The notes under the pieces: model-generated
Databases searched by the model: none
What the model was told of the DNA's origin: nothing
Seen by the model: the letters and a program-made list of their open reading frames with translations, nothing else
Assembly: GCA_038062455.1 (NCBI GenBank)
Contig: JBBTXE010000001.1
Span: 381,760 to 445,759, forward strand
Length of the DNA: 64,000 nt
Origin: Patescibacteria group bacterium
Lineage (GTDB): Bacteria > Patescibacteriota > Microgenomatia > UBA12405
Direction of reading: 5' to 3'
Shown here: in pieces, positions 1 to 64,000 of the stretch
How positions within the stretch are numbered: the stretch's first letter is position 1
Layout of the letters: every line of letters begins with the position of its first letter
Made by a program: the position numbers and the translations under genes

Positions 1-1065
1 AATTTTCTGACATCCCTAAACTGGCCCCATTCCCGCCAATATGTCAGTCTCTTTAACGAACCCAATCAGGGTAAAGAATGGGGTGGGGGAGTCGACGCCA
101 AAAACTATGCCGAAATCTCCATCTATGCCGCCAAACGTCTAAAAGAATCAAACCCTAATTTTTTTGTCTTAAGCGGGGGTCTGGATCTGGCCGCTCCTCA
201 AAAAGCACCCAATTTTGAATCAGCCGGATCCTTCTATCAACAGATTCACCAATATAAACCGGAGTTTTTTGATTTAATTGACGCTTTAGCGTCTCACTCC
301 TATCCCAACCATGGCTTTGTCGGCCTCCCCACTGACAATGGTCAGCATTCCATCCGCGGTTATCAATGGGAATTATCTTTTTTGAAAAATCTTGGAGTTA
401 AAAAAGAACTGCCGGTTTTTATCACTGAAACCGGCTGGCCCCATCGGGAAGGGGAAACCCGGAACAACAGCTTTTATACCTCCAAAACTGCCTCTAAACT
501 TCTACTTACAGCTTTAGATATTTGGCAAAAAGATCCACGTGTTTTAGCTGTCACTCCTTTTATTTTCAATTTTCCTTATCCCCCCTTTGATCACTTTTCC
601 TGGCTGCAAAAAAACGAAACTATTTACCCTGAATACCAAATAATTGTTGACACTCCCAAGTCCAAAAATTCGATCAATCAAATAAACGGGGTTAGGGTCA
701 AGACAATTAATCTGCCTTTAATCATTTTTGCCGGTACCAAATACGCCTCCACCCTCGAACTGGAAAACACCGGCCAGGCTATTTGGGGTGAAACTACTTT
801 TTGCCTAAATCCTTCACCCTCCCCCAACATCACTCTCACCCCTCTTTGCCTTGATCAAACCCGCCATGTTCTCCCCGGCCACTCAATCAAAATTAGTTTT
901 GATTTTCAAATTAACACACCCAATCTTTCCCTAGAAAACTTTTTATCTTGGGACAAATTACCCCGCTACAACCTCTCACCCTTTAGCCCCAACTCCCGTC
1001 TTTACCATCCCCAATCCGACTTTTGGGAAAAAATCACCCAATTTTTTCAAAGGCTTTTTAAATAA
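1..1065 (+). CDS. glycoside hydrolase, clan GH-A (GH5-like) TIM-barrel enzyme; 5' end lies outside the window
   Basis: Frame 1 is open from nt 1 to the TAA at 1063-1065. The translation has NEPN (acid/base-like) and ITETGW (nucleophile-like) motifs typical of clan GH-A. Codon usage is host-like and C-rich. Confidence 0.45.
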   Translation, partial: NFLTSLNWPHSRQYVSLFNEPNQGKEWGGGVDAKNYAEISIYAAKRLKESNPNFFVLSGGLDLAAPQKAPNFESAGSFYQQIHQYKPEFFDLIDALASHSYPNHGFVGLPTDNGQHSIRGYQWELSFLKNLGVKKELPVFITETGWPHREGETRNNSFYTSKTASKLLLTALDIWQKDPRVLAVTPFIFNFPYPPFDHFSWLQKNETIYPEYQIIVDTPKSKNSINQINGVRVKTINLPLIIFAGTKYASTLELENTGQAIWGETTFCLNPSPSPNITLTPLCLDQTRHVLPGHSIKISFDFQINTPNLSLENFLSWDKLPRYNLSPFSPNSRLYHPQSDFWEKITQFFQRLFK

Positions 1066-1067
1066 TT

Positions 1068-1086
1068 TGTGAGCCGTGAGAGACTC
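1068..1086. repeat. 19-bp direct repeat (tgtgagccgtgagagactc) identical to the 3' end of tRNA-Lys at 4584-4602; attL-like
   Basis: Exact 19/19 match to 4584-4602, which covers the acceptor/T-arm 3' end of the tRNA-Lys on the minus strand. Confidence 0.6.
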
Positions 1087-1155
1087 CACATAAAAAAGTT
1101 TCGTGTTATTTGACTTATGAGCTTAATTAATCTAAATTCGTGTACTAAATAAAAT

Positions 1156-2103
1156 ATGGACGGAAGAGAGCAGCTTCTATCACAAATGGTTGATCACCAG
1201 ATATTAATCACTGATCGTTTACGGGAAGACCTCGGCACTCGTGATAAAAGTTGGTTTGATATATATGGAAGAAATTTTGATCCATCGGCAATGATATATC
1301 CGTTGACAATACGAAAGAGTACGGATAAGAAAACGAATCGTGTACCAGATTTATGGGCCATCCGAGCAGTAGCTGCTCATTACTTAGGTATGGCGCATCA
1401 TCCTCCAGTCTTTTTTTGTGACCATCGCTTTGATAATCCCAAACCTACGGAAAGCGACAGGCTTTTATATACTGACTGGGTTGAGTTCTGTCTTACGATG
1501 ACCGGCTTATTAAATTCCCAGGAAATTCAAAAAATTAGATCAAGGGGATGGTGGAACGAAGATATCTCATCGATACCTCCCGAACTTATTAATAAAAAAG
1601 ATGCAAATCTTTCCAATTTTGAAGAGGTTTGTGAAAAAATAGCGTTATGGAAGAAGGAGGGGTGGAAAGTAGCTTTGTTTCATGGAGCTTTTGACCCGGT
1701 TACCCTCACGCATCTGGAAAATGCAACCCATGCTTACTCATATGGGCCGATAACGGGGACTCCGCTAAAGTTAGTAATTGGGTTTGATTCAGATGAATTA
1801 ATACAAAGAAAAGGAAAAAATCGTCCCAGATACCAATTGGATGAAAGAAGAAGTCAGTTTGGTGCGTTTTGGATGGTGGATGGCACAGTTGTCCTGCGAA
1901 CTAATAAACCGACAACAGAAAAATTTGCTTCGGATTATTTAGCCTTAGGGGTTGATTATATTGTTACCACTAATAATCCACATGAAATAAGTACCAGGAG
2001 AGGGGCAATACTAAGATCATGTTTAGAACCGATTATAATACCTGAAAATCCTTTACCAAATGCAACCCAAATCTTGCAAAGAGCCAGATCAAGAAAATTG
2101 TGA
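1156..2103 (+). CDS. hypothetical protein with C-terminal cytidylyltransferase-like (HxGH-type nucleotidyltransferase) domain
   Basis: FHGAFDPVTLTH resembles the G-x-FD-x-x-H-x-G-H signature, and the following SD..RKG..RP pattern is as in RfaE domain II / TagD-type nucleotidyltransferases. The N-terminal ~170 aa are unassigned. Codon usage is atypical. Confidence 0.4.
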   Translation: MDGREQLLSQMVDHQILITDRLREDLGTRDKSWFDIYGRNFDPSAMIYPLTIRKSTDKKTNRVPDLWAIRAVAAHYLGMAHHPPVFFCDHRFDNPKPTESDRLLYTDWVEFCLTMTGLLNSQEIQKIRSRGWWNEDISSIPPELINKKDANLSNFEEVCEKIALWKKEGWKVALFHGAFDPVTLTHLENATHAYSYGPITGTPLKLVIGFDSDELIQRKGKNRPRYQLDERRSQFGAFWMVDGTVVLRTNKPTTEKFASDYLALGVDYIVTTNNPHEISTRRGAILRSCLEPIIIPENPLPNATQILQRARSRKL

Positions 2104-2110
2104 CAAACAA

Positions 2111-2198
2111 GTGATCTTATACAAACAAATTCGAACTCAATTTCGCGAAAACGCATTGTCGTAGCTCACCGCTCGCTATCGCTCGCGGTTCGCCCTGA
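2111..2198. repeat. IR-A left arm (~88 bp) of an inverted-repeat pair; partner is 2862-2948
   Basis: The reverse complement of 2862-2948 matches with ~66 bp perfect identity, then a few mismatches. Confidence 0.7.
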
Positions 2199-2861
2199 TA
2201 TTTTTTCCAAGCGCGATTTTGCTCGCTTCGCGAGCATATAATAACACAAAACTGCTTCAACTCCAAAAACCTAAACCTAACAATGTATGTTTAACGGGTT
2301 ACTGTCGAGTACTCAATCAACACCGTCAACTGGACCTTACCAAATCAAATCCAAATACCCAAATTATTTCTTCACAGATTTTACAATTTCTCCTCCATCC
2401 AAAGTTATCGAATCTCCAGGATTAAGGCGTCCTGTATCTATAACATTTGAACCATTAGCTTGCCTTACTGCTAATTCACAACCTGAGTTAGTACCTCTAA
2501 CAATTCCTACCATTCCGCCTATTGTACCTTCATGTTTATTTTTATCGTCCCGTGTAATCTTATTTACAATTCTCCCTCCCTGCCATATTTCTGCTGGTGC
2601 CATAATTAATCACCTCCTATCTTTGACAGCGATTATACCACTTTTTACTAGTTGAAAATTTTATGCTTAAGTTTTAAATTAAAAATGGACCCAGATATTA
2701 GCGAATTGCTTTTTTTAATGACGCATTCGGACAGAAAGAAGCAATTCGATCTGAGTCCACCGGATGCGTCATTTAAGTTTAAGAAGACAAAATCAGGAAC
2801 AAAAAATTTTTGCGTTTTCTTTTTGACTATCTGTAAAAATTAAGGTGTTCGAGCCGGCATT

Positions 2862-2948
2862 TAGGGCGAACCGCAAGCGTTAGCGAGCGGTGAGCTACGA
2901 CAATGCGTTTTCGCGAAATTGAGTTCGAATTTGTTTGTATAAGATCAC
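2862..2948. repeat. IR-A right arm
   Basis: Reverse complement of 2111-2198. It abuts the IR-B left arm at the shared 'cacac'. Confidence 0.7.
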
Positions 2949-3050
2949 ACTTTCAGATTTCGCAGAGAAGGCGGTGGCAGATGGCCGACTGCCACGCCAA
3001 GATTTGACCGAATCAAAGCCCAAATTGGGGACAAAAGAAAAGCGGAAAGA
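2946..3050. repeat. IR-B left arm (93 bp perfect, ~105 bp with one mismatch) immediately upstream of the recombinase gene
   Basis: Verified base by base: the reverse complement of 4495-4587 equals 2946-3038 exactly. Identity continues to ~3050 with one mismatch. Confidence 0.8.
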
Positions 3051-3081
3051 TAGAACAAAGGCGAAAACGCAAAAATTTTAA

Positions 3082-4647
3082 TTGATAACTGCCATGAAAT
3101 ACATAGCCTATTGCAGAAAGTCCACTGATGAAAAAGACAAGCAAGTTTTGTCAATTGATGCTCAAATAGCAGAACTTAAAGAGTTTGCCAAGAAGCAAAA
3201 CTTGGAAATTTTAGATTTTGTAGTAGAATCTCGCACAGCCAAAGTCCCGGGGCGACCATTGTTTAACGAAATCCTCGTGCGAATTGAGAAAGGTGAAGCT
3301 CAAGGAATTGTCTCTTGGCACCCTGACCGTTTAGCCAGGAATAGTGTGGATGGTGGAAAAATAATCTACTCACTTGATACTGGGAAGCTAGTTGATCTAA
3401 AATTTCCCTCATTTTGGTTTGAGAATTCACCTCAGGGTAAATTTGTACTCAATATTGCTTTTGGACAATCTAAATATTATGTAGATAATCTTAGCGAGAA
3501 TGTTAAGCGTGGAATGAGGCATAAAGTGAGAATTGGAGTCTGGCCTGTTCAAGCACCTCTTGGCTATTTAAATGACAAAAATACTAAAACGATAGTTATT
3601 GACCCTGTAAGATCCAAAATAACCAAAAAGGTTTTTGAGATGTTTGAGTCGGGAAAGCATTCTTTTACCTCAATTTCAGAATATTTGTTTAAACTAGGCA
3701 TAACTACTCGATTGGGGAGAAAACTTAATCCCGATACCATAAAAAGAATGCTTTCAAACAGATTTTACTTAGGTATTCTTAATTACAAAGGAGAGTTACA
3801 TAAAGGAATTCATAAACCCATTATTTCAAAAACGCTTTTTGATTCTGTCCAAAAGCAAATAGTTAAGTTTGAACGACCCAGAGAACATGGTCACGATTTT
3901 CCCTTTGTTGGTTTGGCTAAATGTGGTGAGTGCGGAGCTTCAATTACCGGTGAAGAACATGCTAGAAACTATAAAAATGGGAATTCTCAAACATTTGCAT
4001 ACTATAGATGTACTAAAAAACTTGGGAAATGCAGTCAAAAATACATTTCTCAAGAAGAATTTGAGCATCAATTAAAAGAAGAGTTACTTGATGTTGCCAT
4101 TCCTCAGGGCTGGTGGAGTGATTGGCTAGCTTGGGTTGAAAGAGACAAAATTAACGAGACAAAACTTGCAAGTCAAAGAGTTGTTGAGGTTGGAGAAGAA
4201 ATGCAGGAAGTTGATAGAAAACTAAACAAACTCCTTGATACTTATTTAGACTCAGTGGTTGATGAAGAGCAATACAAGGCAAAGAAAAATGAATTATTTG
4301 AACAAAAACTAAAACTTCAGGAAAAAATATCAAAAATTCAGAGTGGTGGTTCAAGTTGGCTCGAACCTTTCGAAGAGTTCTTAAAAAGCTCAATAAATTG
4401 CGGAAAAATCGCGCTTGGAAAAAATAATTTGCAAGAATTAAGGATTCTTGCAAGAAATGCCGGCTCGAACTTCTTTCTTTCTGAAAAACGCCTTTCTTTT
4501 GTCCCCAATTTGGGCTTTGATTCGGTCAAATCTTGGCGTGGCAGTCGGCCATCTGCCACCGCCTTCTCTGCGAAATCTGAAAGTGTGAGCCGTGAGAGAC
4601 TCGAACTCTCGACCAATCGCTTAAGAGGCGATTGCTCTACCGACTGA
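3082..4647 (+). CDS. large serine recombinase (resolvase/invertase N-terminal catalytic domain + recombinase domain + zinc ribbon + coiled-coil); the C-terminal tail reads through IR-B and into tRNA-Lys
   Basis: YCRKSTDEKDKQ holds the catalytic-Ser motif of serine recombinases. CGECG...YYRCTKKLGKC is a zinc ribbon typical of large serine recombinases, followed by a coiled-coil C-terminus. The stop codon falls only inside the tRNA (4645-4647), so the last ~45 aa are probably read-through. Confidence 0.75.
   Translation: MITAMKYIAYCRKSTDEKDKQVLSIDAQIAELKEFAKKQNLEILDFVVESRTAKVPGRPLFNEILVRIEKGEAQGIVSWHPDRLARNSVDGGKIIYSLDTGKLVDLKFPSFWFENSPQGKFVLNIAFGQSKYYVDNLSENVKRGMRHKVRIGVWPVQAPLGYLNDKNTKTIVIDPVRSKITKKVFEMFESGKHSFTSISEYLFKLGITTRLGRKLNPDTIKRMLSNRFYLGILNYKGELHKGIHKPIISKTLFDSVQKQIVKFERPREHGHDFPFVGLAKCGECGASITGEEHARNYKNGNSQTFAYYRCTKKLGKCSQKYISQEEFEHQLKEELLDVAIPQGWWSDWLAWVERDKINETKLASQRVVEVGEEMQEVDRKLNKLLDTYLDSVVDEEQYKAKKNELFEQKLKLQEKISKIQSGGSSWLEPFEEFLKSSINCGKIALGKNNLQELRILARNAGSNFFLSEKRLSFVPNLGFDSVKSWRGSRPSATAFSAKSESVSRERLELSTNRLRGDCSTD
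4485..4587. repeat. IR-B right arm, abutting the tRNA-Lys 3' end
   Basis: Reverse complement of 2946-3050. Confidence 0.8.
4584..4602. repeat. 19-bp direct repeat copy within the tRNA-Lys 3' end (attR-like)
   Basis: Identical to 1068-1086. Confidence 0.6.
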
Positions 4648-4658
4648 GCTAACGGCTC
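4586..4658 (-). tRNA. tRNA-Lys (anticodon CTT)
   Basis: Cloverleaf read from the reverse complement: acceptor GAGCCGT/ACGGCTC, D-arm GCTCAGTCGGTAGAGC, anticodon loop CTCTTAA, T-arm GAGAGTTCGAGTCTCTC. Confidence 0.8.
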
Positions 4659-4661
4659 GTG

Positions 4662-4733
4662 TGCGCCTAGGGGGAATCGAACCCTCATCACTAGTTCCGA
4701 AGACTAGGACTCTATCCGTTGAGCTATAGGCGC
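4662..4733 (-). tRNA. tRNA-Arg (anticodon TCG)
   Basis: Reverse complement gives acceptor GCGCCTA/TAGGCGC, anticodon stem CTAGT with loop CTTCGGA, and T-loop TTCGATT. Confidence 0.7.
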
Positions 4734-4750
4734 CATTATAACGAATATTA

Positions 4751-4826
4751 GGTATCCCCAGCAGGGATCGAACCTGCGGCCTTCTCCTTAGAGGGGAGAC
4801 GCTCTATCCAACTGAGCTATGGGGAC
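4751..4826 (-). tRNA. tRNA-Arg (anticodon TCT)
   Basis: Reverse complement gives acceptor GTCCCCA/TGGGGAT, D-arm GCTCAGTTGGATAGAGC, anticodon loop CCTCTAA, and T-arm GCAGGTTCGATCCCTGC. Confidence 0.75.
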
Positions 4827-4880
4827 AAATGTTAATGTAAAACAAGAGTATTTTACCAATTATATTGATAATATTTATTT

Positions 4881-4962
4881 TTCAATAGATAATACGTAGA
4901 GCCGCTGTGGTGAAATTGGTATACACGTACGCTTTAGGAGCGTATGCCGAAAGGTGTGGAGG
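4881..4962 (+). tRNA. tRNA-Leu (anticodon TAG), type II with long variable arm
   Basis: Acceptor GCCGCTG/CAGCGGC, anticodon loop TTTAGGA, a 13-nt variable arm, and T-loop TTCGACT. Confidence 0.75.
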
Positions 4963-5002
4963 TTCGACTCCTCTCAGCGGCACTAAAATGTTAAACTGAT
5001 TC

Positions 5003-5746
5003 ATGTTAGGTCTACTGCTCGGACTAGTTATGGCCCAAGAAGCCTCCCTCCCTGATCAATACCGCCAGGACTATTCCTTTCAAGTCAGTGAATATCAAAA
5101 AAAATATATCGATTACATCGATAAAAAAGAGATTTATACCAAATACCGCACCATCACCTCCAAAAAAGACAAAATCGATGCCGCCAAATCTGCTCTGATT
5201 GCCCGCAATACCATGTTAAAAAGTTATCTTCTGGCCCTTCGGGTAAATTTTGATTCGTTTAAAACTCTCTCCGGAATCACTACTCAAAAAATCCAAATTG
5301 AACTTAGCCGTTGGGAAGATTGGTGCCAGGAACAAAATCTAATCATCGACAACCTCAACAGCCAAAACGACATCAGTAGTTGGGTTGATGATTTTCAAAC
5401 CAAATACATTCCTATCCAAACTGTGATTTATACCGCTCTGACCCAAAATCAAATCAATCAACGTCTCCTCTCCCTCGAGCTTATTAAAAAACTGGCTGAA
5501 AATCTAAAAGCTAATCCCCAAACCGGTGACCTGCTAAACGACTGGCTTAATTCTCTTCCCGTCAAATCGGATCTGGTCTCCGCCAAATTAAAAAACGCCC
5601 AGGATCTAACCCAAACTAAACAATTAAGTAATCGTTTTATCAATTTTTACTCCAACGCCAAAACCGAACTAAACGAAGCTGACCGTTATCTTCAAAATAT
5701 GCTCTCTGATCTTAAGGCAGTTGCCATAAAATTAAACCAGTTATGA
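5003..5746 (+). CDS. hypothetical protein (coiled-coil rich, N-terminal hydrophobic segment)
   Basis: 247-aa ORF with host-like codon usage. Its stop overlaps the next start (ATGA). Confidence 0.4.
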   Translation: MLGLLLGLVMAQEASLPDQYRQDYSFQVSEYQKKYIDYIDKKEIYTKYRTITSKKDKIDAAKSALIARNTMLKSYLLALRVNFDSFKTLSGITTQKIQIELSRWEDWCQEQNLIIDNLNSQNDISSWVDDFQTKYIPIQTVIYTALTQNQINQRLLSLELIKKLAENLKANPQTGDLLNDWLNSLPVKSDLVSAKLKNAQDLTQTKQLSNRFINFYSNAKTELNEADRYLQNMLSDLKAVAIKLNQL

Positions 5747-6090
5747 GAGAAAACATCTACCAAAATATTGACCAACCTCTCAATAACCCTCTGGATGTCA
5801 CCCCCAAACCGGTTATTAAAAAAGACCGTCGCCTGATTCTTCTTTTGATACTCACCCTCGCTATTATTATTCTATTAGTCGCCAGTTTAATTGTCTCTCT
5901 GGTTCGAAAATCTCCCCGCCGTCTGACCACCATTACTCCTACCCCAATACCCACTGCCATTCCCACTGTTATCAATGAGCCCAATATCATCCCCAGCCCC
6001 TATCAATCCCAGTTCAAAAGCATTGAAGAAAATTTTAAATACAATTCCGAAATTCTTCCGCCCCAAATCGATCCCCAACTTGGACTCTAA
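5743..6090 (+). CDS. hypothetical membrane protein with Pro/Thr-rich linker
   Basis: The ORF has a predicted TM helix (LILLLILTLAIIILLVASLIVSL) and a PT-rich tract. It is translationally coupled to the upstream ORF. Confidence 0.35.
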   Translation: MRENIYQNIDQPLNNPLDVTPKPVIKKDRRLILLLILTLAIIILLVASLIVSLVRKSPRRLTTITPTPIPTAIPTVINEPNIIPSPYQSQFKSIEENFKYNSEILPPQIDPQLGL

Positions 6091-6654
6091 TCACTTTCTC
6101 GATAAATAAGCCCCGGTTTCGGTACTGATAATGATCTCCTCTCCGTTTTTGATAAACAAAGGTACCAATACTTTTGCTCCGGTGTCCAAAACCGCGTTTT
6201 TCATGGCCGAGGTCGCTGTATCACCTTTTATCGAATTCTACGCCTCCACAACCACACCGGCAATACTTTTAGGCAAAGTCACCCCTACCGGCTTTTCTTC
6301 ATAAAACTTAATCCGATATAAAAGGCCTTCCTTTAAATAAAGCTTATCATTCCCGATTACTCCAGCCGGAACCGAATACTGTTCAAAAGTCCTCGGTTCA
6401 ATAAAAACATAACTCGTCCCGTCAAAAAAAGAATATTGGGCCTCGTGGGTTTCCACAATTACTTCTTCAACCTTTTCTCCCGATTTATAGGTATATTCCA
6501 CCACCCGACCGGTATATAAAGACTTGAGTTTGGTCCGGTAAAAAGCCGACCCCTTTCCCGGAGACACAAAATGAATATCCACCACCATATGCGGCTCGTC
6601 ATGAAAAATAATATATATCCCTTTCTTAAACTGCGCCGTGCTGATTGTCCCCAT
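6091..6654 (-). CDS. efp: elongation factor P, interrupted by one in-frame TAG at 6238-6240
   Basis: The N-terminal 138 aa ([12 protein letters not shown]...[11 protein letters not shown]..) match the EF-P KOW/OB domains. After the TAG the same frame continues [48 protein letters not shown], which is the EF-P C-terminal domain. Total length is 187 codons. Confidence 0.8.
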
Positions 6655-6700
6655 AGATGCTAATTTACCTCAAAATAGACATTATTACAACTCTAAAAAA

Positions 6701-6940
6701 CTAAGAATCTACCCTTCTCACCCGATATGTTATCTCTGGAGGAATCAGTTCTCCATTCGAAGAAACTACCTGGCCTCCGGTTGATCCATCCGCACTTTCC
6801 TCATACCTTGAGAAAATAATTGCCCCTCTACGCAAAAAAACATCACCCGACAATCTAACACCTCCCACTAATTCCCATTGACCATCTAATAGATGTCGCC
6901 CCTGGGCTTCTACTACCACTTTTTGTAACATGCGATACAC
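6701..6940 (-). CDS. hypothetical small protein (uncertain)
   Basis: 79-aa ORF in a gap between efp and the next gene. No recognisable motif. Confidence 0.2.
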   Translation of the reverse strand: MYRMLQKVVVEAQGRHLLDGQWELVGGVRLSGDVFLRRGAIIFSRYEESADGSTGGQVVSSNGELIPPEITYRVRRVDS

Positions 6941-7072
6941 ATTATATCACAAAAAATTCCAAAAAAAAATCCCAGAGCATGCTTTTTAGAGGAGCCACCC
7001 CGGGATCTTCGTGTACTATATCAAAATATTATAAACACGTCAACAATGAATCTCCATTACACATTTACCCGC

Positions 7073-7696
7073 CTATGGCGGGCCTGCCTCTATCTCCTCA
7101 ATAAACTGATTGACCCCATGCGCCCACGAACCATTAGAATTCGGACAATATTTTTTCATAACAGCTTCGACAGTTAAATAACCCTTATCAAAATACTCCC
7201 GTTTTAAATATTCGGCAAAACTCTTTAATGCCAGCTCATAATTTTCGAAACGAAGTGTTCCTTTTTTGTGAATTCCATATCCCCAGCAGTTGTAGGAATT
7301 TACCGGAATTTTTTTACATAAATTTGACTCCTGCTGGGCAATCGCCGGAATCCAATAATACTCAAATCCATAAGTATCCGATAATTCTAAAATCAATTTG
7401 GAATAGGGAAGCAACGGGGATTTATATTTTCTTAAATATCCCTCAATTAACCCCAATCTGGCATCATCGGCCACCAAATTATCCCTAGCCATAACCACCT
7501 GTTCAAAAATGTTTCCGGAAACTTTTCCGGCCACCACCTTGCCCTCCCGACTCTGATATCCGCTAATTAAAACTGATTCTTTTTTCTCCGAAACTTTCGC
7601 CCACCACCAAACTTCAACTAACAAAAGTACCATTAAATTTATCCCTATCACCGACACAAAAACTACCTTTGCCACAGTATAAAAAATTTTTTTCAT
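7073..7696 (-). CDS. membrane-anchored glucosaminidase-like (peptidoglycan hydrolase) domain protein
   Basis: N-terminal TM helix, then a C-terminal region (IAQQESNLCKK...NCWGYGI...) resembling the mannosyl-glycoprotein endo-beta-N-acetylglucosaminidase / FlgJ-type domain. Confidence 0.35.
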   Translation of the reverse strand: MKKIFYTVAKVVFVSVIGINLMVLLLVEVWWWAKVSEKKESVLISGYQSREGKVVAGKVSGNIFEQVVMARDNLVADDARLGLIEGYLRKYKSPLLPYSKLILELSDTYGFEYYWIPAIAQQESNLCKKIPVNSYNCWGYGIHKKGTLRFENYELALKSFAEYLKREYFDKGYLTVEAVMKKYCPNSNGSWAHGVNQFIEEIEAGPP

Positions 7697-7732
7697 AAGA
7701 TTTCCTGACTTTATGCTATCATAGCTTTACTT

Positions 7733-8539
7733 GTGAAGACAAACTCAAAATTAGACTCTTTTCCCGATAAATCCTTCACCCTTAGCCTGACTGTTTCAAA
7801 GTCGGAGATTAGCGCTGAAAGGGAACTGGTTTTAAAATCCATTGCCCTTAATTTCGAAAACAAGGGTTTTCGTAAAGGCAAAGCCCCGATAAGTGTCATC
7901 GAATCCCAAATCTCTCCCCAAAAACTGCTTGAAGAAATAATTAATTCCCTCCTGCCCAAAATTTACTCCCAAGCGATTTCTGAGCACCAACTAAAACCAG
8001 CCACCTCCCCGGTAGTAAAAATAAAAAACCCACCTTTTTCTTTGGATAAAGACTGGGCAATAGAAGCTAACGGCGCCCAAATTCCCGACATTGCTATTAA
8101 CCCCAAATTTTTTTCTGAAATAAAGACAATAAATCAAAACAAAGATCAAAATAATAATAAAAAAACCGATGAAATTCTCAAAAAACTTATTGAGTTCTCC
8201 CGAGTTCAATTAGCCAGACTAATTATTGACAACGATCTAAACCGTAAACTATCCGACCTTATCGACCAAACTCAACAAGCTGGAATTACTATCGATTCTT
8301 ATTTAAAAAACCGAAACCAAAGTCTAGAGAACTACAAAAAAGAAATGGAGCAAAGAATTTCTGAGGAGTGGACTTTAAATCTGGCCATCAGCCAAATTGC
8401 TCTGTCTCAAAAAATTACCCCCGATGCCAAGGAAATTGAAGAAATAGTCAAAAAAAACCCAAAATTATCCTCAAATCCCGATCTGGCCTACTACCTTCTG
8501 ACTCAACAAAAGGTTATCGACTATTTACTAACACAATAA
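7733..8539 (+). CDS. tig: trigger factor (short form; N-terminal ribosome-binding domain plus part of the PPIase/C-domain)
   Basis: GFRKGKAP is the trigger-factor ribosome-binding signature, in an N-terminal domain of matching length. Confidence 0.65.
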   Translation: MKTNSKLDSFPDKSFTLSLTVSKSEISAERELVLKSIALNFENKGFRKGKAPISVIESQISPQKLLEEIINSLLPKIYSQAISEHQLKPATSPVVKIKNPPFSLDKDWAIEANGAQIPDIAINPKFFSEIKTINQNKDQNNNKKTDEILKKLIEFSRVQLARLIIDNDLNRKLSDLIDQTQQAGITIDSYLKNRNQSLENYKKEMEQRISEEWTLNLAISQIALSQKITPDAKEIEEIVKKNPKLSSNPDLAYYLLTQQKVIDYLLTQ

Positions 8540-8579
8540 AGTTCGCAAACTGTCTTATAATCTGATATAATACCTTCCT

Positions 8580-9152
8580 ATGGCAGGTATACTGGCATCC
8601 AAAACAAATCCTAAAAAGATTCAATCTCAAAACGCAGCTAACAGTAATGAAATTCTTAAGGACTCTCAATCTGCTCCTAAAACACCCCAAAAATTAACAC
8701 TTCGTGGAATTTTGGGCCTAAACCAACCGGTGGAAATCCACCCCGCCGCGGCGGGGTGGACTAAAGAAAATCTCGGATTAAACTATCTTGCCACTCAAGA
8801 AAAAGTCCTTTTAGATCAAAAACAAAAAGAATTGGAAAAAGCTGTTGCTGATCTTCAAGAAGAGTTGAAAAAATTAGTTTCCGCCTCTGAGGGTATTGGC
8901 TCTCAAATCGAAAATGCTGTTTTGGAAAATATCCCCCAAGCCTCTGAATATCAGATTTCCTTCCTGAAACGTCTCAAAAACCTCATTGTCAACTTCCGTA
9001 AAAACCTCAACCAAGCTTCCACTTGGCTGGAATGCTTCAATACCAAAAAGAAAAAGAAAAATTATTTTTGGACTATGTCTCGGGACAAAAAGAAAGGTGG
9101 CGAAGCCTATATGTTCAGCGACGAACATTCCGCTGCCAGAAGCGTAGCTTAA
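8580..9152 (+). CDS. hypothetical protein (Lys-rich; contains a 24-bp perfect GC palindrome at 8737-8760)
   Basis: 190-aa ORF with host codon usage. Confidence 0.35.
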   Translation: MAGILASKTNPKKIQSQNAANSNEILKDSQSAPKTPQKLTLRGILGLNQPVEIHPAAAGWTKENLGLNYLATQEKVLLDQKQKELEKAVADLQEELKKLVSASEGIGSQIENAVLENIPQASEYQISFLKRLKNLIVNFRKNLNQASTWLECFNTKKKKKNYFWTMSRDKKKGGEAYMFSDEHSAARSVA

Positions 9153-9173
9153 TTTTGCTATAATTCCCTCATC

Positions 9174-9250
9174 GAATCTGTAGCTCAGTTGGTTAGAGCG
9201 CATCATTGACATTGATGAGGTCAGAGGTTCAAGTCCTCTCAGATTCACCA
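9174..9250 (+). tRNA. tRNA-Val (anticodon GAC), CCA encoded
   Basis: GAATCTG/CAGATTC acceptor stem, D-arm GCTCAGTTGGTTAGAGC, anticodon loop TTGACAT, T-arm GAGGTTCAAGTCCTC, and a terminal CCA. Confidence 0.8.
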
Positions 9251-9278
9251 CAATATATAATGATAAAATCAATACAAT

Positions 9279-9551
9279 ATGAACGATAGATATATTAATA
9301 CAATAGAAAAATGGGACGAAAAAGCCCGGGAACTAGCCGCGCAGGCCGCAATTCCTGATAGCCCGGTTGCCCGAGCTCTCACACCTTATCTGACAGCCAA
9401 AAACCCTAACCTGGAACCATCCATTAAAACTTTCTTAATTGACCTTAAAGCTGGACTTTCGGGTGTCGGATTCCAATGCCGATATGGCGTTCACCCCCAA
9501 GCAGTCATTGACGCTAAAAAAACAACTACTACTTCGCCCGATGGGGCATAA
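9279..9551 (+). CDS. hypothetical protein
   Basis: 90-aa ORF immediately upstream of thrS. Confidence 0.3.
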   Translation: MNDRYINTIEKWDEKARELAAQAAIPDSPVARALTPYLTAKNPNLEPSIKTFLIDLKAGLSGVGFQCRYGVHPQAVIDAKKTTTTSPDGA

Positions 9552-9607
9552 TTACGTGCCTTAATTCGGGCTCTCTTTTTCCCTTATTTATTCTATAATT
9601 CTCCTAT

Positions 9608-11404
9608 ATGTCACAACTAGATTCTCAAAAGCACGATTCTGATCAACTTTATAAAATTCGTCACAGTGCCGAGCATGTTCTCCATCAAGCTCTGCTCAAT
9701 CTTTATCCCGAAAAAATATTTCCTGCCATGGGACCGGCTACCGACGAGGGTTTTTACATGGACTTCGAGCCGCTTGATGGCTTTAAAGTCTCCGAAGAAG
9801 ATTTTCCTAAAATCGAAGCCGAAATGCAAAAAATCATCAAAGAGAATCTGCCAATTATACAGGAAGAAATTAATATTGCCGAGGCCAAAAAATTATTTGC
9901 TAAAAACCCCTACAAAATCGAATGGCTTGAAACTATCAAAGATCGAAGCGAAATTATTTCCATTTACAAAACCGGAACAGAGCTGGTTGACCTTTGCGCC
10001 GGCCCCCATGTCACCTCTACCGGTGATATCAAAGCCTTCAAACTCCTTTCCATTGCCGGCGCCTATTGGCATGGCGATGAAAAAAACAAAATGTTGACCC
10101 GTATCTATGGCACTGCTTTTGGGTCAAAAGAAGAGTTGGAAAAATATCTTCAAGAACTCGAGGATGCCAAATTGCATGATCACCGTAAAATAGGCAAAGA
10201 CTTGGGACTATTTGTTTTTTCCGATTTAGTCGGTAAGGGATTACCCACGTTTGGACCAAAAGGTGCCACCATCAAAAGAGAATTGGAACGCTTCACTGTC
10301 GACGAAGAATTAAAACGTGGCTACCATCACGTTATTACCCCCGATCTGGCCAAGGTCGATCTTTACAAAAAATCCGGCCACTATCCCTACTACAAAGACA
10401 CGATGTATCCAGTGATGAAAGTCGATGAAGAAGAGCTCATTCTTCGACCAATGACTTGTCCCCACCACTTTATGTTTTATAAATCTCAAAGTCACAGTTA
10501 TAAAGAATTACCCTATCGTATCGCTGAAATTGCTCATCAATATCGTTACGAAAAAAGCGGTGAACTATCAGGCTTAACCCGCGTCAGAATGTTTTGCCTG
10601 GCCGACGCTCACATTATTTGCGCTAAGGATCAAGCTAAACAAGCAATCAATGAAGTTTTGGAACTTATAGATTTTGCCAACGAAAAATTTGGCCTGATTA
10701 GAGGCACTGATTATCGCTATCGTTTGTCTTTAGGAGATAGGAAAGACACCCAGAAATATTTTAAAGATGATGCTTCTTGGGACCACGCTGAGAATGTCCT
10801 GCGTGAAGTATTAATCGACCTAAAGGCTCCATTTTATGAAGCCGAAAACGAAGCCGCCTTTTATGGCCCCAAAATTGATATCCAAGTCAAAAAAGCTGGT
10901 GGTAAGGAAGAAACCGCTTTTACAGTTCAATACGATTTCGTCATGCCCAACCGTTTTGATCTGATTTTTACCAACAAAGAAGGTAAAGACGAAAGTCCGG
11001 TGGTAATTCATCGATCATCCATCGGCTGTATTGAGCGCACCATGGCTCTATTAATCGAAAAGTTCATGGGTAACTTTCCTCTTTGGCTCGCCCCGATCCA
11101 AGCTAAAATTATTCCCATCACCGACGCCCAGCACGAATATGCCAACAAGATATTTGAAAAATTAAAGGGGGAGGGGATTCGGGTCGAAATTGACAACCGC
11201 TCTGAAAAAATGCAGTCAAAAATCCGCGATGCTCAAATGGAAAAAATCCCCTACATGTTAATAATCGGACCCCGCGAAGCCGCGTCTGACGCGGTTTCTG
11301 TCCGCCAGCGCGACAATCAGGATCTAGGGGCAATAAGTGTGAATGATTTTTTAGCCAAAATTAAGGAACAAATTACCACCAAATCTCTTAATCTGATAAA
11401 ATAA
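9608..11404 (+). CDS. thrS: threonyl-tRNA synthetase (starts at the second additional domain; no TGS/N1 domain)
   Basis: HSAEHVLHQA is the SAD HxxxH motif. LTRIYGTAFGSKEEL, the class II core motifs and a C-terminal anticodon-binding domain are present. Confidence 0.9.
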   Translation: MSQLDSQKHDSDQLYKIRHSAEHVLHQALLNLYPEKIFPAMGPATDEGFYMDFEPLDGFKVSEEDFPKIEAEMQKIIKENLPIIQEEINIAEAKKLFAKNPYKIEWLETIKDRSEIISIYKTGTELVDLCAGPHVTSTGDIKAFKLLSIAGAYWHGDEKNKMLTRIYGTAFGSKEELEKYLQELEDAKLHDHRKIGKDLGLFVFSDLVGKGLPTFGPKGATIKRELERFTVDEELKRGYHHVITPDLAKVDLYKKSGHYPYYKDTMYPVMKVDEEELILRPMTCPHHFMFYKSQSHSYKELPYRIAEIAHQYRYEKSGELSGLTRVRMFCLADAHIICAKDQAKQAINEVLELIDFANEKFGLIRGTDYRYRLSLGDRKDTQKYFKDDASWDHAENVLREVLIDLKAPFYEAENEAAFYGPKIDIQVKKAGGKEETAFTVQYDFVMPNRFDLIFTNKEGKDESPVVIHRSSIGCIERTMALLIEKFMGNFPLWLAPIQAKIIPITDAQHEYANKIFEKLKGEGIRVEIDNRSEKMQSKIRDAQMEKIPYMLIIGPREAASDAVSVRQRDNQDLGAISVNDFLAKIKEQITTKSLNLIK

Positions 11405-11408
11405 ACCA

Positions 11409-11984
11409 ATGTATCCAAGAAAAACTTTTGTCCCCCGCTACCGGATTAATCAATACATTACCGCTCCGGAAATTAGATTAATCGACGAGGATGCCAAACA
11501 AATCGGCGTCATGCCTCTCGGAGAGGCTCAACAACTATCGCGCCAAAACGGTCTTGATCTGGTCGAAATCGCCCCCAAAGCCGTGCCTCCGGTAGTCAAA
11601 CTAATTGAGTTTTCTAAATTTAAATATCAGGAAGCCAAAAAACAAAAAGCCGAAAAAAGAGGCATTAAGGGTGGTGAAACCAAGGAAATTCAAATGACTC
11701 CCTTTATCGGCAAAGGAGACTACGCCACCCGTCTTAAGCGAACCAATGAATTTTTATCCACTGGAAATAAAGTCAAAATCAGTATAAAATTCCAAGGTCG
11801 CCAAATTCAAAAACCAGAATTCGGCCACCAATTACTTGCCCGCTTTATTAAAGATCTCTCCGAAACCTCCTCGGCTACACCCGACGGCGAATCCAAATTA
11901 ATCGGTAAAAGACTCCTTTTAACCCTGTCACCTAATAAAAATAAAAATAAAAATGAGAAAACCAAGCAACAAACACAAAGTTAG
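11409..11984 (+). CDS. infC: translation initiation factor IF-3
   Basis: INQYITAPEIRLIDEDAKQIGV...GLDLVEIAPKA is characteristic of IF-3, which sits immediately downstream of thrS in the conserved operon. Confidence 0.85.
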   Translation: MYPRKTFVPRYRINQYITAPEIRLIDEDAKQIGVMPLGEAQQLSRQNGLDLVEIAPKAVPPVVKLIEFSKFKYQEAKKQKAEKRGIKGGETKEIQMTPFIGKGDYATRLKRTNEFLSTGNKVKISIKFQGRQIQKPEFGHQLLARFIKDLSETSSATPDGESKLIGKRLLLTLSPNKNKNKNEKTKQQTQS

Positions 11985-12162
11985 AAAATCAGTTAGTAAC
12001 CGTTTTGAAGTCACTAAAAACGGCAAAGTATTGCGTCAATCCTCTTTTAACCGGCACCTCCGCCGCAAAAAATCAAAAAAACAATTACGCCGCCTTAAAG
12101 GCAAAAAACTGGTTCTCGGTCGTTTCGCTGTTAAAGTAAAGAAGCTCTTAGGATTGGCTTAA
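11953..12162 (+). CDS. rpmI: 50S ribosomal protein L35
   Basis: Basic 69-aa protein (KHKVRKSVSNRFEVTKNGKVLRQ...) in the canonical position after infC. Confidence 0.8.
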   Translation: MRKPSNKHKVRKSVSNRFEVTKNGKVLRQSSFNRHLRRKKSKKQLRRLKGKKLVLGRFAVKVKKLLGLA

Positions 12163-12210
12163 CTTTTATTATACTTAATACATAATACTTAATACTTAAT
12201 ACATCCCCAC

Positions 12211-12564
12211 ATGAGAGTTAAAACAGGAACAGTTCGTCGCCAATTTCACAAGAAAGTCCTCAAAGCTGCCAAAGGTTATTGGATGACCCGTCATAAGCGC
12301 TACAAAGTCGCTGCCGAAGCCATACTTCATGCCGGTCAATATGCCTACAACGGCCGCCGGATCCGCCGCCGCGATCTTCGAAAACTCTGGATTATCCGTC
12401 TCAATGCCGCTCTAAAAGATTTTGATTTAAGCTATTCCAAATTCATTAATTTAGCTAAAAATGCCAAAATGGTCTTAAACCGCAAAATGCTATCCGAGCT
12501 AGCCATCAATGACCCCACTGTCTTTAAATCAGTCGTTAATACTGTTTCTGCCTTTAAAAAATAA
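12211..12564 (+). CDS. rplT: 50S ribosomal protein L20
   Basis: MRVKTGTVRR..KKVLKAAKGYW...AGQYAYNGRR is a near-textbook L20 N-terminus. Confidence 0.9.
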   Translation: MRVKTGTVRRQFHKKVLKAAKGYWMTRHKRYKVAAEAILHAGQYAYNGRRIRRRDLRKLWIIRLNAALKDFDLSYSKFINLAKNAKMVLNRKMLSELAINDPTVFKSVVNTVSAFKK

Positions 12565-12567
12565 AAT

Positions 12568-12610
12568 CAGGGAACTTTACATTTAAAGCTCCCTAACGGG
12601 GGCTTTTTTT
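12568..12610 (+). terminator. rho-independent terminator after rplT
   Basis: Hairpin cagggaacttt...aaagctccct followed by gggggcTTTTTTTT. Confidence 0.5.
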
Positions 12611-12708
12611 TATAATTTTATGAAAAAATTTGGAACACAATCACATAATTTTTCGATAAAATATAATCCAGCGAGCGTAAGCGAGTCGGATAATATAAAA
12701 TAAAACCA

Positions 12709-13719
12709 ATGAACCTAGACCGAATTAAAAAACAAATCGCCAATATCACTACCGCTGCCGAGTTGGAAAAAATCCGCGTTGAACTTCTCGGCCGAAACGG
12801 TCTTCTCAATAAACTCTTTTCCGAAATCAAAACCGCCCCCAACCCCAAACAATACGGTGCTACCCTAAATCAACAAAAAAAAGAAATTGAAGAATTAATC
12901 TCTGTTAAACAAAAAACTCTTTCTCCTGAAATTAGAAATTTGAAACCTGCCCGTCCGGCAGGCGGGTTAGAAATTGAAAATTCCCAATTTAGTTTACCTA
13001 AATTGGGTCACCTCCATCCCATTACCATCACCGAACGTCAAGTAAATGAAATTTTCCGAAAGTTAGGATTTTCTTTGTACGATGGTCCCGAAATCGAAAC
13101 TGATGAATTTTGCTTCCAACGCATGAACGTCCCCCAAAACCACCCTTCTCGAGAAATGCAAGACAGCATTTATATTCACGAACCCGAATATCTACTCCGT
13201 ACTCAAACGTCAAGCATAGAAGCCCGGCTTTTAGCCCAGGAAAAACCACCCTTTAAAGCTGCCTTCCCAGGTCGTACTTATCGTAACGAAAAAGTTACTA
13301 AAAGTAATCACTTCATCTTTCACCAATATCAAGGTGTTGCGATTGATAAAAATATAACCCTTAAAGACTCGATTGGCACTTTTAACACTCTTTTTAAAGA
13401 GCTTTACGGTAACGATGTTCATGCTCGCTATCGTTGTAAATATTATCCGGAAGTTGAACCTGGAATGGGATTTGATTTAGAATGTTTTAACTGTCACGGT
13501 GTTGGTTGTTCAATCTGTAAAGGAGCTGGCTGGATTGAGATGGGTGGAGCTGGGATTATTCATCCCCAAGTCCTGACCATGGCCGGAATTGATCCAAAAA
13601 TCTGGCGCGGTTTCGCTTTCGCCCTTGGTCTTGACCGTTGGGTTATGGCCAAATTTAATATCACCGATATTCGCACTTTACTTGGTGGCAATCTCGCCTA
13701 CAAACCAAATCAACTATGA
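12709..13719 (+). CDS. pheS: phenylalanyl-tRNA synthetase alpha subunit, with a Cys4 (CxxC..CxxC) insertion
   Basis: FPGRTYRNEKVTKSNHFIFHQYQGV is class II motif 2, and GMGFD...GAGIIHPQV is motif 3. Between them sits the insertion CFNCHGVGCSICKGAGW. Confidence 0.85.
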   Translation: MNLDRIKKQIANITTAAELEKIRVELLGRNGLLNKLFSEIKTAPNPKQYGATLNQQKKEIEELISVKQKTLSPEIRNLKPARPAGGLEIENSQFSLPKLGHLHPITITERQVNEIFRKLGFSLYDGPEIETDEFCFQRMNVPQNHPSREMQDSIYIHEPEYLLRTQTSSIEARLLAQEKPPFKAAFPGRTYRNEKVTKSNHFIFHQYQGVAIDKNITLKDSIGTFNTLFKELYGNDVHARYRCKYYPEVEPGMGFDLECFNCHGVGCSICKGAGWIEMGGAGIIHPQVLTMAGIDPKIWRGFAFALGLDRWVMAKFNITDIRTLLGGNLAYKPNQL

Positions 13720-14303
13720 AACTAAATCTATATTTAATCCCCAGCCTTGGCAGTAACTGCATTGATGATGGTTACCAACCAATAAAAAATAAATTAAAAG
13801 ATAAATTTAATGTAATTTATTCGAATATAAACTGGAAAAACTCATCTATCACCGAATGGTCAAAACAATTTACCCAACATTATCTCTCAACTAAAGCAAT
13901 AAAAAATATCATCGTCGGATTTTCTTACGGTGCAATGACTGCAATCAACGCAACCACAAATTTATCCCCAAACGAATTGATACTATGCTCTCTTTCTCCC
14001 TTCTTTTCCGAGTATCTAAACAAATTACCAAAAACATGGATTAGGTCTGAAAGCAAAAAAAGACTTTACGGTTTTAAAAACTGCTCAATCGAAAAAATCG
14101 CCAAATCAATTATCGACAAAAAGATAAACATACACCTAATGGTTGGTGAAAAAGAGTTAAAAATTTGGCCATCGATGAAATCAGCTACTTTCGAATTTAA
14201 TAAAATTTTAAAACCTAAAGATTTTATTATAGTTTCCAAAGCCAGACATCGTCTCGAAGAAAATTACCAAAATGAATTAATAAAACTTCTTCAACACCTA
14301 TGA
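13716..14303 (+). CDS. hypothetical alpha/beta-hydrolase-like protein (GFSYG nucleophile-elbow-like motif) inserted between pheS and pheT
   Basis: 195-aa ORF with a GxSxG-like motif (GFSYGA). Its codon usage is A/T-rich compared with the flanking pheS and pheT. Overlapping starts and stops (ATGA) at both ends. Confidence 0.35.
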   Translation: MKLNLYLIPSLGSNCIDDGYQPIKNKLKDKFNVIYSNINWKNSSITEWSKQFTQHYLSTKAIKNIIVGFSYGAMTAINATTNLSPNELILCSLSPFFSEYLNKLPKTWIRSESKKRLYGFKNCSIEKIAKSIIDKKINIHLMVGEKELKIWPSMKSATFEFNKILKPKDFIIVSKARHRLEENYQNELIKLLQHL

Positions 14304-16102
14304 AACTAATATATTCCGAAATTAAAAAATGGCTGCCCGCTCTTCCCGTCGACACCAAAACTCTCCGCGATGATCTAACCCTCATTGGTCACTTCGTCTC
14401 CGGTTTTGAAAACATTGACGGCGAAACTGTTCTCGACTTGGAAATTCGTCAAAATCGGGCTGATTGTCTGGGCTACTACGGTGTCGCCCGTGATTTAGCC
14501 GTTCTTTATAAAATCAATCTGACACTGCCTCAGATAAATACCATAAATTACGCCGATATTCCCGTTCCTGTTACTATTTCTTCCTCTGATGTCCATCGAA
14601 TTCAAGCCACCTCAATTTCTGGTATAAAAAATTATCCGTCCCCCGATTGGTTAGTCAAATTTTTAAAACTTCACGATATAAATTCCATCAATACCTTGGT
14701 TGATCTCACTAATTACGCCATGTTGGAGTGGGGAATTCCCTGCCACGCTTTTGACACCAACAAGTCAGCCAAGCTAATTTGGGAAAATAATCAAAAATAT
14801 TCCGAATTTATCTCACTAGATGGCACCAAGATTAAACTCCAACCTCAAAATTTAGTCATTTCTGACGGCAAAGAGGTTTTGTCCCTATCTTTCATTGGTG
14901 GCCAAAATTCCGGTATCGACTTAACTACCACCGATTCCATTTTAGAAATGGCTGTCTATAATCGGGTTCGAATCAGAAACGATTCCCGCTCCTTAAAAAC
15001 TATCACCGAAGCCTCTATTCGTCTTGACAAAGAATTAGACACCGAAACCATCCCTCTAGCTTTCTCTCATCTTATTTCTCTGATTCAAGAACACTGTCAG
15101 GCCACGGTCAGCGGACAACTTCTTGATATCTATCCCCAAAGGCCACCTCTTATCTCCATTTCCTTCGATCCTCAAAAACCATCTCTTTATGCCGGCATAA
15201 AAATCGATGATGAATTTTCAAAAAAAACATTAACTGCTTTAAATTGTTCTGTTTCCCCTCTTGTCAAAGAGGGGATTAAGGGGAGATTGTTGGTCTCCCC
15301 ACCATCTCTTCGAAAAGATCTGACTATTGAAGAAGATCTAATCGAAGAAATTATCCGTTTTTACGGCTATAACAAAATTCCTACCAACGACCCAATCGAC
15401 TCTACCCAATTTCCCGACATCACCCCTCCAATTCTATATTTATGTGAAAAACTCAAAGACGATTTAGTCGGCCTTGGCTACAATGAAGTCCGCTCCTGGC
15501 CCCTGGTTCGTCATTGCGAGGAGCCATGCGACGCGGCAATCTCAACCCAAAACTCTATCAATTCTGACTATCCCTACCTTCGACAATCTATAATTCAATC
15601 CCTAAAAAATCAACTAGACCAATATTCCAAATATAAACTACCCCACCCTCAATTTTTCGAAATCGGCAAAATCTTTTTTCAAAAAGATGGCAAATATATT
15701 GAAAAATATGCCCTGGGGATTTATAACCCCAATATTGACCATCTTAGTAGAGACGTAGCGCGCTACGTCTCTACAGATCAGGTGAAGTTAGATGGTTCTT
15801 TTGCTGAAATCATCCTCGATGACCTCCCTAAACCTGACAAATATATCCCTAAGGTTATTAACAACAACGCTATTGAGCTAACTTCCCAAATTATTACTCT
15901 CGATGCCAATGTCAACCTTAAATCACCCCAAGATCCGGCCAAATTAATTGCCAAATACTCTGCTCTTATCGATCCATCCATCCTCTGGTCTATAGAAATC
16001 ATTGACATCTACCAAACCCGCTGCACTTTCCGTGTTTCCTACTACAACTGCGACCACAAAAACGCCAAAAAAATCCACCTTAAAACCTTCAATCTGATTT
16101 AG
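14300..16102 (+). CDS. pheT: phenylalanyl-tRNA synthetase beta subunit (no N-terminal tRNA-binding domain)
   Basis: The B3/4 domain carries GIPCHAFD. The B5 domain carries DLTIEEDLIEEIIRFYGYNKIP. A catalytic-like core and C-terminal domain follow. Confidence 0.85.
   Translation: MKLIYSEIKKWLPALPVDTKTLRDDLTLIGHFVSGFENIDGETVLDLEIRQNRADCLGYYGVARDLAVLYKINLTLPQINTINYADIPVPVTISSSDVHRIQATSISGIKNYPSPDWLVKFLKLHDINSINTLVDLTNYAMLEWGIPCHAFDTNKSAKLIWENNQKYSEFISLDGTKIKLQPQNLVISDGKEVLSLSFIGGQNSGIDLTTTDSILEMAVYNRVRIRNDSRSLKTITEASIRLDKELDTETIPLAFSHLISLIQEHCQATVSGQLLDIYPQRPPLISISFDPQKPSLYAGIKIDDEFSKKTLTALNCSVSPLVKEGIKGRLLVSPPSLRKDLTIEEDLIEEIIRFYGYNKIPTNDPIDSTQFPDITPPILYLCEKLKDDLVGLGYNEVRSWPLVRHCEEPCDAAISTQNSINSDYPYLRQSIIQSLKNQLDQYSKYKLPHPQFFEIGKIFFQKDGKYIEKYALGIYNPNIDHLSRDVARYVSTDQVKLDGSFAEIILDDLPKPDKYIPKVINNNAIELTSQIITLDANVNLKSPQDPAKLIAKYSALIDPSILWSIEIIDIYQTRCTFRVSYYNCDHKNAKKIHLKTFNLI
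15747..15774. repeat. 28-bp perfect palindrome gtagagacgtagcgcgctacgtctctac inside pheT (family P1)
   Basis: Perfectly self-complementary. Read in frame it encodes SRDVARYVST. The same 9-bp arms recur at 52045, 53089 and 53807. Confidence 0.85.
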
Positions 16103-16122
16103 CAGTCCCCGTCGGGGACTGC
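16102..16122. terminator. bidirectional GC hairpin between convergent pheT and PBP1A
   Basis: gcagtcccc-gtc-ggggactgc, a 9-bp stem in an AT-rich spacer. Confidence 0.5.
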
Positions 16123-16178
16123 TAACATAGTGATCAAAATAGAAAGTTCGGTATCTTAGGTAATTAATTTATATCAAT

Positions 16179-18803
16179 CTATGTCGTACCCGATCCTGTC
16201 GGGCTCAAAACCGGAGCAGGGGATAAAGTCGGCACTAAAGTTGGTGTCGGAGTCGGGGTTTGAGTCGGAGTCGGGGAGGGGACCCAATCCCAAGGCTTAT
16301 TCACCCCGATTTTTATCTCTCTCTCATTCGAATTTCCGTCCTTATCCGTCGCCTTGACTTTAATGGTGTATAAACCCTCAACTAAATCCAAACGCGTTTC
16401 ATAAGGCCTCTCTGTCCAGGTCTTAAATTCCTCCCCATTCACCCACAATTTTACTTCGGTAATTTTTTTGAGAGAATTAGTACCGATTTTAACATCAAAA
16501 CTACTACCCTGCGTCGAATGATCCCCGGGAGCATCAATATTTACCACCACCTGACCCCCTCCCCGGCAATAATCAGCTGGAGGATTATATTTATCCTTAT
16601 CTCCCTGCTGATTAATCCAAGAATCAATTCCTTCCTGCCATCGGTTTTTACCGTCAGTCGACACCGGATCAGTTTCGACAAATCTAAAATACTCTTTTTC
16701 ATCAAAACTGCCGTTAGCTACATCTTCAGGTGTGGCTAAGCCGGCCTTGTCCAGACACACTTTTAACTTCAGATGAATTAAATCCGGCCCGTTGGGTTGA
16801 GTTCCGTCAATAAAATATTCGGACCTGCTGGGGAAACTGTCATGGGCCGCCCACCCGGAAACCCGATCCACCTCAACGCTTACTATTTTATCCGGAATCG
16901 GGAAGTCCTGCTTGTTTCGAGAAGGCAATGTCGACAACATAATTTTTCGCCAAATCGGCGATGCTCCTGATACCCCTGAAGCTACCTTACCCATGGGTGA
17001 ATTATCGTTGTTACCCACCCAAACTACCGACAATAAATTCGGCGTCCAGCCGATGGTCCAATTGTCTCGCTTATCATTAGTCGTTCCGGTTTTCACCGCT
17101 ACCGAATAATTTGGGATTACTAAACTATTAACTGCTCCGAAAGTAATCTCCCTGGCTGAATTATCAGCCAGTATATTGGAAATAATAAAGGCCTCCTGTG
17201 GAGTCATTACCGCTTTTCCGTCAACCGACCGATACTCCTCCAACACCCGCCCCTTGGAATCTTCTACCTTCAATACCCCTAAAGGCTCCACCTTCTCACC
17301 CCAGTTGGCGAAAGCCGAATAGGCCACTCCCATATCAATCATTCGAACATCAGCTCCGCCTAAAGTTACCGACAAACCATAACGGCGTAAATTTTCTGCT
17401 GTTGGCTCCAGGGTCGACAGCCCCATTTCATATGCTTGTCTCAACATGTTTACCAAACCCACCCGCGCCAATGTTTTTACCGCCGAAATATTTATAGAAT
17501 TACCCAAAGCTGTCCGTAAACTCAAAGGACCGATATATTTCCCGGTATAATTTTGGGGAGAATAATCTTTTAAGGCCGCGTTCGACGCGGGAAAAATCAC
17601 CGGTGTATCCATAATTAAAGACGACGCCGTATAACCTTTTTTTATCGCCGTCAAATAAGTGATCGGCTTTATCGCCGATCCCGGCTGACGTAAAGCTTGA
17701 GTGGCTACATTAAATTTGCCGTCAGTTTTGGTCGAAAAGTAATCCCGGCTTCCCACCATCGCCAATATTTGGCCGTTAGTCGGGTCAATCACTATCGCCG
17801 CCCCGTTGCTAAAACCCAATTTTTCCCCCTTATCCACTTCTTCGCTAACGATTTTTTGGGTTTCCCTCTGTATTTTTAAATCCAAAGTCGTCGTAATTTT
17901 TAGACCCCCGCCCTCTACTAAATCTTCTCCATATTTTTTAGCTAATTCGTCCTTAATCCAAAAAATAAAATGAGGCGCCAGTAGTTGACTTTTGTTTTCA
18001 AAAAATTTATAACCCTTAATCTCTGGCATTGTTTCCTTTTTTTGGTCCTCAGTTATATAACCGTCCTCCACCATTCGGGTCAGGACATGCTCACTTCGGG
18101 CGATATAAGCTGTCGGGGTTTTGGAAAAAGGGGAATAGGCATTAGGTCGTTGAGGTAAACCGGCCAATATCACCGATTCGGCAAAATTTAAATCCTTGGC
18201 TGCCTTGCCAAAATACTGTTCACTCCCGGCCCCCACTCCCCAAGCCGAACCCCCATACGGGGCTTCGTTTAAATACATTAGCAGAATCTCATCTTTTTTG
18301 TATCTGGCTTCAATTTGAACTGCCAAAATAAATTCCTTTATTTTTCGGGTAATACTTACCTCTGAAGTTAACAAAACATTCTTTACTAGTTGCTGGGTCA
18401 GCGTCGATCCTCCCGTTAACTTACGAAAATAAAAAAGATTTTTAATAATCCGAAACGGCGTCAAAGGATCAAAACCCCGGTGCTTATAAAACTCTTTGTC
18501 CTCAACCGCAATTGTCGCTTTTTTAAAAAATTCCGGCACGTCCTCCCAAAGCACCGGCGTTCTTTTGGCATCCTTATAAACATCATAAATAAGCTCCCCG
18601 TTTCGATCATATATCCGGCTCGTGTACCCTTCCCGTCTGACCACCTTAATCGGACTGGGTAAATCTTTGGAAAACCAGACAAAGAGTCCCACTACCGCCA
18701 CCAATCCCGCCCCGATTGACACCAACAACAGCCAAAAAAAGCCATACCAATTTATTTTTTTTATCAGACTTTGCCAGCAACAACTAAAATAAATTTTTGT
18801 CAT
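16179..18803 (-). CDS. penicillin-binding protein 1A (bifunctional GT51 transglycosylase / transpeptidase) with a C-terminal Big-like + Pro/Thr-rich extension
   Basis: N-terminal TM helix. The GT51 region has EDKEFYKHRGFD and RKIKEFILAVQIE. The transpeptidase has the SxxK motif (GSAIKP), an SxN-like motif and KTGTTND. The C-terminal ~200 aa are extra, including a PSPTPTQTPTPTPT tract. Confidence 0.85.
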   Translation of the reverse strand: MTKIYFSCCWQSLIKKINWYGFFWLLLVSIGAGLVAVVGLFVWFSKDLPSPIKVVRREGYTSRIYDRNGELIYDVYKDAKRTPVLWEDVPEFFKKATIAVEDKEFYKHRGFDPLTPFRIIKNLFYFRKLTGGSTLTQQLVKNVLLTSEVSITRKIKEFILAVQIEARYKKDEILLMYLNEAPYGGSAWGVGAGSEQYFGKAAKDLNFAESVILAGLPQRPNAYSPFSKTPTAYIARSEHVLTRMVEDGYITEDQKKETMPEIKGYKFFENKSQLLAPHFIFWIKDELAKKYGEDLVEGGGLKITTTLDLKIQRETQKIVSEEVDKGEKLGFSNGAAIVIDPTNGQILAMVGSRDYFSTKTDGKFNVATQALRQPGSAIKPITYLTAIKKGYTASSLIMDTPVIFPASNAALKDYSPQNYTGKYIGPLSLRTALGNSINISAVKTLARVGLVNMLRQAYEMGLSTLEPTAENLRRYGLSVTLGGADVRMIDMGVAYSAFANWGEKVEPLGVLKVEDSKGRVLEEYRSVDGKAVMTPQEAFIISNILADNSAREITFGAVNSLVIPNYSVAVKTGTTNDKRDNWTIGWTPNLLSVVWVGNNDNSPMGKVASGVSGASPIWRKIMLSTLPSRNKQDFPIPDKIVSVEVDRVSGWAAHDSFPSRSEYFIDGTQPNGPDLIHLKLKVCLDKAGLATPEDVANGSFDEKEYFRFVETDPVSTDGKNRWQEGIDSWINQQGDKDKYNPPADYCRGGGQVVVNIDAPGDHSTQGSSFDVKIGTNSLKKITEVKLWVNGEEFKTWTERPYETRLDLVEGLYTIKVKATDKDGNSNEREIKIGVNKPWDWVPSPTPTQTPTPTPTLVPTLSPAPVLSPTGSGTT
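17576..17590. repeat. ccgcgttcgacgcgg 15-mer (family P3) inside the PBP1A coding sequence
   Basis: Identical 15-mer also at 52874-52888 and 54135-54149. Encodes ..ASNAA.. on the minus strand. Confidence 0.8.
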
Positions 18804-18935
18804 TTAATCAATGCTCCCAAAAAGGGGATCATTCCTGACAATAATAGAGACAGTGAAGCCACTACCAATATAATAGTTCTTATTTGCTTCTTTTTAAACC
18901 GTATTAGTCTCATTAAATAATGATAACATGGGAAA

Positions 18936-20921
18936 ATGCCCTCTCTGGAAACCCTCAAAGGAATTGGTCCAAAAAGTGTCCTTTACCTTCAAAAAATGGG
19001 GATTTTTACACCCAAAGAACTTCTCTTTCATTTTCCTCACCGATACCTTGATTTTTCTCACTTCATTAAAATAAAAGATTTAAAAACCGACACTTTGGTT
19101 ACTGTCAAAGGGACCATTACTTCCTTTCAAAATATCTTTACTCGCCAAAGAATTAATCTCCAAAAGGCTACCCTCAAAGATAACACCGGGGAGCTAAATC
19201 TTATTTGGTTTAATCAACCCTACCTCTCAAAAACACTTAAACCCGGTAAAATCACTCAAGTCGCCGGTCAGGTTGGTCTCTTTCAAAACCGTCCCGCCCT
19301 GATTTCCCCCCGCATCAGTCTAAACGCCACCGGTAAAATTCTGCCTATCTACCCGGCTTCCATCCGTCTAAGTTCCGCCGTCTTATCAAAAATATTAACT
19401 GCCAATCTGGGTTATCTTTTGGCCGATATCGCCGACCCCTTACCCCCAAAAATACTTCAAAAATTTTCACTCCTACCTCTTGGGGACGCTCTTTCGGAAA
19501 CCCACCAACCTTCCTCAATTAAGCTTCTCTCCCTTGCCCAAAATCGCCTTAAAATCGACGAATTCCTGTCTCTTTTGGCATTCAGTCTCGATCAAAAAGT
19601 AAAAACCTCATTCTTATCTCCTGCCTTCATTTTAAAAAACAAAAACAAAGTTGACACTCTCATCAATAAACTTCCCTTTAAACTCACTCCTTCCCAATCT
19701 CAAGCCTGGCAGGAACTAAAAAATGACCTTCTCTCCGCTACCCCCTGCCACCGTCTTCTTGGCGGCGATGTCGGCTCGGGTAAAACCATTATTGCCATTT
19801 TAGGCTGTTACCTTAGTCACCTCAATGGCTTTCAAAGCCTTTATTTAGCTCCCACCGAAATATTGGCCCGTCAGCATCTAATTACTTTTAATAAATTTCT
19901 TCCCCAACTTCCAGTCAAACTTCTCACTTCAAAAAATAAAATAAAAAATATCGCCAAAAATGCCATCATTATCTCCACTCACGCCGCCCTCTACCTTCCT
20001 AAAAATTCTTTCCGGAAACTCGCTTTTTTAGTCGTTGACGAACAGCATAAATTCGGAGTCGAGCAGCGCAATTTCTTCAGTCATTCCCGCGAAAGCGGGA
20101 ACCCATCCAACCCCCACACCCTCACCATGACCGCTACCCCCATTCCCCGAACCCTGTCTCTCACCCTCTTTGGCCATCTTGACATTTCTCGCCTGGAAAT
20201 TCTACCCTCCCGAAGACAGGTGACCACCTTTTTTGTCCCCCAGCCAAAAATCAGCACCTGTTATCAATGGCTGGACAAACATCTTAAAACAACCGGGCAA
20301 CAGGCCTTTTTTGTCTGCCCTTTCATTGCCGATTCCGACACTCAAACCAACGTCAAGTCAGCCAGCTCCGAGTTTGCCAACTTAAAAAACATCTTTCCTA
20401 AACTGCGGCTGGAACTCCTTCATAGTCAAATTAAAAGTGAGACGAGAGACAAAATCATGTCAAATTTCACTTTAGGTAAAATTGATATCTTAGTCTCCAC
20501 CCCGATTATTGAAGTCGGCATCGATTTCCCCAATGCTGCGGTTATAATAATTCAATCAGCCGACCGTTTTGGTCTGGCCTCCCTTCACCAACTTCGCGGC
20601 CGGGTCGGCCGAAGTTCTAAAAAATCTTACTGTTTTCTTTTAAGTAATAACCCTAAAAAAATTGCCCAAGACCGGCTTTCTTTTATGGAAAATCACCATA
20701 ACGGCTTAAAAATCGCCGAATACGACCTTAAAAATAGGGGACCGGGTGAAATCTATTCCACCCTCCAGCACGGTTTTCCCTCTCTCAATTTAGCCACCAT
20801 CGATGACCTCGACACCCTGTCTCTCTCCCAAAAAATCTTTGAAAGTCTAAAAGCAATTCCCGGTTTTAACCCCCAAAAATTAATCACCCACTCAACTAAT
20901 ACTAAAATATCGATAAATTAG
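18936..20921 (+). CDS. recG: ATP-dependent DNA helicase RecG
   Basis: LKGIGPKSVLYLQKMGIFT is a helix-hairpin-helix-like N-terminus. GDVGSGKT is Walker A, VVDEQHKFGV is the DEQH box, and LRGRVGRS is motif VI. Confidence 0.85.
   Translation: MPSLETLKGIGPKSVLYLQKMGIFTPKELLFHFPHRYLDFSHFIKIKDLKTDTLVTVKGTITSFQNIFTRQRINLQKATLKDNTGELNLIWFNQPYLSKTLKPGKITQVAGQVGLFQNRPALISPRISLNATGKILPIYPASIRLSSAVLSKILTANLGYLLADIADPLPPKILQKFSLLPLGDALSETHQPSSIKLLSLAQNRLKIDEFLSLLAFSLDQKVKTSFLSPAFILKNKNKVDTLINKLPFKLTPSQSQAWQELKNDLLSATPCHRLLGGDVGSGKTIIAILGCYLSHLNGFQSLYLAPTEILARQHLITFNKFLPQLPVKLLTSKNKIKNIAKNAIIISTHAALYLPKNSFRKLAFLVVDEQHKFGVEQRNFFSHSRESGNPSNPHTLTMTATPIPRTLSLTLFGHLDISRLEILPSRRQVTTFFVPQPKISTCYQWLDKHLKTTGQQAFFVCPFIADSDTQTNVKSASSEFANLKNIFPKLRLELLHSQIKSETRDKIMSNFTLGKIDILVSTPIIEVGIDFPNAAVIIIQSADRFGLASLHQLRGRVGRSSKKSYCFLLSNNPKKIAQDRLSFMENHHNGLKIAEYDLKNRGPGEIYSTLQHGFPSLNLATIDDLDTLSLSQKIFESLKAIPGFNPQKLITHSTNTKISIN
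20084..20102. repeat. ttcccgcgaaagcgggaac hairpin-palindrome (family P2) in frame inside recG
   Basis: Identical, including flanks (tcattcccgcgaaagcgggaacc), to the copy at 40821-40839 in a pseudopilin leader region. Encodes HSRESGN in recG. Confidence 0.8.
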
Positions 20922-20934
20922 TTATAATAACCCC

Positions 20935-21087
20935 ATGACTGCACTACCTAAACATTGGCCATCCAGTCGTCGTCAGGGACGCCGCCGAGCCACTATTACC
21001 GGCCCCAAGCTTGCCTCTATCACTACCTGTAAACATTGCGGTCAGGTTAAACGGCCTGGCTTCCTTTGTCAAAACTGCCATCAGTGA
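20935..21087 (+). CDS. rpmF: 50S ribosomal protein L32 (50 aa; below the ORF-track size cutoff)
   Basis: Translates to MTALPKHWPSSRRQGRRRATITGPKLASITTCKHCGQVKRPGFLCQNCHQ. The K..S..RRxxRRA...CxxCG...P...C..C pattern fits L32. Confidence 0.7.
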   Translation: MTALPKHWPSSRRQGRRRATITGPKLASITTCKHCGQVKRPGFLCQNCHQ

Positions 21088-21461
21088 AAAGCAAACTTGA
21101 TCCCCGCCATCAAAAAAGAATCAGCCTTTTTAAATATTTATTTGCCTGGGAATCGGTTAAACTTCCGCCCAGTCTGAAAATTGCCCTGATAGTCAGAAAA
21201 ATGCCCGACATTGATGCTATCGTTGCTCTTCACGCCCCCAAATGGCCGGTCGATAAAATCAACCGGGTTGATCTCTCTGTTCTTCGTCTGGCCATCTTTG
21301 AACTCCTTTTTTCCCAGCACTCCGTCCCGCCAAAGGTGATTATCGATGAGGCCATCGAAATCGGTAAAGAATACGGCAATGAATCATCCGGTTCTTTCAT
21401 TAATGCCGTTTTAGGATCAATATTAAAGGACAAAAATGACTCTCCCAAAAACCAATCTTGA
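21084..21461 (+). CDS. nusB: transcription antitermination factor NusB (the ORF track starts at TTG 21066; GTG 21084 would overlap the rpmF stop as GTGA)
   Basis: LDPRHQKRISLFKYLFAWE fits the NusB N-terminus. VDLSVLRLAIFELLF...VIIDEAIEIGKEYGNESSGSFINAVLGSI fits the C-terminus. Confidence 0.7.
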   Translation: MKSKLDPRHQKRISLFKYLFAWESVKLPPSLKIALIVRKMPDIDAIVALHAPKWPVDKINRVDLSVLRLAIFELLFSQHSVPPKVIIDEAIEIGKEYGNESSGSFINAVLGSILKDKNDSPKNQS

Positions 21462-22137
21462 TACCCTCCAAAAAATTCTTAAAGTAAAATTCCGAAATCC
21501 CGCCTTCTTAGATCAGGCCCTAATTCATCGCAGTAGTCTTAATGAATTTAAAAACGAATTCCCGGAGTCAAACGAAAGATTTGAATTTTTAGGCGATGCC
21601 GCCCTCGAACTGTGGTCCTCGACCGTTCTTTTTTCCAAATTTCCCCAATTAGCTGAAGGTGAACTGACCAACCTCCGCAGCCTCATCGTCCGTACCGAAA
21701 ATCTGGCTTCGGTAGCCTCCGAATTAAATCTAGGCTCTTTTCTCTATCTTAGTCGGGGTGAAGAAACCCATGGCGGCCGGCAAAACATTTCCATTTTGGC
21801 CGACAGTCTCGAAGCCCTAATCGGCGCCGTTTATCTTGATAGAGGCTTTACCGCCACCTGTAAAATGCTTGAACGAATTTTTACCCAAAGTATAGAAAAA
21901 CTCTCCGCCAAACCTCACTACAAAGACCCCAAAAGTCTGTTTCAGGAAATTGCCCAAGCCCAAGAGGGAGTTACCCCCCAGTATCAGGTTATTTCCGAAA
22001 CCGGTCCCGACCATAATAAAATTTTCGAGGCCGGTGTTTATATCAAAGATAAATTATTAACCTCCGGCATTGGCAACTCCAAACAAAAAGCCGAAGAGGC
22101 CGCCGCCATTAACGCCATTAAAATTTTTAAGGTATAA
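21436..22137 (+). CDS. rnc: ribonuclease III
   Basis: ERFEFLGDAALELWSST is the RNase III signature ERLEFLGDA. A C-terminal dsRBD ends ...KQKAEEAAAINAIK. Confidence 0.9.
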   Translation: MTLPKTNLDTLQKILKVKFRNPAFLDQALIHRSSLNEFKNEFPESNERFEFLGDAALELWSSTVLFSKFPQLAEGELTNLRSLIVRTENLASVASELNLGSFLYLSRGEETHGGRQNISILADSLEALIGAVYLDRGFTATCKMLERIFTQSIEKLSAKPHYKDPKSLFQEIAQAQEGVTPQYQVISETGPDHNKIFEAGVYIKDKLLTSGIGNSKQKAEEAAAINAIKIFKV

Positions 22138-22145
22138 TTCCTCCT

Positions 22146-22451
22146 ATGCTCAAAATAAAACTAAAACCAAACGGTAAAATTCATCAACGTTCCTTTCGGG
22201 TTGTGGTGGCCGAAGATCGCAGTAAAAGCAATGGTAAATTTATTGCCGATCTCGGCTTTTACACCCCTCAAACAAAAACTCTAAACCTAGATAAGGAGAA
22301 ACTAGCCGCCTGGATTAAAAACGGGGCCCATCTTACTGCCGGGGTTGACAAATTATTAAATCCTGAAAAATATCCCAATAAAATCAAAAAAAAACCGGTG
22401 GTCAAATCAGAACCTAAACCAGAAACAAAAGTCGAAACTCCCGTAGCTTAA
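22146..22451 (+). CDS. rpsP: 30S ribosomal protein S16 with a Lys-rich tail
   Basis: MLKIKLKPNGKIHQRSFRVVVAEDRSKSNGKFIADLGFYTP matches the S16 N-terminus. Confidence 0.85.
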   Translation: MLKIKLKPNGKIHQRSFRVVVAEDRSKSNGKFIADLGFYTPQTKTLNLDKEKLAAWIKNGAHLTAGVDKLLNPEKYPNKIKKKPVVKSEPKPETKVETPVA

Positions 22452-22469
22452 TTAAATTATACTTAATAC

Positions 22470-22718
22470 TTGATACGTAATACTATGAACTCAATCACCG
22501 ATGCCGCCAGTTACTTAATTAAGGCTATTTTACCTCCCGAAGCCAAAGTTGAAGTTAATACCCGCGAAGAAAACGGTACCATTATCATCGAAATTACTGC
22601 CATGTCGGAATATATTGGCCAGCTTATCGGTAAAGAAGGCAAGATTATCAAGTCCATCCGAACCCTTTTAAACCTGTCCTTTCCTGACCAAAAATATCTT
22701 TTGGAAATCAAGGAATAA
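22470..22718 (+). CDS. KH-domain RNA-binding protein (YlqC/UPF0109-like), canonical partner of rpsP
   Basis: IIIEITAMSEYIGQLIGKEGKIIKSIRTLLN has a KH-fold GxxG-type pattern. The alternative ATG is at 22485. Confidence 0.6.
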   Translation: MIRNTMNSITDAASYLIKAILPPEAKVEVNTREENGTIIIEITAMSEYIGQLIGKEGKIIKSIRTLLNLSFPDQKYLLEIKE

Positions 22719-23463
22719 AAAAAGGATCGCTCCGCTCGTAGGGTTTATACCGCCCCTCCGTACCTTCTATATTTTCCGCCTCAAAAGCTTTAAACCCTTT
22801 TATAGTTGATAGCAGCGTCGATTCTTTATCTGAAAGGATCATCTCCTTTAAGCTAAGTGTTTCGATTTTTATTTTATTTGACTCCGGTTGAAAATAGGCC
22901 GATACCCTAATATCAATCGTGGCAATCTCACCGCTTGTCTTCATATCAAAACTATCAATCGACAATACCGGTAAACTTTTTTCCAAACCCTCGATCAATT
23001 CTAAATATTTTTCCTTTGGTCCGCTTAATACCAATTGCACCGGTACTTTTTCAAAACCTATTTCTTTTTGATTTACGTCCTGCTTTTTTACCTCACCTAA
23101 ACTCACCGAAAAATCACTAACCTGATAACCAGAATTTTCCGATATCCTCCGGATAATTTTTACCAACAAATACGAGTTTTTCTCCGGCATCACCCCGCTA
23201 CTCAGTAAACTGACACTGGCATTCAATTCATTCTGGTCAATTGACATAAAATACTTTCTTTTCTCTATCACCTCCTGCGTTGTCTTTCTCACTTCCATCA
23301 CCTGTTTTACTATTTCACTTATATTGGATATCTTTGGCCTTATCACCCCTAAAAACGTTAACAATAGAGCCATCAGCACCAAACCCGGAACTACCCACAG
23401 CACCAACAAATTTGTATCCACTCCAAAAACCTTATCCGGTAAATTTAGTTTTATTTTGCTCAT
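22708..23463 (-). CDS. type IV pilus assembly protein PilO-like (N-terminal TM + coiled coil + periplasmic domain)
   Basis: Topology and position downstream of pilM/pilN. No sharp motif. Confidence 0.4.
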   Translation of the reverse strand: MSKIKLNLPDKVFGVDTNLLVLWVVPGLVLMALLLTFLGVIRPKISNISEIVKQVMEVRKTTQEVIEKRKYFMSIDQNELNASVSLLSSGVMPEKNSYLLVKIIRRISENSGYQVSDFSVSLGEVKKQDVNQKEIGFEKVPVQLVLSGPKEKYLELIEGLEKSLPVLSIDSFDMKTSGEIATIDIRVSAYFQPESNKIKIETLSLKEMILSDKESTLLSTIKGFKAFEAENIEGTEGRYKPYERSDPFFIP

Positions 23464-24029
23464 TAAAGTTTAACCTCTAAATCAACCGTCCAACCACTGT
23501 CGGACTTGGAATAACTCACTCCCGAAATCTTGGCTCGTTTTACCCCTTCTTCCATTCCGGAATTTATTTCCTCGACTCTCTTTTCCACCTCATCTAAAAG
23601 TTCCCCGCGATTTACTAAAAGTGTCAACATAAATACCGCCCTGTCTTTCAAAACAAAATCTTTAATGACCACCTTATCTGAAAACAATTTTCCCACTTTG
23701 GAAAACGCTTCATAATATTCAAATCTGTCAATTAAAACCTTTTCCAGAAACTTGGCTCTGTATTTAATTAATTGACTTGTCACCACACCATCCGAAATCG
23801 ACAAAAAAGAATTCAATTCTTTTTGATATTTAGCCTTTTCCATCGTCAACCACCACCTGCTCCCCAACCAAGCCGCCAACGCCAACACCGCCGCCGACAG
23901 CCAGATTATAGCCGCAATTGTGGTAATCTTTCTGGCCAACAGTTTCATCCTCATCCGAGCCGCCTGAAACTTGGCCCGACTCGGCATTAAATTCAAATCC
24001 GCTTTTGTTTTGTTCCCGCTCATTGCCAC
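23463..24029 (-). CDS. pilN: type IV pilus assembly protein PilN
   Basis: ADLNLMPSR is a PilN-like NLLP motif, followed by a single TM helix and a periplasmic domain. Overlaps the pilM stop. Confidence 0.55.
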   Translation of the reverse strand: MAMSGNKTKADLNLMPSRAKFQAARMRMKLLARKITTIAAIIWLSAAVLALAAWLGSRWWLTMEKAKYQKELNSFLSISDGVVTSQLIKYRAKFLEKVLIDRFEYYEAFSKVGKLFSDKVVIKDFVLKDRAVFMLTLLVNRGELLDEVEKRVEEINSGMEEGVKRAKISGVSYSKSDSGWTVDLEVKL

Positions 24030-25045
24030 CCTCTTAAAGCCAAACCGGTAGCCAAAGAAAACCGATAAGCATCTAAATTTAAATCAATTGGAGCTACCAC
24101 CCGGGAAACATCAATTTTTAAAAAGGGCGCTACTACCTGAACTTCCACCCCTAACACTCTGGTCAGCTCTTCGGCCAAACCCGGCATTTTCGCTCCTCCG
24201 CCGCTAAGCATTAATAAATCAACCGGCTTATTAAAACTCTCGGTATACAAAGCCATTGCCCGTCTAATTTCTTCGGCCATACTTCCAAACACCGGCATGA
24301 TCGCATTTTTTATTTTACCCTCCAGCTCCATTTCCCGAATCCCATAGGCCTTTTTGTATTCTTCGGCCGAGGCCATATCCAATCCCAAATTTACCGAAAT
24401 CGCCCGGGTAATCGATTCCCCCCCAATCGGCAACGACCTGGCAAAAAAAATGTTTCCCTTGTTAAAACTGATAATATCGGAAAATTTTTCCCCGATATCA
24501 AACATCATCACTGATTCAGCGCTTACTCCCATCTGATTAATAAGTCTTCGGGCCGACACCGCCGGCGACTCGATTGCCGCCATTTCCAATCCCGCCATTT
24601 TGAATAATTTAATGTAAGCCGCAATTAAATCATTTCTGGCCGCAATGGCAAATACAGTTAATCTGCCGGCGTCATCGGTTTCCATCACCTCATAATCAAT
24701 CAGTACCTGATCCAAAGGATAGGGGACAAAGGTCTCGGCTTCAAATTTCAGAGCATCACCAATTTCGTTTTCTTTTAGGGGCGGCAGAGACACTAATCGG
24801 GAAACTACCTCATTTTCCGGCAAGGAAGCCACTACCTGCCGCTTGTCCACCTTTAATTCTTTTAGAAGGTTTTTTAGCACCTTAGCTACCTCCTCCATCG
24901 CCTTTTTACCTCCGGTTTTATACCAATCCAGCCGGGGAGTTTTAGCCTCACCGATTAAATCCAAAAAATAGCTTTCCCCGTTCCGGCTCAAAGCCACCAC
25001 TTTAATACTCCCCATCCCTAAATCAATTCCCACCACACTATTCAT
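24020..25045 (-). CDS. pilM: type IV pilus assembly ATPase-fold protein PilM
   Basis: VVGIDLGMGSIKVVAL is an actin-like phosphate-1 motif at the N-terminus. The protein is 341 aa, typical of PilM/FtsA-like proteins. Confidence 0.7.
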   Translation of the reverse strand: MNSVVGIDLGMGSIKVVALSRNGESYFLDLIGEAKTPRLDWYKTGGKKAMEEVAKVLKNLLKELKVDKRQVVASLPENEVVSRLVSLPPLKENEIGDALKFEAETFVPYPLDQVLIDYEVMETDDAGRLTVFAIAARNDLIAAYIKLFKMAGLEMAAIESPAVSARRLINQMGVSAESVMMFDIGEKFSDIISFNKGNIFFARSLPIGGESITRAISVNLGLDMASAEEYKKAYGIREMELEGKIKNAIMPVFGSMAEEIRRAMALYTESFNKPVDLLMLSGGGAKMPGLAEELTRVLGVEVQVVAPFLKIDVSRVVAPIDLNLDAYRFSLATGLALRGWQ

Positions 25046-25165
25046 AGATTCAGTATAACAAACACGGCAGATCTTTTACTGGCCCGATTAAGAACAATTT
25101 TAGTTTCTTTGGCCATGTCCACATCCTAACGGACTGTCATATATTTACGGAAACATACAGCTGTC

Positions 25166-25195
25166 TTGACAAAGAAGGGAAGTTCAAACTACAAT
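25166..25195 (+). promoter_or_regulatory. sigma70-like promoter TTGACA-N18-TACAAT driving the radical-SAM cassette (mRNA nearly leaderless)
   Basis: Exact consensus -35 (25166-25171) and near-consensus -10 TACAAT (25190-25195). The ATG follows at 25206, ~10 nt downstream. Confidence 0.45.
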
Positions 25196-25205
25196 ACTTA
25201 ATCTA

Positions 25206-26390
25206 ATGAAATTGGAGACATATCGGATAAACGATGAAGTTTATTTAGTTGAAGGACGTCGGCGAGCAGCCGTTTATGATTTGGAGTCGGGTAGCGTATT
25301 TTCGATAAATGACAGTGCTAAAAGAATAATTCTCGAACAAAGGAAGGGTGATCAATTTTATTCTGATTTGGTTGGATGTGGCTTAGCGAATCCCGAATTA
25401 ACCCCGGACGTGTCGATGGTGGATAGTGACCAAAAACCACACTTATCTTTTTTGTGGTGCGAAGTAACCAAAAGATGTAATTTAAAGTGCGTTCATTGCT
25501 ATAACGGTGATATAAAAGAACATGATGATTTTGAACCTAACTTAGATGGATTATTTAAAAGAATCTATGAAGGTTTGAGAGTAGGGGCTGATAAGATTCA
25601 ATTTATCGGCGGTGAGCCTTTTACAATAAGTTCAATTCTTGATATGGCGGAGTTTGCAGTAAAAAGTGGTTATTCCTTTGTTGAGATATTTACAAATGCT
25701 ACAAAAATTAGCCAGAAAGATATATATCGAATAAAGGAACTGGGTTTAAATATAGCTATTTCCCTTTATTCTGATGTTGCCGAAATTCATGACAAAGTGA
25801 CCCAAGTTCCTGGTAGTTTCAGTCGGACGAGAAGGACTATGGATAAGTTAAAAGAAGCAAAAATCCCAACCCGCGTAGGGGTTGTGGTTATGAGGATTAA
25901 TCAAGACACAATTGGGGGGACTTTAGAAATGATTAAACAGTTTGGTTTTGAGGGTGGCGACAATGTAGATATTGTTAGATTGGTTGGGAGATCGTCAAAA
26001 TCATTACTGCCAAAAAGAGAAATTATTACAAAATACGGAGTGAGTTTAAAACCTTCTTTTACGACAAGTAGAGAAGAGTTTCAAAATAATCGGAAATTTA
26101 ATCCATGTTGGGGGGGGAAAGTTGCAGTTAGAGCTGATTTGGCTATTACTCCGTGCATAATGGACAAAACTTTATTAGCAGAAAGTGGTGTTCCTATGGC
26201 AGAATGTTTGGAATCAGAGAAATTAGAAAGTTTTTGGGGAATTACAAAAGATAAGATTAATGGATGCAACGGATGTGAGTATCGTTATGCTTGTGGTGAT
26301 TGCCGGGTAGTTGCTAAGGCCGAAACTGGATCTTATTATGGAAAAACATCAAGATGTTCATATAATCCAAATACAGGTCAATGGTGTTAA
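25206..26390 (+). CDS. radical SAM / SPASM-domain peptide-modifying enzyme with an N-terminal RRE (PqqD-like) region
   Basis: CNLKCVHC is the Cx3Cx2C radical-SAM cluster motif. The C-terminal Cys-rich SPASM region reads CWGGK...PC...CNGCEYRYACGDCRV...SRCSYNP. The first ~85 aa (VYLVEGRRRAAVYDLESGSVFSINDSAKRII) resemble RiPP recognition elements. Confidence 0.75.
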   Translation: MKLETYRINDEVYLVEGRRRAAVYDLESGSVFSINDSAKRIILEQRKGDQFYSDLVGCGLANPELTPDVSMVDSDQKPHLSFLWCEVTKRCNLKCVHCYNGDIKEHDDFEPNLDGLFKRIYEGLRVGADKIQFIGGEPFTISSILDMAEFAVKSGYSFVEIFTNATKISQKDIYRIKELGLNIAISLYSDVAEIHDKVTQVPGSFSRTRRTMDKLKEAKIPTRVGVVVMRINQDTIGGTLEMIKQFGFEGGDNVDIVRLVGRSSKSLLPKREIITKYGVSLKPSFTTSREEFQNNRKFNPCWGGKVAVRADLAITPCIMDKTLLAESGVPMAECLESEKLESFWGITKDKINGCNGCEYRYACGDCRVVAKAETGSYYGKTSRCSYNPNTGQWC

Positions 26391-26404
26391 TAATTTAAAT
26401 ATAT

Positions 26405-26599
26405 ATGCTAAAACAAGAAAAGAAAAAAACAGAACCTGGTGAAAAACCAGAAATAATACTGGTGAGTCCACGAGTGACTTTTGATGAAACTGGACATTCT
26501 ATGAACCCAACATGTCCTCCGGATTGTATGCCATATTGTGGGCCTTACTGTAAGCCAAATTGTAGACCGGCAACTTATTGTCGACCGGTGGGTAATTAA
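26405..26599 (+). CDS. candidate RiPP precursor peptide (64 aa): Lys/Glu-rich leader + Cys/Pro-repeat core
   Basis: MLKQEKKKTEPGEKPEIILVSPRVTFDETGHSMNPT|CPPDCMPYCGPYCKPNCRPATYCRPVGN. Five Cys sit at a regular i+4 spacing, each followed by Pro, and a sixth follows. The gene lies directly downstream of the rSAM/SPASM gene. Confidence 0.5.
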   Translation: MLKQEKKKTEPGEKPEIILVSPRVTFDETGHSMNPTCPPDCMPYCGPYCKPNCRPATYCRPVGN

Positions 26600-27382
26600 A
26601 TGATTTGGAAATATTACGGAACCATTAGAGATTTTGATCTGATAGAAAAATCTTTGAACTTAGTCTGGGACGAAAAACTAGACACTTTTTTTACCAACAA
26701 AAAACTGATCTCTGAAGTTAATGTGATTTCTTTTGACTCGGAATATTTATATTTATGGGTAAGAAATAAAAACATTTGGGAAAGAAACAAAATACCACAT
26801 AAACTAAAATTTTCAGAGTATGACCGAAAAGGTTGGAGCGCCTGGTCTGATCCTGAGGTAATCAGTTATTTGCCGCCTAGTTTGCGGTGGAATTATTCCA
26901 TTATTGGAAGTTTGCCGACTGTTTTTATAAATACACAGAAAAAAATAAAAAACAGTATTTATAATACTGAAGATAGTTTTACGGCGACAATTATCCATGA
27001 ATTTGCCCACATTTATTGTCGGAGTTACTGGGATGAATTTAGAACAAATAAGTTTAAGGTGGTTAGTTTTTTAAAAGGAAAATCTAAAATAGGTGAAATT
27101 GAGCCGCCCCCGTCGCATTTGGAGGAGGTATTCGCTTTTTGTGTTGAACATGAGGTTTCAAAGAAAATATTTCCCCGACATGCGATAAATATAGATAACA
27201 GTGATAAAAAATATCTTGAGAAAATTTTAAAACAAGAAAAAATGAGGAGTATTAAACAAGCATCAGTTTTTGCCCATGACAATGCCAATCACATTATTGC
27301 AATGGTGTTGGGAAGGAAATTAATAAAAGAATATCCAACTGATTGGGGAGAAAAAATTTTGAATTTAAAATATTGCTTTTAG
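26600..27382 (+). CDS. HExxH-motif protein (putative zinc metallopeptidase / leader peptidase candidate)
   Basis: TATIIHEFAHIY contains HEFAH. The gene start abuts the precursor stop (TAAATG). No other family assignment is possible by eye. Confidence 0.35.
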   Translation: MIWKYYGTIRDFDLIEKSLNLVWDEKLDTFFTNKKLISEVNVISFDSEYLYLWVRNKNIWERNKIPHKLKFSEYDRKGWSAWSDPEVISYLPPSLRWNYSIIGSLPTVFINTQKKIKNSIYNTEDSFTATIIHEFAHIYCRSYWDEFRTNKFKVVSFLKGKSKIGEIEPPPSHLEEVFAFCVEHEVSKKIFPRHAINIDNSDKKYLEKILKQEKMRSIKQASVFAHDNANHIIAMVLGRKLIKEYPTDWGEKILNLKYCF

Positions 27383-27393
27383 TCGAACCGAAC

Positions 27394-28173
27394 CTAGTCG
27401 CTTAACACCGACCCCTCGGCCACCACTCCGGTTAATAAAAACGACGGCACCGAATAACGCTTTCGAATCACAATACTTTTTTCCACCCTGGTTGCCTCCG
27501 CCCCGGCCTCCGCCCCTCCTGCCCTACCTATCGAAGTTATGTCAGTCCCTTGGGATACAAAAGAAGTTCCGGGAAGCCCTAAAGCATAAAATTTCCCCCC
27601 GTTAACCACCGGCGTTACTGCGATTAATAATGGCGAGGGTGGTGTCGCCACAGTTCTGCAACCACCGCCGCCAAAATCAAGCAAATCCCGTCTTAGTTTG
27701 AAATTAACTCCGCTTTTGTAAAAATAATCAATTGTCGCCGATCCGGTAAAACCCACTCCGCAAACACTGACACTGGCGCCGCTATAATAGGTTGTCCCGA
27801 TGTTACCATTGGCATCATGATTTACCAGCCAAAAAAATTCAACTCCTCCCTTGGGGGTATATTCCCCAAAGTCAATTCGGGTACTGCCGACACTTATTTC
27901 CGTCGCCCTAATGTCCGCTGTCGACACCTGGTCCGGAGATGCATAACCTGTTCCCCCTGTCCCTAAATAATAATCTACTCCCGATTCAGCCGCATTAAAG
28001 GCTTTTTTCAAAAGTTCATCGTTGATGTCAATTTTCGTTTCCACTACCGCTCTTTTGGCCATTGATAATCCCATGGTCAGCATCACCGCCGAAACTAGCA
28101 ACACAATAATTGCCACCTGCCCCCTTTTAGGGGAATTATCAACACTCAATAACCAATTATCAATCAATTTCAT
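27394..28173 (-). CDS. hypothetical exported Gly-rich protein
   Basis: N-terminal TM/signal segment (VAIIVLLVSAVMLTMGL) and a Gly-rich body. Confidence 0.3.
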   Translation of the reverse strand: MKLIDNWLLSVDNSPKRGQVAIIVLLVSAVMLTMGLSMAKRAVVETKIDINDELLKKAFNAAESGVDYYLGTGGTGYASPDQVSTADIRATEISVGSTRIDFGEYTPKGGVEFFWLVNHDANGNIGTTYYSGASVSVCGVGFTGSATIDYFYKSGVNFKLRRDLLDFGGGGCRTVATPPSPLLIAVTPVVNGGKFYALGLPGTSFVSQGTDITSIGRAGGAEAGAEATRVEKSIVIRKRYSVPSFLLTGVVAEGSVLSD

Positions 28174-28178
28174 AATGT

Positions 28179-28529
28179 CTAAATTTTCAATTTTGAACTC
28201 CTAATTATTTTAGAGAAAATCAAAAGTATTTGCTTTGTTTCACTATACACCTCCCGTATCTTCTCTTTACTATCATTTTCAGCTCTTGCCAATAGTCTCA
28301 ACCAATGCAATGTCTCTTTTATTTCTTTTCTGGCAATACCCATTTTATGAATAAAATCTTTCTTGCTTTCTGATTCTGTCGCCTCACAATAATTTGCCCC
28401 AATTGATCCAGTAGAACCAACTAACTGATTAATTATTCTCGAATTTATCGGGCTCAATTTCATTGTTTTTACCAAATCAATCACCGTCTCTCCCAATTTT
28501 GCCGTCCGTTCTTCCAAGTCAAATTCCAT
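28179..28529 (-). CDS. four-helix-bundle protein (23S rRNA intervening-sequence protein family)
   Basis: The sequence is IGANYCEATESESKKDFIHKMGIARKEIKETLHWLRL. It closely parallels the paralog at 46948-47313 (NIAEGFSRRS..EKKQFYYLSLGSLTEVQNQM). Confidence 0.6.
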   Translation of the reverse strand: MEFDLEERTAKLGETVIDLVKTMKLSPINSRIINQLVGSTGSIGANYCEATESESKKDFIHKMGIARKEIKETLHWLRLLARAENDSKEKIREVYSETKQILLIFSKIIRSSKLKI

Positions 28530-28606
28530 TCTTATTAATTGAAAATTGATAATTGGGATTTGATAATTTCATTGAGTGTTGAGTGTTGATCATTGATCAT
28601 TTGTGC

Positions 28607-30886
28607 TTAATATTCTCTCCACCCCGATAATAATTTAGTTAATTTTCCCGGCATATTAAAAATAAAATCCGGCCGATACTTGACCGCCACTGCCGGACTG
28701 GCATTATTATCTTCCTTAACCGTATAACTCCTGTTTATCCTCACATTCTTCTCCTTCACTGAATATAAAATCCCATTTACCACTAGCTGCGTATTACTGT
28801 TTCCACCGATGTTTATCCCTCCGTCAGCCACATAAATTCCATCCAGCTGATTAACTCCGGCCTCAACCGTAATACCACCGCTGACTATCACCATCAAAAA
28901 CTTTCCCGCCGGTACTGCCACATTACTGCTGACGGTTAAACCTCCATCAACAAACACTACTCCGGTACTGCCGGCCCCGGCAATACTGGTATTGGTTACC
29001 CCTTGGCCATGATTTAGAAAATACCGGCTATATAAATACTGATAATTATAACCCTCATCCGCCACAATATTGTCGACAATCCGCCAATTATTAGGCCAGC
29101 CATATTGAGACGCATCATTCCAGCCATTGGTATTATAGTAAGTTGTCGAGGCCACGACACTATTATTTGACCCTCCGATTCCGGCATTATCTATTGTCAG
29201 AGTCGACGATGCCGTTACCGGCACTCCGCTTCTGATTCCGCTTCGCGCCTTCACTCCGCCGCCCCAAACCTGAAACCAGTTTTCCTGATCCCGGATAAAA
29301 GAAAAATCAATTCGACTGGATTCATTGGTGGAATAGGCCGATACTTTACTGCTAACGCTAAACTGACTGCTGCCGGGACAATAGGTGGTGCCAACGCCAA
29401 GATCAATCCATCGGGTAAAACGGCCGCTGCCGCTGATATCCCCATCGGGATTGGCCACATTCCCGCCATTAAAAATCGGCAAATAACTTTGACTCCAGAT
29501 CAAATCGCCGCCGCTAAAACTGGCCGGTGTCGACACATTCACCGTCACGTCATTACCCCCGGACATATTGGTAAAAATCAAAGAATTAAAATTCAGATTA
29601 CTGCCGGCCGTCACTGTAAATCCGGTATTATTGCAGGCCTGTCCCGCCGATCCGTCATAAAGTTTTCCCGACACCGGCACTAAACAATCCCACACTTTCC
29701 AGGAATAGATACTATCCACCCACCCCGAACTGGAATAGATGTCTTCAGCTAAAAATGCCAAAGGGTAAGTCGAAGCGCTATTATTCCCACTGCTAAAATC
29801 AACCGTCACACTGGCCGTCAACCCAACCCCCGCGCTGGTACCCAAACTTAGGTTATAAATATTTCCATTCCACCTCATTTGGACTGTTTGAATTTGGTCA
29901 GCTCCGTCATCGTCAGTCACCCTCGCCTCAAAACGAACCCGGCGGGGCAGGGGATCACTATAAAAAACCGGCTTGCATATTTGATTCCGATTCCCCGCGT
30001 CCCAGGACACTACCGTTCCGCTTGAGTTTTTCAAAACCACGATACTTACCGAAGGAATACTATTCAGCCTAAAATACCCCCGACTCGACCAACCACCAAT
30101 ATCTGTCCCGCAAGTGGTGTTCACCGCCCTCACCCGCCAGGAATACGCGCTTCCCATAATTAACGAACCGGTTCTGATTGATGTCGAAGTAGTTGTTCCC
30201 GTCCAGGCCACACTATTGCCGGCGTCCAATACTTGAGCCTCATAATAATCGGTCAACGCCGGCACGCTATTCCACACCAACGTCGCCGTCGTTCCCGGTG
30301 AAACCACTACCGGATTCGCTAAAGTCCCAATCGGCGACACAATTGCCGGCGCCGCCGGCGCCCCATTATCGGCATTGCTGCAATTTCCCCCACAATCCAA
30401 CGCCTGCCCGCACCTTGGGCTACAAACCACACATTCCTTGCAAGCCACAGTATTCGTCCAACTTAATACGTTGTCACACAAGGTCGAACAAGTACAACTT
30501 TCTGTAGTGCTACCGCAGTTCTGGCTGCAGGAAATAGTTGAATTTATACACACCGCATCATCGCAGGTCCAACACCCTGAAGTTGCAAAAGTATATTCCG
30601 CCCCACAAGCGAGTTGGGTACAAGTATCACTACACTTTGAAATACACCTACTAAGATGACAACAACCGCCGTTACATTCTGCCCAAAAAGCACACACAGA
30701 AGTCCCACTCTGAGTAGTGCTTATCGTTATACATTGAGAAGTCAACGGGTTCCATGTGCAAGTGACGGACGTACTTTCAAAGGGTCCACTACCATTACAC
30801 CGCAATGTGGCAAAACTCGGAATCCGAACCCAACCAAAAAGCCAAATCAGGATCAATAATATCAACCAAAAACACCGCTTAGTCAT
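28607..30886 (-). CDS. large secreted Cys-rich surface protein (signal peptide, ~40-Cys N-terminal module, beta-helix-like Gly/Asn/Ser-rich C-terminus)
   Basis: 759 aa. N-terminal signal helix. Residues ~30-170 are packed with Cys (CxxC / CC pairs). Confidence 0.4.
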   Translation of the reverse strand: MTKRCFWLILLILIWLFGWVRIPSFATLRCNGSGPFESTSVTCTWNPLTSQCITISTTQSGTSVCAFWAECNGGCCHLSRCISKCSDTCTQLACGAEYTFATSGCWTCDDAVCINSTISCSQNCGSTTESCTCSTLCDNVLSWTNTVACKECVVCSPRCGQALDCGGNCSNADNGAPAAPAIVSPIGTLANPVVVSPGTTATLVWNSVPALTDYYEAQVLDAGNSVAWTGTTTSTSIRTGSLIMGSAYSWRVRAVNTTCGTDIGGWSSRGYFRLNSIPSVSIVVLKNSSGTVVSWDAGNRNQICKPVFYSDPLPRRVRFEARVTDDDGADQIQTVQMRWNGNIYNLSLGTSAGVGLTASVTVDFSSGNNSASTYPLAFLAEDIYSSSGWVDSIYSWKVWDCLVPVSGKLYDGSAGQACNNTGFTVTAGSNLNFNSLIFTNMSGGNDVTVNVSTPASFSGGDLIWSQSYLPIFNGGNVANPDGDISGSGRFTRWIDLGVGTTYCPGSSQFSVSSKVSAYSTNESSRIDFSFIRDQENWFQVWGGGVKARSGIRSGVPVTASSTLTIDNAGIGGSNNSVVASTTYYNTNGWNDASQYGWPNNWRIVDNIVADEGYNYQYLYSRYFLNHGQGVTNTSIAGAGSTGVVFVDGGLTVSSNVAVPAGKFLMVIVSGGITVEAGVNQLDGIYVADGGINIGGNSNTQLVVNGILYSVKEKNVRINRSYTVKEDNNASPAVAVKYRPDFIFNMPGKLTKLLSGWREY

Positions 30887-30922
30887 CCACCCAGTCTATA
30901 CAATAAACTATCCCAAATCAAA

Positions 30923-33022
30923 CTACTTTCCTAAGGAGAAAGTTGCCCCGCCATGAAAAAAGTTAAATGACACAAAATCCGAAACGAAATAATTTTCATT
31001 TGAAGAAATATCAGGTATCACCTCTGCAATTTTTTCGGCTATAATATTCCTTCCGTAATAATCCAAAAAAAGTTGCGTCAAATTTCCATTTCTTATCTCA
31101 CCTCCATCCGTGTACAACAAAGCATTAAAACATTTATTTAGTGGGGTAATGTGTGTGTGCATCCATCGGATTTGCGAATCGCTAGATCCATATATTAATC
31201 CAAAAACAACTATTTTCCCCTCGTTTTCTGCCAGCTTGCCCTGCAATTGATCAAACGACACCAACTCGCTCTGAAGAGATCCGGGCACATAAGTAGTGCT
31301 CCTTGACGAAGAAGTCATTGCTATTGAGGTAAAACTGGCGTCATTTATGCCCTCATAACCGGTAACCACCGGCAGTACCACCCTATTCCCGCCGATTTCC
31401 ACTCCAAAAAAGGAAATGGTAACCCGTGTTTCAGCATCATAATTTACCTGCCGCCCGCCAAGATAAATCCCCTGCCAAGAACTGTGTAAAGATGTACCGA
31501 TCAAAGAATCACCGGACCGATATTCACTAGTTCCTACTTGCATCAAACCCAAAGTGCGATCCCTTACTCCCATCTTTTCAGCCAATGAATGTCCATCAAT
31601 ACCAATTGGAAAGATATACGTTGATTCATTATATGTCTGGTCAGGAATAAAAGCGTTTTGATTCACCCAATCCCGATACTCCCGCTCCGGCATATTTAAA
31701 AAAGCTTCCGCATTTTGTTCAATCTTCACCATTTCCGTTAGATCAGCGGCCACCTTATATTCCCCATCCGTTATCTTTCCTGTCTTCGGGTCCACGTATC
31801 TTAAGGCCCTACCGGTATTTTTGTCCGCCACTTGATAGACCAGTTGACTCCCTTCCCCCACGGTAGTTAGCTCTTCGTTTGGTCCAACGGTGACAAAAAG
31901 CGGCCGATCTCCAACCGGATCCTCCTGCCCCTCGGTTGGTAATTGTCTTAAACCACCGTTTACTAAATCCAGTGGCGGGCACAATAATTGCCCCGCATAA
32001 TTTCCTTTGCCTTTGGTATCCACACAAACCACATTTGCTCCACTTCCGGGCAATGGAACTTTGGCCAAACTATTCCCCGGCCCGCCAATTTCCTGCTGCT
32101 GCACCACCATCATTTTTGCCCATAAATTGACCCAATTAGCAATATCCTTTTCTCCTCGACTATAATCACCGCTATCATATTTCGTTTGAGTTTCCGGATC
32201 AGTTATTGTCGGATTAAGATCAATCGGCGGTGCCCCGTATTCCGATGTCACTGCTGGAGCCACCATTGTCTCCGTTACCGACACCGCAGTTGAAATTCCG
32301 CCTGGCACCGGAGCCGTCTCCGACGGCAAAATTAGCGGCTGGACCCTGGTACAAGCAACTTCAGTTGCTCCAACCAACAAAGTAATCCCCGTCACCGCTG
32401 CAAAAGCCTTTCCAAGTTTACCACTTGAAAGACGATCCATGGCCCTGTCGAAGGGAAGCTCTGGTCCTGTTGGTGATACTCCCCAATATTCATCTCTCTT
32501 TTTTATTCTATCGCCTTTTTTTATTTTACTTTGCTCTGGATGCAAAACATCAACTTTTATTTCCTCTATTCCCCGGCATCTTAATTTCCACCAGCCGTTT
32601 TCAATCTTATCCACCAAAGCAAAATATTCTCTTTTCCCACCGGTCAATCCATACCCTAAATTTACCACTTCATCAGTCCCATTCACCCTTCTTTTAAGTC
32701 TTTGTATCTCCAGTCTATGCTCATCAACCAATGCCTTTCTTGCCACTGCGTCAAACCACTCCACCACCCCTTTTTTTTCTTCCCGATAACTACCAAAACC
32801 CAACCTTCCGTTGCTTTTTACCCACCGCCCCAACTTTGTTTTTATCTCATCGCCTCTATCGCCGCCCATTAAATCCATTAAAGCATTACCCACTGTCTGC
32901 GAAGGTGACATTCCCGGAAATTCCCTGGTGCTTACCCGCTCAGGACAAATAGGTTTGACAACCACCGGTTTCTCTTGACCAAATGCCCAATATGGAAACT
33001 CTCTTCTTCTTTCCTGTTTCAT
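30923..33022 (-). CDS. hypothetical large single-pass membrane protein (cytoplasmic N-terminal ~200 aa, TM helix, extracellular C-terminal domain)
   Basis: 699-aa ORF. The TM helix is AFAAVTGITLLVGATEVA. No recognisable catalytic motif. Confidence 0.35.
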   Translation of the reverse strand: MKQERRREFPYWAFGQEKPVVVKPICPERVSTREFPGMSPSQTVGNALMDLMGGDRGDEIKTKLGRWVKSNGRLGFGSYREEKKGVVEWFDAVARKALVDEHRLEIQRLKRRVNGTDEVVNLGYGLTGGKREYFALVDKIENGWWKLRCRGIEEIKVDVLHPEQSKIKKGDRIKKRDEYWGVSPTGPELPFDRAMDRLSSGKLGKAFAAVTGITLLVGATEVACTRVQPLILPSETAPVPGGISTAVSVTETMVAPAVTSEYGAPPIDLNPTITDPETQTKYDSGDYSRGEKDIANWVNLWAKMMVVQQQEIGGPGNSLAKVPLPGSGANVVCVDTKGKGNYAGQLLCPPLDLVNGGLRQLPTEGQEDPVGDRPLFVTVGPNEELTTVGEGSQLVYQVADKNTGRALRYVDPKTGKITDGEYKVAADLTEMVKIEQNAEAFLNMPEREYRDWVNQNAFIPDQTYNESTYIFPIGIDGHSLAEKMGVRDRTLGLMQVGTSEYRSGDSLIGTSLHSSWQGIYLGGRQVNYDAETRVTISFFGVEIGGNRVVLPVVTGYEGINDASFTSIAMTSSSRSTTYVPGSLQSELVSFDQLQGKLAENEGKIVVFGLIYGSSDSQIRWMHTHITPLNKCFNALLYTDGGEIRNGNLTQLFLDYYGRNIIAEKIAEVIPDISSNENYFVSDFVSFNFFHGGATFSLGK

Positions 33023-33096
33023 ATTAACTTCTGATTTGCCATTTACCCTATAATATTAAGAAATTATACCACCACTGTGGGTATTTTCAACTACCT

Positions 33097-33133
33097 AAAA
33101 TCCTATAGAAAAATATACATACTCAATACCTAT
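33097..33133. repeat. conserved 37-bp inter-module motif (copy 4): aaaatcctatagaaaaatatacatactcaatacctat
   Basis: Near-identical copies at 34742, 36163 and 37778, always just past the 3' end of a nucleotidyltransferase (AbiEii-like) gene. Confidence 0.7.
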
Positions 33134-33187
33134 ATTTCCCGAAACCGAACCGCTCAATAGTCTCATATGTATCGTAACCTACTCCGT

Positions 33188-33938
33188 CTATTTCCTAATT
33201 TCGGCAAAATTTAACCCTGACAGATAACTATCAATTTCTTCGTCATTCAAGCCTTCGGAAAAGTAAATTGATTGAAGCTCATTTTGCTTGTCACCCTTCG
33301 CTAATCGCCAATTACTTTTGATATTCCGGGAACTAACCGGTTTCCTGATTTCTTTCTTTTTAACCAACCTAATCACTTCGTCCAAATCTATCGCCAGTTT
33401 CTTATTGATCATTGAAAAATCGTAAAAATCACGGTATCTAACTCTGTCATTCATAGCCCGAATTTTTTCGGCTACAATTTCAGCAATATCCATAACCATC
33501 ACTTTGGCTTCCACCCCATATTGATTGTGATAAATCATTTCCCTGGGAGGCAAAACAACATTCTGAAGAAAATCAATTTCTACCTTAAGTGAATTTGGCT
33601 GGGCCAGGGGACCGGTATACAACAATCTTTCAATTTTATAGGTAGCATCAGAAACATAGAACCGACTTCACCTCCTCAAGATCAATTCCCGCCCGATTAG
33701 TCGAAAAGTCCAAATCTTCTGAAAACCTAAACTGCGGCAAATAGGTGTGATACAAAGCGGTACCACCCTTAAATATTAACTTTGTTTTTAACACTGAACC
33801 ATAGATTATCTTACACACCAGTGCCAAAAAATAATCCTTTTCGGCGATAGCTAAAGGATACTTAAGTTGACGGTTAAGAAGAGTTAAGGTAACTTTATCC
33901 AATAATTCGATTATCATAGTAAATTCGCCACTTAGCAT
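33188..33938 (-). pseudogene. AbiEii-like nucleotidyltransferase toxin, split by a frameshift into 96-aa and 145-aa ORFs
   Basis: The N-terminal fragment has FKGGTALYHTY...RFSEDLDFS. The C-terminal fragment aligns with the C-terminus of the intact paralog at 34790-35509. The frames differ across 33625-33648. Confidence 0.5.
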
Positions 33939-34668
33939 TAAATGTCTTTGATTCCTTCGTGAATCGGGATAAGCCTTTATTTTCCGCCAATATTCGGTAA
34001 AGCCCTTGGGTATTTACCCCCAACTGATCGAGAAAAAAACCAATTTTGCGTCTGATCGTCATATCAGATCTTAAAGCATAATTCTGTAACTTATTTAAAT
34101 CCAAACTTTCCTGATACTCTCTTAATTTTTCAAAAACTACACTGGCCGAAGTATAACTCTTATCCAGATATAGATAATCAATCAAAGCTTTTTCAACATC
34201 GGCAATTCTTACTATTTTTCCGGCCTCTATCTTTTGGGAAAAACCAAAAAACATATTCTCTTTAACTTTGGCAAATTTAAAGACAAAATCATCAAAAATG
34301 TATTTCTTGGAATCGGCAGTAGTCACTGACACAATAGTCTTAGAATATTGGTCAAACATATGATAATAATTAAGAGCATAGGAAAGACTAATATAAGAAC
34401 TCTTATTTAAAGCATTGGCGATAAGCATTAGCGAATTATCGTTTTGGAAACGAGAGCTTAAGTTTTCAATAACCAGATATAATCCCCGCTTAATTCGTTT
34501 CAACCAACCGGCCTTGGTTAGTTTTTGGATACGATTATGAGCCGACAAATTTGAATACTCAATTCTAAAAATAGTCATTAGATCATCAATACCCACAATT
34601 CGGCCGTATTTTAGGATTATCTGCTCGATTAAGTTAGTATCCTTTTCGGTTAAAATTGTAGTTTTCAT
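33895..34668 (-). CDS. AbiEi-like antitoxin / transcriptional regulator (wHTH N-terminus)
   Basis: KLTKAGWLKRIKRGLYLV is the AbiEi-type 'RGLY' wHTH motif. It is paired with the downstream nucleotidyltransferase gene. Confidence 0.5.
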   Translation of the reverse strand: MKTTILTEKDTNLIEQIILKYGRIVGIDDLMTIFRIEYSNLSAHNRIQKLTKAGWLKRIKRGLYLVIENLSSRFQNDNSLMLIANALNKSSYISLSYALNYYHMFDQYSKTIVSVTTADSKKYIFDDFVFKFAKVKENMFFGFSQKIEAGKIVRIADVEKALIDYLYLDKSYTSASVVFEKLREYQESLDLNKLQNYALRSDMTIRRKIGFFLDQLGVNTQGLYRILAENKGLSRFTKESKTFNAKWRIYYDNRIIG

Positions 34669-34741
34669 GGGTAAATATACACCTTTATTGATATATAACT
34701 GTAACTATTATATACAATATTGTCAAGAAAGAACAGATTCT

Positions 34742-34778
34742 AAAATCCTATCGAAAAAGATACATACTAATTACTTAT
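34742..34778. repeat. conserved 37-bp inter-module motif (copy 3)
   Basis: aaaatcctatcgaaaaagatacatactaattacttat. Confidence 0.7.
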
Positions 34779-34789
34779 TAATAACCCTA

Positions 34790-35509
34790 CTACATATTTC
34801 TACCTATCTCCCCTAAAAGACTTTTTTTTAAGTCGCGAACCATCATCGCCTGACTTCTCGGCAGAAACAAAGCCAACTCTGTCTCGAAATTAATTTCCTT
34901 CTTATTTAACAATTGTCTGACTTTTACCAATTGTTTCTTTTGGTTGGGAGACAATAGGTTGGCCCGAAGCATAAAATATAGATCATAAAAATCACGGGCT
35001 TTCTGTCTATCCAGTAACGCTGCCACTTTACTATCAACCAAATTCGCCGTCGCCAAACTCTTAATAAAATATGGGGCGGTAAAATCACTTTCAACTGTAA
35101 ACGCCTCACCTTCAACCATATCTTTTCGAAAAGATATTTCAAAGTGAATTTTTATCGGATCACCAACATGGCTCAAAATCACGATTCCTAAATATCCACC
35201 ACTGGTAGTTTTACTTTCTTCAATTTCTACTCCGATCCCTTCTCTCGATATATCCACCAAAACATCCTCTATAACCTGTTCCCAAGTCTGAAGTTTATGC
35301 ACTGTGGTATCGAAATCAAGATCTTCTGAAAAACGAGGACTTCGATAAAGAATTCTTAAGGCTGTTCCTCCTTTAAAATACAAATTACTTGACTGCTTCT
35401 TTTGGTATAAGTAACTTAACAATAAATGTTGGACATATTCCCGTCTGATATTTAATTCCGAAGTTTGAAATTTAACCGATGTTTTTTGTAAAAAAGACAG
35501 ACTAAGCAT
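34790..35509 (-). CDS. AbiEii/AbiGii-family nucleotidyltransferase toxin
   Basis: YFKGGTALRILYRSPRFSEDLDFD is the GGT...R.SEDLDF signature of the AbiEii (DUF1814) NTase family. Overlaps the upstream AbiEi gene by 8 nt. Confidence 0.65.
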   Translation of the reverse strand: MLSLSFLQKTSVKFQTSELNIRREYVQHLLLSYLYQKKQSSNLYFKGGTALRILYRSPRFSEDLDFDTTVHKLQTWEQVIEDVLVDISREGIGVEIEESKTTSGGYLGIVILSHVGDPIKIHFEISFRKDMVEGEAFTVESDFTAPYFIKSLATANLVDSKVAALLDRQKARDFYDLYFMLRANLLSPNQKKQLVKVRQLLNKKEINFETELALFLPRSQAMMVRDLKKSLLGEIGRNM

Positions 35510-36092
35510 ATTTATTAATTAATTTTATTAAAGATTTATTGTTAAATAAATTAGCATAAAACTGAATCTTTTTTTTATTCACCGACGATAAATCCAATCT
35601 CTCCAACCAAGCTCTTTTATTAAGTGACACCAGATACAAATAATCGATCACCGCCTTTTCCACTTCAGCCATCAAAAACCTTTTTTCATCTATAATCTTT
35701 AATTCATAACCGGTGTAAGCCTCCGGTTTAATTGTCGAATAGCTATATGTTTTGTCACTGGTTACAAATTCCCGCGTCGTTTTAGTGGTGGCGGAAGTAA
35801 CTTTGTAAACCATTTCCGGAACTAGATTATAATAAGCCAAAGCATACTCAAAAGAGACATAGGAAGGTCGATACAATCGATTGGCAATTTCCAGTTCTGA
35901 CGGTAAATCATTCTTTAGAGAATAAAGACCTCGTTTTATTTGACTAAACAAACCCTCTTTCAATCCTTTTTCCAAATAATAAAGGGATTGCCTTGAAGAT
36001 AAATTCAATAATTCACCTAATTCGCGAGCAGAAAATACTCTGGTATTACTTTCCAGTAAAATTTTTCTAATACTTAAACTTGATATAGCCAT
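35502..36092 (-). CDS. AbiEi-like antitoxin
   Basis: ARELGELLNLSSRQSLYYLEKGLKEGLFSQIKRGLYSL is the N-terminal wHTH of AbiEi. Confidence 0.55.
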   Translation of the reverse strand: MAISSLSIRKILLESNTRVFSARELGELLNLSSRQSLYYLEKGLKEGLFSQIKRGLYSLKNDLPSELEIANRLYRPSYVSFEYALAYYNLVPEMVYKVTSATTKTTREFVTSDKTYSYSTIKPEAYTGYELKIIDEKRFLMAEVEKAVIDYLYLVSLNKRAWLERLDLSSVNKKKIQFYANLFNNKSLIKLINKYA

Positions 36093-36162
36093 TTCATTTA
36101 TTACTTAAATAACTGTAATTAATGAAACAAGTATGGATTAATATTACCTTAATGTCAACCCT

Positions 36163-36199
36163 AAAATCCTCTAGAAAAAGATACATACTAGATACTTAT
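36163..36199. repeat. conserved 37-bp inter-module motif (copy 2)
   Basis: aaaatcctctagaaaaagatacatactagatacttat. Confidence 0.7.
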
Positions 36200-36205
36200 C
36201 TAAAA

Positions 36206-37054
36206 TTATCCGCTCAAATACTTCTTACTTTGATTATAATTATTATAAAAGTTTTCCACATACCCATCCAAAAGCAGGGGATTATCGATAAACGGCAATA
36301 AGTCTTGTTTAAAATATTGTTTACTGACTGTCGTTGCCATTTCCACCTTGTCATCAATTAAACTAATCAACTGACCTATCGAATAAGAACTTTTTAACAA
36401 ATCATTTAATCGATTTATATTGGGATATACTTTTTTATCTAAAAACCACAATAAATCAAAATAATCTCTACCTTTAATTACCCTAATATTTTCTTTTCCC
36501 AACAACCTCTGTCTTGTTAAAATAGTGGCGATTTTGCTAGCCATCAATGAAGGCAGGTCGTAGTGTGTCACCAAATAGTTAAAATTGTTAATATTTCTCA
36601 GAGTCGTAAGTTCACCATATATTTCTGAAACCATCGGCGATAAATCAATCTTTACATATAAGAGATCACTTTCGGCCGGTGTCGCCAAACCTAAATCTCT
36701 CAATACCGGAAACTTTAGAAGCAATTGCCAACCTTTTTGCAATACAGACACCGCTAAACCGTTATACATAAACTCGGTTTTAAAATAAGTTTCAACTGTC
36801 TTTTTCAAAATAGTCACGTCAACCGGTTTTTTTAGATCAAAATCCAGATCCTCAGACAGTCGATTTAAACCAAAACAATGTCGCAAACAAGTTCCGCCGG
36901 TAAACACAAACACCTTATTATAAATTTGGTTTAAATAAATAAAATTAAGAACATATATTTGTAAAAACTCTTTTAGCAAACTCCTGATATACAAATTCGA
37001 CTTATTCTGAATCCCTTGTTTATTTAAAAGCGATCTCATTTCTTCAATAATCAC
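36206..37054 (-). CDS. AbiEii-family nucleotidyltransferase toxin (paralog)
   Basis: FTGGTCLRHCFGLNRLSEDLDFD. Stop/start overlap with the upstream AbiEi gene. Confidence 0.6.
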   Translation of the reverse strand: MIIEEMRSLLNKQGIQNKSNLYIRSLLKEFLQIYVLNFIYLNQIYNKVFVFTGGTCLRHCFGLNRLSEDLDFDLKKPVDVTILKKTVETYFKTEFMYNGLAVSVLQKGWQLLLKFPVLRDLGLATPAESDLLYVKIDLSPMVSEIYGELTTLRNINNFNYLVTHYDLPSLMASKIATILTRQRLLGKENIRVIKGRDYFDLLWFLDKKVYPNINRLNDLLKSSYSIGQLISLIDDKVEMATTVSKQYFKQDLLPFIDNPLLLDGYVENFYNNYNQSKKYLSG

Positions 37055-37689
37055 TTCATTGTCTCCTTAAGGTAAACTACTAAATTAGTAAATTTCCCCA
37101 TCCCCGAAAGCTCCACTAAATATTTCAAATTTTCAAAATCGCTCACTGTTAAATCCTCTAAATTTAGCCTGAAAGAATCGATAACTTCTTGGTTAATTTC
37201 CGGCACTCTCCACAATCTAAAATATAAATAATCAAACAAAGCCTTCGTTTTTGTCGCCTCTTTTATTTCATATCCGGATTTAGAAACAATATTAAAACCA
37301 ATAAACAATTTATCTTTTATGTTTGAATATAAAAAAACACCTAATTTATTGTTGTAAACCCTAGTCTTTTTTCGGGTGACCGAAGTTATCGAGAACACCG
37401 CTTCGGACAATATTCCATATTTTTGCAGGACATATTCTCCGCTCAAATACGACGGTTTTTTAAGAATATTGGCTACAAATTCACTATAACTCTGTTTGTC
37501 ACCACATTGCGAATAATATTCCCGAGTTACATATATTCCTTTTTTTAATTGAATCAACCTCCCGCTATCTATCCACCGGGCAACATTTGCCGAAACAGCA
37601 TCATCACTACCCCCAATTACCTCTTTCAGAGTATTTTTGTCAAAAAAACTGGCAGAGGTTAACTTCGATAAATTACTAATCCTGTTCAT
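37051..37689 (-). CDS. AbiEi-like antitoxin (paralog)
   Basis: LIQLKKGIYVTREYY is a KRGxY-type wHTH. Its C-terminal domain resembles the other AbiEi copies (ALFDYLYF). Confidence 0.5.
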   Translation of the reverse strand: MNRISNLSKLTSASFFDKNTLKEVIGGSDDAVSANVARWIDSGRLIQLKKGIYVTREYYSQCGDKQSYSEFVANILKKPSYLSGEYVLQKYGILSEAVFSITSVTRKKTRVYNNKLGVFLYSNIKDKLFIGFNIVSKSGYEIKEATKTKALFDYLYFRLWRVPEINQEVIDSFRLNLEDLTVSDFENLKYLVELSGMGKFTNLVVYLKETMK

Positions 37690-37777
37690 ACTTATTTCAC
37701 AATTAATAGATAAAACATACTAATTGTGAAATATGATAATACTTTTATACTACTATGTCAATAACCCCAATCTTGAA

Positions 37778-37811
37778 ATCTTACAGAAAAAGATACATAC
37801 TCAATACTTAT
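37778..37811. repeat. conserved inter-module motif (copy 1, slightly diverged)
   Basis: aatcttacagaaaaagatacatactcaatacttat. Confidence 0.6.
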
Positions 37812-37831
37812 TTTCCCCCAACTTTATCAGC

Positions 37832-38449
37832 TTAAGATAAACTGACGGCAATAAGTTTTTGTCTAATCGTTTCATCATCAACGTCAAAGCCGGGCAAATA
37901 TTCAACCGATTCGGAATAATCAAGGTCTTGGTAATAGGCAAGCTGTTCCCGAAAAAGTTTTTCATCAAATTCGTTTTTATAAATGGAAATGGCTTTGACA
38001 ATAAGTTCTTTTAAGGAAAAAGATTGAAAAATAAAGAAAAGATCAACATAATCTTTCCATTTAGCGCGGCGTCCGAGGGCAAAAGCTTTCATAGCCGCGA
38101 TAGTCAAAGGGTCGGGTAAAGAAATAATGTCATTAAAATTAACTTGATGTTCAATCGGATATGGGTAACCGTAAAAGGTCATTTTGACGTTGTCAACTAA
38201 TAAAGTAAATTCTGTTCTCGTTTCAATCAAGATGCGATTAATTGTATGGCCCTGTTTAATATCAGAACGAATCCGTAGGCTATCAAATGATTTATCGGTA
38301 AAAAGGTCAAAGTCAATTGATCGTCGATGACCTAATTGTAAAGCCAGGGCAGTACCACCAACCAGGTAAAAAGAGGAAGAAAAAATTTTTACCAGAGGTA
38401 AAAGATCAGTTTGGGTTTTGACAAGAATATTAGGATACATATTTGGCAA
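37832..38449 (-). CDS. nucleotidyltransferase-fold protein (AbiEii-like / minimal NTase toxin-like)
   Basis: VGGTALALQLGHRRSIDFDLF has the GGTAL...R.S.D.D pattern. Confidence 0.45.
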   Translation of the reverse strand: MPNMYPNILVKTQTDLLPLVKIFSSSFYLVGGTALALQLGHRRSIDFDLFTDKSFDSLRIRSDIKQGHTINRILIETRTEFTLLVDNVKMTFYGYPYPIEHQVNFNDIISLPDPLTIAAMKAFALGRRAKWKDYVDLFFIFQSFSLKELIVKAISIYKNEFDEKLFREQLAYYQDLDYSESVEYLPGFDVDDETIRQKLIAVSLS

Positions 38450-38977
38450 AATAGTAAGTAAAATAATTTTTTGCTAAATAGTGAAGATTGCCGCGTTTTT
38501 GTAAAGCAAGTTTACTAAAAATATCTGCTAAAACTTTCGTCCCCAGCAAAGTACGGAGTTCTTGAAAATTATCCCAAGAACCGCAATTAAGAATCGCCTC
38601 AGTAATGGCTTCAGGCGAGAGATGGTCATAGTTTTTGGTGTACCAAATAAGGCCGGGGTTGTGGCGGATAATATCTCTAGCTTTGGTTAAGTCTGCATCC
38701 ATAAATCTAGTATACAACTTCAACTTTTTACAGAATCTAACGGAAAATTTAATACCAGTGACCAAAAAGCCAAAGATTTTTTGTTCCATCTGCCCCGAGG
38801 GATTGACAATGCTACCTCTCTTATTCCCATTTTGCCATAATTAGACATCGCCCAATCCGTTGCCTCTTTACTACCAAAGTTTAAAACTTGAGAAACAATT
38901 AACTTTCGATCCGCCACAATGTCAATTATATTAGTATCGTAGGACCAAAGTACTGATTTTACCGACTGAGGCAACAT
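38430..38977 (-). pseudogene. probable frameshifted partner gene of the 37832-38449 NTase (85-aa + 119-aa overlapping ORFs)
   Basis: Two ORFs overlap by 70 nt in different frames, consistent with one ~190-aa gene carrying a frameshift. No family assigned. Confidence 0.3.
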
Positions 38978-38997
38978 AATTTATTATATCATTTTCT

Positions 38998-39489
38998 CTA
39001 TTTTCTCACCGCCACCTTGGTTTCAAAAGTCCAGGAATTGCCCCCACCGTCACCTCCGGTAACTCCTAAAGAAAACTTAAAATTAATAAGGGATATTTCC
39101 GTTGAAGGTAAAGTGGTGCAGTTTATAAATTCAGAACAATCAAAAATAGATACCCCCCCTCCCAGTAAATTATAAGTTCCCTGAGCTGACTGTGAAGCAA
39201 TTTTGTTGGCAGACTGATTACAAAACAATGTTGTTTGATCGCCGTTTTTGGTCTCAAACACAATTGCCGTTTCACCCACTCCGGTAAAACAGTTTATCCC
39301 CCCTTTGGCTTCTAACACATTTGCCTTTAACTTCTCCATCACCTTGGCCGCCTCCGCCTGAACCATTCCTGTTGTTTCAGCGCTCGTTTTGGCCTTAAAA
39401 AAACTGCCCAATATTCCCGTCACTGACACTACTAACACCCCAATTATTCCCACCGTCACCAAAATTTCCACCAAGGTAAAGCCTTTCAT
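38998..39489 (-). CDS. type IV pilin-like protein (prepilin N-terminal methylation motif)
   Basis: MKGFTLVEILVTVGIIGVL is a canonical G|FTLVE class III leader. Confidence 0.7.
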   Translation of the reverse strand: MKGFTLVEILVTVGIIGVLVVSVTGILGSFFKAKTSAETTGMVQAEAAKVMEKLKANVLEAKGGINCFTGVGETAIVFETKNGDQTTLFCNQSANKIASQSAQGTYNLLGGGVSIFDCSEFINCTTLPSTEISLINFKFSLGVTGGDGGGNSWTFETKVAVRK

Positions 39490-39917
39490 TGCCTGCTAAA
39501 AAACCGATTTAAATAAACACTTTGTGGACTTCTCCCCGAATAGCCAACCTCAATCACCGCCTCGGCACAATCAGTTTTTCCCACCCCGCAGCCGTTGGTG
39601 GTAATATTGGTCATTCCGATACTGTACTTATATCCATCAAAACCAGCGCGGGTATTATCGCTGCTGCTTGTTAGATTCCAAAAATTATCAACATCGTTTT
39701 GACTCTGGGAAATCAATTCTTCTATCACTATCGTTCCCAATTCCGTTGCTTTTCTCCGGTCAAAATTACTTTTTTTGTTACTCATGGTCATCACTATCAG
39801 TACCACTACTCCGGATAAAACCAAACCCAAAACTCCCAAGGCAAACACCCCTTCAATAATTCCCTGACCTCTATTCTTCGACATAGACACCGGATGAGAT
39901 TGATCCCAAAGCGTCAA
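39486..39917 (-). CDS. minor pilin-like protein (atypical leader)
   Basis: RGQGIIEGVFALGVLGLVL is a hydrophobic N-terminus. Translationally coupled within the pilin array. Confidence 0.4.
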   Translation of the reverse strand: MTLWDQSHPVSMSKNRGQGIIEGVFALGVLGLVLSGVVVLIVMTMSNKKSNFDRRKATELGTIVIEELISQSQNDVDNFWNLTSSSDNTRAGFDGYKYSIGMTNITTNGCGVGKTDCAEAVIEVGYSGRSPQSVYLNRFFSRQ

Positions 39918-40377
39918 TCGTTAAACTACTGTAACCCGATACTTCTTTGGAAGATCTAATAATTACTGTAGCCGTTGCCCCGGCTCCATACAAAGACCCG
40001 CTTACGTTTGTCGCCAGCTGACCATTACCTCCCCAATAATATAAAACCGCCGGAGACAAAGTCACTCCAATCCCGGTATTTACCAGTTTTTGACTAAAAT
40101 AAGTTGTCCCTACTCCATTTATTCCGGCCACCAAGTTGCCACTGATTACCCTGACTTCAACATACACCACATTCTCACTGCCGCCAGCCGGTCTTTGCCG
40201 GCTTTTGGCAAAATTCTGAGCCAAGCGTAAATTGGATACCACTTCTTCTTGTACTGATTTCAGTTTCTGCCGTTCATTAAAACGGTTAAAAAATACCATC
40301 CCCGTTCCCATAACCATCATCCCGATAGTTATCACTACCATCAATTCAATAAAAGTGAAACCGAAGCTAATTTTCAC
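39871..40377 (-). CDS. type IV pilin-like protein
   Basis: MKISFGFTFIELMVVITIGMMV. Confidence 0.65.
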   Translation of the reverse strand: MKISFGFTFIELMVVITIGMMVMGTGMVFFNRFNERQKLKSVQEEVVSNLRLAQNFAKSRQRPAGGSENVVYVEVRVISGNLVAGINGVGTTYFSQKLVNTGIGVTLSPAVLYYWGGNGQLATNVSGSLYGAGATATVIIRSSKEVSGYSSLTIDALGSISSGVYVEE

Positions 40378-40436
40378 TAATTATAATTTACAAATTAATT
40401 GATAATTGAGTTTTGATAATTGATTATTGGCCCTGC

Positions 40437-40868
40437 TTATGGGTTTGTCACCCGATAGTTGCACGTCCCTCCGCAACCCGCCCCATAACTTCCATTAGTC
40501 GACCCCAAATCCTCCATCTTAGCATCCAAAGTATATTTATAGTTGTTACTGCCAACAACAATCAAATAACTATAAGTATCTCCTTTGGGGCCAGAGGGTA
40601 TAGCCTGAATATAATTCGGTGTCAAAGAGGTAATGACGCTTGGATATGTCGTTCCTGTCTGCCGCATTGCCTCCAACGCCAATCTCACTCTTTCTAAATC
40701 GCTTTGCCGTCTGGAATCCCGGGATTTCATATTGACTCCGGAAAAACTGACCACCCCAACCACCGAAACCACCATGATTATCGTTATCACTACGATCAAT
40801 TCAATTAAACTAAAAGCGTCATTCCCGCGAAAGCGGGAACCTATATTTGATTTTATTTCTTTTTTCAA
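40437..40868 (-). CDS. pseudopilin with extended leader MKKEIKSNIGSRFRGNDA|FSLIELIVV
   Basis: Prepilin-type N-terminus. The leader codons contain a P2 hairpin-palindrome (40821-40839). Confidence 0.65.
   Translation of the reverse strand: MKKEIKSNIGSRFRGNDAFSLIELIVVITIIMVVSVVGVVSFSGVNMKSRDSRRQSDLERVRLALEAMRQTGTTYPSVITSLTPNYIQAIPSGPKGDTYSYLIVVGSNNYKYTLDAKMEDLGSTNGSYGAGCGGTCNYRVTNP
40821..40839. repeat. P2 palindrome ttcccgcgaaagcgggaac in a pseudopilin leader (identical to the recG copy)
   Basis: Encodes GSRFRGN on the minus strand. Confidence 0.8.
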
Positions 40869-40897
40869 TTCGTAATTCGTAATTATTAATTCGTAAT
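40866..40897. repeat. tandem aattcgtaatt units in the pilin intergenic spacer
   Basis: aattcgtaattcgtaattattaattcgtaatt. Related TTCGTAATT units occur in the 43513 and 49788 repeats. Confidence 0.5.
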
Positions 40898-40901
40898 TAA
40901 C

Positions 40902-41366
40902 TTATTGTTGACTTTTAACACAGTAAAAACGCCCACTGGCCACAAAACTACAAGTATTCGTTGACGAATTCCCCAACGTTAAATCCTCGGTTGCTGCGCA
41001 AGCGCAGTAGGTGGTCGCAATATTGTAAACATAAGATGTCCCCCCCACCCCTTTTGGATCAGTCGGCCAAAGCTGCATTACTCCACTGGTCACAAATGCA
41101 CCCGTGGTCGCCGGATAAACATAACTATTTTGCGAATAATATTGCTCCGCCGCCTTCTGGATCGATCCCATATCAGAAATCCGCCGGCTGTCTCTGGCCT
41201 TTTTTTGAACCGAAGAATAAGACATAGTCGCAATCGCTACTAAAATAGCAATAATCGAGATACTGACTAACAATTCAAACAACGTAAAAGCTTCATTCCC
41301 GCGCCGTGCCTGCCGGCAGGCAGGAAAGCGGGAACCTATTTTTTTGTTCATATTTAATTTGCGCAA
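40902..41366 (-). CDS. pseudopilin with extended leader (..IGSRFPACRQARRGNEA|FTLFELLV)
   Basis: Prepilin N-terminus. Contains the extended P2 copy with an inner palindrome cctgccggcagg. Confidence 0.65.
   Translation of the reverse strand: MRKLNMNKKIGSRFPACRQARRGNEAFTLFELLVSISIIAILVAIATMSYSSVQKKARDSRRISDMGSIQKAAEQYYSQNSYVYPATTGAFVTSGVMQLWPTDPKGVGGTSYVYNIATTYCACAATEDLTLGNSSTNTCSFVASGRFYCVKSQQ
41296..41335. repeat. P2 palindrome, extended variant with nested inner palindrome (ttcccgcg-ccgtgcctgccggcaggcaggaaa-gcgggaac)
   Basis: Outer arms are identical to the other P2 copies. Confidence 0.7.
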
Positions 41367-41806
41367 ACAACATATAATTTATCAGTTGTTACTCCAATCC
41401 CACACTTCTTCTGTGAATTCACATCATCATCGCCCGCTCCCGATTCTAAATTCAAACGCAAATTAAAACCATCGCCATTATTGATTTGTTCATAAGTATA
41501 AGTATAGCCCAAATTCATAATTGAGGGCATATAAGCCGTCATTCCCACCCCCAAAGTTCCTCCGATTCCTGTGGGATACGCCTGGTTGTCGTTGTAGTAC
41601 AGTCTCAAGGAATTTTTAATGGCATTCATATCACTCACTCTTTGGGCATCGCGCGCCCTCTCCCGCGCTCCCATAAAATTTGGCAAAGTTATTGCCGAAA
41701 TTACTGCAATAATGCTAATCACCACCAACAGTTCCACCAGCGAAAAACCACTATCCCCGCGCACGCGGGGACCTATATATATACTATTGTAAATTACCAT
41801 CAGCAT
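41354..41806 (-). CDS. pseudopilin with leader ..IGPRVRGDSG|FSLVELLVV
   Basis: Prepilin N-terminus. P2 variant tccccgcgcacgcgggga at 41744-41761. Confidence 0.65.
   Translation of the reverse strand: MLMVIYNSIYIGPRVRGDSGFSLVELLVVISIIAVISAITLPNFMGARERARDAQRVSDMNAIKNSLRLYYNDNQAYPTGIGGTLGVGMTAYMPSIMNLGYTYTYEQINNGDGFNLRLNLESGAGDDDVNSQKKCGIGVTTDKLYVVCAN
41744..41761. repeat. P2 palindrome variant tccccgcg-ca-cgcgggga
   Basis: 8-bp GC arms. Encodes GPRVRG. Confidence 0.7.
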
Positions 41807-42308
41807 CTAAACTAGTATTCGGGGAAACATAGGCAAAACAATAAGAATTAGTACTGCCGCCGCAATCGTAAGTCACGGGGTTTAGGCATTCTTTATCGAC
41901 GGTATTTTCCAACATCGCCAACAGAGCGTATTTCTTTTTATAAGTATCGGTTTTATAGCAATAAGGCGGCGCCCCAATTTTGTTTTCCCGGGGTAATATC
42001 TTCATATACACATAACCTCCATCATTAAACTCACTCCCCCAATCTATGGCCGCGCCTCCTATCATAATTTTTCCAGCCGGATTAGCCGCCGGGAATATAC
42101 CATAATCGGTAAAATACATCTGCAATGCCTTGGCTACCCCGTTTAAATCCGACTTTCTAGCCACATCGTTGGCTTTTTTCTTGGCCGTCTGAAACTGCGA
42201 CACGGTAATTGTCACCAAAATCATCATTATGGCCACCACAATCAACAATTCTACTAAAGTAAAACCCCTGTTCCCGCAAAAGCGGGAACCTATATATTTT
42301 CCCTTCAT
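41784..42308 (-). CDS. pseudopilin with leader MKGKYIGSRFCGNRG|FTLVELLIV
   Basis: Prepilin N-terminus. P2 copy at 42271-42289. Confidence 0.65.
   Translation of the reverse strand: MKGKYIGSRFCGNRGFTLVELLIVVAIMMILVTITVSQFQTAKKKANDVARKSDLNGVAKALQMYFTDYGIFPAANPAGKIMIGGAAIDWGSEFNDGGYVYMKILPRENKIGAPPYCYKTDTYKKKYALLAMLENTVDKECLNPVTYDCGGSTNSYCFAYVSPNTSLDADGNLQ
42271..42289. repeat. P2 palindrome ttcccgcaaaagcgggaac
   Basis: Arms ttcccgc/gcgggaa with loop aaaa. Confidence 0.75.
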
Positions 42309-42332
42309 TATTTATTTAAATCTATCACACTT

Positions 42333-42358
42333 AAATTAGAAATTAGAAATTAGAAATT
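42333..42358. repeat. tandem aattagaa octamer x3 upstream of the pilin gene
   Basis: aattagaaattagaaattagaaatt in the 50-bp spacer. Confidence 0.55.
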
Positions 42359-43060
42359 TTACTTACATCCCTCTCCGCAACAAGAAACCAGGCAGGAGCT
42401 CTTACAAATGCCCAGATAACAATTCGGTCCGACACAACCAGCAATCGCGTTACAGATCTCAACACCCGGCTGATAATAACATCCGCCATAAGCGGCACAT
42501 TCCGGATTGGCACGATAATCACTCCAGACTACGTTAGGACTCGACACTCCGAAATTCGCCGTTTCTGCCGTCGAATTTCCTCCTAATGTTCGATATTCCC
42601 AACCTGCACCCTGATTCCAACCCGGAGGGATATCAGTATCACTTTGGTTTTCCAATTTGGTTAATATTTTAAACCACTTCGAACAATTATCAATTATTAC
42701 TGGAAAAGGTGTTTCCACCACAATTTGGTATGGAATCCTGCCAGGATCACATTGCCAAGGTGACAACCAGGGATTAAAAACAATCCTACTGCCACAATTT
42801 AATTGATCCATTAGTGATGAGCCAATTCCAACAGACGGGTAACAGCCCTTATCACTGTAATACTCCTCAAAAGCTACTTTAATTCGCCCTATATCCTTTT
42901 TCCTCCTAGCATCCCGAGCTTTATTAAACACTCCCGCTGAATTAAATATCCCAACAGCCATCACTATCATAACCACCAAGATTGCCATAACAATTAAAAT
43001 TTCCACCAAAGTAAAAGCGTTATTCCCGCGGACGCGGGAACCCATCCATTTTTTCTTCAT
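42359..43060 (-). CDS. pseudopilin (233 aa, Cys-rich C-terminus) with leader MKKKWMGSRVRGNNA|FTLVEILIV
   Basis: Prepilin N-terminus. P2 copy at 43024-43042. Confidence 0.65.
   Translation of the reverse strand: MKKKWMGSRVRGNNAFTLVEILIVMAILVVMIVMAVGIFNSAGVFNKARDARRKKDIGRIKVAFEEYYSDKGCYPSVGIGSSLMDQLNCGSRIVFNPWLSPWQCDPGRIPYQIVVETPFPVIIDNCSKWFKILTKLENQSDTDIPPGWNQGAGWEYRTLGGNSTAETANFGVSSPNVVWSDYRANPECAAYGGCYYQPGVEICNAIAGCVGPNCYLGICKSSCLVSCCGEGCK
43024..43042. repeat. P2 palindrome ttcccgcggacgcgggaac
   Basis: The flank gggaacccatcca is shared with the recG copy. Confidence 0.75.
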
Positions 43061-43872
43061 CTAAATAAATTTACCATATTAATTATCTTTTCTCCCCATC
43101 CAAAAGCCACTCCTGTCCCCAAAATCAAAAACGGCCCAAAAGGAATCGGGTCAGTCTTTTTATTTTTTTTCAATATCAAAAGTATTACCGATACCAACGC
43201 CCCAACCACAAAGGCCAAATAGCCAGCTACCACCACTTTGGGAAATCCCAAAAAAAGACCGGAAAATATGGCATATTTAACATCGCCCATCCCCATTGCC
43301 TCTGATCCCCGAATCCTGATTCTATTCAGGATAAAAAAGAAACTCCCGCTTCCCACCCCTGACAATAAATACACCCAATAGTTTTCCCGACCAACCAACA
43401 TCGCCAAAGCCAATCCTATTAACAAATAATTAGCCATATCCGGCAAAATCATGTATTTCAAATCAAACACCAAAGAAAAAATCAACAAAGAGGTAATTAA
43501 TAAATACATTATTAATTCGTAATTTTGAGCCATGCGAAATCCTGTGGACGTAATTCGTAATTCGTAATTTAATAGAAATAATAACCCAGTCATTATTTCT
43601 ATTACCGGATATTCCCGGGGCAGGGGATTATCGCAACATCTTGTTTTTCCTTTCTGCATTACCCACGACAATACCGGTATATTTTCATACCACTTCAGCT
43701 GTTTCCCGCAATAATCACAAAAGGACCGACCACCAAAGTCATTGCGAGGAATCCGCCGTGGCGGACGACGAAGCAATCTGTATTTTACCGCCGTCCGATA
43801 CACCATCATATTAATAAAACTCCCCACCGCCAATCCCAAAACAAAAATCATTATTCCCAAAAACATTCCCAC
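43057..43872 (-). CDS. pilD: prepilin peptidase (A24 family)
   Basis: CDYCGKQLKWYENIPVLSWVMQKGKTRCC is the N-terminal zinc-binding Cys motif. MGMGDVKYAIFSGLFLGFP is the second catalytic Asp region. Multiple TM helices. Confidence 0.8.
   Translation of the reverse strand: MGMFLGIMIFVLGLAVGSFINMMVYRTAVKYRLLRRPPRRIPRNDFGGRSFCDYCGKQLKWYENIPVLSWVMQKGKTRCCDNPLPREYPVIEIMTGLLFLLNYELRITSTGFRMAQNYELIMYLLITSLLIFSLVFDLKYMILPDMANYLLIGLALAMLVGRENYWVYLLSGVGSGSFFFILNRIRIRGSEAMGMGDVKYAIFSGLFLGFPKVVVAGYLAFVVGALVSVILLILKKNKKTDPIPFGPFLILGTGVAFGWGEKIINMVNLFR
43513..43570. repeat. 58-bp repeat (taattcgtaattttgagccatgcgaaatcctgtggacgtaatt...) lying in frame inside pilD; second copy at 49788-49835
   Basis: ~41 bp identical to the intergenic copy plus related TTCGTAATT tails. 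Encodes NYELRITSTGFRMAQNYELI. Confidence 0.75.
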
Positions 43873-43885
43873 ACTTTATTTTAAA

Positions 43886-43911
43886 CTAAAAAACCCCCGC
43901 CACAGCGGGGG
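43886..43911 (-). terminator. rho-independent terminator downstream of pilA (minus strand)
   Basis: On the minus strand, hairpin cccccgc-tgtg-gcggggg is followed by TTTTTAGTTT. Confidence 0.6.
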
Positions 43912-43931
43912 TTCCAAAAACCAGATCTAAA

Positions 43932-44603
43932 TTAGATATTTCCCTCTGGTACACACAAAAGATTAGCCCTTGTCGCCGCCGGCAATAAATCAGCCGTCGT
44001 TGTCCAATTCGTTTCAGTCATAGCGATACAAAGACCTGCATTACCCCCCAGGTTATATAAAGCAGCACTAGCCCCAGAAGCCGGATTCATGCATTTTAAA
44101 TTAGCCGCCACACTACCGGACCGATTAGCTTTAGCCTTAGGTACAAAACAAACATAGTTTGAATCCGACCCGTTGTGATACACATACAACCGGTCAACTC
44201 CAGCCACAGCCGTCGTAAAAGGTTCTTTGCCTACAAACGAAGTTTTAAGTTCCGAAGTCTTGATCAGCTCGCCATTCGTGGTTCCAACCCCACCCGCTCC
44301 CAGAACTCCAAACAGCGGATCAGTGCCTCCCACCGCAATCTTCGTTCCTGAATCCACTGTCGTGCCCACTCCCAGACTAACCGAATTCCAGGGATAATTA
44401 TTTTGTGAAGCAAAATACCTCTCATAGGCCGACAATACCTCGGCCGCATCATTCTTAAACTTAGCATCCCGAGCTTTATTAGTCTGCTCAATTGGGTTAA
44501 TCGTCGCCAACACCGCCACTGACAAAATGGCAATTAAAGCTATAACTATTAAGAGTTCCACCAAGGTGAAACCAGTACTTACTGCATTTTTTATTCTTTT
44601 CAT
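43932..44603 (-). CDS. pilA: major type IV pilin (canonical leader MKRIKNAVSTG|FTLVELLIV)
   Basis: Classical G|F cleavage site and an N-methyl-Phe hydrophobic helix. Followed by a strong terminator. Confidence 0.7.
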   Translation of the reverse strand: MKRIKNAVSTGFTLVELLIVIALIAILSVAVLATINPIEQTNKARDAKFKNDAAEVLSAYERYFASQNNYPWNSVSLGVGTTVDSGTKIAVGGTDPLFGVLGAGGVGTTNGELIKTSELKTSFVGKEPFTTAVAGVDRLYVYHNGSDSNYVCFVPKAKANRSGSVAANLKCMNPASGASAALYNLGGNAGLCIAMTETNWTTTADLLPAATRANLLCVPEGNI

Positions 44604-44620
44604 AACTTAATTAAAAACTA

Positions 44621-45835
44621 TTAAAAGGAACTTGTCAAATTATAAATCGGCATTACCACCGCCACCACCAGAAATCCCACCCCGATACCTAAAACCATCA
44701 TGATCAATGGTTCAATGGCCGCCGTGAGCGACGCCACCGCCTGTTCGGCCTCAGTCGAAAAATAACTGGCCACCTTTAAAAGTACTTCATCCAATTTCCC
44801 GGTTGCCTCCCCGGTGGCTATCATTTGAGTTACTATTACCGGAAATACGGCTGTATTTTCAAAAGACGCCGAAATGTTAAACCCTTTTTGGACTCTTTCG
44901 GCAATATTCAAGTAGGCTTTTTTATAAATCTCGTTTCCGGCCACCGTCGCCACTATTCTTAAAGCCTCTACCAGTGGTATTCCGGCTGTCAAAAGCATTG
45001 ACAGCGTCCGGCAGGTATTGGCCATCACCGATACCGAAATTAATTTACCGGCAATCGGAAATTTCAGCATATACTTATCCTTGTTGTATCTAAAACCGGC
45101 ATTTTTCGCCCCAAATTTAAATAATAAATACCCGCCCCCGATTACTGTCGGAAACAAAAACCAAAATTTAGCCATTAGTCCCGACACCGCCATCAGGCCC
45201 CGGGTAAGAACTGGCATCTTAGCTGTCCCAAAATCAGCATAAAGGCCAGTTAGTTTAGGGATTACAAAAATCATCATAATAAACACCACTATAATCATGC
45301 CGATAATTACAATGACAGGATAGATCATGGCTCCCTTAATTTTCCCCTTAAATTCATTTTCGTTTTCCAAATTAGTCGCCAATTTCCCCATTATTTCCTC
45401 CAATACTCCGGCCTCCTCACCCGCCGAAATTGAGGCTACATAGGCTTCCCCAAAAATGTTTTTTGATTTTAAAAGTGACTTTCCCAACGCCATCCCTCCC
45501 CGGACATCATCTAAAGTAGTCTCTAGTATATGATACAAACCTCCACTCTCTTCCTGTTGGTTTTTTAACAAAGCTAACGAATCGGTCAGAGGTAACCCCG
45601 CCGCCATCATGGTAGCTAATTGCCGGGTCAAGGCGGCTACTTGTTTTGAAGTTACCCTTCCCTTTATTTTTCTGACAAACTCCGAGGCTAAATCACCGCT
45701 TTTCAACCACACCCCCAAAGGCACTAAACCATTGGCCCGCAATGATTCCACCACCCCTTTTTCATTGGACGAATCCATTTCCCCTTTAACTATTTTTCCT
45801 CCCCAATCCTTTGACCGATAAACATATTTAGCCAT
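44621..45835 (-). CDS. pilC: type IV pilus inner-membrane platform protein PilC (two T2SSF domains)
   Basis: 404 aa with a duplicated GspF-type domain and TM helices. The C-terminus is ...MPIYNLTSSF. Confidence 0.75.
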   Translation of the reverse strand: MAKYVYRSKDWGGKIVKGEMDSSNEKGVVESLRANGLVPLGVWLKSGDLASEFVRKIKGRVTSKQVAALTRQLATMMAAGLPLTDSLALLKNQQEESGGLYHILETTLDDVRGGMALGKSLLKSKNIFGEAYVASISAGEEAGVLEEIMGKLATNLENENEFKGKIKGAMIYPVIVIIGMIIVVFIMMIFVIPKLTGLYADFGTAKMPVLTRGLMAVSGLMAKFWFLFPTVIGGGYLLFKFGAKNAGFRYNKDKYMLKFPIAGKLISVSVMANTCRTLSMLLTAGIPLVEALRIVATVAGNEIYKKAYLNIAERVQKGFNISASFENTAVFPVIVTQMIATGEATGKLDEVLLKVASYFSTEAEQAVASLTAAIEPLIMMVLGIGVGFLVVAVVMPIYNLTSSF

Positions 45836-46904
45836 TTTCTGCCGTTTTCATTCTTAAATTACTTTGTAACTCCAAAGGCTTCAGGGCATATTCCATCGCC
45901 ACCGCTTCTTCTATTTGATTGTTTCGTACCAATTTTGCCAGCGACATTTCCAAACTAATCATCCCCAAATCGCTTCCGGTTTGGATGACATTATCAATCA
46001 TAAATGTTTTCCCCTCCCGAATCATGTTTCGGACAGCGCTGGTTACCACCAATATCTCCACTGCCGGCGCCCGGCCGCCGTTTTTTGTTGGTACCAATCT
46101 TTGGGAAATTACCGCCATCAATACCGATGCTAATTGAGTTCTGATTTGGGACTTTGACCCTTCGGGAAATACATCAATAATCCGATCAATTGTCTGTGAG
46201 GCCGAATTGGTATGCAAAGTCGAAAAAACCAAATGTCCGGTTTCAGCCACAGTTAAAGCGAGCTGAATTGTTTCCAAATCTCTCATCTCTCCCACAAACA
46301 CCACATTCGGGTCCTGGCGCAATACCGAGCGAAGAGCTTTTCCAAAACTTTTTGTATCTCCCCCCAACTCCCGTTGGGCAATTAGCGCCTTTACCGGTTT
46401 GATTATATATTCCACCGGGTCCTCGATAGTCACTATATGACAGCTATTGTTCATATTTATTTCATTAATCATTGCCGCCACTGTAGTTGACTTTCCCTGT
46501 CCTGTCGGGCCCGTCACCAAAACTAAACCCTGCTTGCTTTTCAGAAAAGTTTTTAACACCAGGGGCATACCTAAACTGTCCAACACCGGTACTTGGGCCG
46601 GAATCACCCTCAACACCGCCCCCACTCGACCGCTTTGCCGATACATATTACATCTAAATCGACTATCTTCCAGACTGATTGAAAAATCCAGTTCTTTTTC
46701 TTCGGCAAAATATTTTTGTTGCTCCTCATTCAATAATGACGAAATCATGTCCTGCATATTCTCCGTACCGGAAAAAGAAAAATTTCCCACTACCTGCAAT
46801 TTCCCGTTTATCCGAAAAGACGGCGCTGTTTCCGAAGATAAATGGACATCTGATGCCTTATTAACCACCGCCAGTTTTAATAATTCTTCAATTTTTGAAT
46901 GCAT
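45828..46904 (-). CDS. pilT: twitching-motility retraction ATPase PilT
   Basis: GPTGQGKSTT is Walker A. The Asp box, His box and the compact 358-aa length are typical of PilT rather than PilB. Confidence 0.75.
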   Translation of the reverse strand: MHSKIEELLKLAVVNKASDVHLSSETAPSFRINGKLQVVGNFSFSGTENMQDMISSLLNEEQQKYFAEEKELDFSISLEDSRFRCNMYRQSGRVGAVLRVIPAQVPVLDSLGMPLVLKTFLKSKQGLVLVTGPTGQGKSTTVAAMINEINMNNSCHIVTIEDPVEYIIKPVKALIAQRELGGDTKSFGKALRSVLRQDPNVVFVGEMRDLETIQLALTVAETGHLVFSTLHTNSASQTIDRIIDVFPEGSKSQIRTQLASVLMAVISQRLVPTKNGGRAPAVEILVVTSAVRNMIREGKTFMIDNVIQTGSDLGMISLEMSLAKLVRNNQIEEAVAMEYALKPLELQSNLRMKTAENG

Positions 46905-46908
46905 AAAA

Positions 46909-46944
46909 CGTAGTATTACGTATCACGTATTAAGTATTACGTAT
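46909..46944. repeat. TACGTAATAC/TACTTAATAC-type tandem decamers immediately 5' of the pilT start (minus strand)
   Basis: gtattacgtatcacgtattaagtattacgtataa. The same motif family occurs at 12171, 22457, 47325 and 53475. Confidence 0.6.
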
Positions 46945-46947
46945 AAT

Positions 46948-47313
46948 TTAATAATTATTTAAAAATTTAATTAACGAATTAATCAATTTACTAACACCAA
47001 CTGACAATTCGGCTAATTTTTTAAAATCTTCAATCTTAAGATAACCCACATCCCTTCCAATCAACATCTGGTTTTGGACTTCAGTTAACGATCCTAAAGA
47101 TAAATAATAAAACTGTTTTTTTTCTAAATTTGATCTTCGGGAAAACCCTTCAGCAATATTTGAAGAAACTGATACAGCTGCCCGTCTAATTTGATCCGAT
47201 AACCCCCTCACCTCATATTTCGGAAATCCTAAAGTGGCCCTATATATCCCCAAAACCATTTTATGAGCTTCTTGCCAGGCCTTTAAATCAGTAAATGATT
47301 TTATTTTCTCCAT
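46948..47313 (-). CDS. four-helix-bundle protein (23S rRNA IVS protein family), paralog of 28179-28529
   Basis: The sequence is FTDLKAWQEAHKMVLGIYRATLGFPKYEVRGLSDQIRRAAVSVSSNIAEGFSRRS. Confidence 0.65.
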   Translation of the reverse strand: MEKIKSFTDLKAWQEAHKMVLGIYRATLGFPKYEVRGLSDQIRRAAVSVSSNIAEGFSRRSNLEKKQFYYLSLGSLTEVQNQMLIGRDVGYLKIEDFKKLAELSVGVSKLINSLIKFLNNY

Positions 47314-47324
47314 TTTTTGTATTT

Positions 47325-47362
47325 ATACTTAATACTTGATACTTAATACATAATACTAGTAT
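47325..47362. repeat. TACTTAATAC tandem decamers 5' of the four-helix-bundle gene
   Basis: atacttaatacttgatacttaatacataatactagtat. Confidence 0.6.
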
Positions 47363-49188
47363 TGAGCCACCCGAAGTACTTCCTCAATTGTGGTCACTCC
47401 CTCTAAAACTTTAACATAACCGTCTTGTTTCATCGTCAACATTCCCCCATCCATCGCCTGCTTTTGTATTACCGCCGCCGAGGCCTTTTCTACTACCAAT
47501 TTAGCAATCCGCTCACTTATAGGCATCACCTCATAAATAGCAATTCTCCCTAAATATCCAGTAGTATTACATTTATCACAACCAACCGGTTTTGGCACTG
47601 TCATCGCTTTACCCTCCTTTTTCCACTTGTCAGTCACCATTTCATAAATCGGACCCAAGGTGTCTTTTAATTCTTTTTCTACTTCCGCCGCCATTTCCGT
47701 TTGAGTAACGCAATTGGGGCAAACTTTTCTTAGCACCCGCTGGGCCACCACACAAGTTAAGGCTGAGGTTAATAAAAACGGTTCCACCCCCATATCCAAC
47801 ATCCGCGGCGGGGCTCCGGAGGCATCATTAGTATGCAAAGTCGAAAAAACCAAATGTCCGGTCAGCGAGGCATTAATTGCCAACTCCGCCGTCTCTGTAT
47901 CCCGAATTTCTCCTACCATAATCACATTTGGATCCTGCCGCAAAAAAGACCGTAAGGCCGAAGCGAAGGTTAAACCCGCCTGAACATTAACCTGGACTTG
48001 GTTAACCCCCTTCATCTGATACTCCACCGGATCCTCAATTGTCACCACATTTACCTTTGACGTCGCCACCTTGTTCAGAACCGAATACAAGGTTGTCGTC
48101 TTACCCGAACCGGTTGGTCCGCAAACGATAATAATTCCGTGAGGCCGCTCAATGGCTTCGACTAAATTTTTCAGAGCCAGCCCCCGCAGTCCCAATTCCG
48201 GCAGTGAGGGCACCTTCTGTGCTTTCCGGAGAAGCCGCATCACCACTTTTTCTCCATAAGATACCGGCAGTGTTGAAATCCGCAAATCCACCTCATTGCC
48301 ATCCGATAAAAAATTAAAACGGCCGTCCTGAGGCACCCGTTTCTCATCAATTTTTAAATTCGACAAAATCTTTACCCGTGACACCACCGCCTCCGATACG
48401 TTTCGGGGTAATACATATTTTTCCTGCAATATTCCATCAATCCGGTAACGAATCCGAACATTGTCCTCCATCGGCTCAATATGAATATCAGATGCTCTGG
48501 ATTTAAAGGCATATTCCAAAATTGTCGTTACAATTTTGGCAATTGGCGCTTCCGCTGATACCCGACGTCTTTTTTCATTTTCTACCTTTATTTCGTCAAC
48601 TTTTTGTTCATCCAAAGCCTTAGTTACTTCCGAAGTTATTCCCTTTTCTCTCTCATATTTTTCCCGGATAAAAGAGTTAATCTGCTTGGCCTCGGCCATT
48701 ACTGTTTTTATTTTCAAACCGGTTTTCTTTTCCAGAAATTCCACCGTTTCCAAATCCAGCGGATTACTCATCGCCACCCACAGGGACTTATCCTTGGGAT
48801 CCATCTGATAGGGGACTATGATATATTTTTCAGCCACACTCTGAGGTACCAATGCCAATGCTTCGGGAGCAAATCCGATGGTGGATAGATCAATAAAAGG
48901 AACCCTTAAAAATTCTGCCTTAGCTTTGATAAAATCGAAATCGCTCACCAGTCTCATTTGCAAAATTACTTCCTCCTCGCTCTCACCGCTTCCTACCTGA
49001 CGCAATTTTATTTCCTCGGACTTTTCCGGAGTTATCAGACCCTTGGCCACCAGCACCTCAGCTAGATGTTTGTATACCTTATCAGCCGGGGGCAGTTGAT
49101 TCATACTATAATCATAGTAACCTATGATGCTTTTTCCTTCAACACTTATTATCGGAAAAAACCCCAAACTCTCTGAAGAAAGTGTCAA
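47356..49188 (-). CDS. pilB: type IV pilus assembly ATPase PilB (GspE family, with N-terminal T2SSE_N domain)
   Basis: GPTGSGKTTTLY is Walker A. A CxxC...CxxC tetracysteine motif (CPNC..CDKC) is present. The N-terminal domain is ~150 aa. Confidence 0.8.
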   Translation of the reverse strand: MTLSSESLGFFPIISVEGKSIIGYYDYSMNQLPPADKVYKHLAEVLVAKGLITPEKSEEIKLRQVGSGESEEEVILQMRLVSDFDFIKAKAEFLRVPFIDLSTIGFAPEALALVPQSVAEKYIIVPYQMDPKDKSLWVAMSNPLDLETVEFLEKKTGLKIKTVMAEAKQINSFIREKYEREKGITSEVTKALDEQKVDEIKVENEKRRRVSAEAPIAKIVTTILEYAFKSRASDIHIEPMEDNVRIRYRIDGILQEKYVLPRNVSEAVVSRVKILSNLKIDEKRVPQDGRFNFLSDGNEVDLRISTLPVSYGEKVVMRLLRKAQKVPSLPELGLRGLALKNLVEAIERPHGIIIVCGPTGSGKTTTLYSVLNKVATSKVNVVTIEDPVEYQMKGVNQVQVNVQAGLTFASALRSFLRQDPNVIMVGEIRDTETAELAINASLTGHLVFSTLHTNDASGAPPRMLDMGVEPFLLTSALTCVVAQRVLRKVCPNCVTQTEMAAEVEKELKDTLGPIYEMVTDKWKKEGKAMTVPKPVGCDKCNTTGYLGRIAIYEVMPISERIAKLVVEKASAAVIQKQAMDGGMLTMKQDGYVKVLEGVTTIEEVLRVAQY

Positions 49189-49765
49189 AACTCTCCTCGT
49201 TCCGCTTAATCACCGCCTTGACCACAATCCCGACCTTCTTATCATCGATCAAAACAGCGGTTGGGGAATCGATGTTATCCGCACTATCAATACCTTTCTT
49301 TGCCAAAAACCCTACTCTCATTCCTCCCGGGTCATTCTTATCCGGCAACTGGAAAATTTAGAAACTGAAGCCCAAAATGCTCTTTTAAAAAATCTTGAAG
49401 AGCCGGGGGTTAATCGTTTCTTTATTCTAACTGCCACTAACCCCAAACTGATTCTGTCCACTATTATTTCCCGCTGTCATCTAATTTCTACTTCAAATTC
49501 TCCCAACTTAAATTCCCATTCGGTCTGGTCTCTGCCTGAAAACATCAAAGAAATCCTGGCCATGGCCGACAGTCTAAACGCTGACAAATCGCTGATTAAA
49601 GCTCTGCTTCAAGAACAACTACAAATAAACCAACAATTATTACTAAACTCGGCTGACCCTAAAATCGCCGATACTATAAATCTCCTAATTAAATCAATTG
49701 ATTTAATCAATCACCACGTCGACCCCAAATCGGCTCTGGATTACTATTTGCTCAAGCAAATATAA
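49124..49765 (+). CDS. DNA polymerase III delta-prime-like subunit (short form lacking an obvious Walker A)
   Basis: NALLKNLEEPGVNRFFILTATNPKLILSTIISRC is the clamp-loader sensor-2 region (NALLKTLEEP....TIRSRC). Its start overlaps the pilB 5' end, so the true start may be downstream. Confidence 0.45.
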   Translation: MMLFPSTLIIGKNPKLSEESVKTLLVPLNHRLDHNPDLLIIDQNSGWGIDVIRTINTFLCQKPYSHSSRVILIRQLENLETEAQNALLKNLEEPGVNRFFILTATNPKLILSTIISRCHLISTSNSPNLNSHSVWSLPENIKEILAMADSLNADKSLIKALLQEQLQINQQLLLNSADPKIADTINLLIKSIDLINHHVDPKSALDYYLLKQI

Positions 49766-49787
49766 ACCCACCGACTCTAATTCGTAA

Positions 49788-49835
49788 TTTTGAGCCTTGC
49801 GAAATCCTGTGGACGTAATTTGAAATTCGTAATTG
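49788..49835. repeat. intergenic copy of the 43513-43570 repeat
   Basis: taattcgtaattttgagccttgcgaaatcctgtggacgtaatttgaaattcgtaattg. Confidence 0.75.
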
Positions 49836-49894
49836 ATTTTGATTTCCGCACTTTTCCCTCATTTACAACAAAAAATTTGGTATAATAGCCCAAG

Positions 49895-51025
49895 ATGTTT
49901 TCGCCTGTTCTTACCATCAATAATCGAATTCTAAAAAATATTGGCGCCATCGAAGCCGCCCGGGCCATTATCGACGAGGCTCCACTGATTCCCGCCTACG
50001 AGCGCCAATTCCAGCAGGAAGCCATTATTAGAACCGTCCACTTTGGTACCCGTATCGAAGGCAACGACCTAACCTATCAGGAAGTCGCCAAATTAGTCGA
50101 AGGTAGAGACATCACCGCCGGGGAACGCGATATTCAGGAAGTCATTAATTATCGAAATTGCATGAGCTACCTTGAAGAACTATGGGCGCTCTTTGACGCC
50201 GGTATGCCTCTACCTGAAGAGAAATTTAACCCAAATTTGGACAAAAAAGACCGTATCTTTTTTTACAGTGAAACCATTATCAAAAAAATCCACGCCTTAA
50301 CCACCGACAAAATTATTCCCGCCACCGAAACCGGCAAATACCGCCGCCAGCAGGTAGTTTTGAAAAACACCCGCACCGGTGAAATTGCCCACCGCCCCCC
50401 ACCGGCCATCGAAGTACCCTACCTCATGTCTGATTTTATCGATTGGATCAATAACCCCGAATCCCGGGAAATCCACCCGGCAATAAGAAGCGCCATTGCC
50501 CATTATATTTTAGTCGCCATTCATCCTTTTATTGAAGGTAATGGCCGCTGTTCCCGGGCCTTTGCCATTCTCCCTCTCTATGTTGAAGGTTATGATATCC
50601 GCCGTCTATTTTCCCTGGAAGAATACTTTGACCGCAACGCCGAAAATTATTACAACACTATCCAATCTACCCATGAACTAAACTCCGATCTTTTCCGCCG
50701 GGATCTTTCCCGCTGGATCGAATATTTTACCGAAGCTCTCGGCGCCGAACTCTCCCGAATCAAAGACAAAGTCCAATCCCTCTCCCGTGACTTAAAATTC
50801 AAACAAAAACTCGGGGGAAAACAAGTCCACTTGACCGAACGCCAAATTAAATTAGTCGAATATATGCAGCAATTCGGTGGCTTACGGATGCCTGATGCTA
50901 AATCTTTACTTCCCATGGTCAGCGATGACACTATCTGGCGCGATCTAAAGAAACTCATTGACGACAAAGTCTGTGTCAAAAAAGGTTCCACTAAAGGCGC
51001 CTACTACACCCTCGCCAGTATTTAG
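49895..51025 (+). CDS. Fic-domain protein (AMPylase/phosphocholinase family) with a C-terminal wHTH-like domain
   Basis: HPFIEGNGRCSRAF is the canonical Fic motif HPFx(D/E)GNGR. An N-terminal TRIEGN may be an inhibitory-helix-like motif (uncertain). Confidence 0.75.
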   Translation: MFSPVLTINNRILKNIGAIEAARAIIDEAPLIPAYERQFQQEAIIRTVHFGTRIEGNDLTYQEVAKLVEGRDITAGERDIQEVINYRNCMSYLEELWALFDAGMPLPEEKFNPNLDKKDRIFFYSETIIKKIHALTTDKIIPATETGKYRRQQVVLKNTRTGEIAHRPPPAIEVPYLMSDFIDWINNPESREIHPAIRSAIAHYILVAIHPFIEGNGRCSRAFAILPLYVEGYDIRRLFSLEEYFDRNAENYYNTIQSTHELNSDLFRRDLSRWIEYFTEALGAELSRIKDKVQSLSRDLKFKQKLGGKQVHLTERQIKLVEYMQQFGGLRMPDAKSLLPMVSDDTIWRDLKKLIDDKVCVKKGSTKGAYYTLASI

Positions 51026-51351
51026 CTCAAAGAAACCACCCCAAACACCTTCTTCTCCAGCTTTCCGATTCTGTCTCTATCCTCTACGATTTGGTTTGTT
51101 GTGATATCCCTAAAATCTCGATTATCCCTAACTTCCGATGCTAAACCATCAACAATATTGTGCATCTCACTTAAAAATTTTGTTTGTTCATCTTTAAGCT
51201 CATACTTTAGTTTGGTAATTTCGTTTTGTAACTTTGCATCAGTTACCACCGCCAAATTTTTCGTTAACACTTCCGTTAAATCCTTTTTTAACTCATTTTT
51301 CAATTTTTCCCCATCTTTTTTTGAAAAATACTTATCCACTTTCTGTTTCAT
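51022..51351 (-). CDS. hypothetical coiled-coil protein
   Basis: 109-aa Lys/Glu-rich ORF convergent with fic. Confidence 0.3.
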   Translation of the reverse strand: MKQKVDKYFSKKDGEKLKNELKKDLTEVLTKNLAVVTDAKLQNEITKLKYELKDEQTKFLSEMHNIVDGLASEVRDNRDFRDITTNQIVEDRDRIGKLEKKVFGVVSLS

Positions 51352-51393
51352 GTAAAGATTCTACACCACCCTTTAACCATGTAAAATATATCA

Positions 51394-53331
51394 ATGATCA
51401 CTCTTTCCGATCCCAAACTCCAAAATATCTCTCCAGAAAGCCTGGGTGAACTTTTAATTGAAGCTAAAAAAAACTACTACACCGGCGGTCGTCCTATCAT
51501 GGATGACCATACCTACGACACCCTTGAAGAAATTCTAAAGAAAAAATTACCCTATCATCGGATTTTTTCCAAAATCGGCACTCCCAACTTTGACACCGGC
51601 TGGGAAAAGAAAACCCATACTCACCCCATGTCCTCCCAAAACAAGGTCAACACTTACGAAGATCTGGTTCATTATTTTACGCTAAAAAAACTACCTCAAA
51701 ATACCGAATTTGTCGTCCAGCCAAAGTGCGATGGTCTGTCAGTAGAAATTGAATATCAAAACGGAAAATTATTAGATGCCATTACCCGGGGTAATGGGGA
51801 AATGGGGGATTTAATCACCCAAAATGTAGTTAAAATGAAAAACCATGTCCCGCGCCTGACGCGGGATCTATCTTGCTCCATCCGATGTGAAATTGTAGTG
51901 GCAGAGACTGATTTTAAAAAACTAAACCAAATTGCCGATGAAAAATACAGTAATCCCCGAAACGCTGCCTCGGGCCTGTCTCAACGGCTTGATTCAAAAT
52001 ATGCCGAATATTGCAGCCTTATGGCGGTTGATATCTTGCCATCTGTAGAGACGTTGCGCGCAACGTCTCTACCAATAAATTCCGAGCAACAAAAAATCGG
52101 TTTATTAAATTCCCTCGGCTTTACCCCCGTCGAATCTCACCTTTGTCAAAATTTCGACAGCGTCGAAAAAATCTTTCAGAACCTTCTGATCAAACGTACC
52201 TCTTACCCCTTCAATATCGACGGCCTAGTTGTTAAAATCAATGACCTGAATATTACCCATAAACTCGGCAGTCTCAATAACCGTCCCAAATTTCAGGTCG
52301 CCTATAAATTCCCGCCGTCGACCAATCTCTCCACCATTAAAAAAATTGTTTGGCAGGTTGGCCCCATGGGTTCAATTACTCCGGTGGCCGAAATTGACCC
52401 CATCAAACTAAGTGGTGCCGTCATTACTTTTGCCTCGCTGGGTAACTACGATTTGATTATCAAAAAAAATATCAACCTCGGCGATGTCATTGAAATTTCC
52501 CGCCGGGGTGATGTTATTCCTCACATTGATAAAGTCGTTACCAAGGTTGCTTCCGGCCACATTTCCATCCCCACCCATTGCCCTGATTGCAAAAGTCCTC
52601 TGGCTAAAGAGGACAAATTTCTCCGCTGTCCCAATACCACCAACTGCCTTCCTCAAATAATCGGTTCTCTTAAACTTTTCTGCCAAACTCTCAACATCCT
52701 CGGTCTTTCTGACAAAACCATCGCCAAACTCTACTCTGCTAGCCGGGTTAAAACCCCCGGTGACTTTTTCAAACTAAAGGTCGGCGATATTGAAGATCTT
52801 GACAATTTAGGCGAAAAGTCAACCAAAAATATTATTTCTCAAATCCAGGCCAAAAGAAACCTAACTTTAAAAACCGCGTTCGACGCGGCCATTATTCCCA
52901 GTTTCAGCACTGCCAGAATCCAGCAATTAATCAACGCCGGTTTTAATACTCCCGACAAAATCCTAAACCTCACCATAAGTGACCTCTTATCAATTAAGGG
53001 TTTTCAAAAAACTCTCTCGAAAAAAATCATTGACGGTATTGCTCTTCGAAGAGAATGGATCGAATCAATTTTGTCTCAGATAAAAATCGTAGAGACGCAC
53101 GATCGCGCGTCTCTACAAAATATATCCTTCGCCATTACTGGCACCCTTTCTCTGCCTCGTCAAAAACTAATCGAGCAAATCGAAACCAATGGTGGCAAAT
53201 TCGTTTCGGTAGTTTCCTCCAACACTGACTATCTTTTAGCCAACTCTCCCTCCGATTCCGACAAATATCTTTCGGCTCTAAAATTAAACGTTAAAATAAT
53301 CTCCGAAAATGATTTTCAAAAGTTACTCTGA
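51394..53331 (+). CDS. ligA: NAD-dependent DNA ligase
   Basis: QPKCDGLSVEIEY is the KxDG adenylation motif. OB fold, Zn finger (CPDCKSPL..CPNTTNC), HhH repeats and a C-terminal BRCT domain follow. Confidence 0.9.
   Translation: MITLSDPKLQNISPESLGELLIEAKKNYYTGGRPIMDDHTYDTLEEILKKKLPYHRIFSKIGTPNFDTGWEKKTHTHPMSSQNKVNTYEDLVHYFTLKKLPQNTEFVVQPKCDGLSVEIEYQNGKLLDAITRGNGEMGDLITQNVVKMKNHVPRLTRDLSCSIRCEIVVAETDFKKLNQIADEKYSNPRNAASGLSQRLDSKYAEYCSLMAVDILPSVETLRATSLPINSEQQKIGLLNSLGFTPVESHLCQNFDSVEKIFQNLLIKRTSYPFNIDGLVVKINDLNITHKLGSLNNRPKFQVAYKFPPSTNLSTIKKIVWQVGPMGSITPVAEIDPIKLSGAVITFASLGNYDLIIKKNINLGDVIEISRRGDVIPHIDKVVTKVASGHISIPTHCPDCKSPLAKEDKFLRCPNTTNCLPQIIGSLKLFCQTLNILGLSDKTIAKLYSASRVKTPGDFFKLKVGDIEDLDNLGEKSTKNIISQIQAKRNLTLKTAFDAAIIPSFSTARIQQLINAGFNTPDKILNLTISDLLSIKGFQKTLSKKIIDGIALRREWIESILSQIKIVETHDRASLQNISFAITGTLSLPRQKLIEQIETNGGKFVSVVSSNTDYLLANSPSDSDKYLSALKLNVKIISENDFQKLL
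51848..51866. repeat. P2-family palindrome tcccgcg-cctga-cgcggga inside ligA
   Basis: Encodes VPRLTRD. The arms are identical to the pilin-leader and recG copies. Confidence 0.7.
52045..52072. repeat. 28-bp perfect palindrome gtagagacgttgcgcgcaacgtctctac inside ligA (family P1)
   Basis: Self-complementary. In frame it encodes VETLRATSL. Confidence 0.85.
52874..52888. repeat. ccgcgttcgacgcgg 15-mer (P3) inside ligA
   Basis: Encodes TAFDAA. Identical to the 54135 and 17576 copies. Confidence 0.8.
53089..53116. repeat. 28-bp P1 palindrome gtagagacgcacgatcgcgcgtctctac inside ligA (one arm mismatch in the centre)
   Basis: Encodes VETHDRASL. Confidence 0.8.
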
Positions 53332-53716
53332 AGCCGCATCTTTATTGGCTCAAAAAATTCATCAAGAAAATTTTTCCGACATCTCTTTGGTTTATATCAA
53401 CCCTGAATCAAAAACTTTCGCCGAATTAGTTGCTAATCAATTAAATTTATCTCTTATTCTTCTCTCTGATCCCCAATACTTAATACTTAATACTAAATAC
53501 TTAATACTAATTGACATTGGTTCAACCAACTCTGTTGAGTATAATGAATTTACTGACAAAATCCGTAAAACCTATCCATCTACCAAAATCATTCTGGCCA
53601 TTCCGGTTATCCCCGAATCGGAAAAAACCACCCTCGAATCGGTTTGTGACACCCTTATCTACCTCCATTCCGACCCCTATTTTTTCTCCCTTTCCCAATT
53701 CTTTCCGCTAAAATAA
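53309..53716 (+). CDS. hypothetical protein (doubtful; contains a TACTTAATAC decamer array)
   Basis: 135-aa ORF overlapping the ligA end. It may instead be a long leader region for pth. Confidence 0.2.
   Translation: MIFKSYSEAASLLAQKIHQENFSDISLVYINPESKTFAELVANQLNLSLILLSDPQYLILNTKYLILIDIGSTNSVEYNEFTDKIRKTYPSTKIILAIPVIPESEKTTLESVCDTLIYLHSDPYFFSLSQFFPLK
53475..53510. repeat. TACTTAATAC tandem decamers
   Basis: aatacttaatacttaatactaaatacttaatactaa. Confidence 0.6.
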
Positions 53717-53719
53717 AAC

Positions 53720-54274
53720 ATGAAACTCTTTTTTGGTCTGGGCAATCCCGGTACTAAATATCAAAACACCCGTCATAATGTTGGGCAAACACTTATCAAA
53801 AAATACGTAGAGACGTTTTGCAAAACGTCTCTACAGAATAAGAACAAGTTAAATTCAAAGATCGCCGAAATCAACCATAATTTTTTTGCCGTCTCTACCG
53901 AATACATGAATAATTCCGGAGTTTCAGTTAAAAAAGTAGCTGATTATTATAAAATCCCTCCCGAAAACATTTACCTCATTCACGATGACCTTGATTTGGG
54001 AGTAGGGGAGTGGAAACTCCAATTTAACCGCGGTCCCGCCGGCCACAATGGTGTTATCTCCACCATCGAGCATCTCGGTACTCAAGCTTTCTGGCGCATT
54101 CGTATTGGAATTGACCATCCTCAAAACGGCGAAGCCGCGTTCGACGCGGTTGAAGATTATGTTTTGCGACCTTTCACTAAAGAGGAAAAAGTTATCATCG
54201 CCGAAACTACTGATAAAATAACACGAAGTGTTATCCCAGACTTGATCCGGGATCCACCCCAATTGGGCCATTAG
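53720..54274 (+). CDS. pth: peptidyl-tRNA hydrolase
   Basis: MKLFFGLGNPGTKYQNTRHNVGQ is the Pth N-terminal signature (GLGNPG..Y..TRHN.G). The conserved HDDLDL region is present. Confidence 0.9.
   Translation: MKLFFGLGNPGTKYQNTRHNVGQTLIKKYVETFCKTSLQNKNKLNSKIAEINHNFFAVSTEYMNNSGVSVKKVADYYKIPPENIYLIHDDLDLGVGEWKLQFNRGPAGHNGVISTIEHLGTQAFWRIRIGIDHPQNGEAAFDAVEDYVLRPFTKEEKVIIAETTDKITRSVIPDLIRDPPQLGH
53807..53834. repeat. 28-bp perfect P1 palindrome gtagagacgttttgcaaaacgtctctac inside pth
   Basis: Encodes VETFCKTSL. A half-site cgtctctac recurs at 53891-53899. Confidence 0.85.
54135..54149. repeat. ccgcgttcgacgcgg 15-mer (P3) inside pth
   Basis: Encodes AAFDAV. Confidence 0.8.
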
Positions 54275-54336
54275 CTTATCTGGTAGAGCACCGCATTCGC
54301 ATTGCGGAAGGGGCGGTCCGACTCCGCCATGGTCCA
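54265..54336 (+). tRNA. tRNA-Ala (anticodon CGC) with a G3:U70 identity pair; overlaps the pth stop by ~10 nt
   Basis: Acceptor GGGCCAT/ATGGTCC (G3-T70), D-arm GCTTATCTGGTAGAGC, anticodon stem CCGCA with loop TTCGCAT, and T-arm GGCGGTCCGACTCCGCC (atypical T-loop TCCGACT). Confidence 0.6.
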
Positions 54337-54474
54337 CAGAAATGGAGAATTCGGATCATCGGAAAGGGTTTTCGCTACGCTTTTTGTGACTTTAGTAAAT
54401 GTGCTATACTTAAAAAAGTTTTCCAGGTTATTAGTAAAAGCGTAATTATTAGGATGCATCATTTTTAATTAACA

Positions 54475-54900
54475 ATGATACGTTTTAAGACTTGGTTGAT
54501 GTTTCTTATTCCCACCATCGTTTTTTATACTAAAATTTATTGTTGGGCGGGGATGGGATGCTTTCCTTTGTTTCCGACCCTCGGTTTTTTGGGTGATATA
54601 TACGACGAGTTGGTATACAGGCCGTACGCGTATAGTGAAAAGTGGACAATATTTAACTCTCTGGGTTTCGATTTGGGCACTAGATTTAACGTACTTGATC
54701 CTATCATCATTGTAATAATTTCACTTGCTTCGACTTTCACCTATTTATATTTCATAAATAAATACATGTCCAGATTTCAATACAGTAAATCGAAGCGGTC
54801 ATTATTGTTTACCGGTATTTGGTTGGCCTTCATGATAATTTTCTCTATTATTCCATATTATGTTTTGGGGCAAATTGCACCCGGGAACGGGCCAGATTAA
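54475..54900 (+). CDS. hypothetical integral membrane protein
   Basis: 141 aa with 3-4 predicted TM helices. Codon usage is A/T-rich. Confidence 0.3.
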   Translation: MIRFKTWLMFLIPTIVFYTKIYCWAGMGCFPLFPTLGFLGDIYDELVYRPYAYSEKWTIFNSLGFDLGTRFNVLDPIIIVIISLASTFTYLYFINKYMSRFQYSKSKRSLLFTGIWLAFMIIFSIIPYYVLGQIAPGNGPD

Positions 54901-54933
54901 ATACTCCACTTACCGAAAGCACGCCGGAATTAC

Positions 54934-55015
54934 GCGCGAAACATAAGCGAGGCCGAAGGGCTACCCTTGAAATTCAGTTCGAATTTTTTCGTAAAGAGTC
55001 CACAGAAATGGATTT
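54934..55015. repeat. GC-rich repeat R1 (gcgcgaaacataagcgaggccgaagg...cgaattttttcgtaaagagtccacag), partner R2 at 55891-55993
   Basis: ~80 bp shared with R2 apart from a 30-bp insertion in R2. Followed by a strong GC hairpin at 55034-55065. Confidence 0.7.
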
Positions 55016-55033
55016 TCCGGCGAGTCGGGAATG

Positions 55034-55065
55034 GCGCTCGCCGCGCCCGCCCCCGCGGCGAGCGC
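55034..55065. other. 12-bp-stem GC hairpin gcgctcgccgcg-cccgcccc-cgcggcgagcgc (possible terminator or structured RNA)
   Basis: Perfect 12-bp inverted repeat, nearly 100% GC, in an AT-rich genome. Confidence 0.5.
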
Positions 55066-55172
55066 TGCAAAGCCCTGTTTATACACGCAAAAAAGCCGCC
55101 GCAAATAAAAAGAGTAAAAGAAAAACGCAAAAATTTTAAAGAACTTTTCTTAAAACTTTAAAGGCGCAACCG

Positions 55173-55853
55173 GTGGAACCAACTAAGAATCGCTTCTCGT
55201 TGTCCGATTGCGCCATCAAAAAAGCGATTCCTCAAAAGTTGGTTCCAAGAATAATATACCTTAAAATGCAATTGAAATGCAATATATATTCGATCGATTC
55301 AGACTTGACTTCTAAAAATATGATACACTTTGTTTTGGAGGTAAAAATGGAAAATCAGAGTAACGCAGATAACAAATCTCAACTTTCAAATTTAGTAAAT
55401 CAACCTATGCCGGAAAAACAAAAACAAACTTCAGTTCTGTTAATAGTTTTGGCTCTTTTGGTGTTTTTCCCCGTCGGCATTTACCTTCTCTGGAAAGAGA
55501 AAAAACTGCATGTTTGGTTTCCAAATTTGTTGATACTTCTGAGTGTTCTAAATATTTTACCAGCGCTATCTATTATGATTTTTGTTATGCCAAAAATACT
55601 AAAACTCTATCAAGATTTTGGTATCAATTATAACAATAACAACTCGATAATTCTCGGTTCTATTGTGCTTGCACTCTCTTTGATCGAGATAATTACTGGT
55701 TTTATTTTAAGGAAGAAAGTTCAGCCTGATGGTTCTCTTGAAAATAAATTTATACTTACATGTGTTACTTTCTTTATTACCGAATTTATACCAGTTGGTA
55801 TTTTTGTTATGACTGCTGTATTACCCATTTACAATTTGACATCGCAATTCTAG
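55173..55853 (+). CDS. PilC-like (T2SSF-domain) orphan paralog, single domain
   Basis: ..LYQDFGINYN.. and the C-terminus VLPIYNLTSQF mirror PilC (..LYADFG.. / MPIYNLTSSF). 226 aa is about one T2SSF repeat. Confidence 0.45.
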   Translation: MEPTKNRFSLSDCAIKKAIPQKLVPRIIYLKMQLKCNIYSIDSDLTSKNMIHFVLEVKMENQSNADNKSQLSNLVNQPMPEKQKQTSVLLIVLALLVFFPVGIYLLWKEKKLHVWFPNLLILLSVLNILPALSIMIFVMPKILKLYQDFGINYNNNNSIILGSIVLALSLIEIITGFILRKKVQPDGSLENKFILTCVTFFITEFIPVGIFVMTAVLPIYNLTSQF

Positions 55854-55890
55854 AAATTTGTTCGTTCGCCGGGGCGAACGAAAATCGCGC

Positions 55891-55993
55891 GCGCGAAACA
55901 TAAGCGAGGCCGAAGGCCGAGCATGAAGATGGCCCCGCCACGGCGGGGCTACCTTTGAAAATCAGTCCGAATTTTTTCGTAAAGAGTCCACAG
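55891..55993. repeat. GC-rich repeat R2
   Basis: Same ends as R1. It has an internal extra hairpin ggccccgcc-acg-gcggggc and is preceded by the hairpin ttcgttcgcc-gg-ggcgaacgaa. Confidence 0.7.
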
Positions 55994-56130
55994 TCAATTC
56001 CCCTCGGTCCGCCGTAGTTCACGGCTTTAGCCGGAACGAAGGAGACCCCGAGTCCACAGCGTAATAAATTGCCCCGCAATTTAAACGCTGTAGGAACGTT
56101 TAAATTATAAAATAATTTATTACGTTCCAC

Positions 56131-56745
56131 TTAAATCTTCACCCATCTTCCTTCCCCTTCTTCCCGATATAAATCAACTTTTTCAACCAAAAAAGTTTCA
56201 TCTAATTCTTGTTTTTGAAGTGTTGACATATCACCATTAAAATCATAATCAATGGTAACATGGGGCAAAAAAGATGGTAATATTCCTTCCGAAAACACCG
56301 ATTTATCAAACACAATGCCATTTCTAAGTGACATTAGCACTTCACCAAATATTTTTTGAAATTTTTCTTTTGGTTCTACCTCCGCCGCCAAAATTTTTTT
56401 ATTTTTTTGCTCCAAAACTAATAATTTCGACAATCTCGCCTCAAAATTTCCAACAGAAATATTTTTTATTTTTTCCAATATTGTCTCTTCAGTAACTCCA
56501 TTGTTTATAAAAAACGGCCATAAAATACTTAAATGTAAATTTTCAATCGTTAAATCTTTTCCGGATTTTTTCAAATAAAAACTTTTTAAAAAATCAACTG
56601 TTGCTAGTGGTATTTCCACCCAAACCGCATACCGCAACTTCATAGCTCTATGATACACTAAATAAACATGGAAAATACCCAAAATGACACCTTTCCCGGC
56701 ATTCAGGAAGGTGAAAAAATCCTCTCCGTTATTACCCCTCACCAT
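56131..56745 (-). CDS. 2H-phosphoesterase / LigT-like (2'-5' RNA ligase family) protein; likely starts at the internal Met (MKLRY.., ~56643)
   Basis: Two H-x-(S/T)-x motifs, HLSILW and HVTIDY, at the spacing typical of 2H phosphoesterases. Confidence 0.45.
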   Translation of the reverse strand: MVRGNNGEDFFTFLNAGKGVILGIFHVYLVYHRAMKLRYAVWVEIPLATVDFLKSFYLKKSGKDLTIENLHLSILWPFFINNGVTEETILEKIKNISVGNFEARLSKLLVLEQKNKKILAAEVEPKEKFQKIFGEVLMSLRNGIVFDKSVFSEGILPSFLPHVTIDYDFNGDMSTLQKQELDETFLVEKVDLYREEGEGRWVKI

Positions 56746-57273
56746 TCCGTTTTTACTCTGGAATATGTCAAACTTATTGCCGCTTCCTTATTGATTCTCA
56801 TTGGTTTCGGCTCCTTGGGTAAAATTCATCCCATCTTTATTACCATTGGCATTCTACTGTCAGTCACCGCCCTAATCCTTGGCGCCCTCCTTTACCACTC
56901 TCTCCACTCCAAACGAATTGCCTATATCACCGACCGGCGCATTGTCCGATTCGAACCCTCAAACGCCTTCGTAGTCAATCACCGTTCCCTTAGCTGGGAC
57001 GATACCTCCAAAGTCAAAACCTTTTCTACTAATTTTCTCTGGCGGCTAAAAAATATTGGCACTGTCATTGTCCACTCCAAAACTTCCTCAGCCACTGTCA
57101 ACGACACTGACCAAACCTATCTCACCAATGACGATATTGTTCTTAAAAGCGTTCACTATTACAAGGATCTGGGAAATTACCTCGATAAAATTCTTTACCT
57201 CTACAAACATGACAAAAAGGAGCTCCGAAACATCCACTCCTTTGTCCCTAAACCCAAGGGGCAGCGATATTAA
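56668..57273 (+). CDS. hypothetical membrane protein
   Basis: 201 aa with two TM helices near the N-terminus. Confidence 0.3.
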   Translation: MENTQNDTFPGIQEGEKILSVITPHHSVFTLEYVKLIAASLLILIGFGSLGKIHPIFITIGILLSVTALILGALLYHSLHSKRIAYITDRRIVRFEPSNAFVVNHRSLSWDDTSKVKTFSTNFLWRLKNIGTVIVHSKTSSATVNDTDQTYLTNDDIVLKSVHYYKDLGNYLDKILYLYKHDKKELRNIHSFVPKPKGQRY

Positions 57274-57567
57274 ATGAAACTAAATCACCCTACTTCTATC
57301 GGCGAAAATCTCAAACTCTTTGCCGAAACTCTTAAAAAACGCCGAAAATACCTTAAAAAAGATTATCAGGTTTTAGGCCTCCGGCTGGCCGATGAACTCG
57401 AAGATTGGGACCACAAATCCCTTTATATCCGTCTGGCCAAAAATACCCCGACAGATCTGTTGGAAAAAGCTCTTTATTTTGTCAAAGATCAATCCAAAAC
57501 TACCATCCGGTCTAAGGCCCGTCTCTTTATGTGGAAACTGAAAAAAATAAAGGAAGATAGTGTATAA
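57274..57567 (+). CDS. hypothetical protein
   Basis: 97-aa basic ORF whose start abuts the previous stop (TAAATG). Confidence 0.3.
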   Translation: MKLNHPTSIGENLKLFAETLKKRRKYLKKDYQVLGLRLADELEDWDHKSLYIRLAKNTPTDLLEKALYFVKDQSKTTIRSKARLFMWKLKKIKEDSV

Positions 57568-57714
57568 TTTCGAATGTTTAGCTGCCGTTTTCTTATCTAG
57601 TTTCTCAGTCTCCCTTCTTAGATCATCCTTACTAACAAATACTTTTTTCAATAAACTAATGTCTTTTAAATCAAGCATAAAAATATATTACACCAACTTT
57701 GCTAATATTATTTA

Positions 57715-58278
57715 GTGAAACGAGAGCTAAAACTTCATCTTCTGCCGCTATTGGTTATATTCTGCCTAACCAGCCTTATTTGGCTCCTGTCCCGCACCGC
57801 CTATTACAACTTTTTATTTCTGTTTCTGGGACTTTTAGCCGGTTCTTTTTTCCTGGACATTGATCATCTTATTTTTTGGTTTTATCTCCGACCAAATCTT
57901 GAAGAAAGCCGTTTGGCCCTTATTGCCTGGAAAAAAGGTGACTTCCGCTCCCTGTTAAAACTTCTCGAATCTACCCGCCCAAATCACACCAATCTTATTT
58001 TTCACCATTATTTTTTCCAGGTAGTAATAGCTCTGATTTCCTTTTTTGTCTTTACTTCCTCGAGTTTTGTTTTCACCAAGGCCTTTCTTTTAGCTGTCAA
58101 CATCCATCTTTTGGTTGACGAAATTAATGACTTTTTTCAAGACCCGAAACACCTCCAGAACTGGCTTTTTGCCCGGGAAGAAAGACAGCTCCCCCTCAAA
58201 ACTCTAAAACCCTATATTCTTACCTTCACTGTAATTTCCCTGATTTTTACCTATCTTTTAATTAACTTTTCTTTATGA
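57715..58278 (+). CDS. hypothetical integral membrane protein
   Basis: 187 aa with 4-5 TM helices. Confidence 0.3.
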   Translation: MKRELKLHLLPLLVIFCLTSLIWLLSRTAYYNFLFLFLGLLAGSFFLDIDHLIFWFYLRPNLEESRLALIAWKKGDFRSLLKLLESTRPNHTNLIFHHYFFQVVIALISFFVFTSSSFVFTKAFLLAVNIHLLVDEINDFFQDPKHLQNWLFAREERQLPLKTLKPYILTFTVISLIFTYLLINFSL

Positions 58279-58775
58279 GTTCCTCTCCCCCCTCCCTTTT
58301 TTCGGAAGCTAAAAAATTTTTAAATCACGAACAGGATCTCTTAATTTCCGACGTCAAAAATATTCTTGTTTATCTTAAGGATAATCACATTAATGATTAT
58401 TCCTTTGTCGTCGCCCCGGCCGCCAAGGCCTATGAGGGATATTTAAAAGATTTTTTCTTCAAACTGGATATCATCGATCAATATAATTACGAATCCGACC
58501 GTTTTCGGGTGGGAAAAACCCTCAATCCCTCCCTTCGTTACCGCCGTTATTCTATTTACAAAAAACTCGCCGATCTTCATCAGGACGGCGAAGAGCTGGC
58601 CGAAAAACTCTGGGCCGCCTGGAAACAGGGACGAAACGAAATCTTTCACTATTTTCCTAAAAATATTAAAAAACTTAGTCTGGAAGAGGCCGAAACCCGG
58701 GTTAATTTAATCCTAAAAGCCATTATCGATTCCGGTAATTTTGTTAACCAATATCGCCAAAACTTTCTGTTATAA
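58275..58775 (+). CDS. hypothetical protein
   Basis: 166 aa, translationally coupled (ATGA overlap). Confidence 0.3.
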   Translation: MSSSPPSLFSEAKKFLNHEQDLLISDVKNILVYLKDNHINDYSFVVAPAAKAYEGYLKDFFFKLDIIDQYNYESDRFRVGKTLNPSLRYRRYSIYKKLADLHQDGEELAEKLWAAWKQGRNEIFHYFPKNIKKLSLEEAETRVNLILKAIIDSGNFVNQYRQNFLL

Positions 58776-58782
58776 TCTTCCC

Positions 58783-58983
58783 ATGCCAACTGTCATCGTC
58801 ATTGACCAAAACAAATGCATTGGTTGCAACACCTGTTCTTTAATTGATCCGGAAACCTTTGAAATGGACGCTGTTTCCTCCAAAGCCAAAGTCAAAAAAC
58901 AGCCAACTGTTATTACCGACTCCACTAAGATCGCCATCAGCTCCTGTCCTGTTGGGGTTATTTCTTTATCTGAAAAAAATTAA
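58783..58983 (+). CDS. small 4Fe-4S ferredoxin-like protein
   Basis: MPTVIVIDQNKCIGCNTCSLIDPETF is a CxxCxxC-type cluster motif. The C-terminal AISSCPVGVISL is a Cys-Pro ligand motif. Confidence 0.5.
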   Translation: MPTVIVIDQNKCIGCNTCSLIDPETFEMDAVSSKAKVKKQPTVITDSTKIAISSCPVGVISLSEKN

Positions 58984-58996
58984 TTGTTTACTTAAT

Positions 58997-59974
58997 ATGA
59001 TAAAAAAATCTGTCAGTTTAAACTACGTCAAAATTCCCACTCCGGCAGTAATATTCACTACCATCCTCTTAATAATTCTCTCCTTTTACTCCGGCATCTC
59101 CTGGACCAAGCTAAGGGAAACTACTGTCACCGGCCCTACCGACAGTAAAATTGTCTTTGCCCCCGCTAAAACCGCCAAATCAGAACTCCAATTCTTTGTC
59201 ATGAGTTTTTGCCCTTACGGTAATCAAATCGAAGATGTCCTCCGTCCCGTCTACGATTTACTCAAAGATAAGGCCAATATCACCCCTCGTTACATCTTTG
59301 ACAAAATCGACAACCTCGACACCTACTGCAAAAGCCGATCCGGCGACATTACCCAGTGTAGTCTTTATGTCCAAAAGCAATATTTCAAAACCGAAGCCGA
59401 ATGCAAAACTGCCATCACCGCCAACCTGGGTAAATGTAAAAGTGAAAAAGAATATATCAAAGCTCCCAACGGCACTATGTACGCCTCCCTTCACGGTCGC
59501 CAGGAAGCCACCCAAAACGTTCGGGAAATCTGCGCCTGGAACCTAAATTCTGACAAAAAATTATGGTGGGATTTTGTCGGCAATGTCAACAAAAACTGCA
59601 GCGCCCAAAACGCCGATTCCTGTTGGGAACAGGAAGCCAAAAAAACCGGTCTTGACACTCAAGCCATCACGGATTGTTTTAACAAAGACGGTGTTAGTCT
59701 AATTGAAAAAGAAGTCGCCCTAACCGAAACAAACAAAGTCCAGAGTTCGCCCACCCTTTTAATTAACGGAGAAATCTTCCCACCGGAAAGTGCTTATGCC
59801 CAGGACGGTAAGGGTACTCTCAAAATCGGTAAAAAGGTGGCTACCCAGGATCGTTATCGCCTGCCCAATGTTCTTAAGGAAGCCGTCTGTGTCGGTTTTA
59901 AATCGGCTCCCAAAGAGTGTAATACTGTCCTGCCCGACCCCTCCGGGGCCAAACCTGCCGCTGGCGGCTGTTAA
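58997..59974 (+). CDS. hypothetical exported protein with an N-terminal anchor/signal helix and several Cys pairs (possible thiol-disulfide or Cys-knot domain)
   Basis: In-frame ATG at 58997 gives MIKKSVSLNYVKIPTPAVIFTTILLIILSFY. Motifs include FCPYGNQ and C..C pairs (CKSRSGDITQC, CKTAITANLGKC). Confidence 0.35.
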   Translation: MIKKSVSLNYVKIPTPAVIFTTILLIILSFYSGISWTKLRETTVTGPTDSKIVFAPAKTAKSELQFFVMSFCPYGNQIEDVLRPVYDLLKDKANITPRYIFDKIDNLDTYCKSRSGDITQCSLYVQKQYFKTEAECKTAITANLGKCKSEKEYIKAPNGTMYASLHGRQEATQNVREICAWNLNSDKKLWWDFVGNVNKNCSAQNADSCWEQEAKKTGLDTQAITDCFNKDGVSLIEKEVALTETNKVQSSPTLLINGEIFPPESAYAQDGKGTLKIGKKVATQDRYRLPNVLKEAVCVGFKSAPKECNTVLPDPSGAKPAAGGC

Positions 59975-60519
59975 TGCTAAAACTTAATTCTCACCAACTC
60001 CGTCAAAGCTCGATAGGGCAGGGGAGTCGTCATCAACGAAAAATCACCAAAAATCCACTGGTCATTGTTCTTGATAATGTTACCGACACCTACAATATCG
60101 GCTCTTTTTTTCGTCTGGCCGATGCCCTCAATGCCCAAAAATTATATCTTTGCGGCCAACTGGTTACTCCACCCAACCTTAAAATTCACCGGGCCTCTAT
60201 TGGTACCTGGAAATGGGTTGGTTGGGAACACTTTCCCGCCACCACCGATTGTCTTATCCAATTAAAAAAAGCTGGCTATACTATTTACGCCTGTGAACAG
60301 GCTAAAAACAGTATTAATTACGCCAAAACCAAATACAATTTTCCTCTAGCAATTGTCGCCGGCAGTGAAACCAACGGTATCTCTCCGGAAGTTCTCAAAC
60401 TTTGTGATCAAATTATCGAGATTCCTCTCTATGGCGTCAACAAATCGTTAAACGTCCTTTTAGCCACCGCCATTATTGCTTTTGAATCATTGCGCCTGCA
60501 CCCTTTTTCTCGGCAATAG
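59974..60519 (+). CDS. SpoU/TrmH-family RNA 2'-O-methyltransferase
   Basis: VIVLDNVTDTYNIGSFFRLADA is SPOUT motif 1. LAIVAGSETNGIS...IPLYGVNKSLNVLLATAI is motifs 2/3. Confidence 0.7.
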   Translation: MLKLNSHQLRQSSIGQGSRHQRKITKNPLVIVLDNVTDTYNIGSFFRLADALNAQKLYLCGQLVTPPNLKIHRASIGTWKWVGWEHFPATTDCLIQLKKAGYTIYACEQAKNSINYAKTKYNFPLAIVAGSETNGISPEVLKLCDQIIEIPLYGVNKSLNVLLATAIIAFESLRLHPFSRQ

Positions 60520-60738
60520 CACCATAGTCACTCAAAATCTGCCCCATCTTCGGTCAAAAATCATGGCTATTTTTGACCTATTTTGATACACTTTTTCCTT
60601 ATTTTTTTTCCTATCTTTCGGCTATATTTGCCTATTGTTAAGCTATTTTTATCTGCTACAATTAATTTATCTCTAAAAATTCGATAAAAATTATTTTCTA
60701 AAGCTCTATAGTTCTAACGCTCTAAATTTCTAAAAATA

Positions 60739-62679
60739 ATGTCCGACACCTTAAAATATACCAGTCAACAAATCGTCGTTCTTGAAGGTCTTGAACCCGT
60801 CCGCAAACGGCCGGCCATGTACATCGGCTCTACTGACATCACCGGCCTTCATCATTGTCTTAACGAAATTATTGACAACTCAATTGACGAAGCTCTAGCC
60901 GGTTTTGCTAAAAATATTTGGGTTATTGTTCACCCCGACAATTCCGTTACTGTGGCCGATGACGGCCGGGGAATTCCCATCGACATCATGCCTAAATACA
61001 AAAAATCGGCCTTAGAGGTAATCATGACTACCCTCCACTCCGGCGGCAAATTTGAAGGTACCGCCTACAAAGTCTCCGGCGGTCTCCACGGCGTCGGTGC
61101 CTCCTGCGTCAACGCTCTAAGCATCCTCTGTCAGGTTGAAGTCCGTCGGGACAAAAAAATTTATTCCATGGAATTTTCCCGAGGTAAGGTAAAAAGCCCC
61201 CTAACCACCATTACCAAAACCCAAATTCCTCTTTTAGAAAAATTCATCCCCAGCTCTGTTTCCGGCACCACCGTTACTTTTTACCCCGACCCGGAGATTT
61301 TTAAAGAAGGCATCGAGCTTGATACCAAAACCATTATCCGATCGCTTAAGGACCGTGCCTATCTGACCAGTAAAATATTTTTTCATTTTTTTGATCAACG
61401 AAGCGGTGGCGAACACCACTATTACTTTGAAGGCGGCATTCTCTCCTTACTGTCCGAAATAAACAAAGGTAAAACCACTCTTCATTCTCCCATCTACATC
61501 CACCGGGCCGATTCCGGTATCGATACCGAAGTCGCTATCCAATACAATGACTCCTTTCAGGAAAACACCCCCTCCTTTGTCAACATTATCAACACCCGCG
61601 AAGGCGGCTCTCACCTCTCTGGTTTCAAAACCGCTCTGACTAAATCCATCAAGGATTATGCCGAACGCAAAGAAATGATCAAAAACAAGGACGATTCCAT
61701 TACCGGCGACGACGTCCGTGAAGGTTTAACTGCCATTCTTTCCATTAGAATGGGAAGTAAAGATCTTCAGTTTGAAGGCCAAACTAAAGGGAAATTAGGC
61801 AACTCTGAAGTTCAGCCTATTGTGGCCAAAATTGTCCGGGAAGAACTGGATATCTTTTTTGAAGAACATCCGGATATTGCCAAAACTATCGTCAGCAAAA
61901 CCCTTTTAACCATTCAAATCCGTAAGGCCGCCAAAGCCGCCAAAGATGCCATTATGCGCAAGGGGGCCTTTGATTCGCTCGGGCTTCCTGGTAAACTGGC
62001 CGACTGCCAATCTAAAAAACCGGAAGAATGCGAAATATTTATAGTCGAAGGCGATTCCGCCGGTGGCTCAGCCAAACAGGCCCGCGATCGCAAATTCCAG
62101 GCTATTCTACCTCTCTGGGGCAAAGGTCTAAATACCGAAGGTATGCGCCTGGATAAAATAGTCAATTCCGATAAATTCAAAGATCTAATTATCGCTATTG
62201 GCATGGGAATAGGGGATTCATTAAATCCTGGTAAACTTCGTTATCACCGGATTATTCTTATGGCCGATGCCGACGTTGACGGTTCCCATATCAACACCCT
62301 CTGGCTAACCCTTCTCTTCCGCCACCTCTCTTACACCGTTGAAAATGGCCATGTCTACATTGCTATGCCACCACTTTTTGCCATAAAACAGGGAAAAAGC
62401 GTAAAATACGCCTACACTGATGAAGAAAAAGAAAAATATCTTCAAAGTCTGTCGTCGGACGAGAAGTACAGTATTCAACGTTACAAAGGTCTTGGTGAAA
62501 TGAACCCCGATCAACTTTGGACCACCACCATGAATCCGGAAACCCGGATTCTTAAACGAATCACTATTGAAGATGCCCAAAAGGCCGACGAAACCTTTCG
62601 AACCTTAATGAGTGAAGACGTTCCTCCCCGCAAAAAATTTATTGTTACCCACGCCCACCTGGCCACCTTGGATATTTAA
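60739..62679 (+). CDS. gyrB: DNA gyrase subunit B
   Basis: The ATPase domain carries [18 protein letters not shown] and [19 protein letters not shown]. Toprim [11 protein letters not shown] and the PLRGKILN-like PLWGKGLN are present. The C-terminal tail is present. Confidence 0.9.
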
Positions 62680-62685
62680 AAATGT

Positions 62686-64000
62686 ATGCCCGAAGAAAAA
62701 AACAAAATAGTCAAAGACGACAAAGTATTTGTCAATAACGCCGGCAAAATCATCGATGTCGACATTGTCCCGGAAATGGAGAAGTCCTATCTTGACTATG
62801 CGATGAGCGTCATTGTCTCCCGGGCCTTGCCTGACGTCCGCGACGGTTTAAAACCAGTTCACCGTCGGATAATTTTTGCCATGGACAAAATGGGACTCAC
62901 CCCCACCGGCAAAAATGTTAAATCAGCCGCTGTCGTCGGTGACGTCCTCAAGTCCTATCATCCTCACGGCGATGCCGCCGTCTACATGTCCCTCGTCCGT
63001 CTGGCCCAGGATTTTTCCCTCCGCTATCCTCTGGTCAAAGGTCAGGGAAATTTCGGTTCCATTGACGGCGATCCGCCGGCTGCCATGAGGTACACCGAGG
63101 TTAAAATGAGCCGATTAACTCCGGAAATGATTAGTGATATCGACAAGGAAACGGTGGAAATGATGGACAACTACGACGCTACCACTCTCGAACCAACCGT
63201 GCTGCCATCCCGAATTCCTAATTTACTTCTCAATGGTGCCGATGGAATTGCCGTTGGTATGGCCACCCGGATTCCGCCCCACAACCTTGGCGAACTTAGT
63301 GATGGTATCAACTTTGTTCTTGACCACTGTCATCTGGAAAAAGTCGAAAATAATATCGAAATCAAACCTCTTATCCAAAAAAATCTTAGCACTCAAAACA
63401 AAATTCTTCTCCCGGTCACTGCCCTCGAGCGCCAACACTATATTTTGGAAACCGCTGCCACTGTTGATGATCTTACTAAATACATTAACGGACCTGACTT
63501 TCCCACCGCCGGTGAAATCTATGGTAAAAAAGGCATTATTGAAATGTATCAAAGCGGCCGGGGTAAATTTACCCTTCGGGGTAAAGCTGAAATTACCGAA
63601 ACCAAATCAGGCAAAGTTAGAATTGTCATTTCCGAAATTCCCTATCAGGTCAATAAAGCCGAATTGGTTCAAAAAATAGCCCAGCTGGCTACTGACAAAA
63701 AAATTATTGGCATTAGTGACCTTCGCGATGAATCCGACCGTCACGGTATCCGGGTAGTATTGGAAATCAGAAAAACCGGCAAACCCAAATCGATTCTTAA
63801 CAAACTTTACAAATATACCTCGCTTCAATCATCATATTCCGCTAATCTATTGGCACTTGTTGGTGGCGTCCCCCAAACCCTAAACCTTCGCCAACTCCTT
63901 CTTCTCTTCCTTCGTCACCGCGAACTCATCGTCCGTCGGCGAACTCTCTTTGATCTTCGAACTGCTTATATGCGGGCCCACATTCTTGAAGGCCTAAAAA
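62686..64000 (+). CDS. gyrA: DNA gyrase subunit A (3' end beyond the window)
   Basis: Hand-translated from ATG 62686. [25 protein letters not shown] and AAMRYTE carry the active-site Tyr region. Open to the window end. Confidence 0.85.

Follow-up and report, generated by a model that had tools for sequence, protein, structure and literature searches.

The window analysed here, a 64-kb stretch of DNA from a groundwater Microgenomates-group (CPR) bacterium, contains four toxin–antitoxin modules, which lie back to back on the minus strand at 33.1–39.0 kb and whose toxins all belong to one family. The array lies in a cluster of type IV pilus genes, with the final pilin gene on one side and a 699-aa gene on the other; its flanks comprise pilus genes and two large uncharacterised genes. 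The 699-aa gene has a promoter of its own (TTGAAA-16-TATAAT, 33063-33090), which is also conserved at the orthologous locus L024. Every open reading frame of the initial annotation was confirmed at its coordinates. Of the four AbiEi/AbiEii modules that it described, three are such pairs in tandem (modules 2-4), and the fourth (module 1) consists of two small proteins, one of the DUF6922 type and one probably so, and a short nucleotidyltransferase (NTase).

The same annotation had called the locus a defence island, which is overstated. Within the pilus cluster, the array stands out as a low-GC insert (33.9% GC, against 42-45%), and the only further defence-type match that PADLOC returned in the window was a SoFic-like Fic protein (49895-51025), about 11 kb away. 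PADLOC and the flanking genes revealed no cluster of several unrelated defence systems around the array. Among the larger ORFs of the window, no recombinase adjoins the array, and the sole recombinase is a large serine recombinase (3082-4647), located beside a tRNA cluster 28 kb away.

Genes and control regions of the four modules

Profile searches placed all four toxins in the AbiEii family (PF08843, DUF1814 NTases), with scores of 41.1, 65.1, and 93.9 bits for modules 1, 2, and 3, and of 39.2 and 52.3 bits for the two parts of a split copy in module 4, where the gathering cut-off is 22.5 bits. The partners in modules 2-4 gave near full-length matches to the PADLOC AbiEi profiles (E 3e-33 to 2e-44) and scored just under the Pfam AbiEi_4 cut-off of 25 bits (24.4, 22.3, and 16.6 bits); with the NCBIfam AbiEi equivalog, whose cut-off is 150, they reached 31-38 bits, which indicates similarity at the family level only. 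The catalytic-core motifs GGT(A/C)L, K, and (R/K)D(F/Y)xD(L/F) are present in all four toxins. Their metal-site loops read RLSEDLD, RFSEDLD, RFSEDLD, and RRSIDFD, with a phospho-acceptor serine two residues before D-x-D; the roles of these residues in the NTase core (metal site, Lys, phospho-acceptor Ser/Thr) are taken from PMC11375011. The genes of the array belong to a known family and are unremarkable representatives of it. The strings RGLY/KKGIY and GGTAL..RxSxDxD, which the initial annotation had cited for its AbiEi/AbiEii assignment, were found in the sequences; with AbiEii/DUF1814 NTases throughout and AbiEi partners in three modules, the array does not represent another NTase family with partners unlike AbiEi. 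Its view that the paralogues are diverged rather than recent copies was also upheld, with amino-acid identities of 30-34% among AbiEi and about 23-27% among AbiEii proteins. The label type IV, under which it placed the modules, is historical, and a 2026 preprint assigns AbiE to type VII, with antitoxin-induced auto-phosphorylation of the toxin (bioRxiv 10.64898/2026.01.19.700257).

In modules 2-4, the antitoxin gene comes first and its stop overlaps the toxin start, forming coupled two-gene operons. Palindromes with arms of 16, 12, and 8 nt, respectively, lie beside the promoters and fit the inverted repeats expected of AbiE for predicted autorepression. The promoter of module 2 (TTGACA-17-TATCAT) and its predicted operator, TATTTCACAATTAGTA-N9-TATTAATTGTGAAATA, occupy 37693..37761, followed by a 212-aa AbiEi antitoxin (37051..37689; PADLOC E 1.7e-44, near full-length) and, through a GTGA overlap, a 282-aa AbiEii toxin (36206..37054; PADLOC E 3.7e-31). 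The toxin has 1252 homologues at E<=1e-10, and shares 73-93% amino-acid identity with homologues in other genomes, compared with about 26% with the toxins of modules 3 and 4. Outside the array, homologous modules are found singly in four settings (glycosyltransferase clusters, an MBOAT neighbourhood, PIN-AAA-RNase J, and PNPase), where they retain their own promoter and palindromic operator, and one of them ends in a normal GC-rich terminator. The palindrome was recovered by pattern match in L017, L018, L019/L020, and L021, and by eye in L042. Module 3 has the promoter TTGACA-17-CATACT and the predicted operator TTCATTAATTAC-N10-GTAATAAATGAA (36093..36158), both conserved in the related genome L017, a 196-aa AbiEi antitoxin (35502..36092; PADLOC E 2.2e-40), and a 239-aa AbiEii toxin (34790..35509), which shows a weak sequence match to the solved DUF1814-type chains 4o8s/4ok0 (E about 4e-5).

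Module 4 is headed by the promoter TTGACA-17-TACAGT and a short palindrome, TATATAAT-N7-GTTATATA (34692..34726), which is weak, its 8-nt arms being AT-only. The 257-aa AbiEi antitoxin (33895..34668; PADLOC E 3.3e-33, over positions 2-238 of 252 in the profile) is intact and now an orphan, since the toxin gene (33188..33938) is a pseudogene. Its N-terminal fragment (33648-33938) and C-terminal fragment (33188-33667) match PF08843 at profile positions 9-54 and 101-192, and are separated by a 1-nt frameshift that puts the downstream half in the +1 frame. The frameshift had been noticed earlier, at about 33625-33648; the stretch shared by the two frames runs from 33648 to 33670, a little upstream of that site, 33625 being just the first TTG of the downstream ORF. 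All five assemblies that cover the split toxin are at least 99.98% identical, and further contigs carry the same split; the covering contigs come from several sequencing runs, so the frameshift is not an assembly error. Fixation of the split in every covering assembly and the family motifs retained in both fragments would also be expected if the toxin were still made, either through a programmed +1 frameshift or in the form of two fragments that function separately. This is very improbable, however, because no +1 slippery site could be recognised on reading the overlap (…UGU UUC UGA U…), the break cuts the catalytic core between the D-x-D loop and its remaining parts, and about 13 residues appear to be absent around it relative to the PADLOC profile.

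Module 1 departs from this plan. A predicted extended -10 element, TGATATAAT (38983..38991), lies 5 nt before the ATG of its first gene, which implies that the transcript would be leaderless or nearly so; the DUF6922 gene of L021 is preceded by a like layout (TGGTATAAT, 5 nt, ATG). The first gene (38720..38977) encodes an 85-aa DUF6922 protein (PF21956, 37.9 bits, cut-off 27) that aligns end-to-end, with 64% identity, to an 88-aa orthologue in L021, whose gene is directly upstream of a 205-aa NTase gene. The second, a 97-aa ORF (38430..38723), begins at a TTG overlapping the preceding stop (TTGA) and is translationally coupled to the 85-aa gene. It has no direct Pfam match, but a search at E<=1e-3 gave no fewer than 150 cluster representatives of its family, 20 of 40 members match PF21956, and alignment of the family with DUF6922 (hhalign) gave E 5.5e-5 with a probability of 66%, which suggests that it is a divergent DUF6922-type protein. 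Its AlphaFold model is all-helical (pLDDT 93) and had no fold match among solved structures; in longer relatives, the domain is fused to RHH/HTH domains. The region 38430-38977, previously read as a broken partner, therefore holds two intact coupled ORFs. Neither partner matched AbiEi in PADLOC or Pfam searches, or any solved chain by sequence.

The module 1 toxin is a short, 202-aa NTase of the AbiEii/DUF1814 type (37832..38440; gene callers place its start at ATG 38440), with the motifs GGTALA, RRSIDFD, K, and KDYVDL; a third acidic residue, the catalytic carboxylate, was not evident. It is 36% identical to the L021 NTase downstream of the DUF6922 gene. DUF6922 is paired with short AbiEii-like NTases in the window, in L021, and on a B. 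fragilis plasmid, where the partner is an HTH_3+DUF6922 protein (E 2.4e-21). Because of these pairings and of the fusions to HTH/RHH domains, DUF6922 is probably an undescribed antitoxin domain, and the intact 85-aa protein is the candidate antitoxin of module 1. No paper in the searchable literature mentions the family, and its partnership with a DUF1814 toxin is new.

A repeat at the module junctions

Each toxin gene is followed by one copy of a repeat in direct orientation on the minus strand: copy A after module 1 (37772-37811), copy B after module 2 (36160-36199), copy C after module 3 (34739-34778), and copy D after module 4, before the promoter of the 699-aa gene (33094-33133). The conserved motif of the initial annotation is thus real and present in four copies at the module ends, although its length is about 40 bp rather than 37. 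Mean identity among the copies is 83%, with 25 of 40 positions invariant, whereas the 15-nt stretches on either side reach about 30% and module DNA 47%. Exact matches to its 16-nt core occur in the 64 kb only at the four junctions, and a profile search of the window recovered the four copies (E about 1e-9 to 1e-10) and no others. The repeat was also absent beside the module 2 homologues in other contexts.

The copies are 1.4-1.6 kb apart, and their distance varies from 6 to 54 nt to the stop codon and from 1 to 12 nt to the -35 hexamer. The repeat lies outside every module's own promoter, operator, and terminator. It carries a T-run, TCTTTTTC, with which an upstream GAAA(A) could pair in three copies. 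Folding gave structures that were neither significant nor consistent (z from -1.3 to +0.7), no canonical terminator was found between the modules, and dyad symmetry was within the range of shuffled controls. Most recombinase core sites are dyad-symmetric, and the lack of such symmetry here speaks against a role as a recombination site.

The one repeat-bearing comparator was L017, in which the order is pilin - module 3 - repeat - module 2 - repeat, with modules 2 and 3 reversed relative to the window and the contig ending inside the second repeat copy. The pilin flanks are 68% identical in nucleotide sequence. The homology block of module 3 (82%) starts exactly at the -35 hexamer and stops within the repeat, and that of module 2 (88%) opens with the first base of the repeat; the breakpoint in gene order falls exactly on the repeat. 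Because their order differs in a related genome, the modules behave like movable cassettes. These cassette boundaries, which differ between related genomes, are the most informative property of the repeat and had gone unremarked in the initial annotation. In both arrays, a repeat is missing to the left of the first cassette, and neither an empty site nor a third array was found. All contigs of the source population share one fixed arrangement, so no ongoing mobility is seen. A cassette-like junction repeat of this kind is new.

Origin of the array and role of the repeat

The locus is best explained, in our judgement and with some reserve, as four independently acquired TA cassettes of the DUF1814 (AbiE/MenAT) class, with the repeat as the most likely site of their gain, loss, or reordering. 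Independent acquisition is indicated because the module 2 toxin resembles its homologues elsewhere far more closely than the toxins of modules 3 and 4, and because homologous modules stand alone in four contexts. Each cassette is a self-contained operon with its own promoter, and the wHTH protein AbiEi would act as an autorepressor at the module-specific palindromes (modules 2 and 3, and weakly 4). By homology, each toxin would add nucleotides to tRNA 3′ ends and halt translation, and the antitoxin would bind the toxin and induce its auto-phosphorylation at the conserved serine of the R-x-S-x-D-x-D loop (PMC7450476, PMC10435456, PMC11375011, bioRxiv 10.64898/2026.01.19.700257). In module 1, two small helical DUF6922-type proteins would take the place of AbiEi, and module 4 has lost its toxin to the frameshift and keeps the antitoxin/repressor alone. 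Once a toxin was released, for example upon infection by a phage, the cell would be arrested; a role in defence should not be taken for granted, because the AbiE system of S. agalactiae gave no phage protection in E. coli. The repeat lies at the 3′ boundary of each cassette and is most likely the place at which cassettes are exchanged, either through a site-specific recombinase or through homologous recombination over 40 bp of identity following DNA uptake. Points against this explanation are the single repeat-bearing comparator, the lack of a recombinase beside the array among the window's larger ORFs, the missing repeat left of the first cassette, the fixed arrangement in the source population, and the third carboxylate not evident in the module 1 toxin.

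A regulatory or insulating element (an unconventional terminator, a processing site, or a host-factor site), kept by selection or gene conversion and unrelated to the arrival of the cassettes, is a somewhat unlikely alternative. At all junctions the repeat, with its T-run, comes after a stop codon and ahead of the -35 hexamer that follows, the modules have no canonical terminator between them, three copies allow the GAAA(A)/T-run pairing, and the gene beyond the fourth copy is an ordinary chromosomal one that has a promoter of its own. However, no consistent fold was obtained, the variable spacing to stop codon and -35 hexamer disfavours a fixed promoter element, and homologous modules elsewhere work without the repeat, one of them with a GC-rich terminator; regulation alone would also leave the L017 breakpoint unexplained. 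An origin by in situ tandem duplication of a single AbiE module with its downstream repeat, the coding regions then diverging under a constrained repeat, is already disfavoured, and we consider it very unlikely. The direct orientation and regular spacing of the repeats, the common architecture of modules 2-4, and their operator half-sites TTTCA(C/T)(A/T)AATTA agree with it, whereas the closer relatives of module 2 in other genomes, their lack of the repeat, the different antitoxin family of module 1, and the reversed order in L017 do not.

Very unlikely, too, is an integron-type array or integrase-less attC cluster with the repeat as its attC site. Small cassettes in one direction, each ended by a conserved repeat, TA cassettes with their own promoters as in chromosomal integrons, and a different order in relatives recall such arrays, but inverted-repeat structure does not exceed chance, a stable single-strand fold is lacking, RYYYAAC...GTTRRRY boxes were not seen by eye in the junction sequences, and the larger ORFs of the window include no tyrosine recombinase. 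Beyond the cassette reading favoured above, it is conceivable, though rather doubtful, that an undescribed CPR cassette-capture system recombines at this 40-bp non-palindromic repeat. Such a system would store TA/defence cassettes with their own promoters at a single chromosomal site, in this case in a type IV pilus (DNA-uptake) cluster, in the manner of an integron. It would need neither attC hairpins nor a neighbouring IntI, and might rely on transformation and short-homology recombination or on an unlinked recombinase.

Relation to known systems

Modules 2-4 resemble AbiE of L. lactis and S. agalactiae, in which a COG5340-type wHTH antitoxin gene overlaps a DUF1814 NTase toxin gene, and share with it promoter palindromes and the toxin motifs GGTAL, R-x-S-x-D-x-D, K, and RDFYDL. 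The similarity is at the family level only, and the present locus differs in having three diverged paralogues in tandem in a CPR host, known from sequence. The MenAT systems of M. tuberculosis (MenT1-4) likewise comprise four DUF1814 toxins per genome with a conserved phospho-acceptor Ser/Thr, and non-homologous antitoxins, one of which is small and helical (MenA1). They are dispersed around the chromosome, whereas the modules of the window are contiguous and their DUF6922 partners match no solved chain.

With integrons and attC clusters the array shares a one-directional stack, a 3′ repeat per cassette, TA cassettes with their own promoters, and variable order. It differs in its 40-bp non-palindromic repeat, in the absence of a nearby integrase and of a repeat to the left of the first cassette, and in that all cassettes belong to one toxin superfamily. 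The pdif modules of Acinetobacter plasmids are small, often TA pairs, bounded by short conserved sites, and vary in order by replicon. Their 28-bp XerC/XerD sites are dyad-symmetric and alternate in orientation; the repeats of the window are direct and lack dyad symmetry. Cassette shuffling by transformation-driven recombination is documented in chromosomal integrons (PMC12614218).

Few defence-type systems are enriched in host-dependent lineages with small genomes, of which Patescibacteria and DPANN archaea are examples, and AbiE/MenAT toxins belong to these few (PMC12988326). DUF6922, as a probable antitoxin domain, would broaden the range of partners known for DUF1814 toxins. If the repeat turns out to be purely regulatory, what is left is a TA stack of an ordinary kind that is unusually dense. 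On the cassette reading, with base-level cassette boundaries, a discrete repeat, and two orders at one site, it would provide a concrete case for the acquisition and reshuffling of TA systems in lineages of the Patescibacteria/DPANN type.

Toxin and antitoxin families of the array

The array lies on the minus strand at 33.1-39.0 kb, and the ORF positions proposed for it in the initial annotation matched exactly. All four nucleotidyltransferases (NTases) are AbiEii proteins as had been suggested, scoring above the gathering threshold of Pfam AbiEii (PF08843, the DUF1814 nucleotidyltransferase toxin), one of them in two pieces. Alignment revealed the catalytic signature in every toxin: GGT(A/C)L, R-x-S-x-D-x-D, a lysine, and (R/K)D(F/Y)xD(L/F). 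The serine of the second motif corresponds to the residue that is auto-phosphorylated in MenT and AbiEii toxins upon antitoxin binding (PMC11375011; bioRxiv 10.64898/2026.01.19.700257). Stop and start codons overlap within each pair. The proposed AbiEi identity of the partners held for modules 2, 3, and 4 (numbered in the direction of transcription), whose antitoxins matched PADLOC AbiEi over nearly their full length (E 3e-33 to 2e-44), but not for module 1. The Pfam AbiEi_4 scores of these three antitoxins fell slightly under threshold and their scores against the NCBIfam AbiEi equivalog model were far too low, indicating that they belong to the AbiEi family without being close orthologues of the characterised members. 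The paralogues are indeed diverged, with 30-34% amino-acid identity among the AbiEi proteins, about 23-27% among the AbiEii proteins, and 47% nucleotide identity between the paralogous module DNAs.

The module 4 toxin is split by a switch to the +1 frame, in agreement with the frameshift reported initially. The two frames overlap only at 33648-33670, and a single-base change there would therefore restore a protein of ~248 aa. The five assemblies covering this segment all match the window at 99.98% identity or better, and additional contigs over the toxin carry identical split gene calls, indicating that the frameshift is real and fixed in the population; the NCBI assembly GCA_964362845.1 is 100% identical to the window. 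Programmed frameshifting, which would keep the split gene productive, is unlikely, and no slippery site was seen at the overlap. The most likely reading of module 4 is that its toxin is dead and its AbiEi has survived.

A minus-strand scan for sigma-70-like promoters placed its four best sites immediately 5′ of modules 2, 3, and 4 and of the 699-aa gene that follows the array. Palindromes lie between promoter and start codon in the three AbiEi modules, with arms of 16 nt in module 2 and 12 nt in module 3; that of module 4 is weak (8-nt arms). The module 2 palindrome was recovered by pattern matching in the homologous modules of comparison loci (L017, L018, L019/L020, and L021), and is visible by eye in a further one, L042. 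These palindromes look as a putative AbiEi autoregulatory operator would be expected to look. Module 1 appears to be served by an extended -10 promoter (TGATATAAT) five bases 5′ of the ATG, and the same layout of extended -10, five bases, and ATG precedes the DUF6922 gene of locus L021.

A DUF6922-type partner in module 1

The fourth NTase had been assigned a broken partner; the region instead contains two real genes, the first of DUF6922 type and the second probably so, and module 1 is predicted to consist of these and a short NTase. The first gene (38720-38977, minus strand) encodes a complete DUF6922 protein of 85 aa, and its alignment with an 88-aa protein of L021 (64% identity) spans both proteins from end to end. 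In that locus, the DUF6922 gene lies directly 5′ of a 205-aa NTase that is 36% identical to the module 1 toxin. The second gene (38430-38723, minus strand; 97 aa) begins with a TTG that overlaps the upstream stop codon as TTGA. An exhaustive HMMER search returned at least 150 cluster representatives of its family, mostly stand-alone proteins of ~90 aa. Half of a 40-member sample of the family matched Pfam DUF6922, and profile-profile alignment of the family with DUF6922 gave an E value of 5.5e-5 and a probability of 66%. BLASTP between the 85-aa and 97-aa proteins of the window found nothing, their kinship being visible at the profile level only. A single frameshifted gene was ruled out with a fused query of the DUF6922 and 97-aa proteins, the matches to which were confined to its N-terminal part. 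The structure model of the 97-aa protein is a confident helical bundle (pLDDT 93), for which no structural or sequence relative was found among solved structures.

In longer relatives of the 97-aa protein, the domain sits behind RHH, HTH_3, HTH_17, NikA-like, or AbiEi_4 DNA-binding domains, an arrangement typical of antitoxins. A Bacteroides fragilis plasmid carries an annotated AbiEii-family NTase whose start is overlapped by the gene of an HTH_3 + DUF6922 protein (E 2.4e-21). Together, the pairing in L021, the family profile, the DNA-binding fusions, and the B. fragilis plasmid argue for the proposed composition of module 1, and suggest that DUF6922 is probably an undescribed antitoxin domain for the DUF1814 toxin class. 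No mention of DUF6922 was found in the searchable literature.

Two further loci touch on this module. In L018, genes for a 63-aa protein and then a 219-aa NTase (1686-2538) lie immediately 5′ of a module 2-type AbiE pair; the small protein has no Pfam match, but DUF6922-like residues (W-S-V-D ... I-N-F-G) can be made out in it by eye. This is a second case of module 1-type and module 2-type genes lying side by side. In L038, the final 23 nt of a short contig (2306-2328; window ~38591) do not align to the window; the break point falls inside the 97-aa ORF and may reflect either misassembly or a minor variant junction.

The junction repeat and cassette order

A repeat of ~40 bp (consensus ATAAGTATTGAGTATGTATCTTTTTCTATAGGATTTTAGG) lies 3′ of each toxin stop codon, as copies A (37772-37811), B (36160-36199), C (34739-34778), and D (33094-33133); the conserved motif noted initially as punctuating the array is real, and its length of 37 bp required revision. 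The four copies and one from L017, a related contig (JGI 3300008008), share a mean pairwise identity of 83% with 25 invariant positions, and the adjoining 15-nt flanks are ~30% identical. Exact matches to a 16-nt core occur solely at the four sites within the 64 kb, and an nhmmer profile search of the window and ~230 kb of related loci turned up additional copies in L017 only. Exact-pattern scans of genome, metagenome, and viral contigs, with a pattern too strict to catch the L017 variant, returned only chance matches lacking the flanking motif halves. The repeat lies 6-54 nt from the upstream stop codon and 1-12 nt from the next -35 hexamer, and because both distances vary, it is taken to be a discrete element and not a part of the promoter.

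Several identities for the repeat were considered and rejected. Its dyad symmetry did not exceed that of shuffled controls, ruling out a palindromic recombinase or operator site, and the arm spacing was judged by eye to be unsuitable for a dif-like site. An RNA structure or terminator was dismissed, as no significant fold was found and the junctions lack any terminator-like site; an Rfam gathering scan of the window detected tRNAs only, with no match at the repeat. For an antisense promoter, a plus-strand match (9/12) was present in copy A only.

At E≤1e-10, 1252 homologues of the module 2 toxin were found, and Microgenomates-group bacteria, among them Shapirobacteria and Beckwithbacteria, account for many. 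Module 2-type pairs at 73-81% identity were found alone in four unrelated neighbourhoods: in glycosyltransferase clusters, next to MBOAT genes, between PIN-AAA and RNase J, and after PNPase. The promoter and palindrome are kept wherever the contig extends upstream, none of the four neighbourhoods has the repeat, and one stand-alone homologue is followed by a normal GC-rich terminator. The repeat is therefore not part of the module. In-place duplication, to which the tandem arrangement might be ascribed, is likewise unlikely, since such pairs stand alone elsewhere.

The one relative with the repeat, L017, encodes a module 2-type toxin that is 93% identical, and aligns with the pilin genes upstream of the array (68% nucleotide identity) up to the stop codon of the last pilin. 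In its module 3-type block (82%), the homology sets in precisely at the module 3 -35 hexamer and extends into the repeat, at whose first base a module 2-type block (88%) begins; the contig ends within a second repeat copy. The order in L017 is pilin, module 3, repeat, module 2, repeat, whereas that of the window is pilin, modules 1, 2, 3, and 4, each followed by a repeat, and the 699-aa gene. These alignments indicate one chromosomal site with two cassette orders. The change in gene order coincides with the repeat, and in neither contig is there a repeat to the left of the first cassette. Paired modules of this kind recur in L017, L018, and L021. All 18 contigs retrieved with the exact pilin sequence as strain variants showed the same arrangement. 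A search for an empty site through homologues of the 699-aa gene found none among three homologues in all, of which two share only a C-terminal domain in unrelated higher-GC organisms and one (L024) is a true orthologue. L024 has only 162 nt upstream of the orthologue, in which the promoter of the 699-aa gene is conserved and no clear repeat is seen.

These observations are tentatively explained by the repeat acting as a sequence for cassette exchange, with a site-specific recombinase encoded at an unlinked locus or short-homology recombination following uptake of DNA as the possible routes, although this reading falls somewhat short of an even chance. Transformation-driven cassette shuffling in chromosomal integrons provides a precedent for the uptake route (PMC12614218); that the array is itself a true integron is unlikely. 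No recombinase adjoins the array, the sole one found among the larger ORFs of the window being a large serine recombinase 28 kb away, for which no link to the repeat was found. The main rival, in which selection maintains the repeat as a regulatory or insulating element, is the less probable of the two and rather doubtful.

Genomic setting and significance

The array (33.9% GC vs 42-45% in the flanks) interrupts a type IV pilus cluster, with PilB, PilT, PilC, a prepilin peptidase, and seven pilin-like genes upstream, and the uncharacterised 699-aa (30923-33022, minus strand) and 759-aa (28607-30886, minus strand) genes, co-directional with the pilins, and then PilM downstream. Neither the 699-aa nor the 759-aa protein matched Pfam or PADLOC. 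Over its C-terminal ~60%, the former shares 84-91% identity with proteins encoded by higher-GC contigs of apparently unrelated organisms, one binned as Syntrophaceae, which suggests a horizontally shared domain. One such contig, L022, which is not the same locus, carries a DUF433 + DUF5615/Mut7-C (PIN-like) toxin-antitoxin pair (1992-2608) immediately 5′ of the gene homologous to this C-terminal domain. Two PF05635 genes (“23S rRNA intervening sequence protein”, a four-helix bundle) lie in the pilus cluster at 28179-28529 and 46948-47313 (both minus strand), one between PilB and PilT and the other after the 759-aa gene.

The serine recombinase (3082-4647, plus strand; 521 aa; Resolvase + Recombinase + Zn_ribbon_recom) overlaps at its 3′ end an opposite-strand tRNA-Lys. 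The tRNA cluster at 4585-4983 includes, between tRNA-Arg and tRNA-Leu, an amber suppressor with anticodon CUA (4751-4826, minus strand; labelled tRNA-Pyl by ARAGORN; Rfam tRNA 65.9 bits). TAG terminates 20 of the 60 long ORFs in the window and so serves here as an ordinary stop codon. The suppressor may be part of a mobile element, and one possibility is that it and the recombinase belong to a single integrated element, with the recombinase as its integrase.

The description of the region as a defence island was too strong, given the pilus setting and the single further defence-type gene found, a SoFic-like Fic protein (49895-51025, plus strand; PADLOC SoFic E 6.5e-46) just past the pilus cluster. 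L021 also encodes a Fic protein, ~4.5 kb upstream of its DUF6922-NTase module. Another dense toxin stack with this NTase class is found on the Campylobacter plasmid p16192 (L039, 1220-3405), where a small hypothetical gene, an AbiEii-family NTase, a zeta-toxin family gene, and an MNT/HepT-like pair are contiguous on one strand.

The array very probably represents four independently acquired DUF1814-class toxin-antitoxin cassettes, three of them canonical AbiE (one decayed) and one of DUF6922 type. By analogy with characterised relatives, the toxins would nucleotidylate tRNA 3′ ends and would be neutralised through antitoxin-induced auto-phosphorylation (PMC7450476, PMC10435456, PMC11375011, bioRxiv 10.64898/2026.01.19.700257). 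A role in defence is plausible but not assured. The gene content of the array is ordinary for a known kind of locus, though denser than usual, and the enrichment of AbiE in small-genome lineages is already in the literature (PMC12988326). What is new, as read from sequence, is the putative DUF6922 partner class, and a cassette-like organisation with a non-palindromic junction repeat, for which L017 is the one comparator.

Follow-up and report, generated by a model that had tools for sequence, protein, structure and literature searches.

Why should five neighbouring minor prepilin genes each carry a GC-rich hairpin inside the codons of their leader peptide, and what is that hairpin? The question arises from a pilin cluster in a Shapirobacteria-like genome of the Candidate Phyla Radiation (CPR), of which we analysed one 64-kb stretch, here called the window. 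Five prepilin genes (g1 to g5) lie in tandem on the minus strand at 40437-43060, each with a 7-8 bp GC hairpin in its leader codons. A sequence-only reading of the window had reported these hairpins, and all five are present at the places it named.

Five minor prepilin genes and their locus

The five hairpin-bearing ORFs have the hallmarks of type IV prepilins. All score above the gathering threshold for Pfam N_methyl (PF07963), combine Gly or Ala at -1, Phe at +1, Glu at +5 and a hydrophobic helix, and share the leader pattern (I/M)G(S/P)R-x-(R/C)G(N/D)-x-(A/G)|F(T/S)L-x-E, with cleavage sites A|FSLIE, A|FTLFE, G|FSLVE, G|FTLVE and A|FTLVE in g1 to g5. The leader reads MKKEIKSNIGSRFRGNDA|FSLIE in g1 (40437-40868, TTG start), MNKKIGSRFPACRQARRGNEA|FTLFE in g2 (40902-41351), MLMVIYNSIYIGPRVRGDSG|FSLVE in g3 (41354-41806), MKGKYIGSRFCGNRG|FTLVE in g4 (41784-42308) and MKKKWMGSRVRGNNA|FTLVE in g5 (42359-43060), which encodes a 233-aa protein with a Cys-rich C terminus. 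One gene start given earlier needs correction: for g2 the ATG at 41351 is a likelier start than the TTG that the ORF list places at 41366. The locus also encodes a cognate peptidase and assembly genes, as expected for type IV pilins: an A24-family prepilin peptidase PilD (43057-43872, minus strand; Pfam A24_N_bact and Peptidase_A24), conserved in relatives, PilC (44621-45835) and two ATPases (45828-46904 and 47359-49209).

Other pilin genes nearby lack the hairpin. The major pilin (43932-44603, minus strand) has the short leader MKRIKNAVSTG|F and no hairpin, as previously noted, and no relative has a REP in this gene. Two of three further genes described as pilin-like (38998-39489 and 39871-40377) pass N_methyl; the third (39486-39917) has no Pfam hit. 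An intrinsic-terminator-like hairpin with a T-run 3′ of the major pilin gene (43890-43915, minus strand) is another GC palindrome and no copy of the leader repeat.

The hairpin as a CGTC-1 type REP

The repeat in these leaders is a miniature palindrome of 30 nt and belongs to the CGTC-1 type of REP, the family that includes Rickettsia RPE-6 and Neisseria dRS3. Its anatomy is a CGTC tag, ATTCCCGC, a 4-nt loop, GCGGGAA(T/C) and a CCA/CCT tail. CGTC-1 REPs, which equal R. conorii RPE-6 and Neisseria dRS3, were defined by an 8-bp stem with A/T in the first two positions, a 4-nt loop, a CCA tail and tag variants including TGTC and CCTC (PMC3733652; Di Nocera, De Gregorio & Rocco 2013). Each of these elements recurs here. 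The tag is CGTC in g1 (40817-40820), in all copies of the related loci L001/L024 and in g1 of L023, TGTC in the Vogelbacteria locus L009, AGTC in the recG copy described below, and degenerate in g2 to g5 (CTTC, CACT, CCCT, CGTT). The stem ATTCCCGC-N4-GCGGGAAT is perfect in L023 g1, L024 g2 and L009; in the window copies 7 bp are perfect and the outermost pair is G.U/G-C on the sense strand. Loops are 4 nt in all REP copies save the nested g2 copy, and tails are CCATCC in g5 and recG, CCA in L009 and CCTAT, a one-base variant, in g1 to g4. Finally, the encoded peptides share their cores with the published ones, xSRFRGND and xSRLRGND in the pilin leaders and HSRESGNP in recG: copies in the window and its relatives encode GSRFRGND, GSRLRGND, DSRLRGND and HSRESGNP; intragenic CGTC-1 copies of R. 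conorii encode HSRFRGND, DSRLRGND, DSRFRGND, CHSRESGNP and VIPAKAGI (PMC3733652, supplementary file 4).

Individual copies vary within this plan. The g1 copy (40817-40846, plus strand, 30 nt) consists of the CGTC tag, ATTCCCGC, loop GAAA, GCGGGAAC and tail CTATAT, with the stem-loop TTCCCGC-GAAA-GCGGGAA at 40822-40839 and its tag strand antisense to the gene. The g2 copy (41291-41339, plus strand) contains within its loop another palindrome, GCCTGCCGGCAGGC (41308-41321), giving an extended stem-loop TTCCCGC...GCCTGCCGGCAGGC...GCGGGAA at 41296-41334; the net extra 21 nt preserve the reading frame. In g3 (41749-41778, plus strand) the stem is ATCCCCGC/GCGGGGAC around loop GCAC, its second pair being C-G, not T-A (TCCCCGC-GCAC-GCGGGGA, 41754-41771). 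The g4 copy (42266-42295, plus strand) forms an 8-bp stem GTTCCCGC/GCGGGAAC with loop AAAA (stem-loop 42270-42289), and the g5 copy (43018-43047, plus strand) comprises a CGTT tag, ATTCCCGC, GGAC, GCGGGAAC and tail CCATCC (TTCCCGC-GGAC-GCGGGAA, 43023-43040), the tail being identical to that of the recG copy. Predicted RNA folding energies are -11 to -13.5 kcal/mol, and -23 kcal/mol for the extended g2 hairpin.

Beyond the leaders, the window holds only two further copies. One lies in recG (20079-20108, plus strand), in frame between helicase motifs II and III, where it encodes HSRESGNP with the tag strand as sense strand and in the same reading phase as the pilin copies. The other is a related palindrome in the NAD-dependent ligase gene ligA (51848-51866, plus strand). 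The recG copy is a true family member, and the ligA palindrome is an in-frame variant whose loop has 5 nt and whose reading frame differs (VPRLTRD); the earlier proposal of a mobile-type palindrome common to pilin leaders, recG and ligA is supported. Published intragenic REPs occur in repair genes and DNA ligase (PMC3733652), a parallel to the two copies here, and also at N-termini. Matches to YCCCGC-N4-GCGGGR number 8 in the window against 0.3 expected, a count reached in 0/100 shuffles; three of the eight belong to different GC palindromes, one of them the terminator that follows the major pilin. All seven copies are intragenic singletons, unlike the head-to-head dimers common in the known family, and five of them fall within ~0.4% of the sequence, in prepilin leader codons. 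The copies also differ from published CGTC-1 REPs in their first stem pair, usually A.C or G.U, and in their host, since the CPR lies outside the survey that defined the family. Literature searches turned up no description of REPs from pilin leaders or from the CPR. CGTC-1 REPs have no dedicated transposase known (PMC3733652), and we identified no transposase or other insertion mechanism in these 64 kb. An Rfam search gave no match above threshold; weak hits to rsmX and a group I intron are chance.

Filled and empty sites among relatives

REP presence varies at every one of the five leader sites when the cluster is compared with syntenic pilin clusters from nine relatives. The g1 copy is shared by the window, L023 and L001/L024, is absent in L025, L027, P0001 and P0002, and is replaced by a different palindrome in L028. 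At g2 only the window and L001/L024 carry a REP, the latter in a simple form (TTCCCGT-TTTC-ACGGGAA); the CCTGCC..GGCAGG palindrome nested in the window copy recurs in the g4 leader of L027 and upstream of another L001 pilin. The g3 REP is present in window/L022 (L022 being 100% identical to the window), L001/L024 and L026, with none in L027/L028, a different palindrome in L023 and an AT-rich insert in L025. For g4, the window, L023 and L024 have the REP, L025 and L028 none, and L027 a different palindrome. The g5 copy is a recent gain, as orthologues in L023, L024, L025, L026 and L027 all lack it (MKKKG|F and similar). One relative (L029) has no REP in any pilin, and L025 has no hairpin in four genes. 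Gene order is conserved across all relatives, with no sign of shuffling.

Empty sites carry canonical short leaders (MKKKG|F, MKRG|F, MKKG|F, MRKA|F). Filled sites exceed them by a net 30 nt in g5 and g2 and 33 nt in g1; these pairs yielded no clean target-site duplication or precise target-site rules. The filled genes resemble long-leader, type IVb-like prepilins in having a positive leader of 15-26 residues, Gly or Ala at -1 and Phe+1...Glu+5. However, their length comes from recent repeat insertion into a short, type IVa-like leader, and they form no conserved long-leader family, as orthologue leaders have 4-7 residues.

The leader spot is occupied in other lineages by other palindrome families and, in L009, by a REP in the opposite orientation to the window copies (TGTC-ATTCCCGC-GCCG-GCGGGAAT-CCA-GGC|TTT, peptide HSRAGGNPG|FTLLE). 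A genome-wide DNA pattern scan returned 21 loci. Clear pilin-leader REPs came only from L001 (two sites) and L009; the Verrucomicrobia locus L003 is ambiguous, and the others match by chance or resemble terminators. Protein searches were less informative. A word-indexed search with the g1 leader and helix recovered only two orthologues, both lacking the motif and useful as empty sites, and says nothing about the spread of the motif. A synthetic consensus of leader motif and generic pilin helix found ordinary pilins, with 0 REP leaders among the 120 matches listed, and a profile search of 1.84 billion representatives, its matches dominated by the mature helix, found no SRxRGN leaders. Among the matches of the profile search were CPR pilins whose leaders contain peptides of other palindrome-like types (PAGRQG|F, IASS..LLAMT..G|F).

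Where the repeat is retained, its pairing is conserved over its peptide. Across 12 copies, comprising the window copies and loci retrieved with the mature g3 protein (L023-L026), stem pairing is perfect (96/96 cells), and at two pairs compensatory substitutions replace encoded residues (S->P with N->D; R->H). Perfect pairing maintained through peptide-changing substitutions indicates that the nucleic acid, not the protein, is conserved. Between the window and L024 (~70% nucleotide identity), stems have changed only via compensatory pairs, while loops have diverged about as fast as the background; at two wobble positions the sense strand has G.U. Taken at face value, the pattern suggests that an RNA hairpin is under constraint, although it could also arise by conversion between REP sequence types or by template-switch "self-correction" of palindromes. 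The same peptide motif written in non-palindromic codons, which would have pointed to selection on the protein, was looked for and never found: relatives either retain the palindrome or lack the whole segment.

Tolerated, co-opted or selected

We consider it probable that the REPs are tolerated in the prepilin leader because PilD removes it. Copies would have reached the five genes either by in-frame insertion or by gene conversion among paralogues whose 5′ ends are nearly identical, in each case landing immediately 5′ of the (Gly/Ala)|Phe cleavage codons. The encoded extension would be stop-free, in frame and net positive, with 8-15 residues (SRxRGN...) still ending in Gly or Ala. With the leader cut off by PilD, the extension would be harmless and copies would persist at this spot, and insertions elsewhere in the tightly packed pilin genes would be purged. 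The same logic of a discarded leader would explain other palindrome families and an opposite-orientation REP at this spot in other CPR lineages. The hairpin would be translated through; at its distance from the start codon it should not impede 30S binding, and any effect on RNA would be that of an ordinary REP placed 12-69 nt past the stop codon of the preceding cistron.

PilD, an ordinary A24 peptidase, is expected to cleave the REP-containing leaders. The Ala at -1 that had been singled out as atypical is found in three genes, the other two having Gly, and Ala before Phe+1 also occurs in hairpin-free relatives, one of which has it in every pilin with a recognisable prepilin site, the major pilin included. 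Judged from these sequences, Ala at -1 is normal and native to the clade. PilD enzymes have been described as cutting after Gly or Ala (PMC3244431).

A precedent for palindromes in coding sequence comes from Rickettsia, whose RPE-1 elements (Ogata et al. 2000) reportedly lie in frame in protein genes, some translated at N-termini. They are likewise selfish, stop-free palindromic DNA surviving within ORFs in tolerant protein segments. RPE-1 elements are much longer, however, and their surface peptide stays in the mature protein, whereas the segment here is presumably cut off. On this reading the leader copies are selfish DNA lodged in coding sequence that can be discarded, rather than a regulatory innovation; a REP-like role on the operon mRNA is possible. 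Their enrichment in leaders (5/7 copies in ~0.4% of the window) is very strong, and tolerance alone may not explain it.

A rival reading is co-option, which we regard as distinctly less probable than tolerance. REP hairpins would be kept as barriers to 3′->5′ decay, or as elements that stall ribosomes just past the stop of the preceding cistron, setting minor-pilin stoichiometry on the pilD-minor-pilin mRNA; in a gap-free operon, leader codons would be the only possible place for them. E. coli REP/BIME hairpins are reported to protect mRNA 3′ ends (Newbury et al. 1987), and stop-proximal E. coli REPs are said to stall ribosomes (Liang, Rudd & Deutscher 2015). Like those, the leader copies are GC hairpins a few to tens of nucleotides past a stop in a polycistronic unit; unlike those, which are intergenic and GTAG-type, they overlap the coding sequence of the next gene. 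By coordinates, all five lie 12-69 nt downstream of the preceding stop, the typical position of unidirectional REPs (PMC3733652). Perfect stems in 12/12 copies, with compensatory changes and G.U on the sense strand, favour an RNA role, as G-T pairing in REP stems has been taken as a sign of RNA function (PMC3733652). The convergent arrival of unrelated palindromes at the same site and the unfailing absence of a REP from the major pilin point the same way. Yet the close relative L029 has no hairpin and L025 none in four genes, the Vogelbacteria copy is oppositely oriented, and the recG and ligA copies sit mid-gene. Equally tentative is a broader version, in which palindromes in the CPR would settle preferentially in prepilin leader codons, the hairpins being co-opted as intercistronic RNA elements that tune minor-pilin ratios in gap-free operons and the peptidase erasing their coding cost.

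Throttling of minor-pilin initiation, proposed earlier, is improbable. Stable hairpins (-11 to -23 kcal/mol) do fall in the first 60 nt of each ORF, in minor pilins and not in the major pilin. However, the stems, previously placed 15-40 nt after the start, in fact begin 18-36 nt past the first base of the start codon, and +18 to +36 reaches or passes the limit of the usual 30S footprint. Opening the region from -20 to +15 is computed to cost 4.0-11.0 kcal/mol with the hairpin and 4.6-10.4 kcal/mol with it deleted, a shift of only -2.0 to +0.6 kcal/mol; the hairpin-free major pilin gives a similar 5.5 kcal/mol. In minimum free energy folds the hairpin is self-contained and does not pair with the start region, and orthologues in close relatives lack it. 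Stem position and essentially unchanged accessibility together lend no support to an initiation block by occlusion of the ribosome-binding region (-20 to +15). Nor do the hairpins resemble terminators or attenuators: on the sense strand only that of g3 is weakly flagged, the UUUU of the Phe codon lying 7-8 nt past the stem, and the true terminator-like site is at 43890-43915.

Other candidate functions were tried and rejected. An alternative downstream start would need an in-frame ATG, GTG or TTG between stem and Phe+1, and there is none (only g3 has a GTG, in the loop). For translational bypassing of the T4 gene 60 type, the hairpin has no stop and take-off and landing codons are not conserved. 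Copies are too few, and not dispersed, for DNA uptake sequences.

A DNA-level recognition site, serving either as operator for a regulon of pilus and recombination genes (pilins, recG, ligA) or as a recombination site at which pilin cassettes are shuffled, is more doubtful still. The perfect 7-4-7 inverted repeat, the copies flanking each pilin cassette and the location of the other two in DNA-repair genes are all compatible with it, but positions are mid-ORF, no recombinase adjoins the cluster, and gene order is uniform in all relatives. Symmetric compensatory changes and G.T positions fit a hairpin rather than a protein-bound duplex. The shared recognition sequence offered by the sequence-only reading is unlikely given the mid-gene recG and ligA copies, presence/absence in close relatives and a repeat family found across phyla in unrelated genes. 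Least credible is a special long leader (GSRFRGN) selected for PilD recognition or delayed processing: all pilin copies share a reading phase and two added Arg residues suit a positively charged class III signal peptide, but the peptide varies (SRFRGN, PRVRGD, SRFCGN, SRFHGN, SRLRGN) while pairing stays, the first Arg is CGC in 11/12 copies though CGC makes up ~13% of Arg codons in the window's genes, and orthologues manage without the segment.

With tolerance in a discarded leader, this cluster would clearly illustrate one natural way for selfish palindromes to persist in highly compact genomes, lodged in a coding segment that proteolysis throws away. The copies extend the CGTC REP superfamily to the CPR and would account for the odd "long-leader" pilins and SRFRGND-, PAGRQ- or LLAMT-type peptides in CPR gene calls, which should not be taken for new classes of signal peptide. 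If hairpins do shape the fate of the operon mRNA, they would offer a simple handle on minor-pilin stoichiometry.

CGTC-1-type hairpins in the pilus cluster

The minus strand between 38.9 and 49.2 kb of the window carries a type IV pilus cluster, as judged from ORFs and Pfam matches. It comprises a PilB-like ATPase (47359–49209), a PilT-like ATPase (45828–46904), PilC (44621–45835), the major pilin (43932–44603) with a strong terminator-like hairpin after it (43890–43915), PilD (43057–43872), the minor prepilin genes g5 to g1 (43060 down to 40437; 5/5 pass Pfam N_methyl), and three small genes beyond g1 in cluster order, two with a prepilin motif. The sequence-only reading had placed a GC hairpin in the five minor-pilin leaders. 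We find it, in the form TTCCCGC-N4-GCGGGAA, in the leader codons of all five (the g2 loop encloses a second, nested palindrome), and since a loose pattern has 8 matches in the window against 0.3 expected, the observation is real and far beyond chance. A relaxed pattern search found no 4-nt-loop copies in the window besides g1–g5 and recG, and in the variant found in ligA the loop has 5 nt. Close to the region encoding its C-terminal part, ligA also contains, in frame, a 10-bp palindrome with a GTAG tag, GTAGAGACGC-ACGATCGC-GCGTCTCTAC (53089–53116; …ETHDRASLQ…), so that this gene has two different palindromes.

The hairpins are identifiable as a known repeat family, CGTC-1 REPs, colonising minor prepilin leader codons, because both their anatomy and their encoded peptides match published units. 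A CGTC-1 REP consists of an unpaired CGTC tag (variants include TGTC), an 8-bp stem whose first two positions are A/T, a loop of 4 nt and a tail reading CCA; it is the family called dRS3 in Neisseria and, in Rickettsia conorii, RPE-6 (PMC3733652). The plus-strand sequence of the g1 copy is CGTC-ATTCCCGC-GAAA-GCGGGAAC-CTATAT, and the g5 and recG copies both end in CCATCC. Intragenic units of R. conorii encode HSRFRGND, DSRFRGND, DSRLRGND and CHSRESGNP (PMC3733652, supplementary table); those studied here encode GSRFRGND (window pilin leaders), GSRLRGND and DSRLRGND (relatives) and HSRESGNP (recG). The earlier proposal of a mobile-type palindrome common to pilins, recG and ligA is upheld. Intragenic REPs concentrate in replication and repair genes, DNA ligase included, and at N-termini (PMC3733652), and the recG and ligA copies match this repair-gene and ligase preference. 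Literature searches found no earlier description of the family in CPR.

Other repeats occur nearby. PilD contains a different GC palindrome, cattgcgaggaatccgccgtggcggacgacgaagcaatc, of the "GTCATTGCGAGG..." type (43736–43775), in frame and encoding RRPPRRIPRND in a loop that separates the first TM segment from the Cys motif, a stretch that in relatives is unrelated in sequence and variable in length. AT-rich short tandem motifs (TTCGTAA/AATTACG heptamers, "NYELRIT" when translated, and AAATTAG repeats) lie between pilin genes and also, in frame, within PilD, which reads NYELRITS...NYEL (40862–40900, 43505–43520, 43548–43572, also 42336–42358); the same motifs stand upstream of pilins in three related loci (L001, L023, L027). 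Directly downstream of the pilin cluster, repeated two-gene modules (33898–38473) include an AbiEii-type nucleotidyltransferase toxin (34793–35518), and similar gene pairs follow the cluster in L001 (3314–6228). Elsewhere, the 22-nt inverted pair GTGGCAGATGGCCGACTGCCAC (2974–2995) and GTGGCAGTCGGCCATCTGCCAC (4538–4559) lies around a large serine recombinase ORF (3094–4644; Pfam Resolvase, Recombinase, Zn_ribbon_recom), with which it may form a small mobile or invertible unit.

Gain and loss at leader sites in relatives

Scanning species-representative genomes for the DNA pattern returned a Candidatus Shapirobacteria MAG (L001) that is syntenic with the window and has the same arrangement, so the window lineage is Shapirobacteria-like. 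A protein-based scan with the mature part of g3, blind to the hairpin, returned seven metagenomic loci, and a look-up by exact protein added one more syntenic cluster, L029. Nucleotide identity with the window in the cluster is 100% for L022, 82–91% for L023 and about 70% for L024/L001; between L024 and L025/L026 it is 78–87%.

Leaders differ in occupancy gene by gene. That of g5 carries the REP in the window only and is empty in L023, L024, L025, L026 and L027 (MKKKG↓F and similar; the arrow marks the cleavage site). The g4 leader carries it in the window, L023 and L024, is empty in L025 and L028 (MKRG↓F, MKKG↓F), and in L027 holds the 20-nt palindrome CCTGCCTGCCGGCAGGCAGG instead (LPAGRQG↓F). 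For g3 the REP is present in window/L022, L001/L024 and L026, replaced by a different palindrome in L023 and an AT-rich insert in L025, and missing from L027 and L028. The g2 leader has it in the window (nested) and L001/L024 (simple), and is empty in L023 (MIRQRA↓F), L025, L026, L027 and L028. Finally, the g1 leader has it in the window, L023 and L001/L024, bears another palindrome family in L028 (VIARSE...RND), and is empty in L025, L027 and the orthologues P0001 and P0002. L029 (GCA_046128295.1, contig JBJSVZ010085771.1, 1626–6791) has the same gene order and no REP in any pilin leader, and the major pilin lacks one in every genome compared. The net insert in g5 and g2 is 30 nt, and its removal restores a canonical leader of 4–7 residues. 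In a Vogelbacteria (Parcubacteria) minor pilin (L009), a textbook CGTC-1 unit with reversed orientation stands immediately before the G↓F site, reading TGTC-ATTCCCGC-GCCG-GCGGGAAT-CCA-GGC↓TTT. This pattern of presence and absence, the other inserts and the reversed copy together show that the leader-coding segment recurrently gains and loses palindromes of several families, in either orientation.

The CCTGCCTGCCGGCAGGCAGG family (peptide PAGRQ) itself looks mobile. It is nested in the g2 REP loop of the window (41308–41321), stands alone in the L027 g4 leader (about 2690–2715) and in L001/L024 precedes another pilin (L001 about 1815–1835); a profile search found MPAGRQG↓F leaders also in unrelated CPR pilins (P0033, P0034, P0082). 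In a Terrimicrobiaceae MAG (L003, match at 1524–1562 on the minus strand), the pilin-like ORF of this member of Verrucomicrobia (…RRSRVRGVFA↓FSLVEILVV…) shows a GC hairpin and then a T-run just before A↓F. Instead of a REP, this could be a terminator lying upstream and extending into the leader.

Pairing, peptide and cleavage site

Pairing rather than peptide is conserved, because compensated stem changes alter residues and arginine codon use is biased. We aligned 12 REP copies, from the window or from loci fetched by the mature g3 protein (L023–L026); standard pairing holds in 96/96 stem cells, although these copies are related by descent and the counts are not independent events. At stem pair 2, nine copies have U-A and three (window g3, L023 g4, L024 g4) have C-G, the latter changing Ser to Pro and Asn to Asp; in L024 g2 the closing pair is U-A, not C-G, changing Arg to His. 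The outermost pair varies (G.U, G-C, A-U), and a U.G is present in one of the aligned copies. When the window is compared with L024, the divergence of the loops is close to background, and stems change solely as compensated pairs. The first Arg codon is CGC in 11/12 copies, against about 13% of Arg codons in window genes. The refuting case named in the sequence-only reading, relatives encoding the same peptide by non-palindromic codons, therefore does not apply.

Ala at -1, which the sequence-only reading had marked for checking against PilD cleavage rules, proves to be native: hairpin-free relatives have it (MRKA↓FTLIE, MIRQRA↓FTLFE, MKKNKA↓FTLFE, MSKA↓FTLIE), as do, in place of Gly, all L029 pilins with a recognisable prepilin site, major pilin included (MRKA↓FTLVE). 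PilD enzymes are described as cleaving after Gly or Ala (PMC3244431), and the window PilD, an A24 peptidase of the ordinary kind, is well conserved in relatives. Because g1–g5 contain no in-frame start codon between hairpin and Phe+1, translation of the leader must include the REP. The phase used (S-R-x-R-G-N) is the most positively charged of three stop-free phases, which would suit a class III signal peptide. In g3 alone an in-frame GTG lies in the hairpin loop (41761–41763, minus strand); its use as start would give the short canonical leader MRGDSG↓F.

Probable tolerance and possible RNA roles

The best-supported explanation is tolerance of REPs in a discarded leader. Because PilD is expected to cut the leader off, a stop-free, in-frame extension ending in Gly or Ala would cost little, and insertions elsewhere in the gap-free operon would be lost. 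Gene conversion between near-identical 5′ helix-coding sequences of paralogues may aid REP spread; nucleotide comparison of the cluster shows cross-paralogue matches among the pilin genes. Template-switch correction of quasi-palindromes is known in E. coli, and this, or conversion from one REP sequence type to another, can keep palindromes perfect without host selection.

That the operon additionally uses the hairpins as REP-like RNA elements seems unlikely, though strong local enrichment and strict maintenance of pairing lend the idea some weight. The preceding gene's stop codon lies 12–69 nt upstream of each hairpin, a position downstream of a stop codon that unidirectional REPs typically occupy (PMC3733652), and by analogy the leader hairpins may act as REPs do on the mRNA of the upstream cistron. 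Read on the sense strand, the leader hairpins do not resemble terminators. The suggestion that they modulate translation initiation is not supported, since each is predicted to pair with itself and leave the start region untouched. Relative to the start codon's first base, the stems start at +18 (g2), +20/21 (g4, g5), +30 (g1) and +36 (g3), and the ensemble energy to open -20 to +15 is similar with the hairpin and with it deleted (4.0 and 4.6 kcal/mol for g1, 6.6 and 8.6 for g2, 11.0 and 10.4 for g3, 5.6 and 5.2 for g4, 5.2 and 6.4 for g5; 5.5 for the hairpin-free major pilin).

The mechanism is not new; what is new is the host clade, and a neat type of tolerant site for a known REP family.
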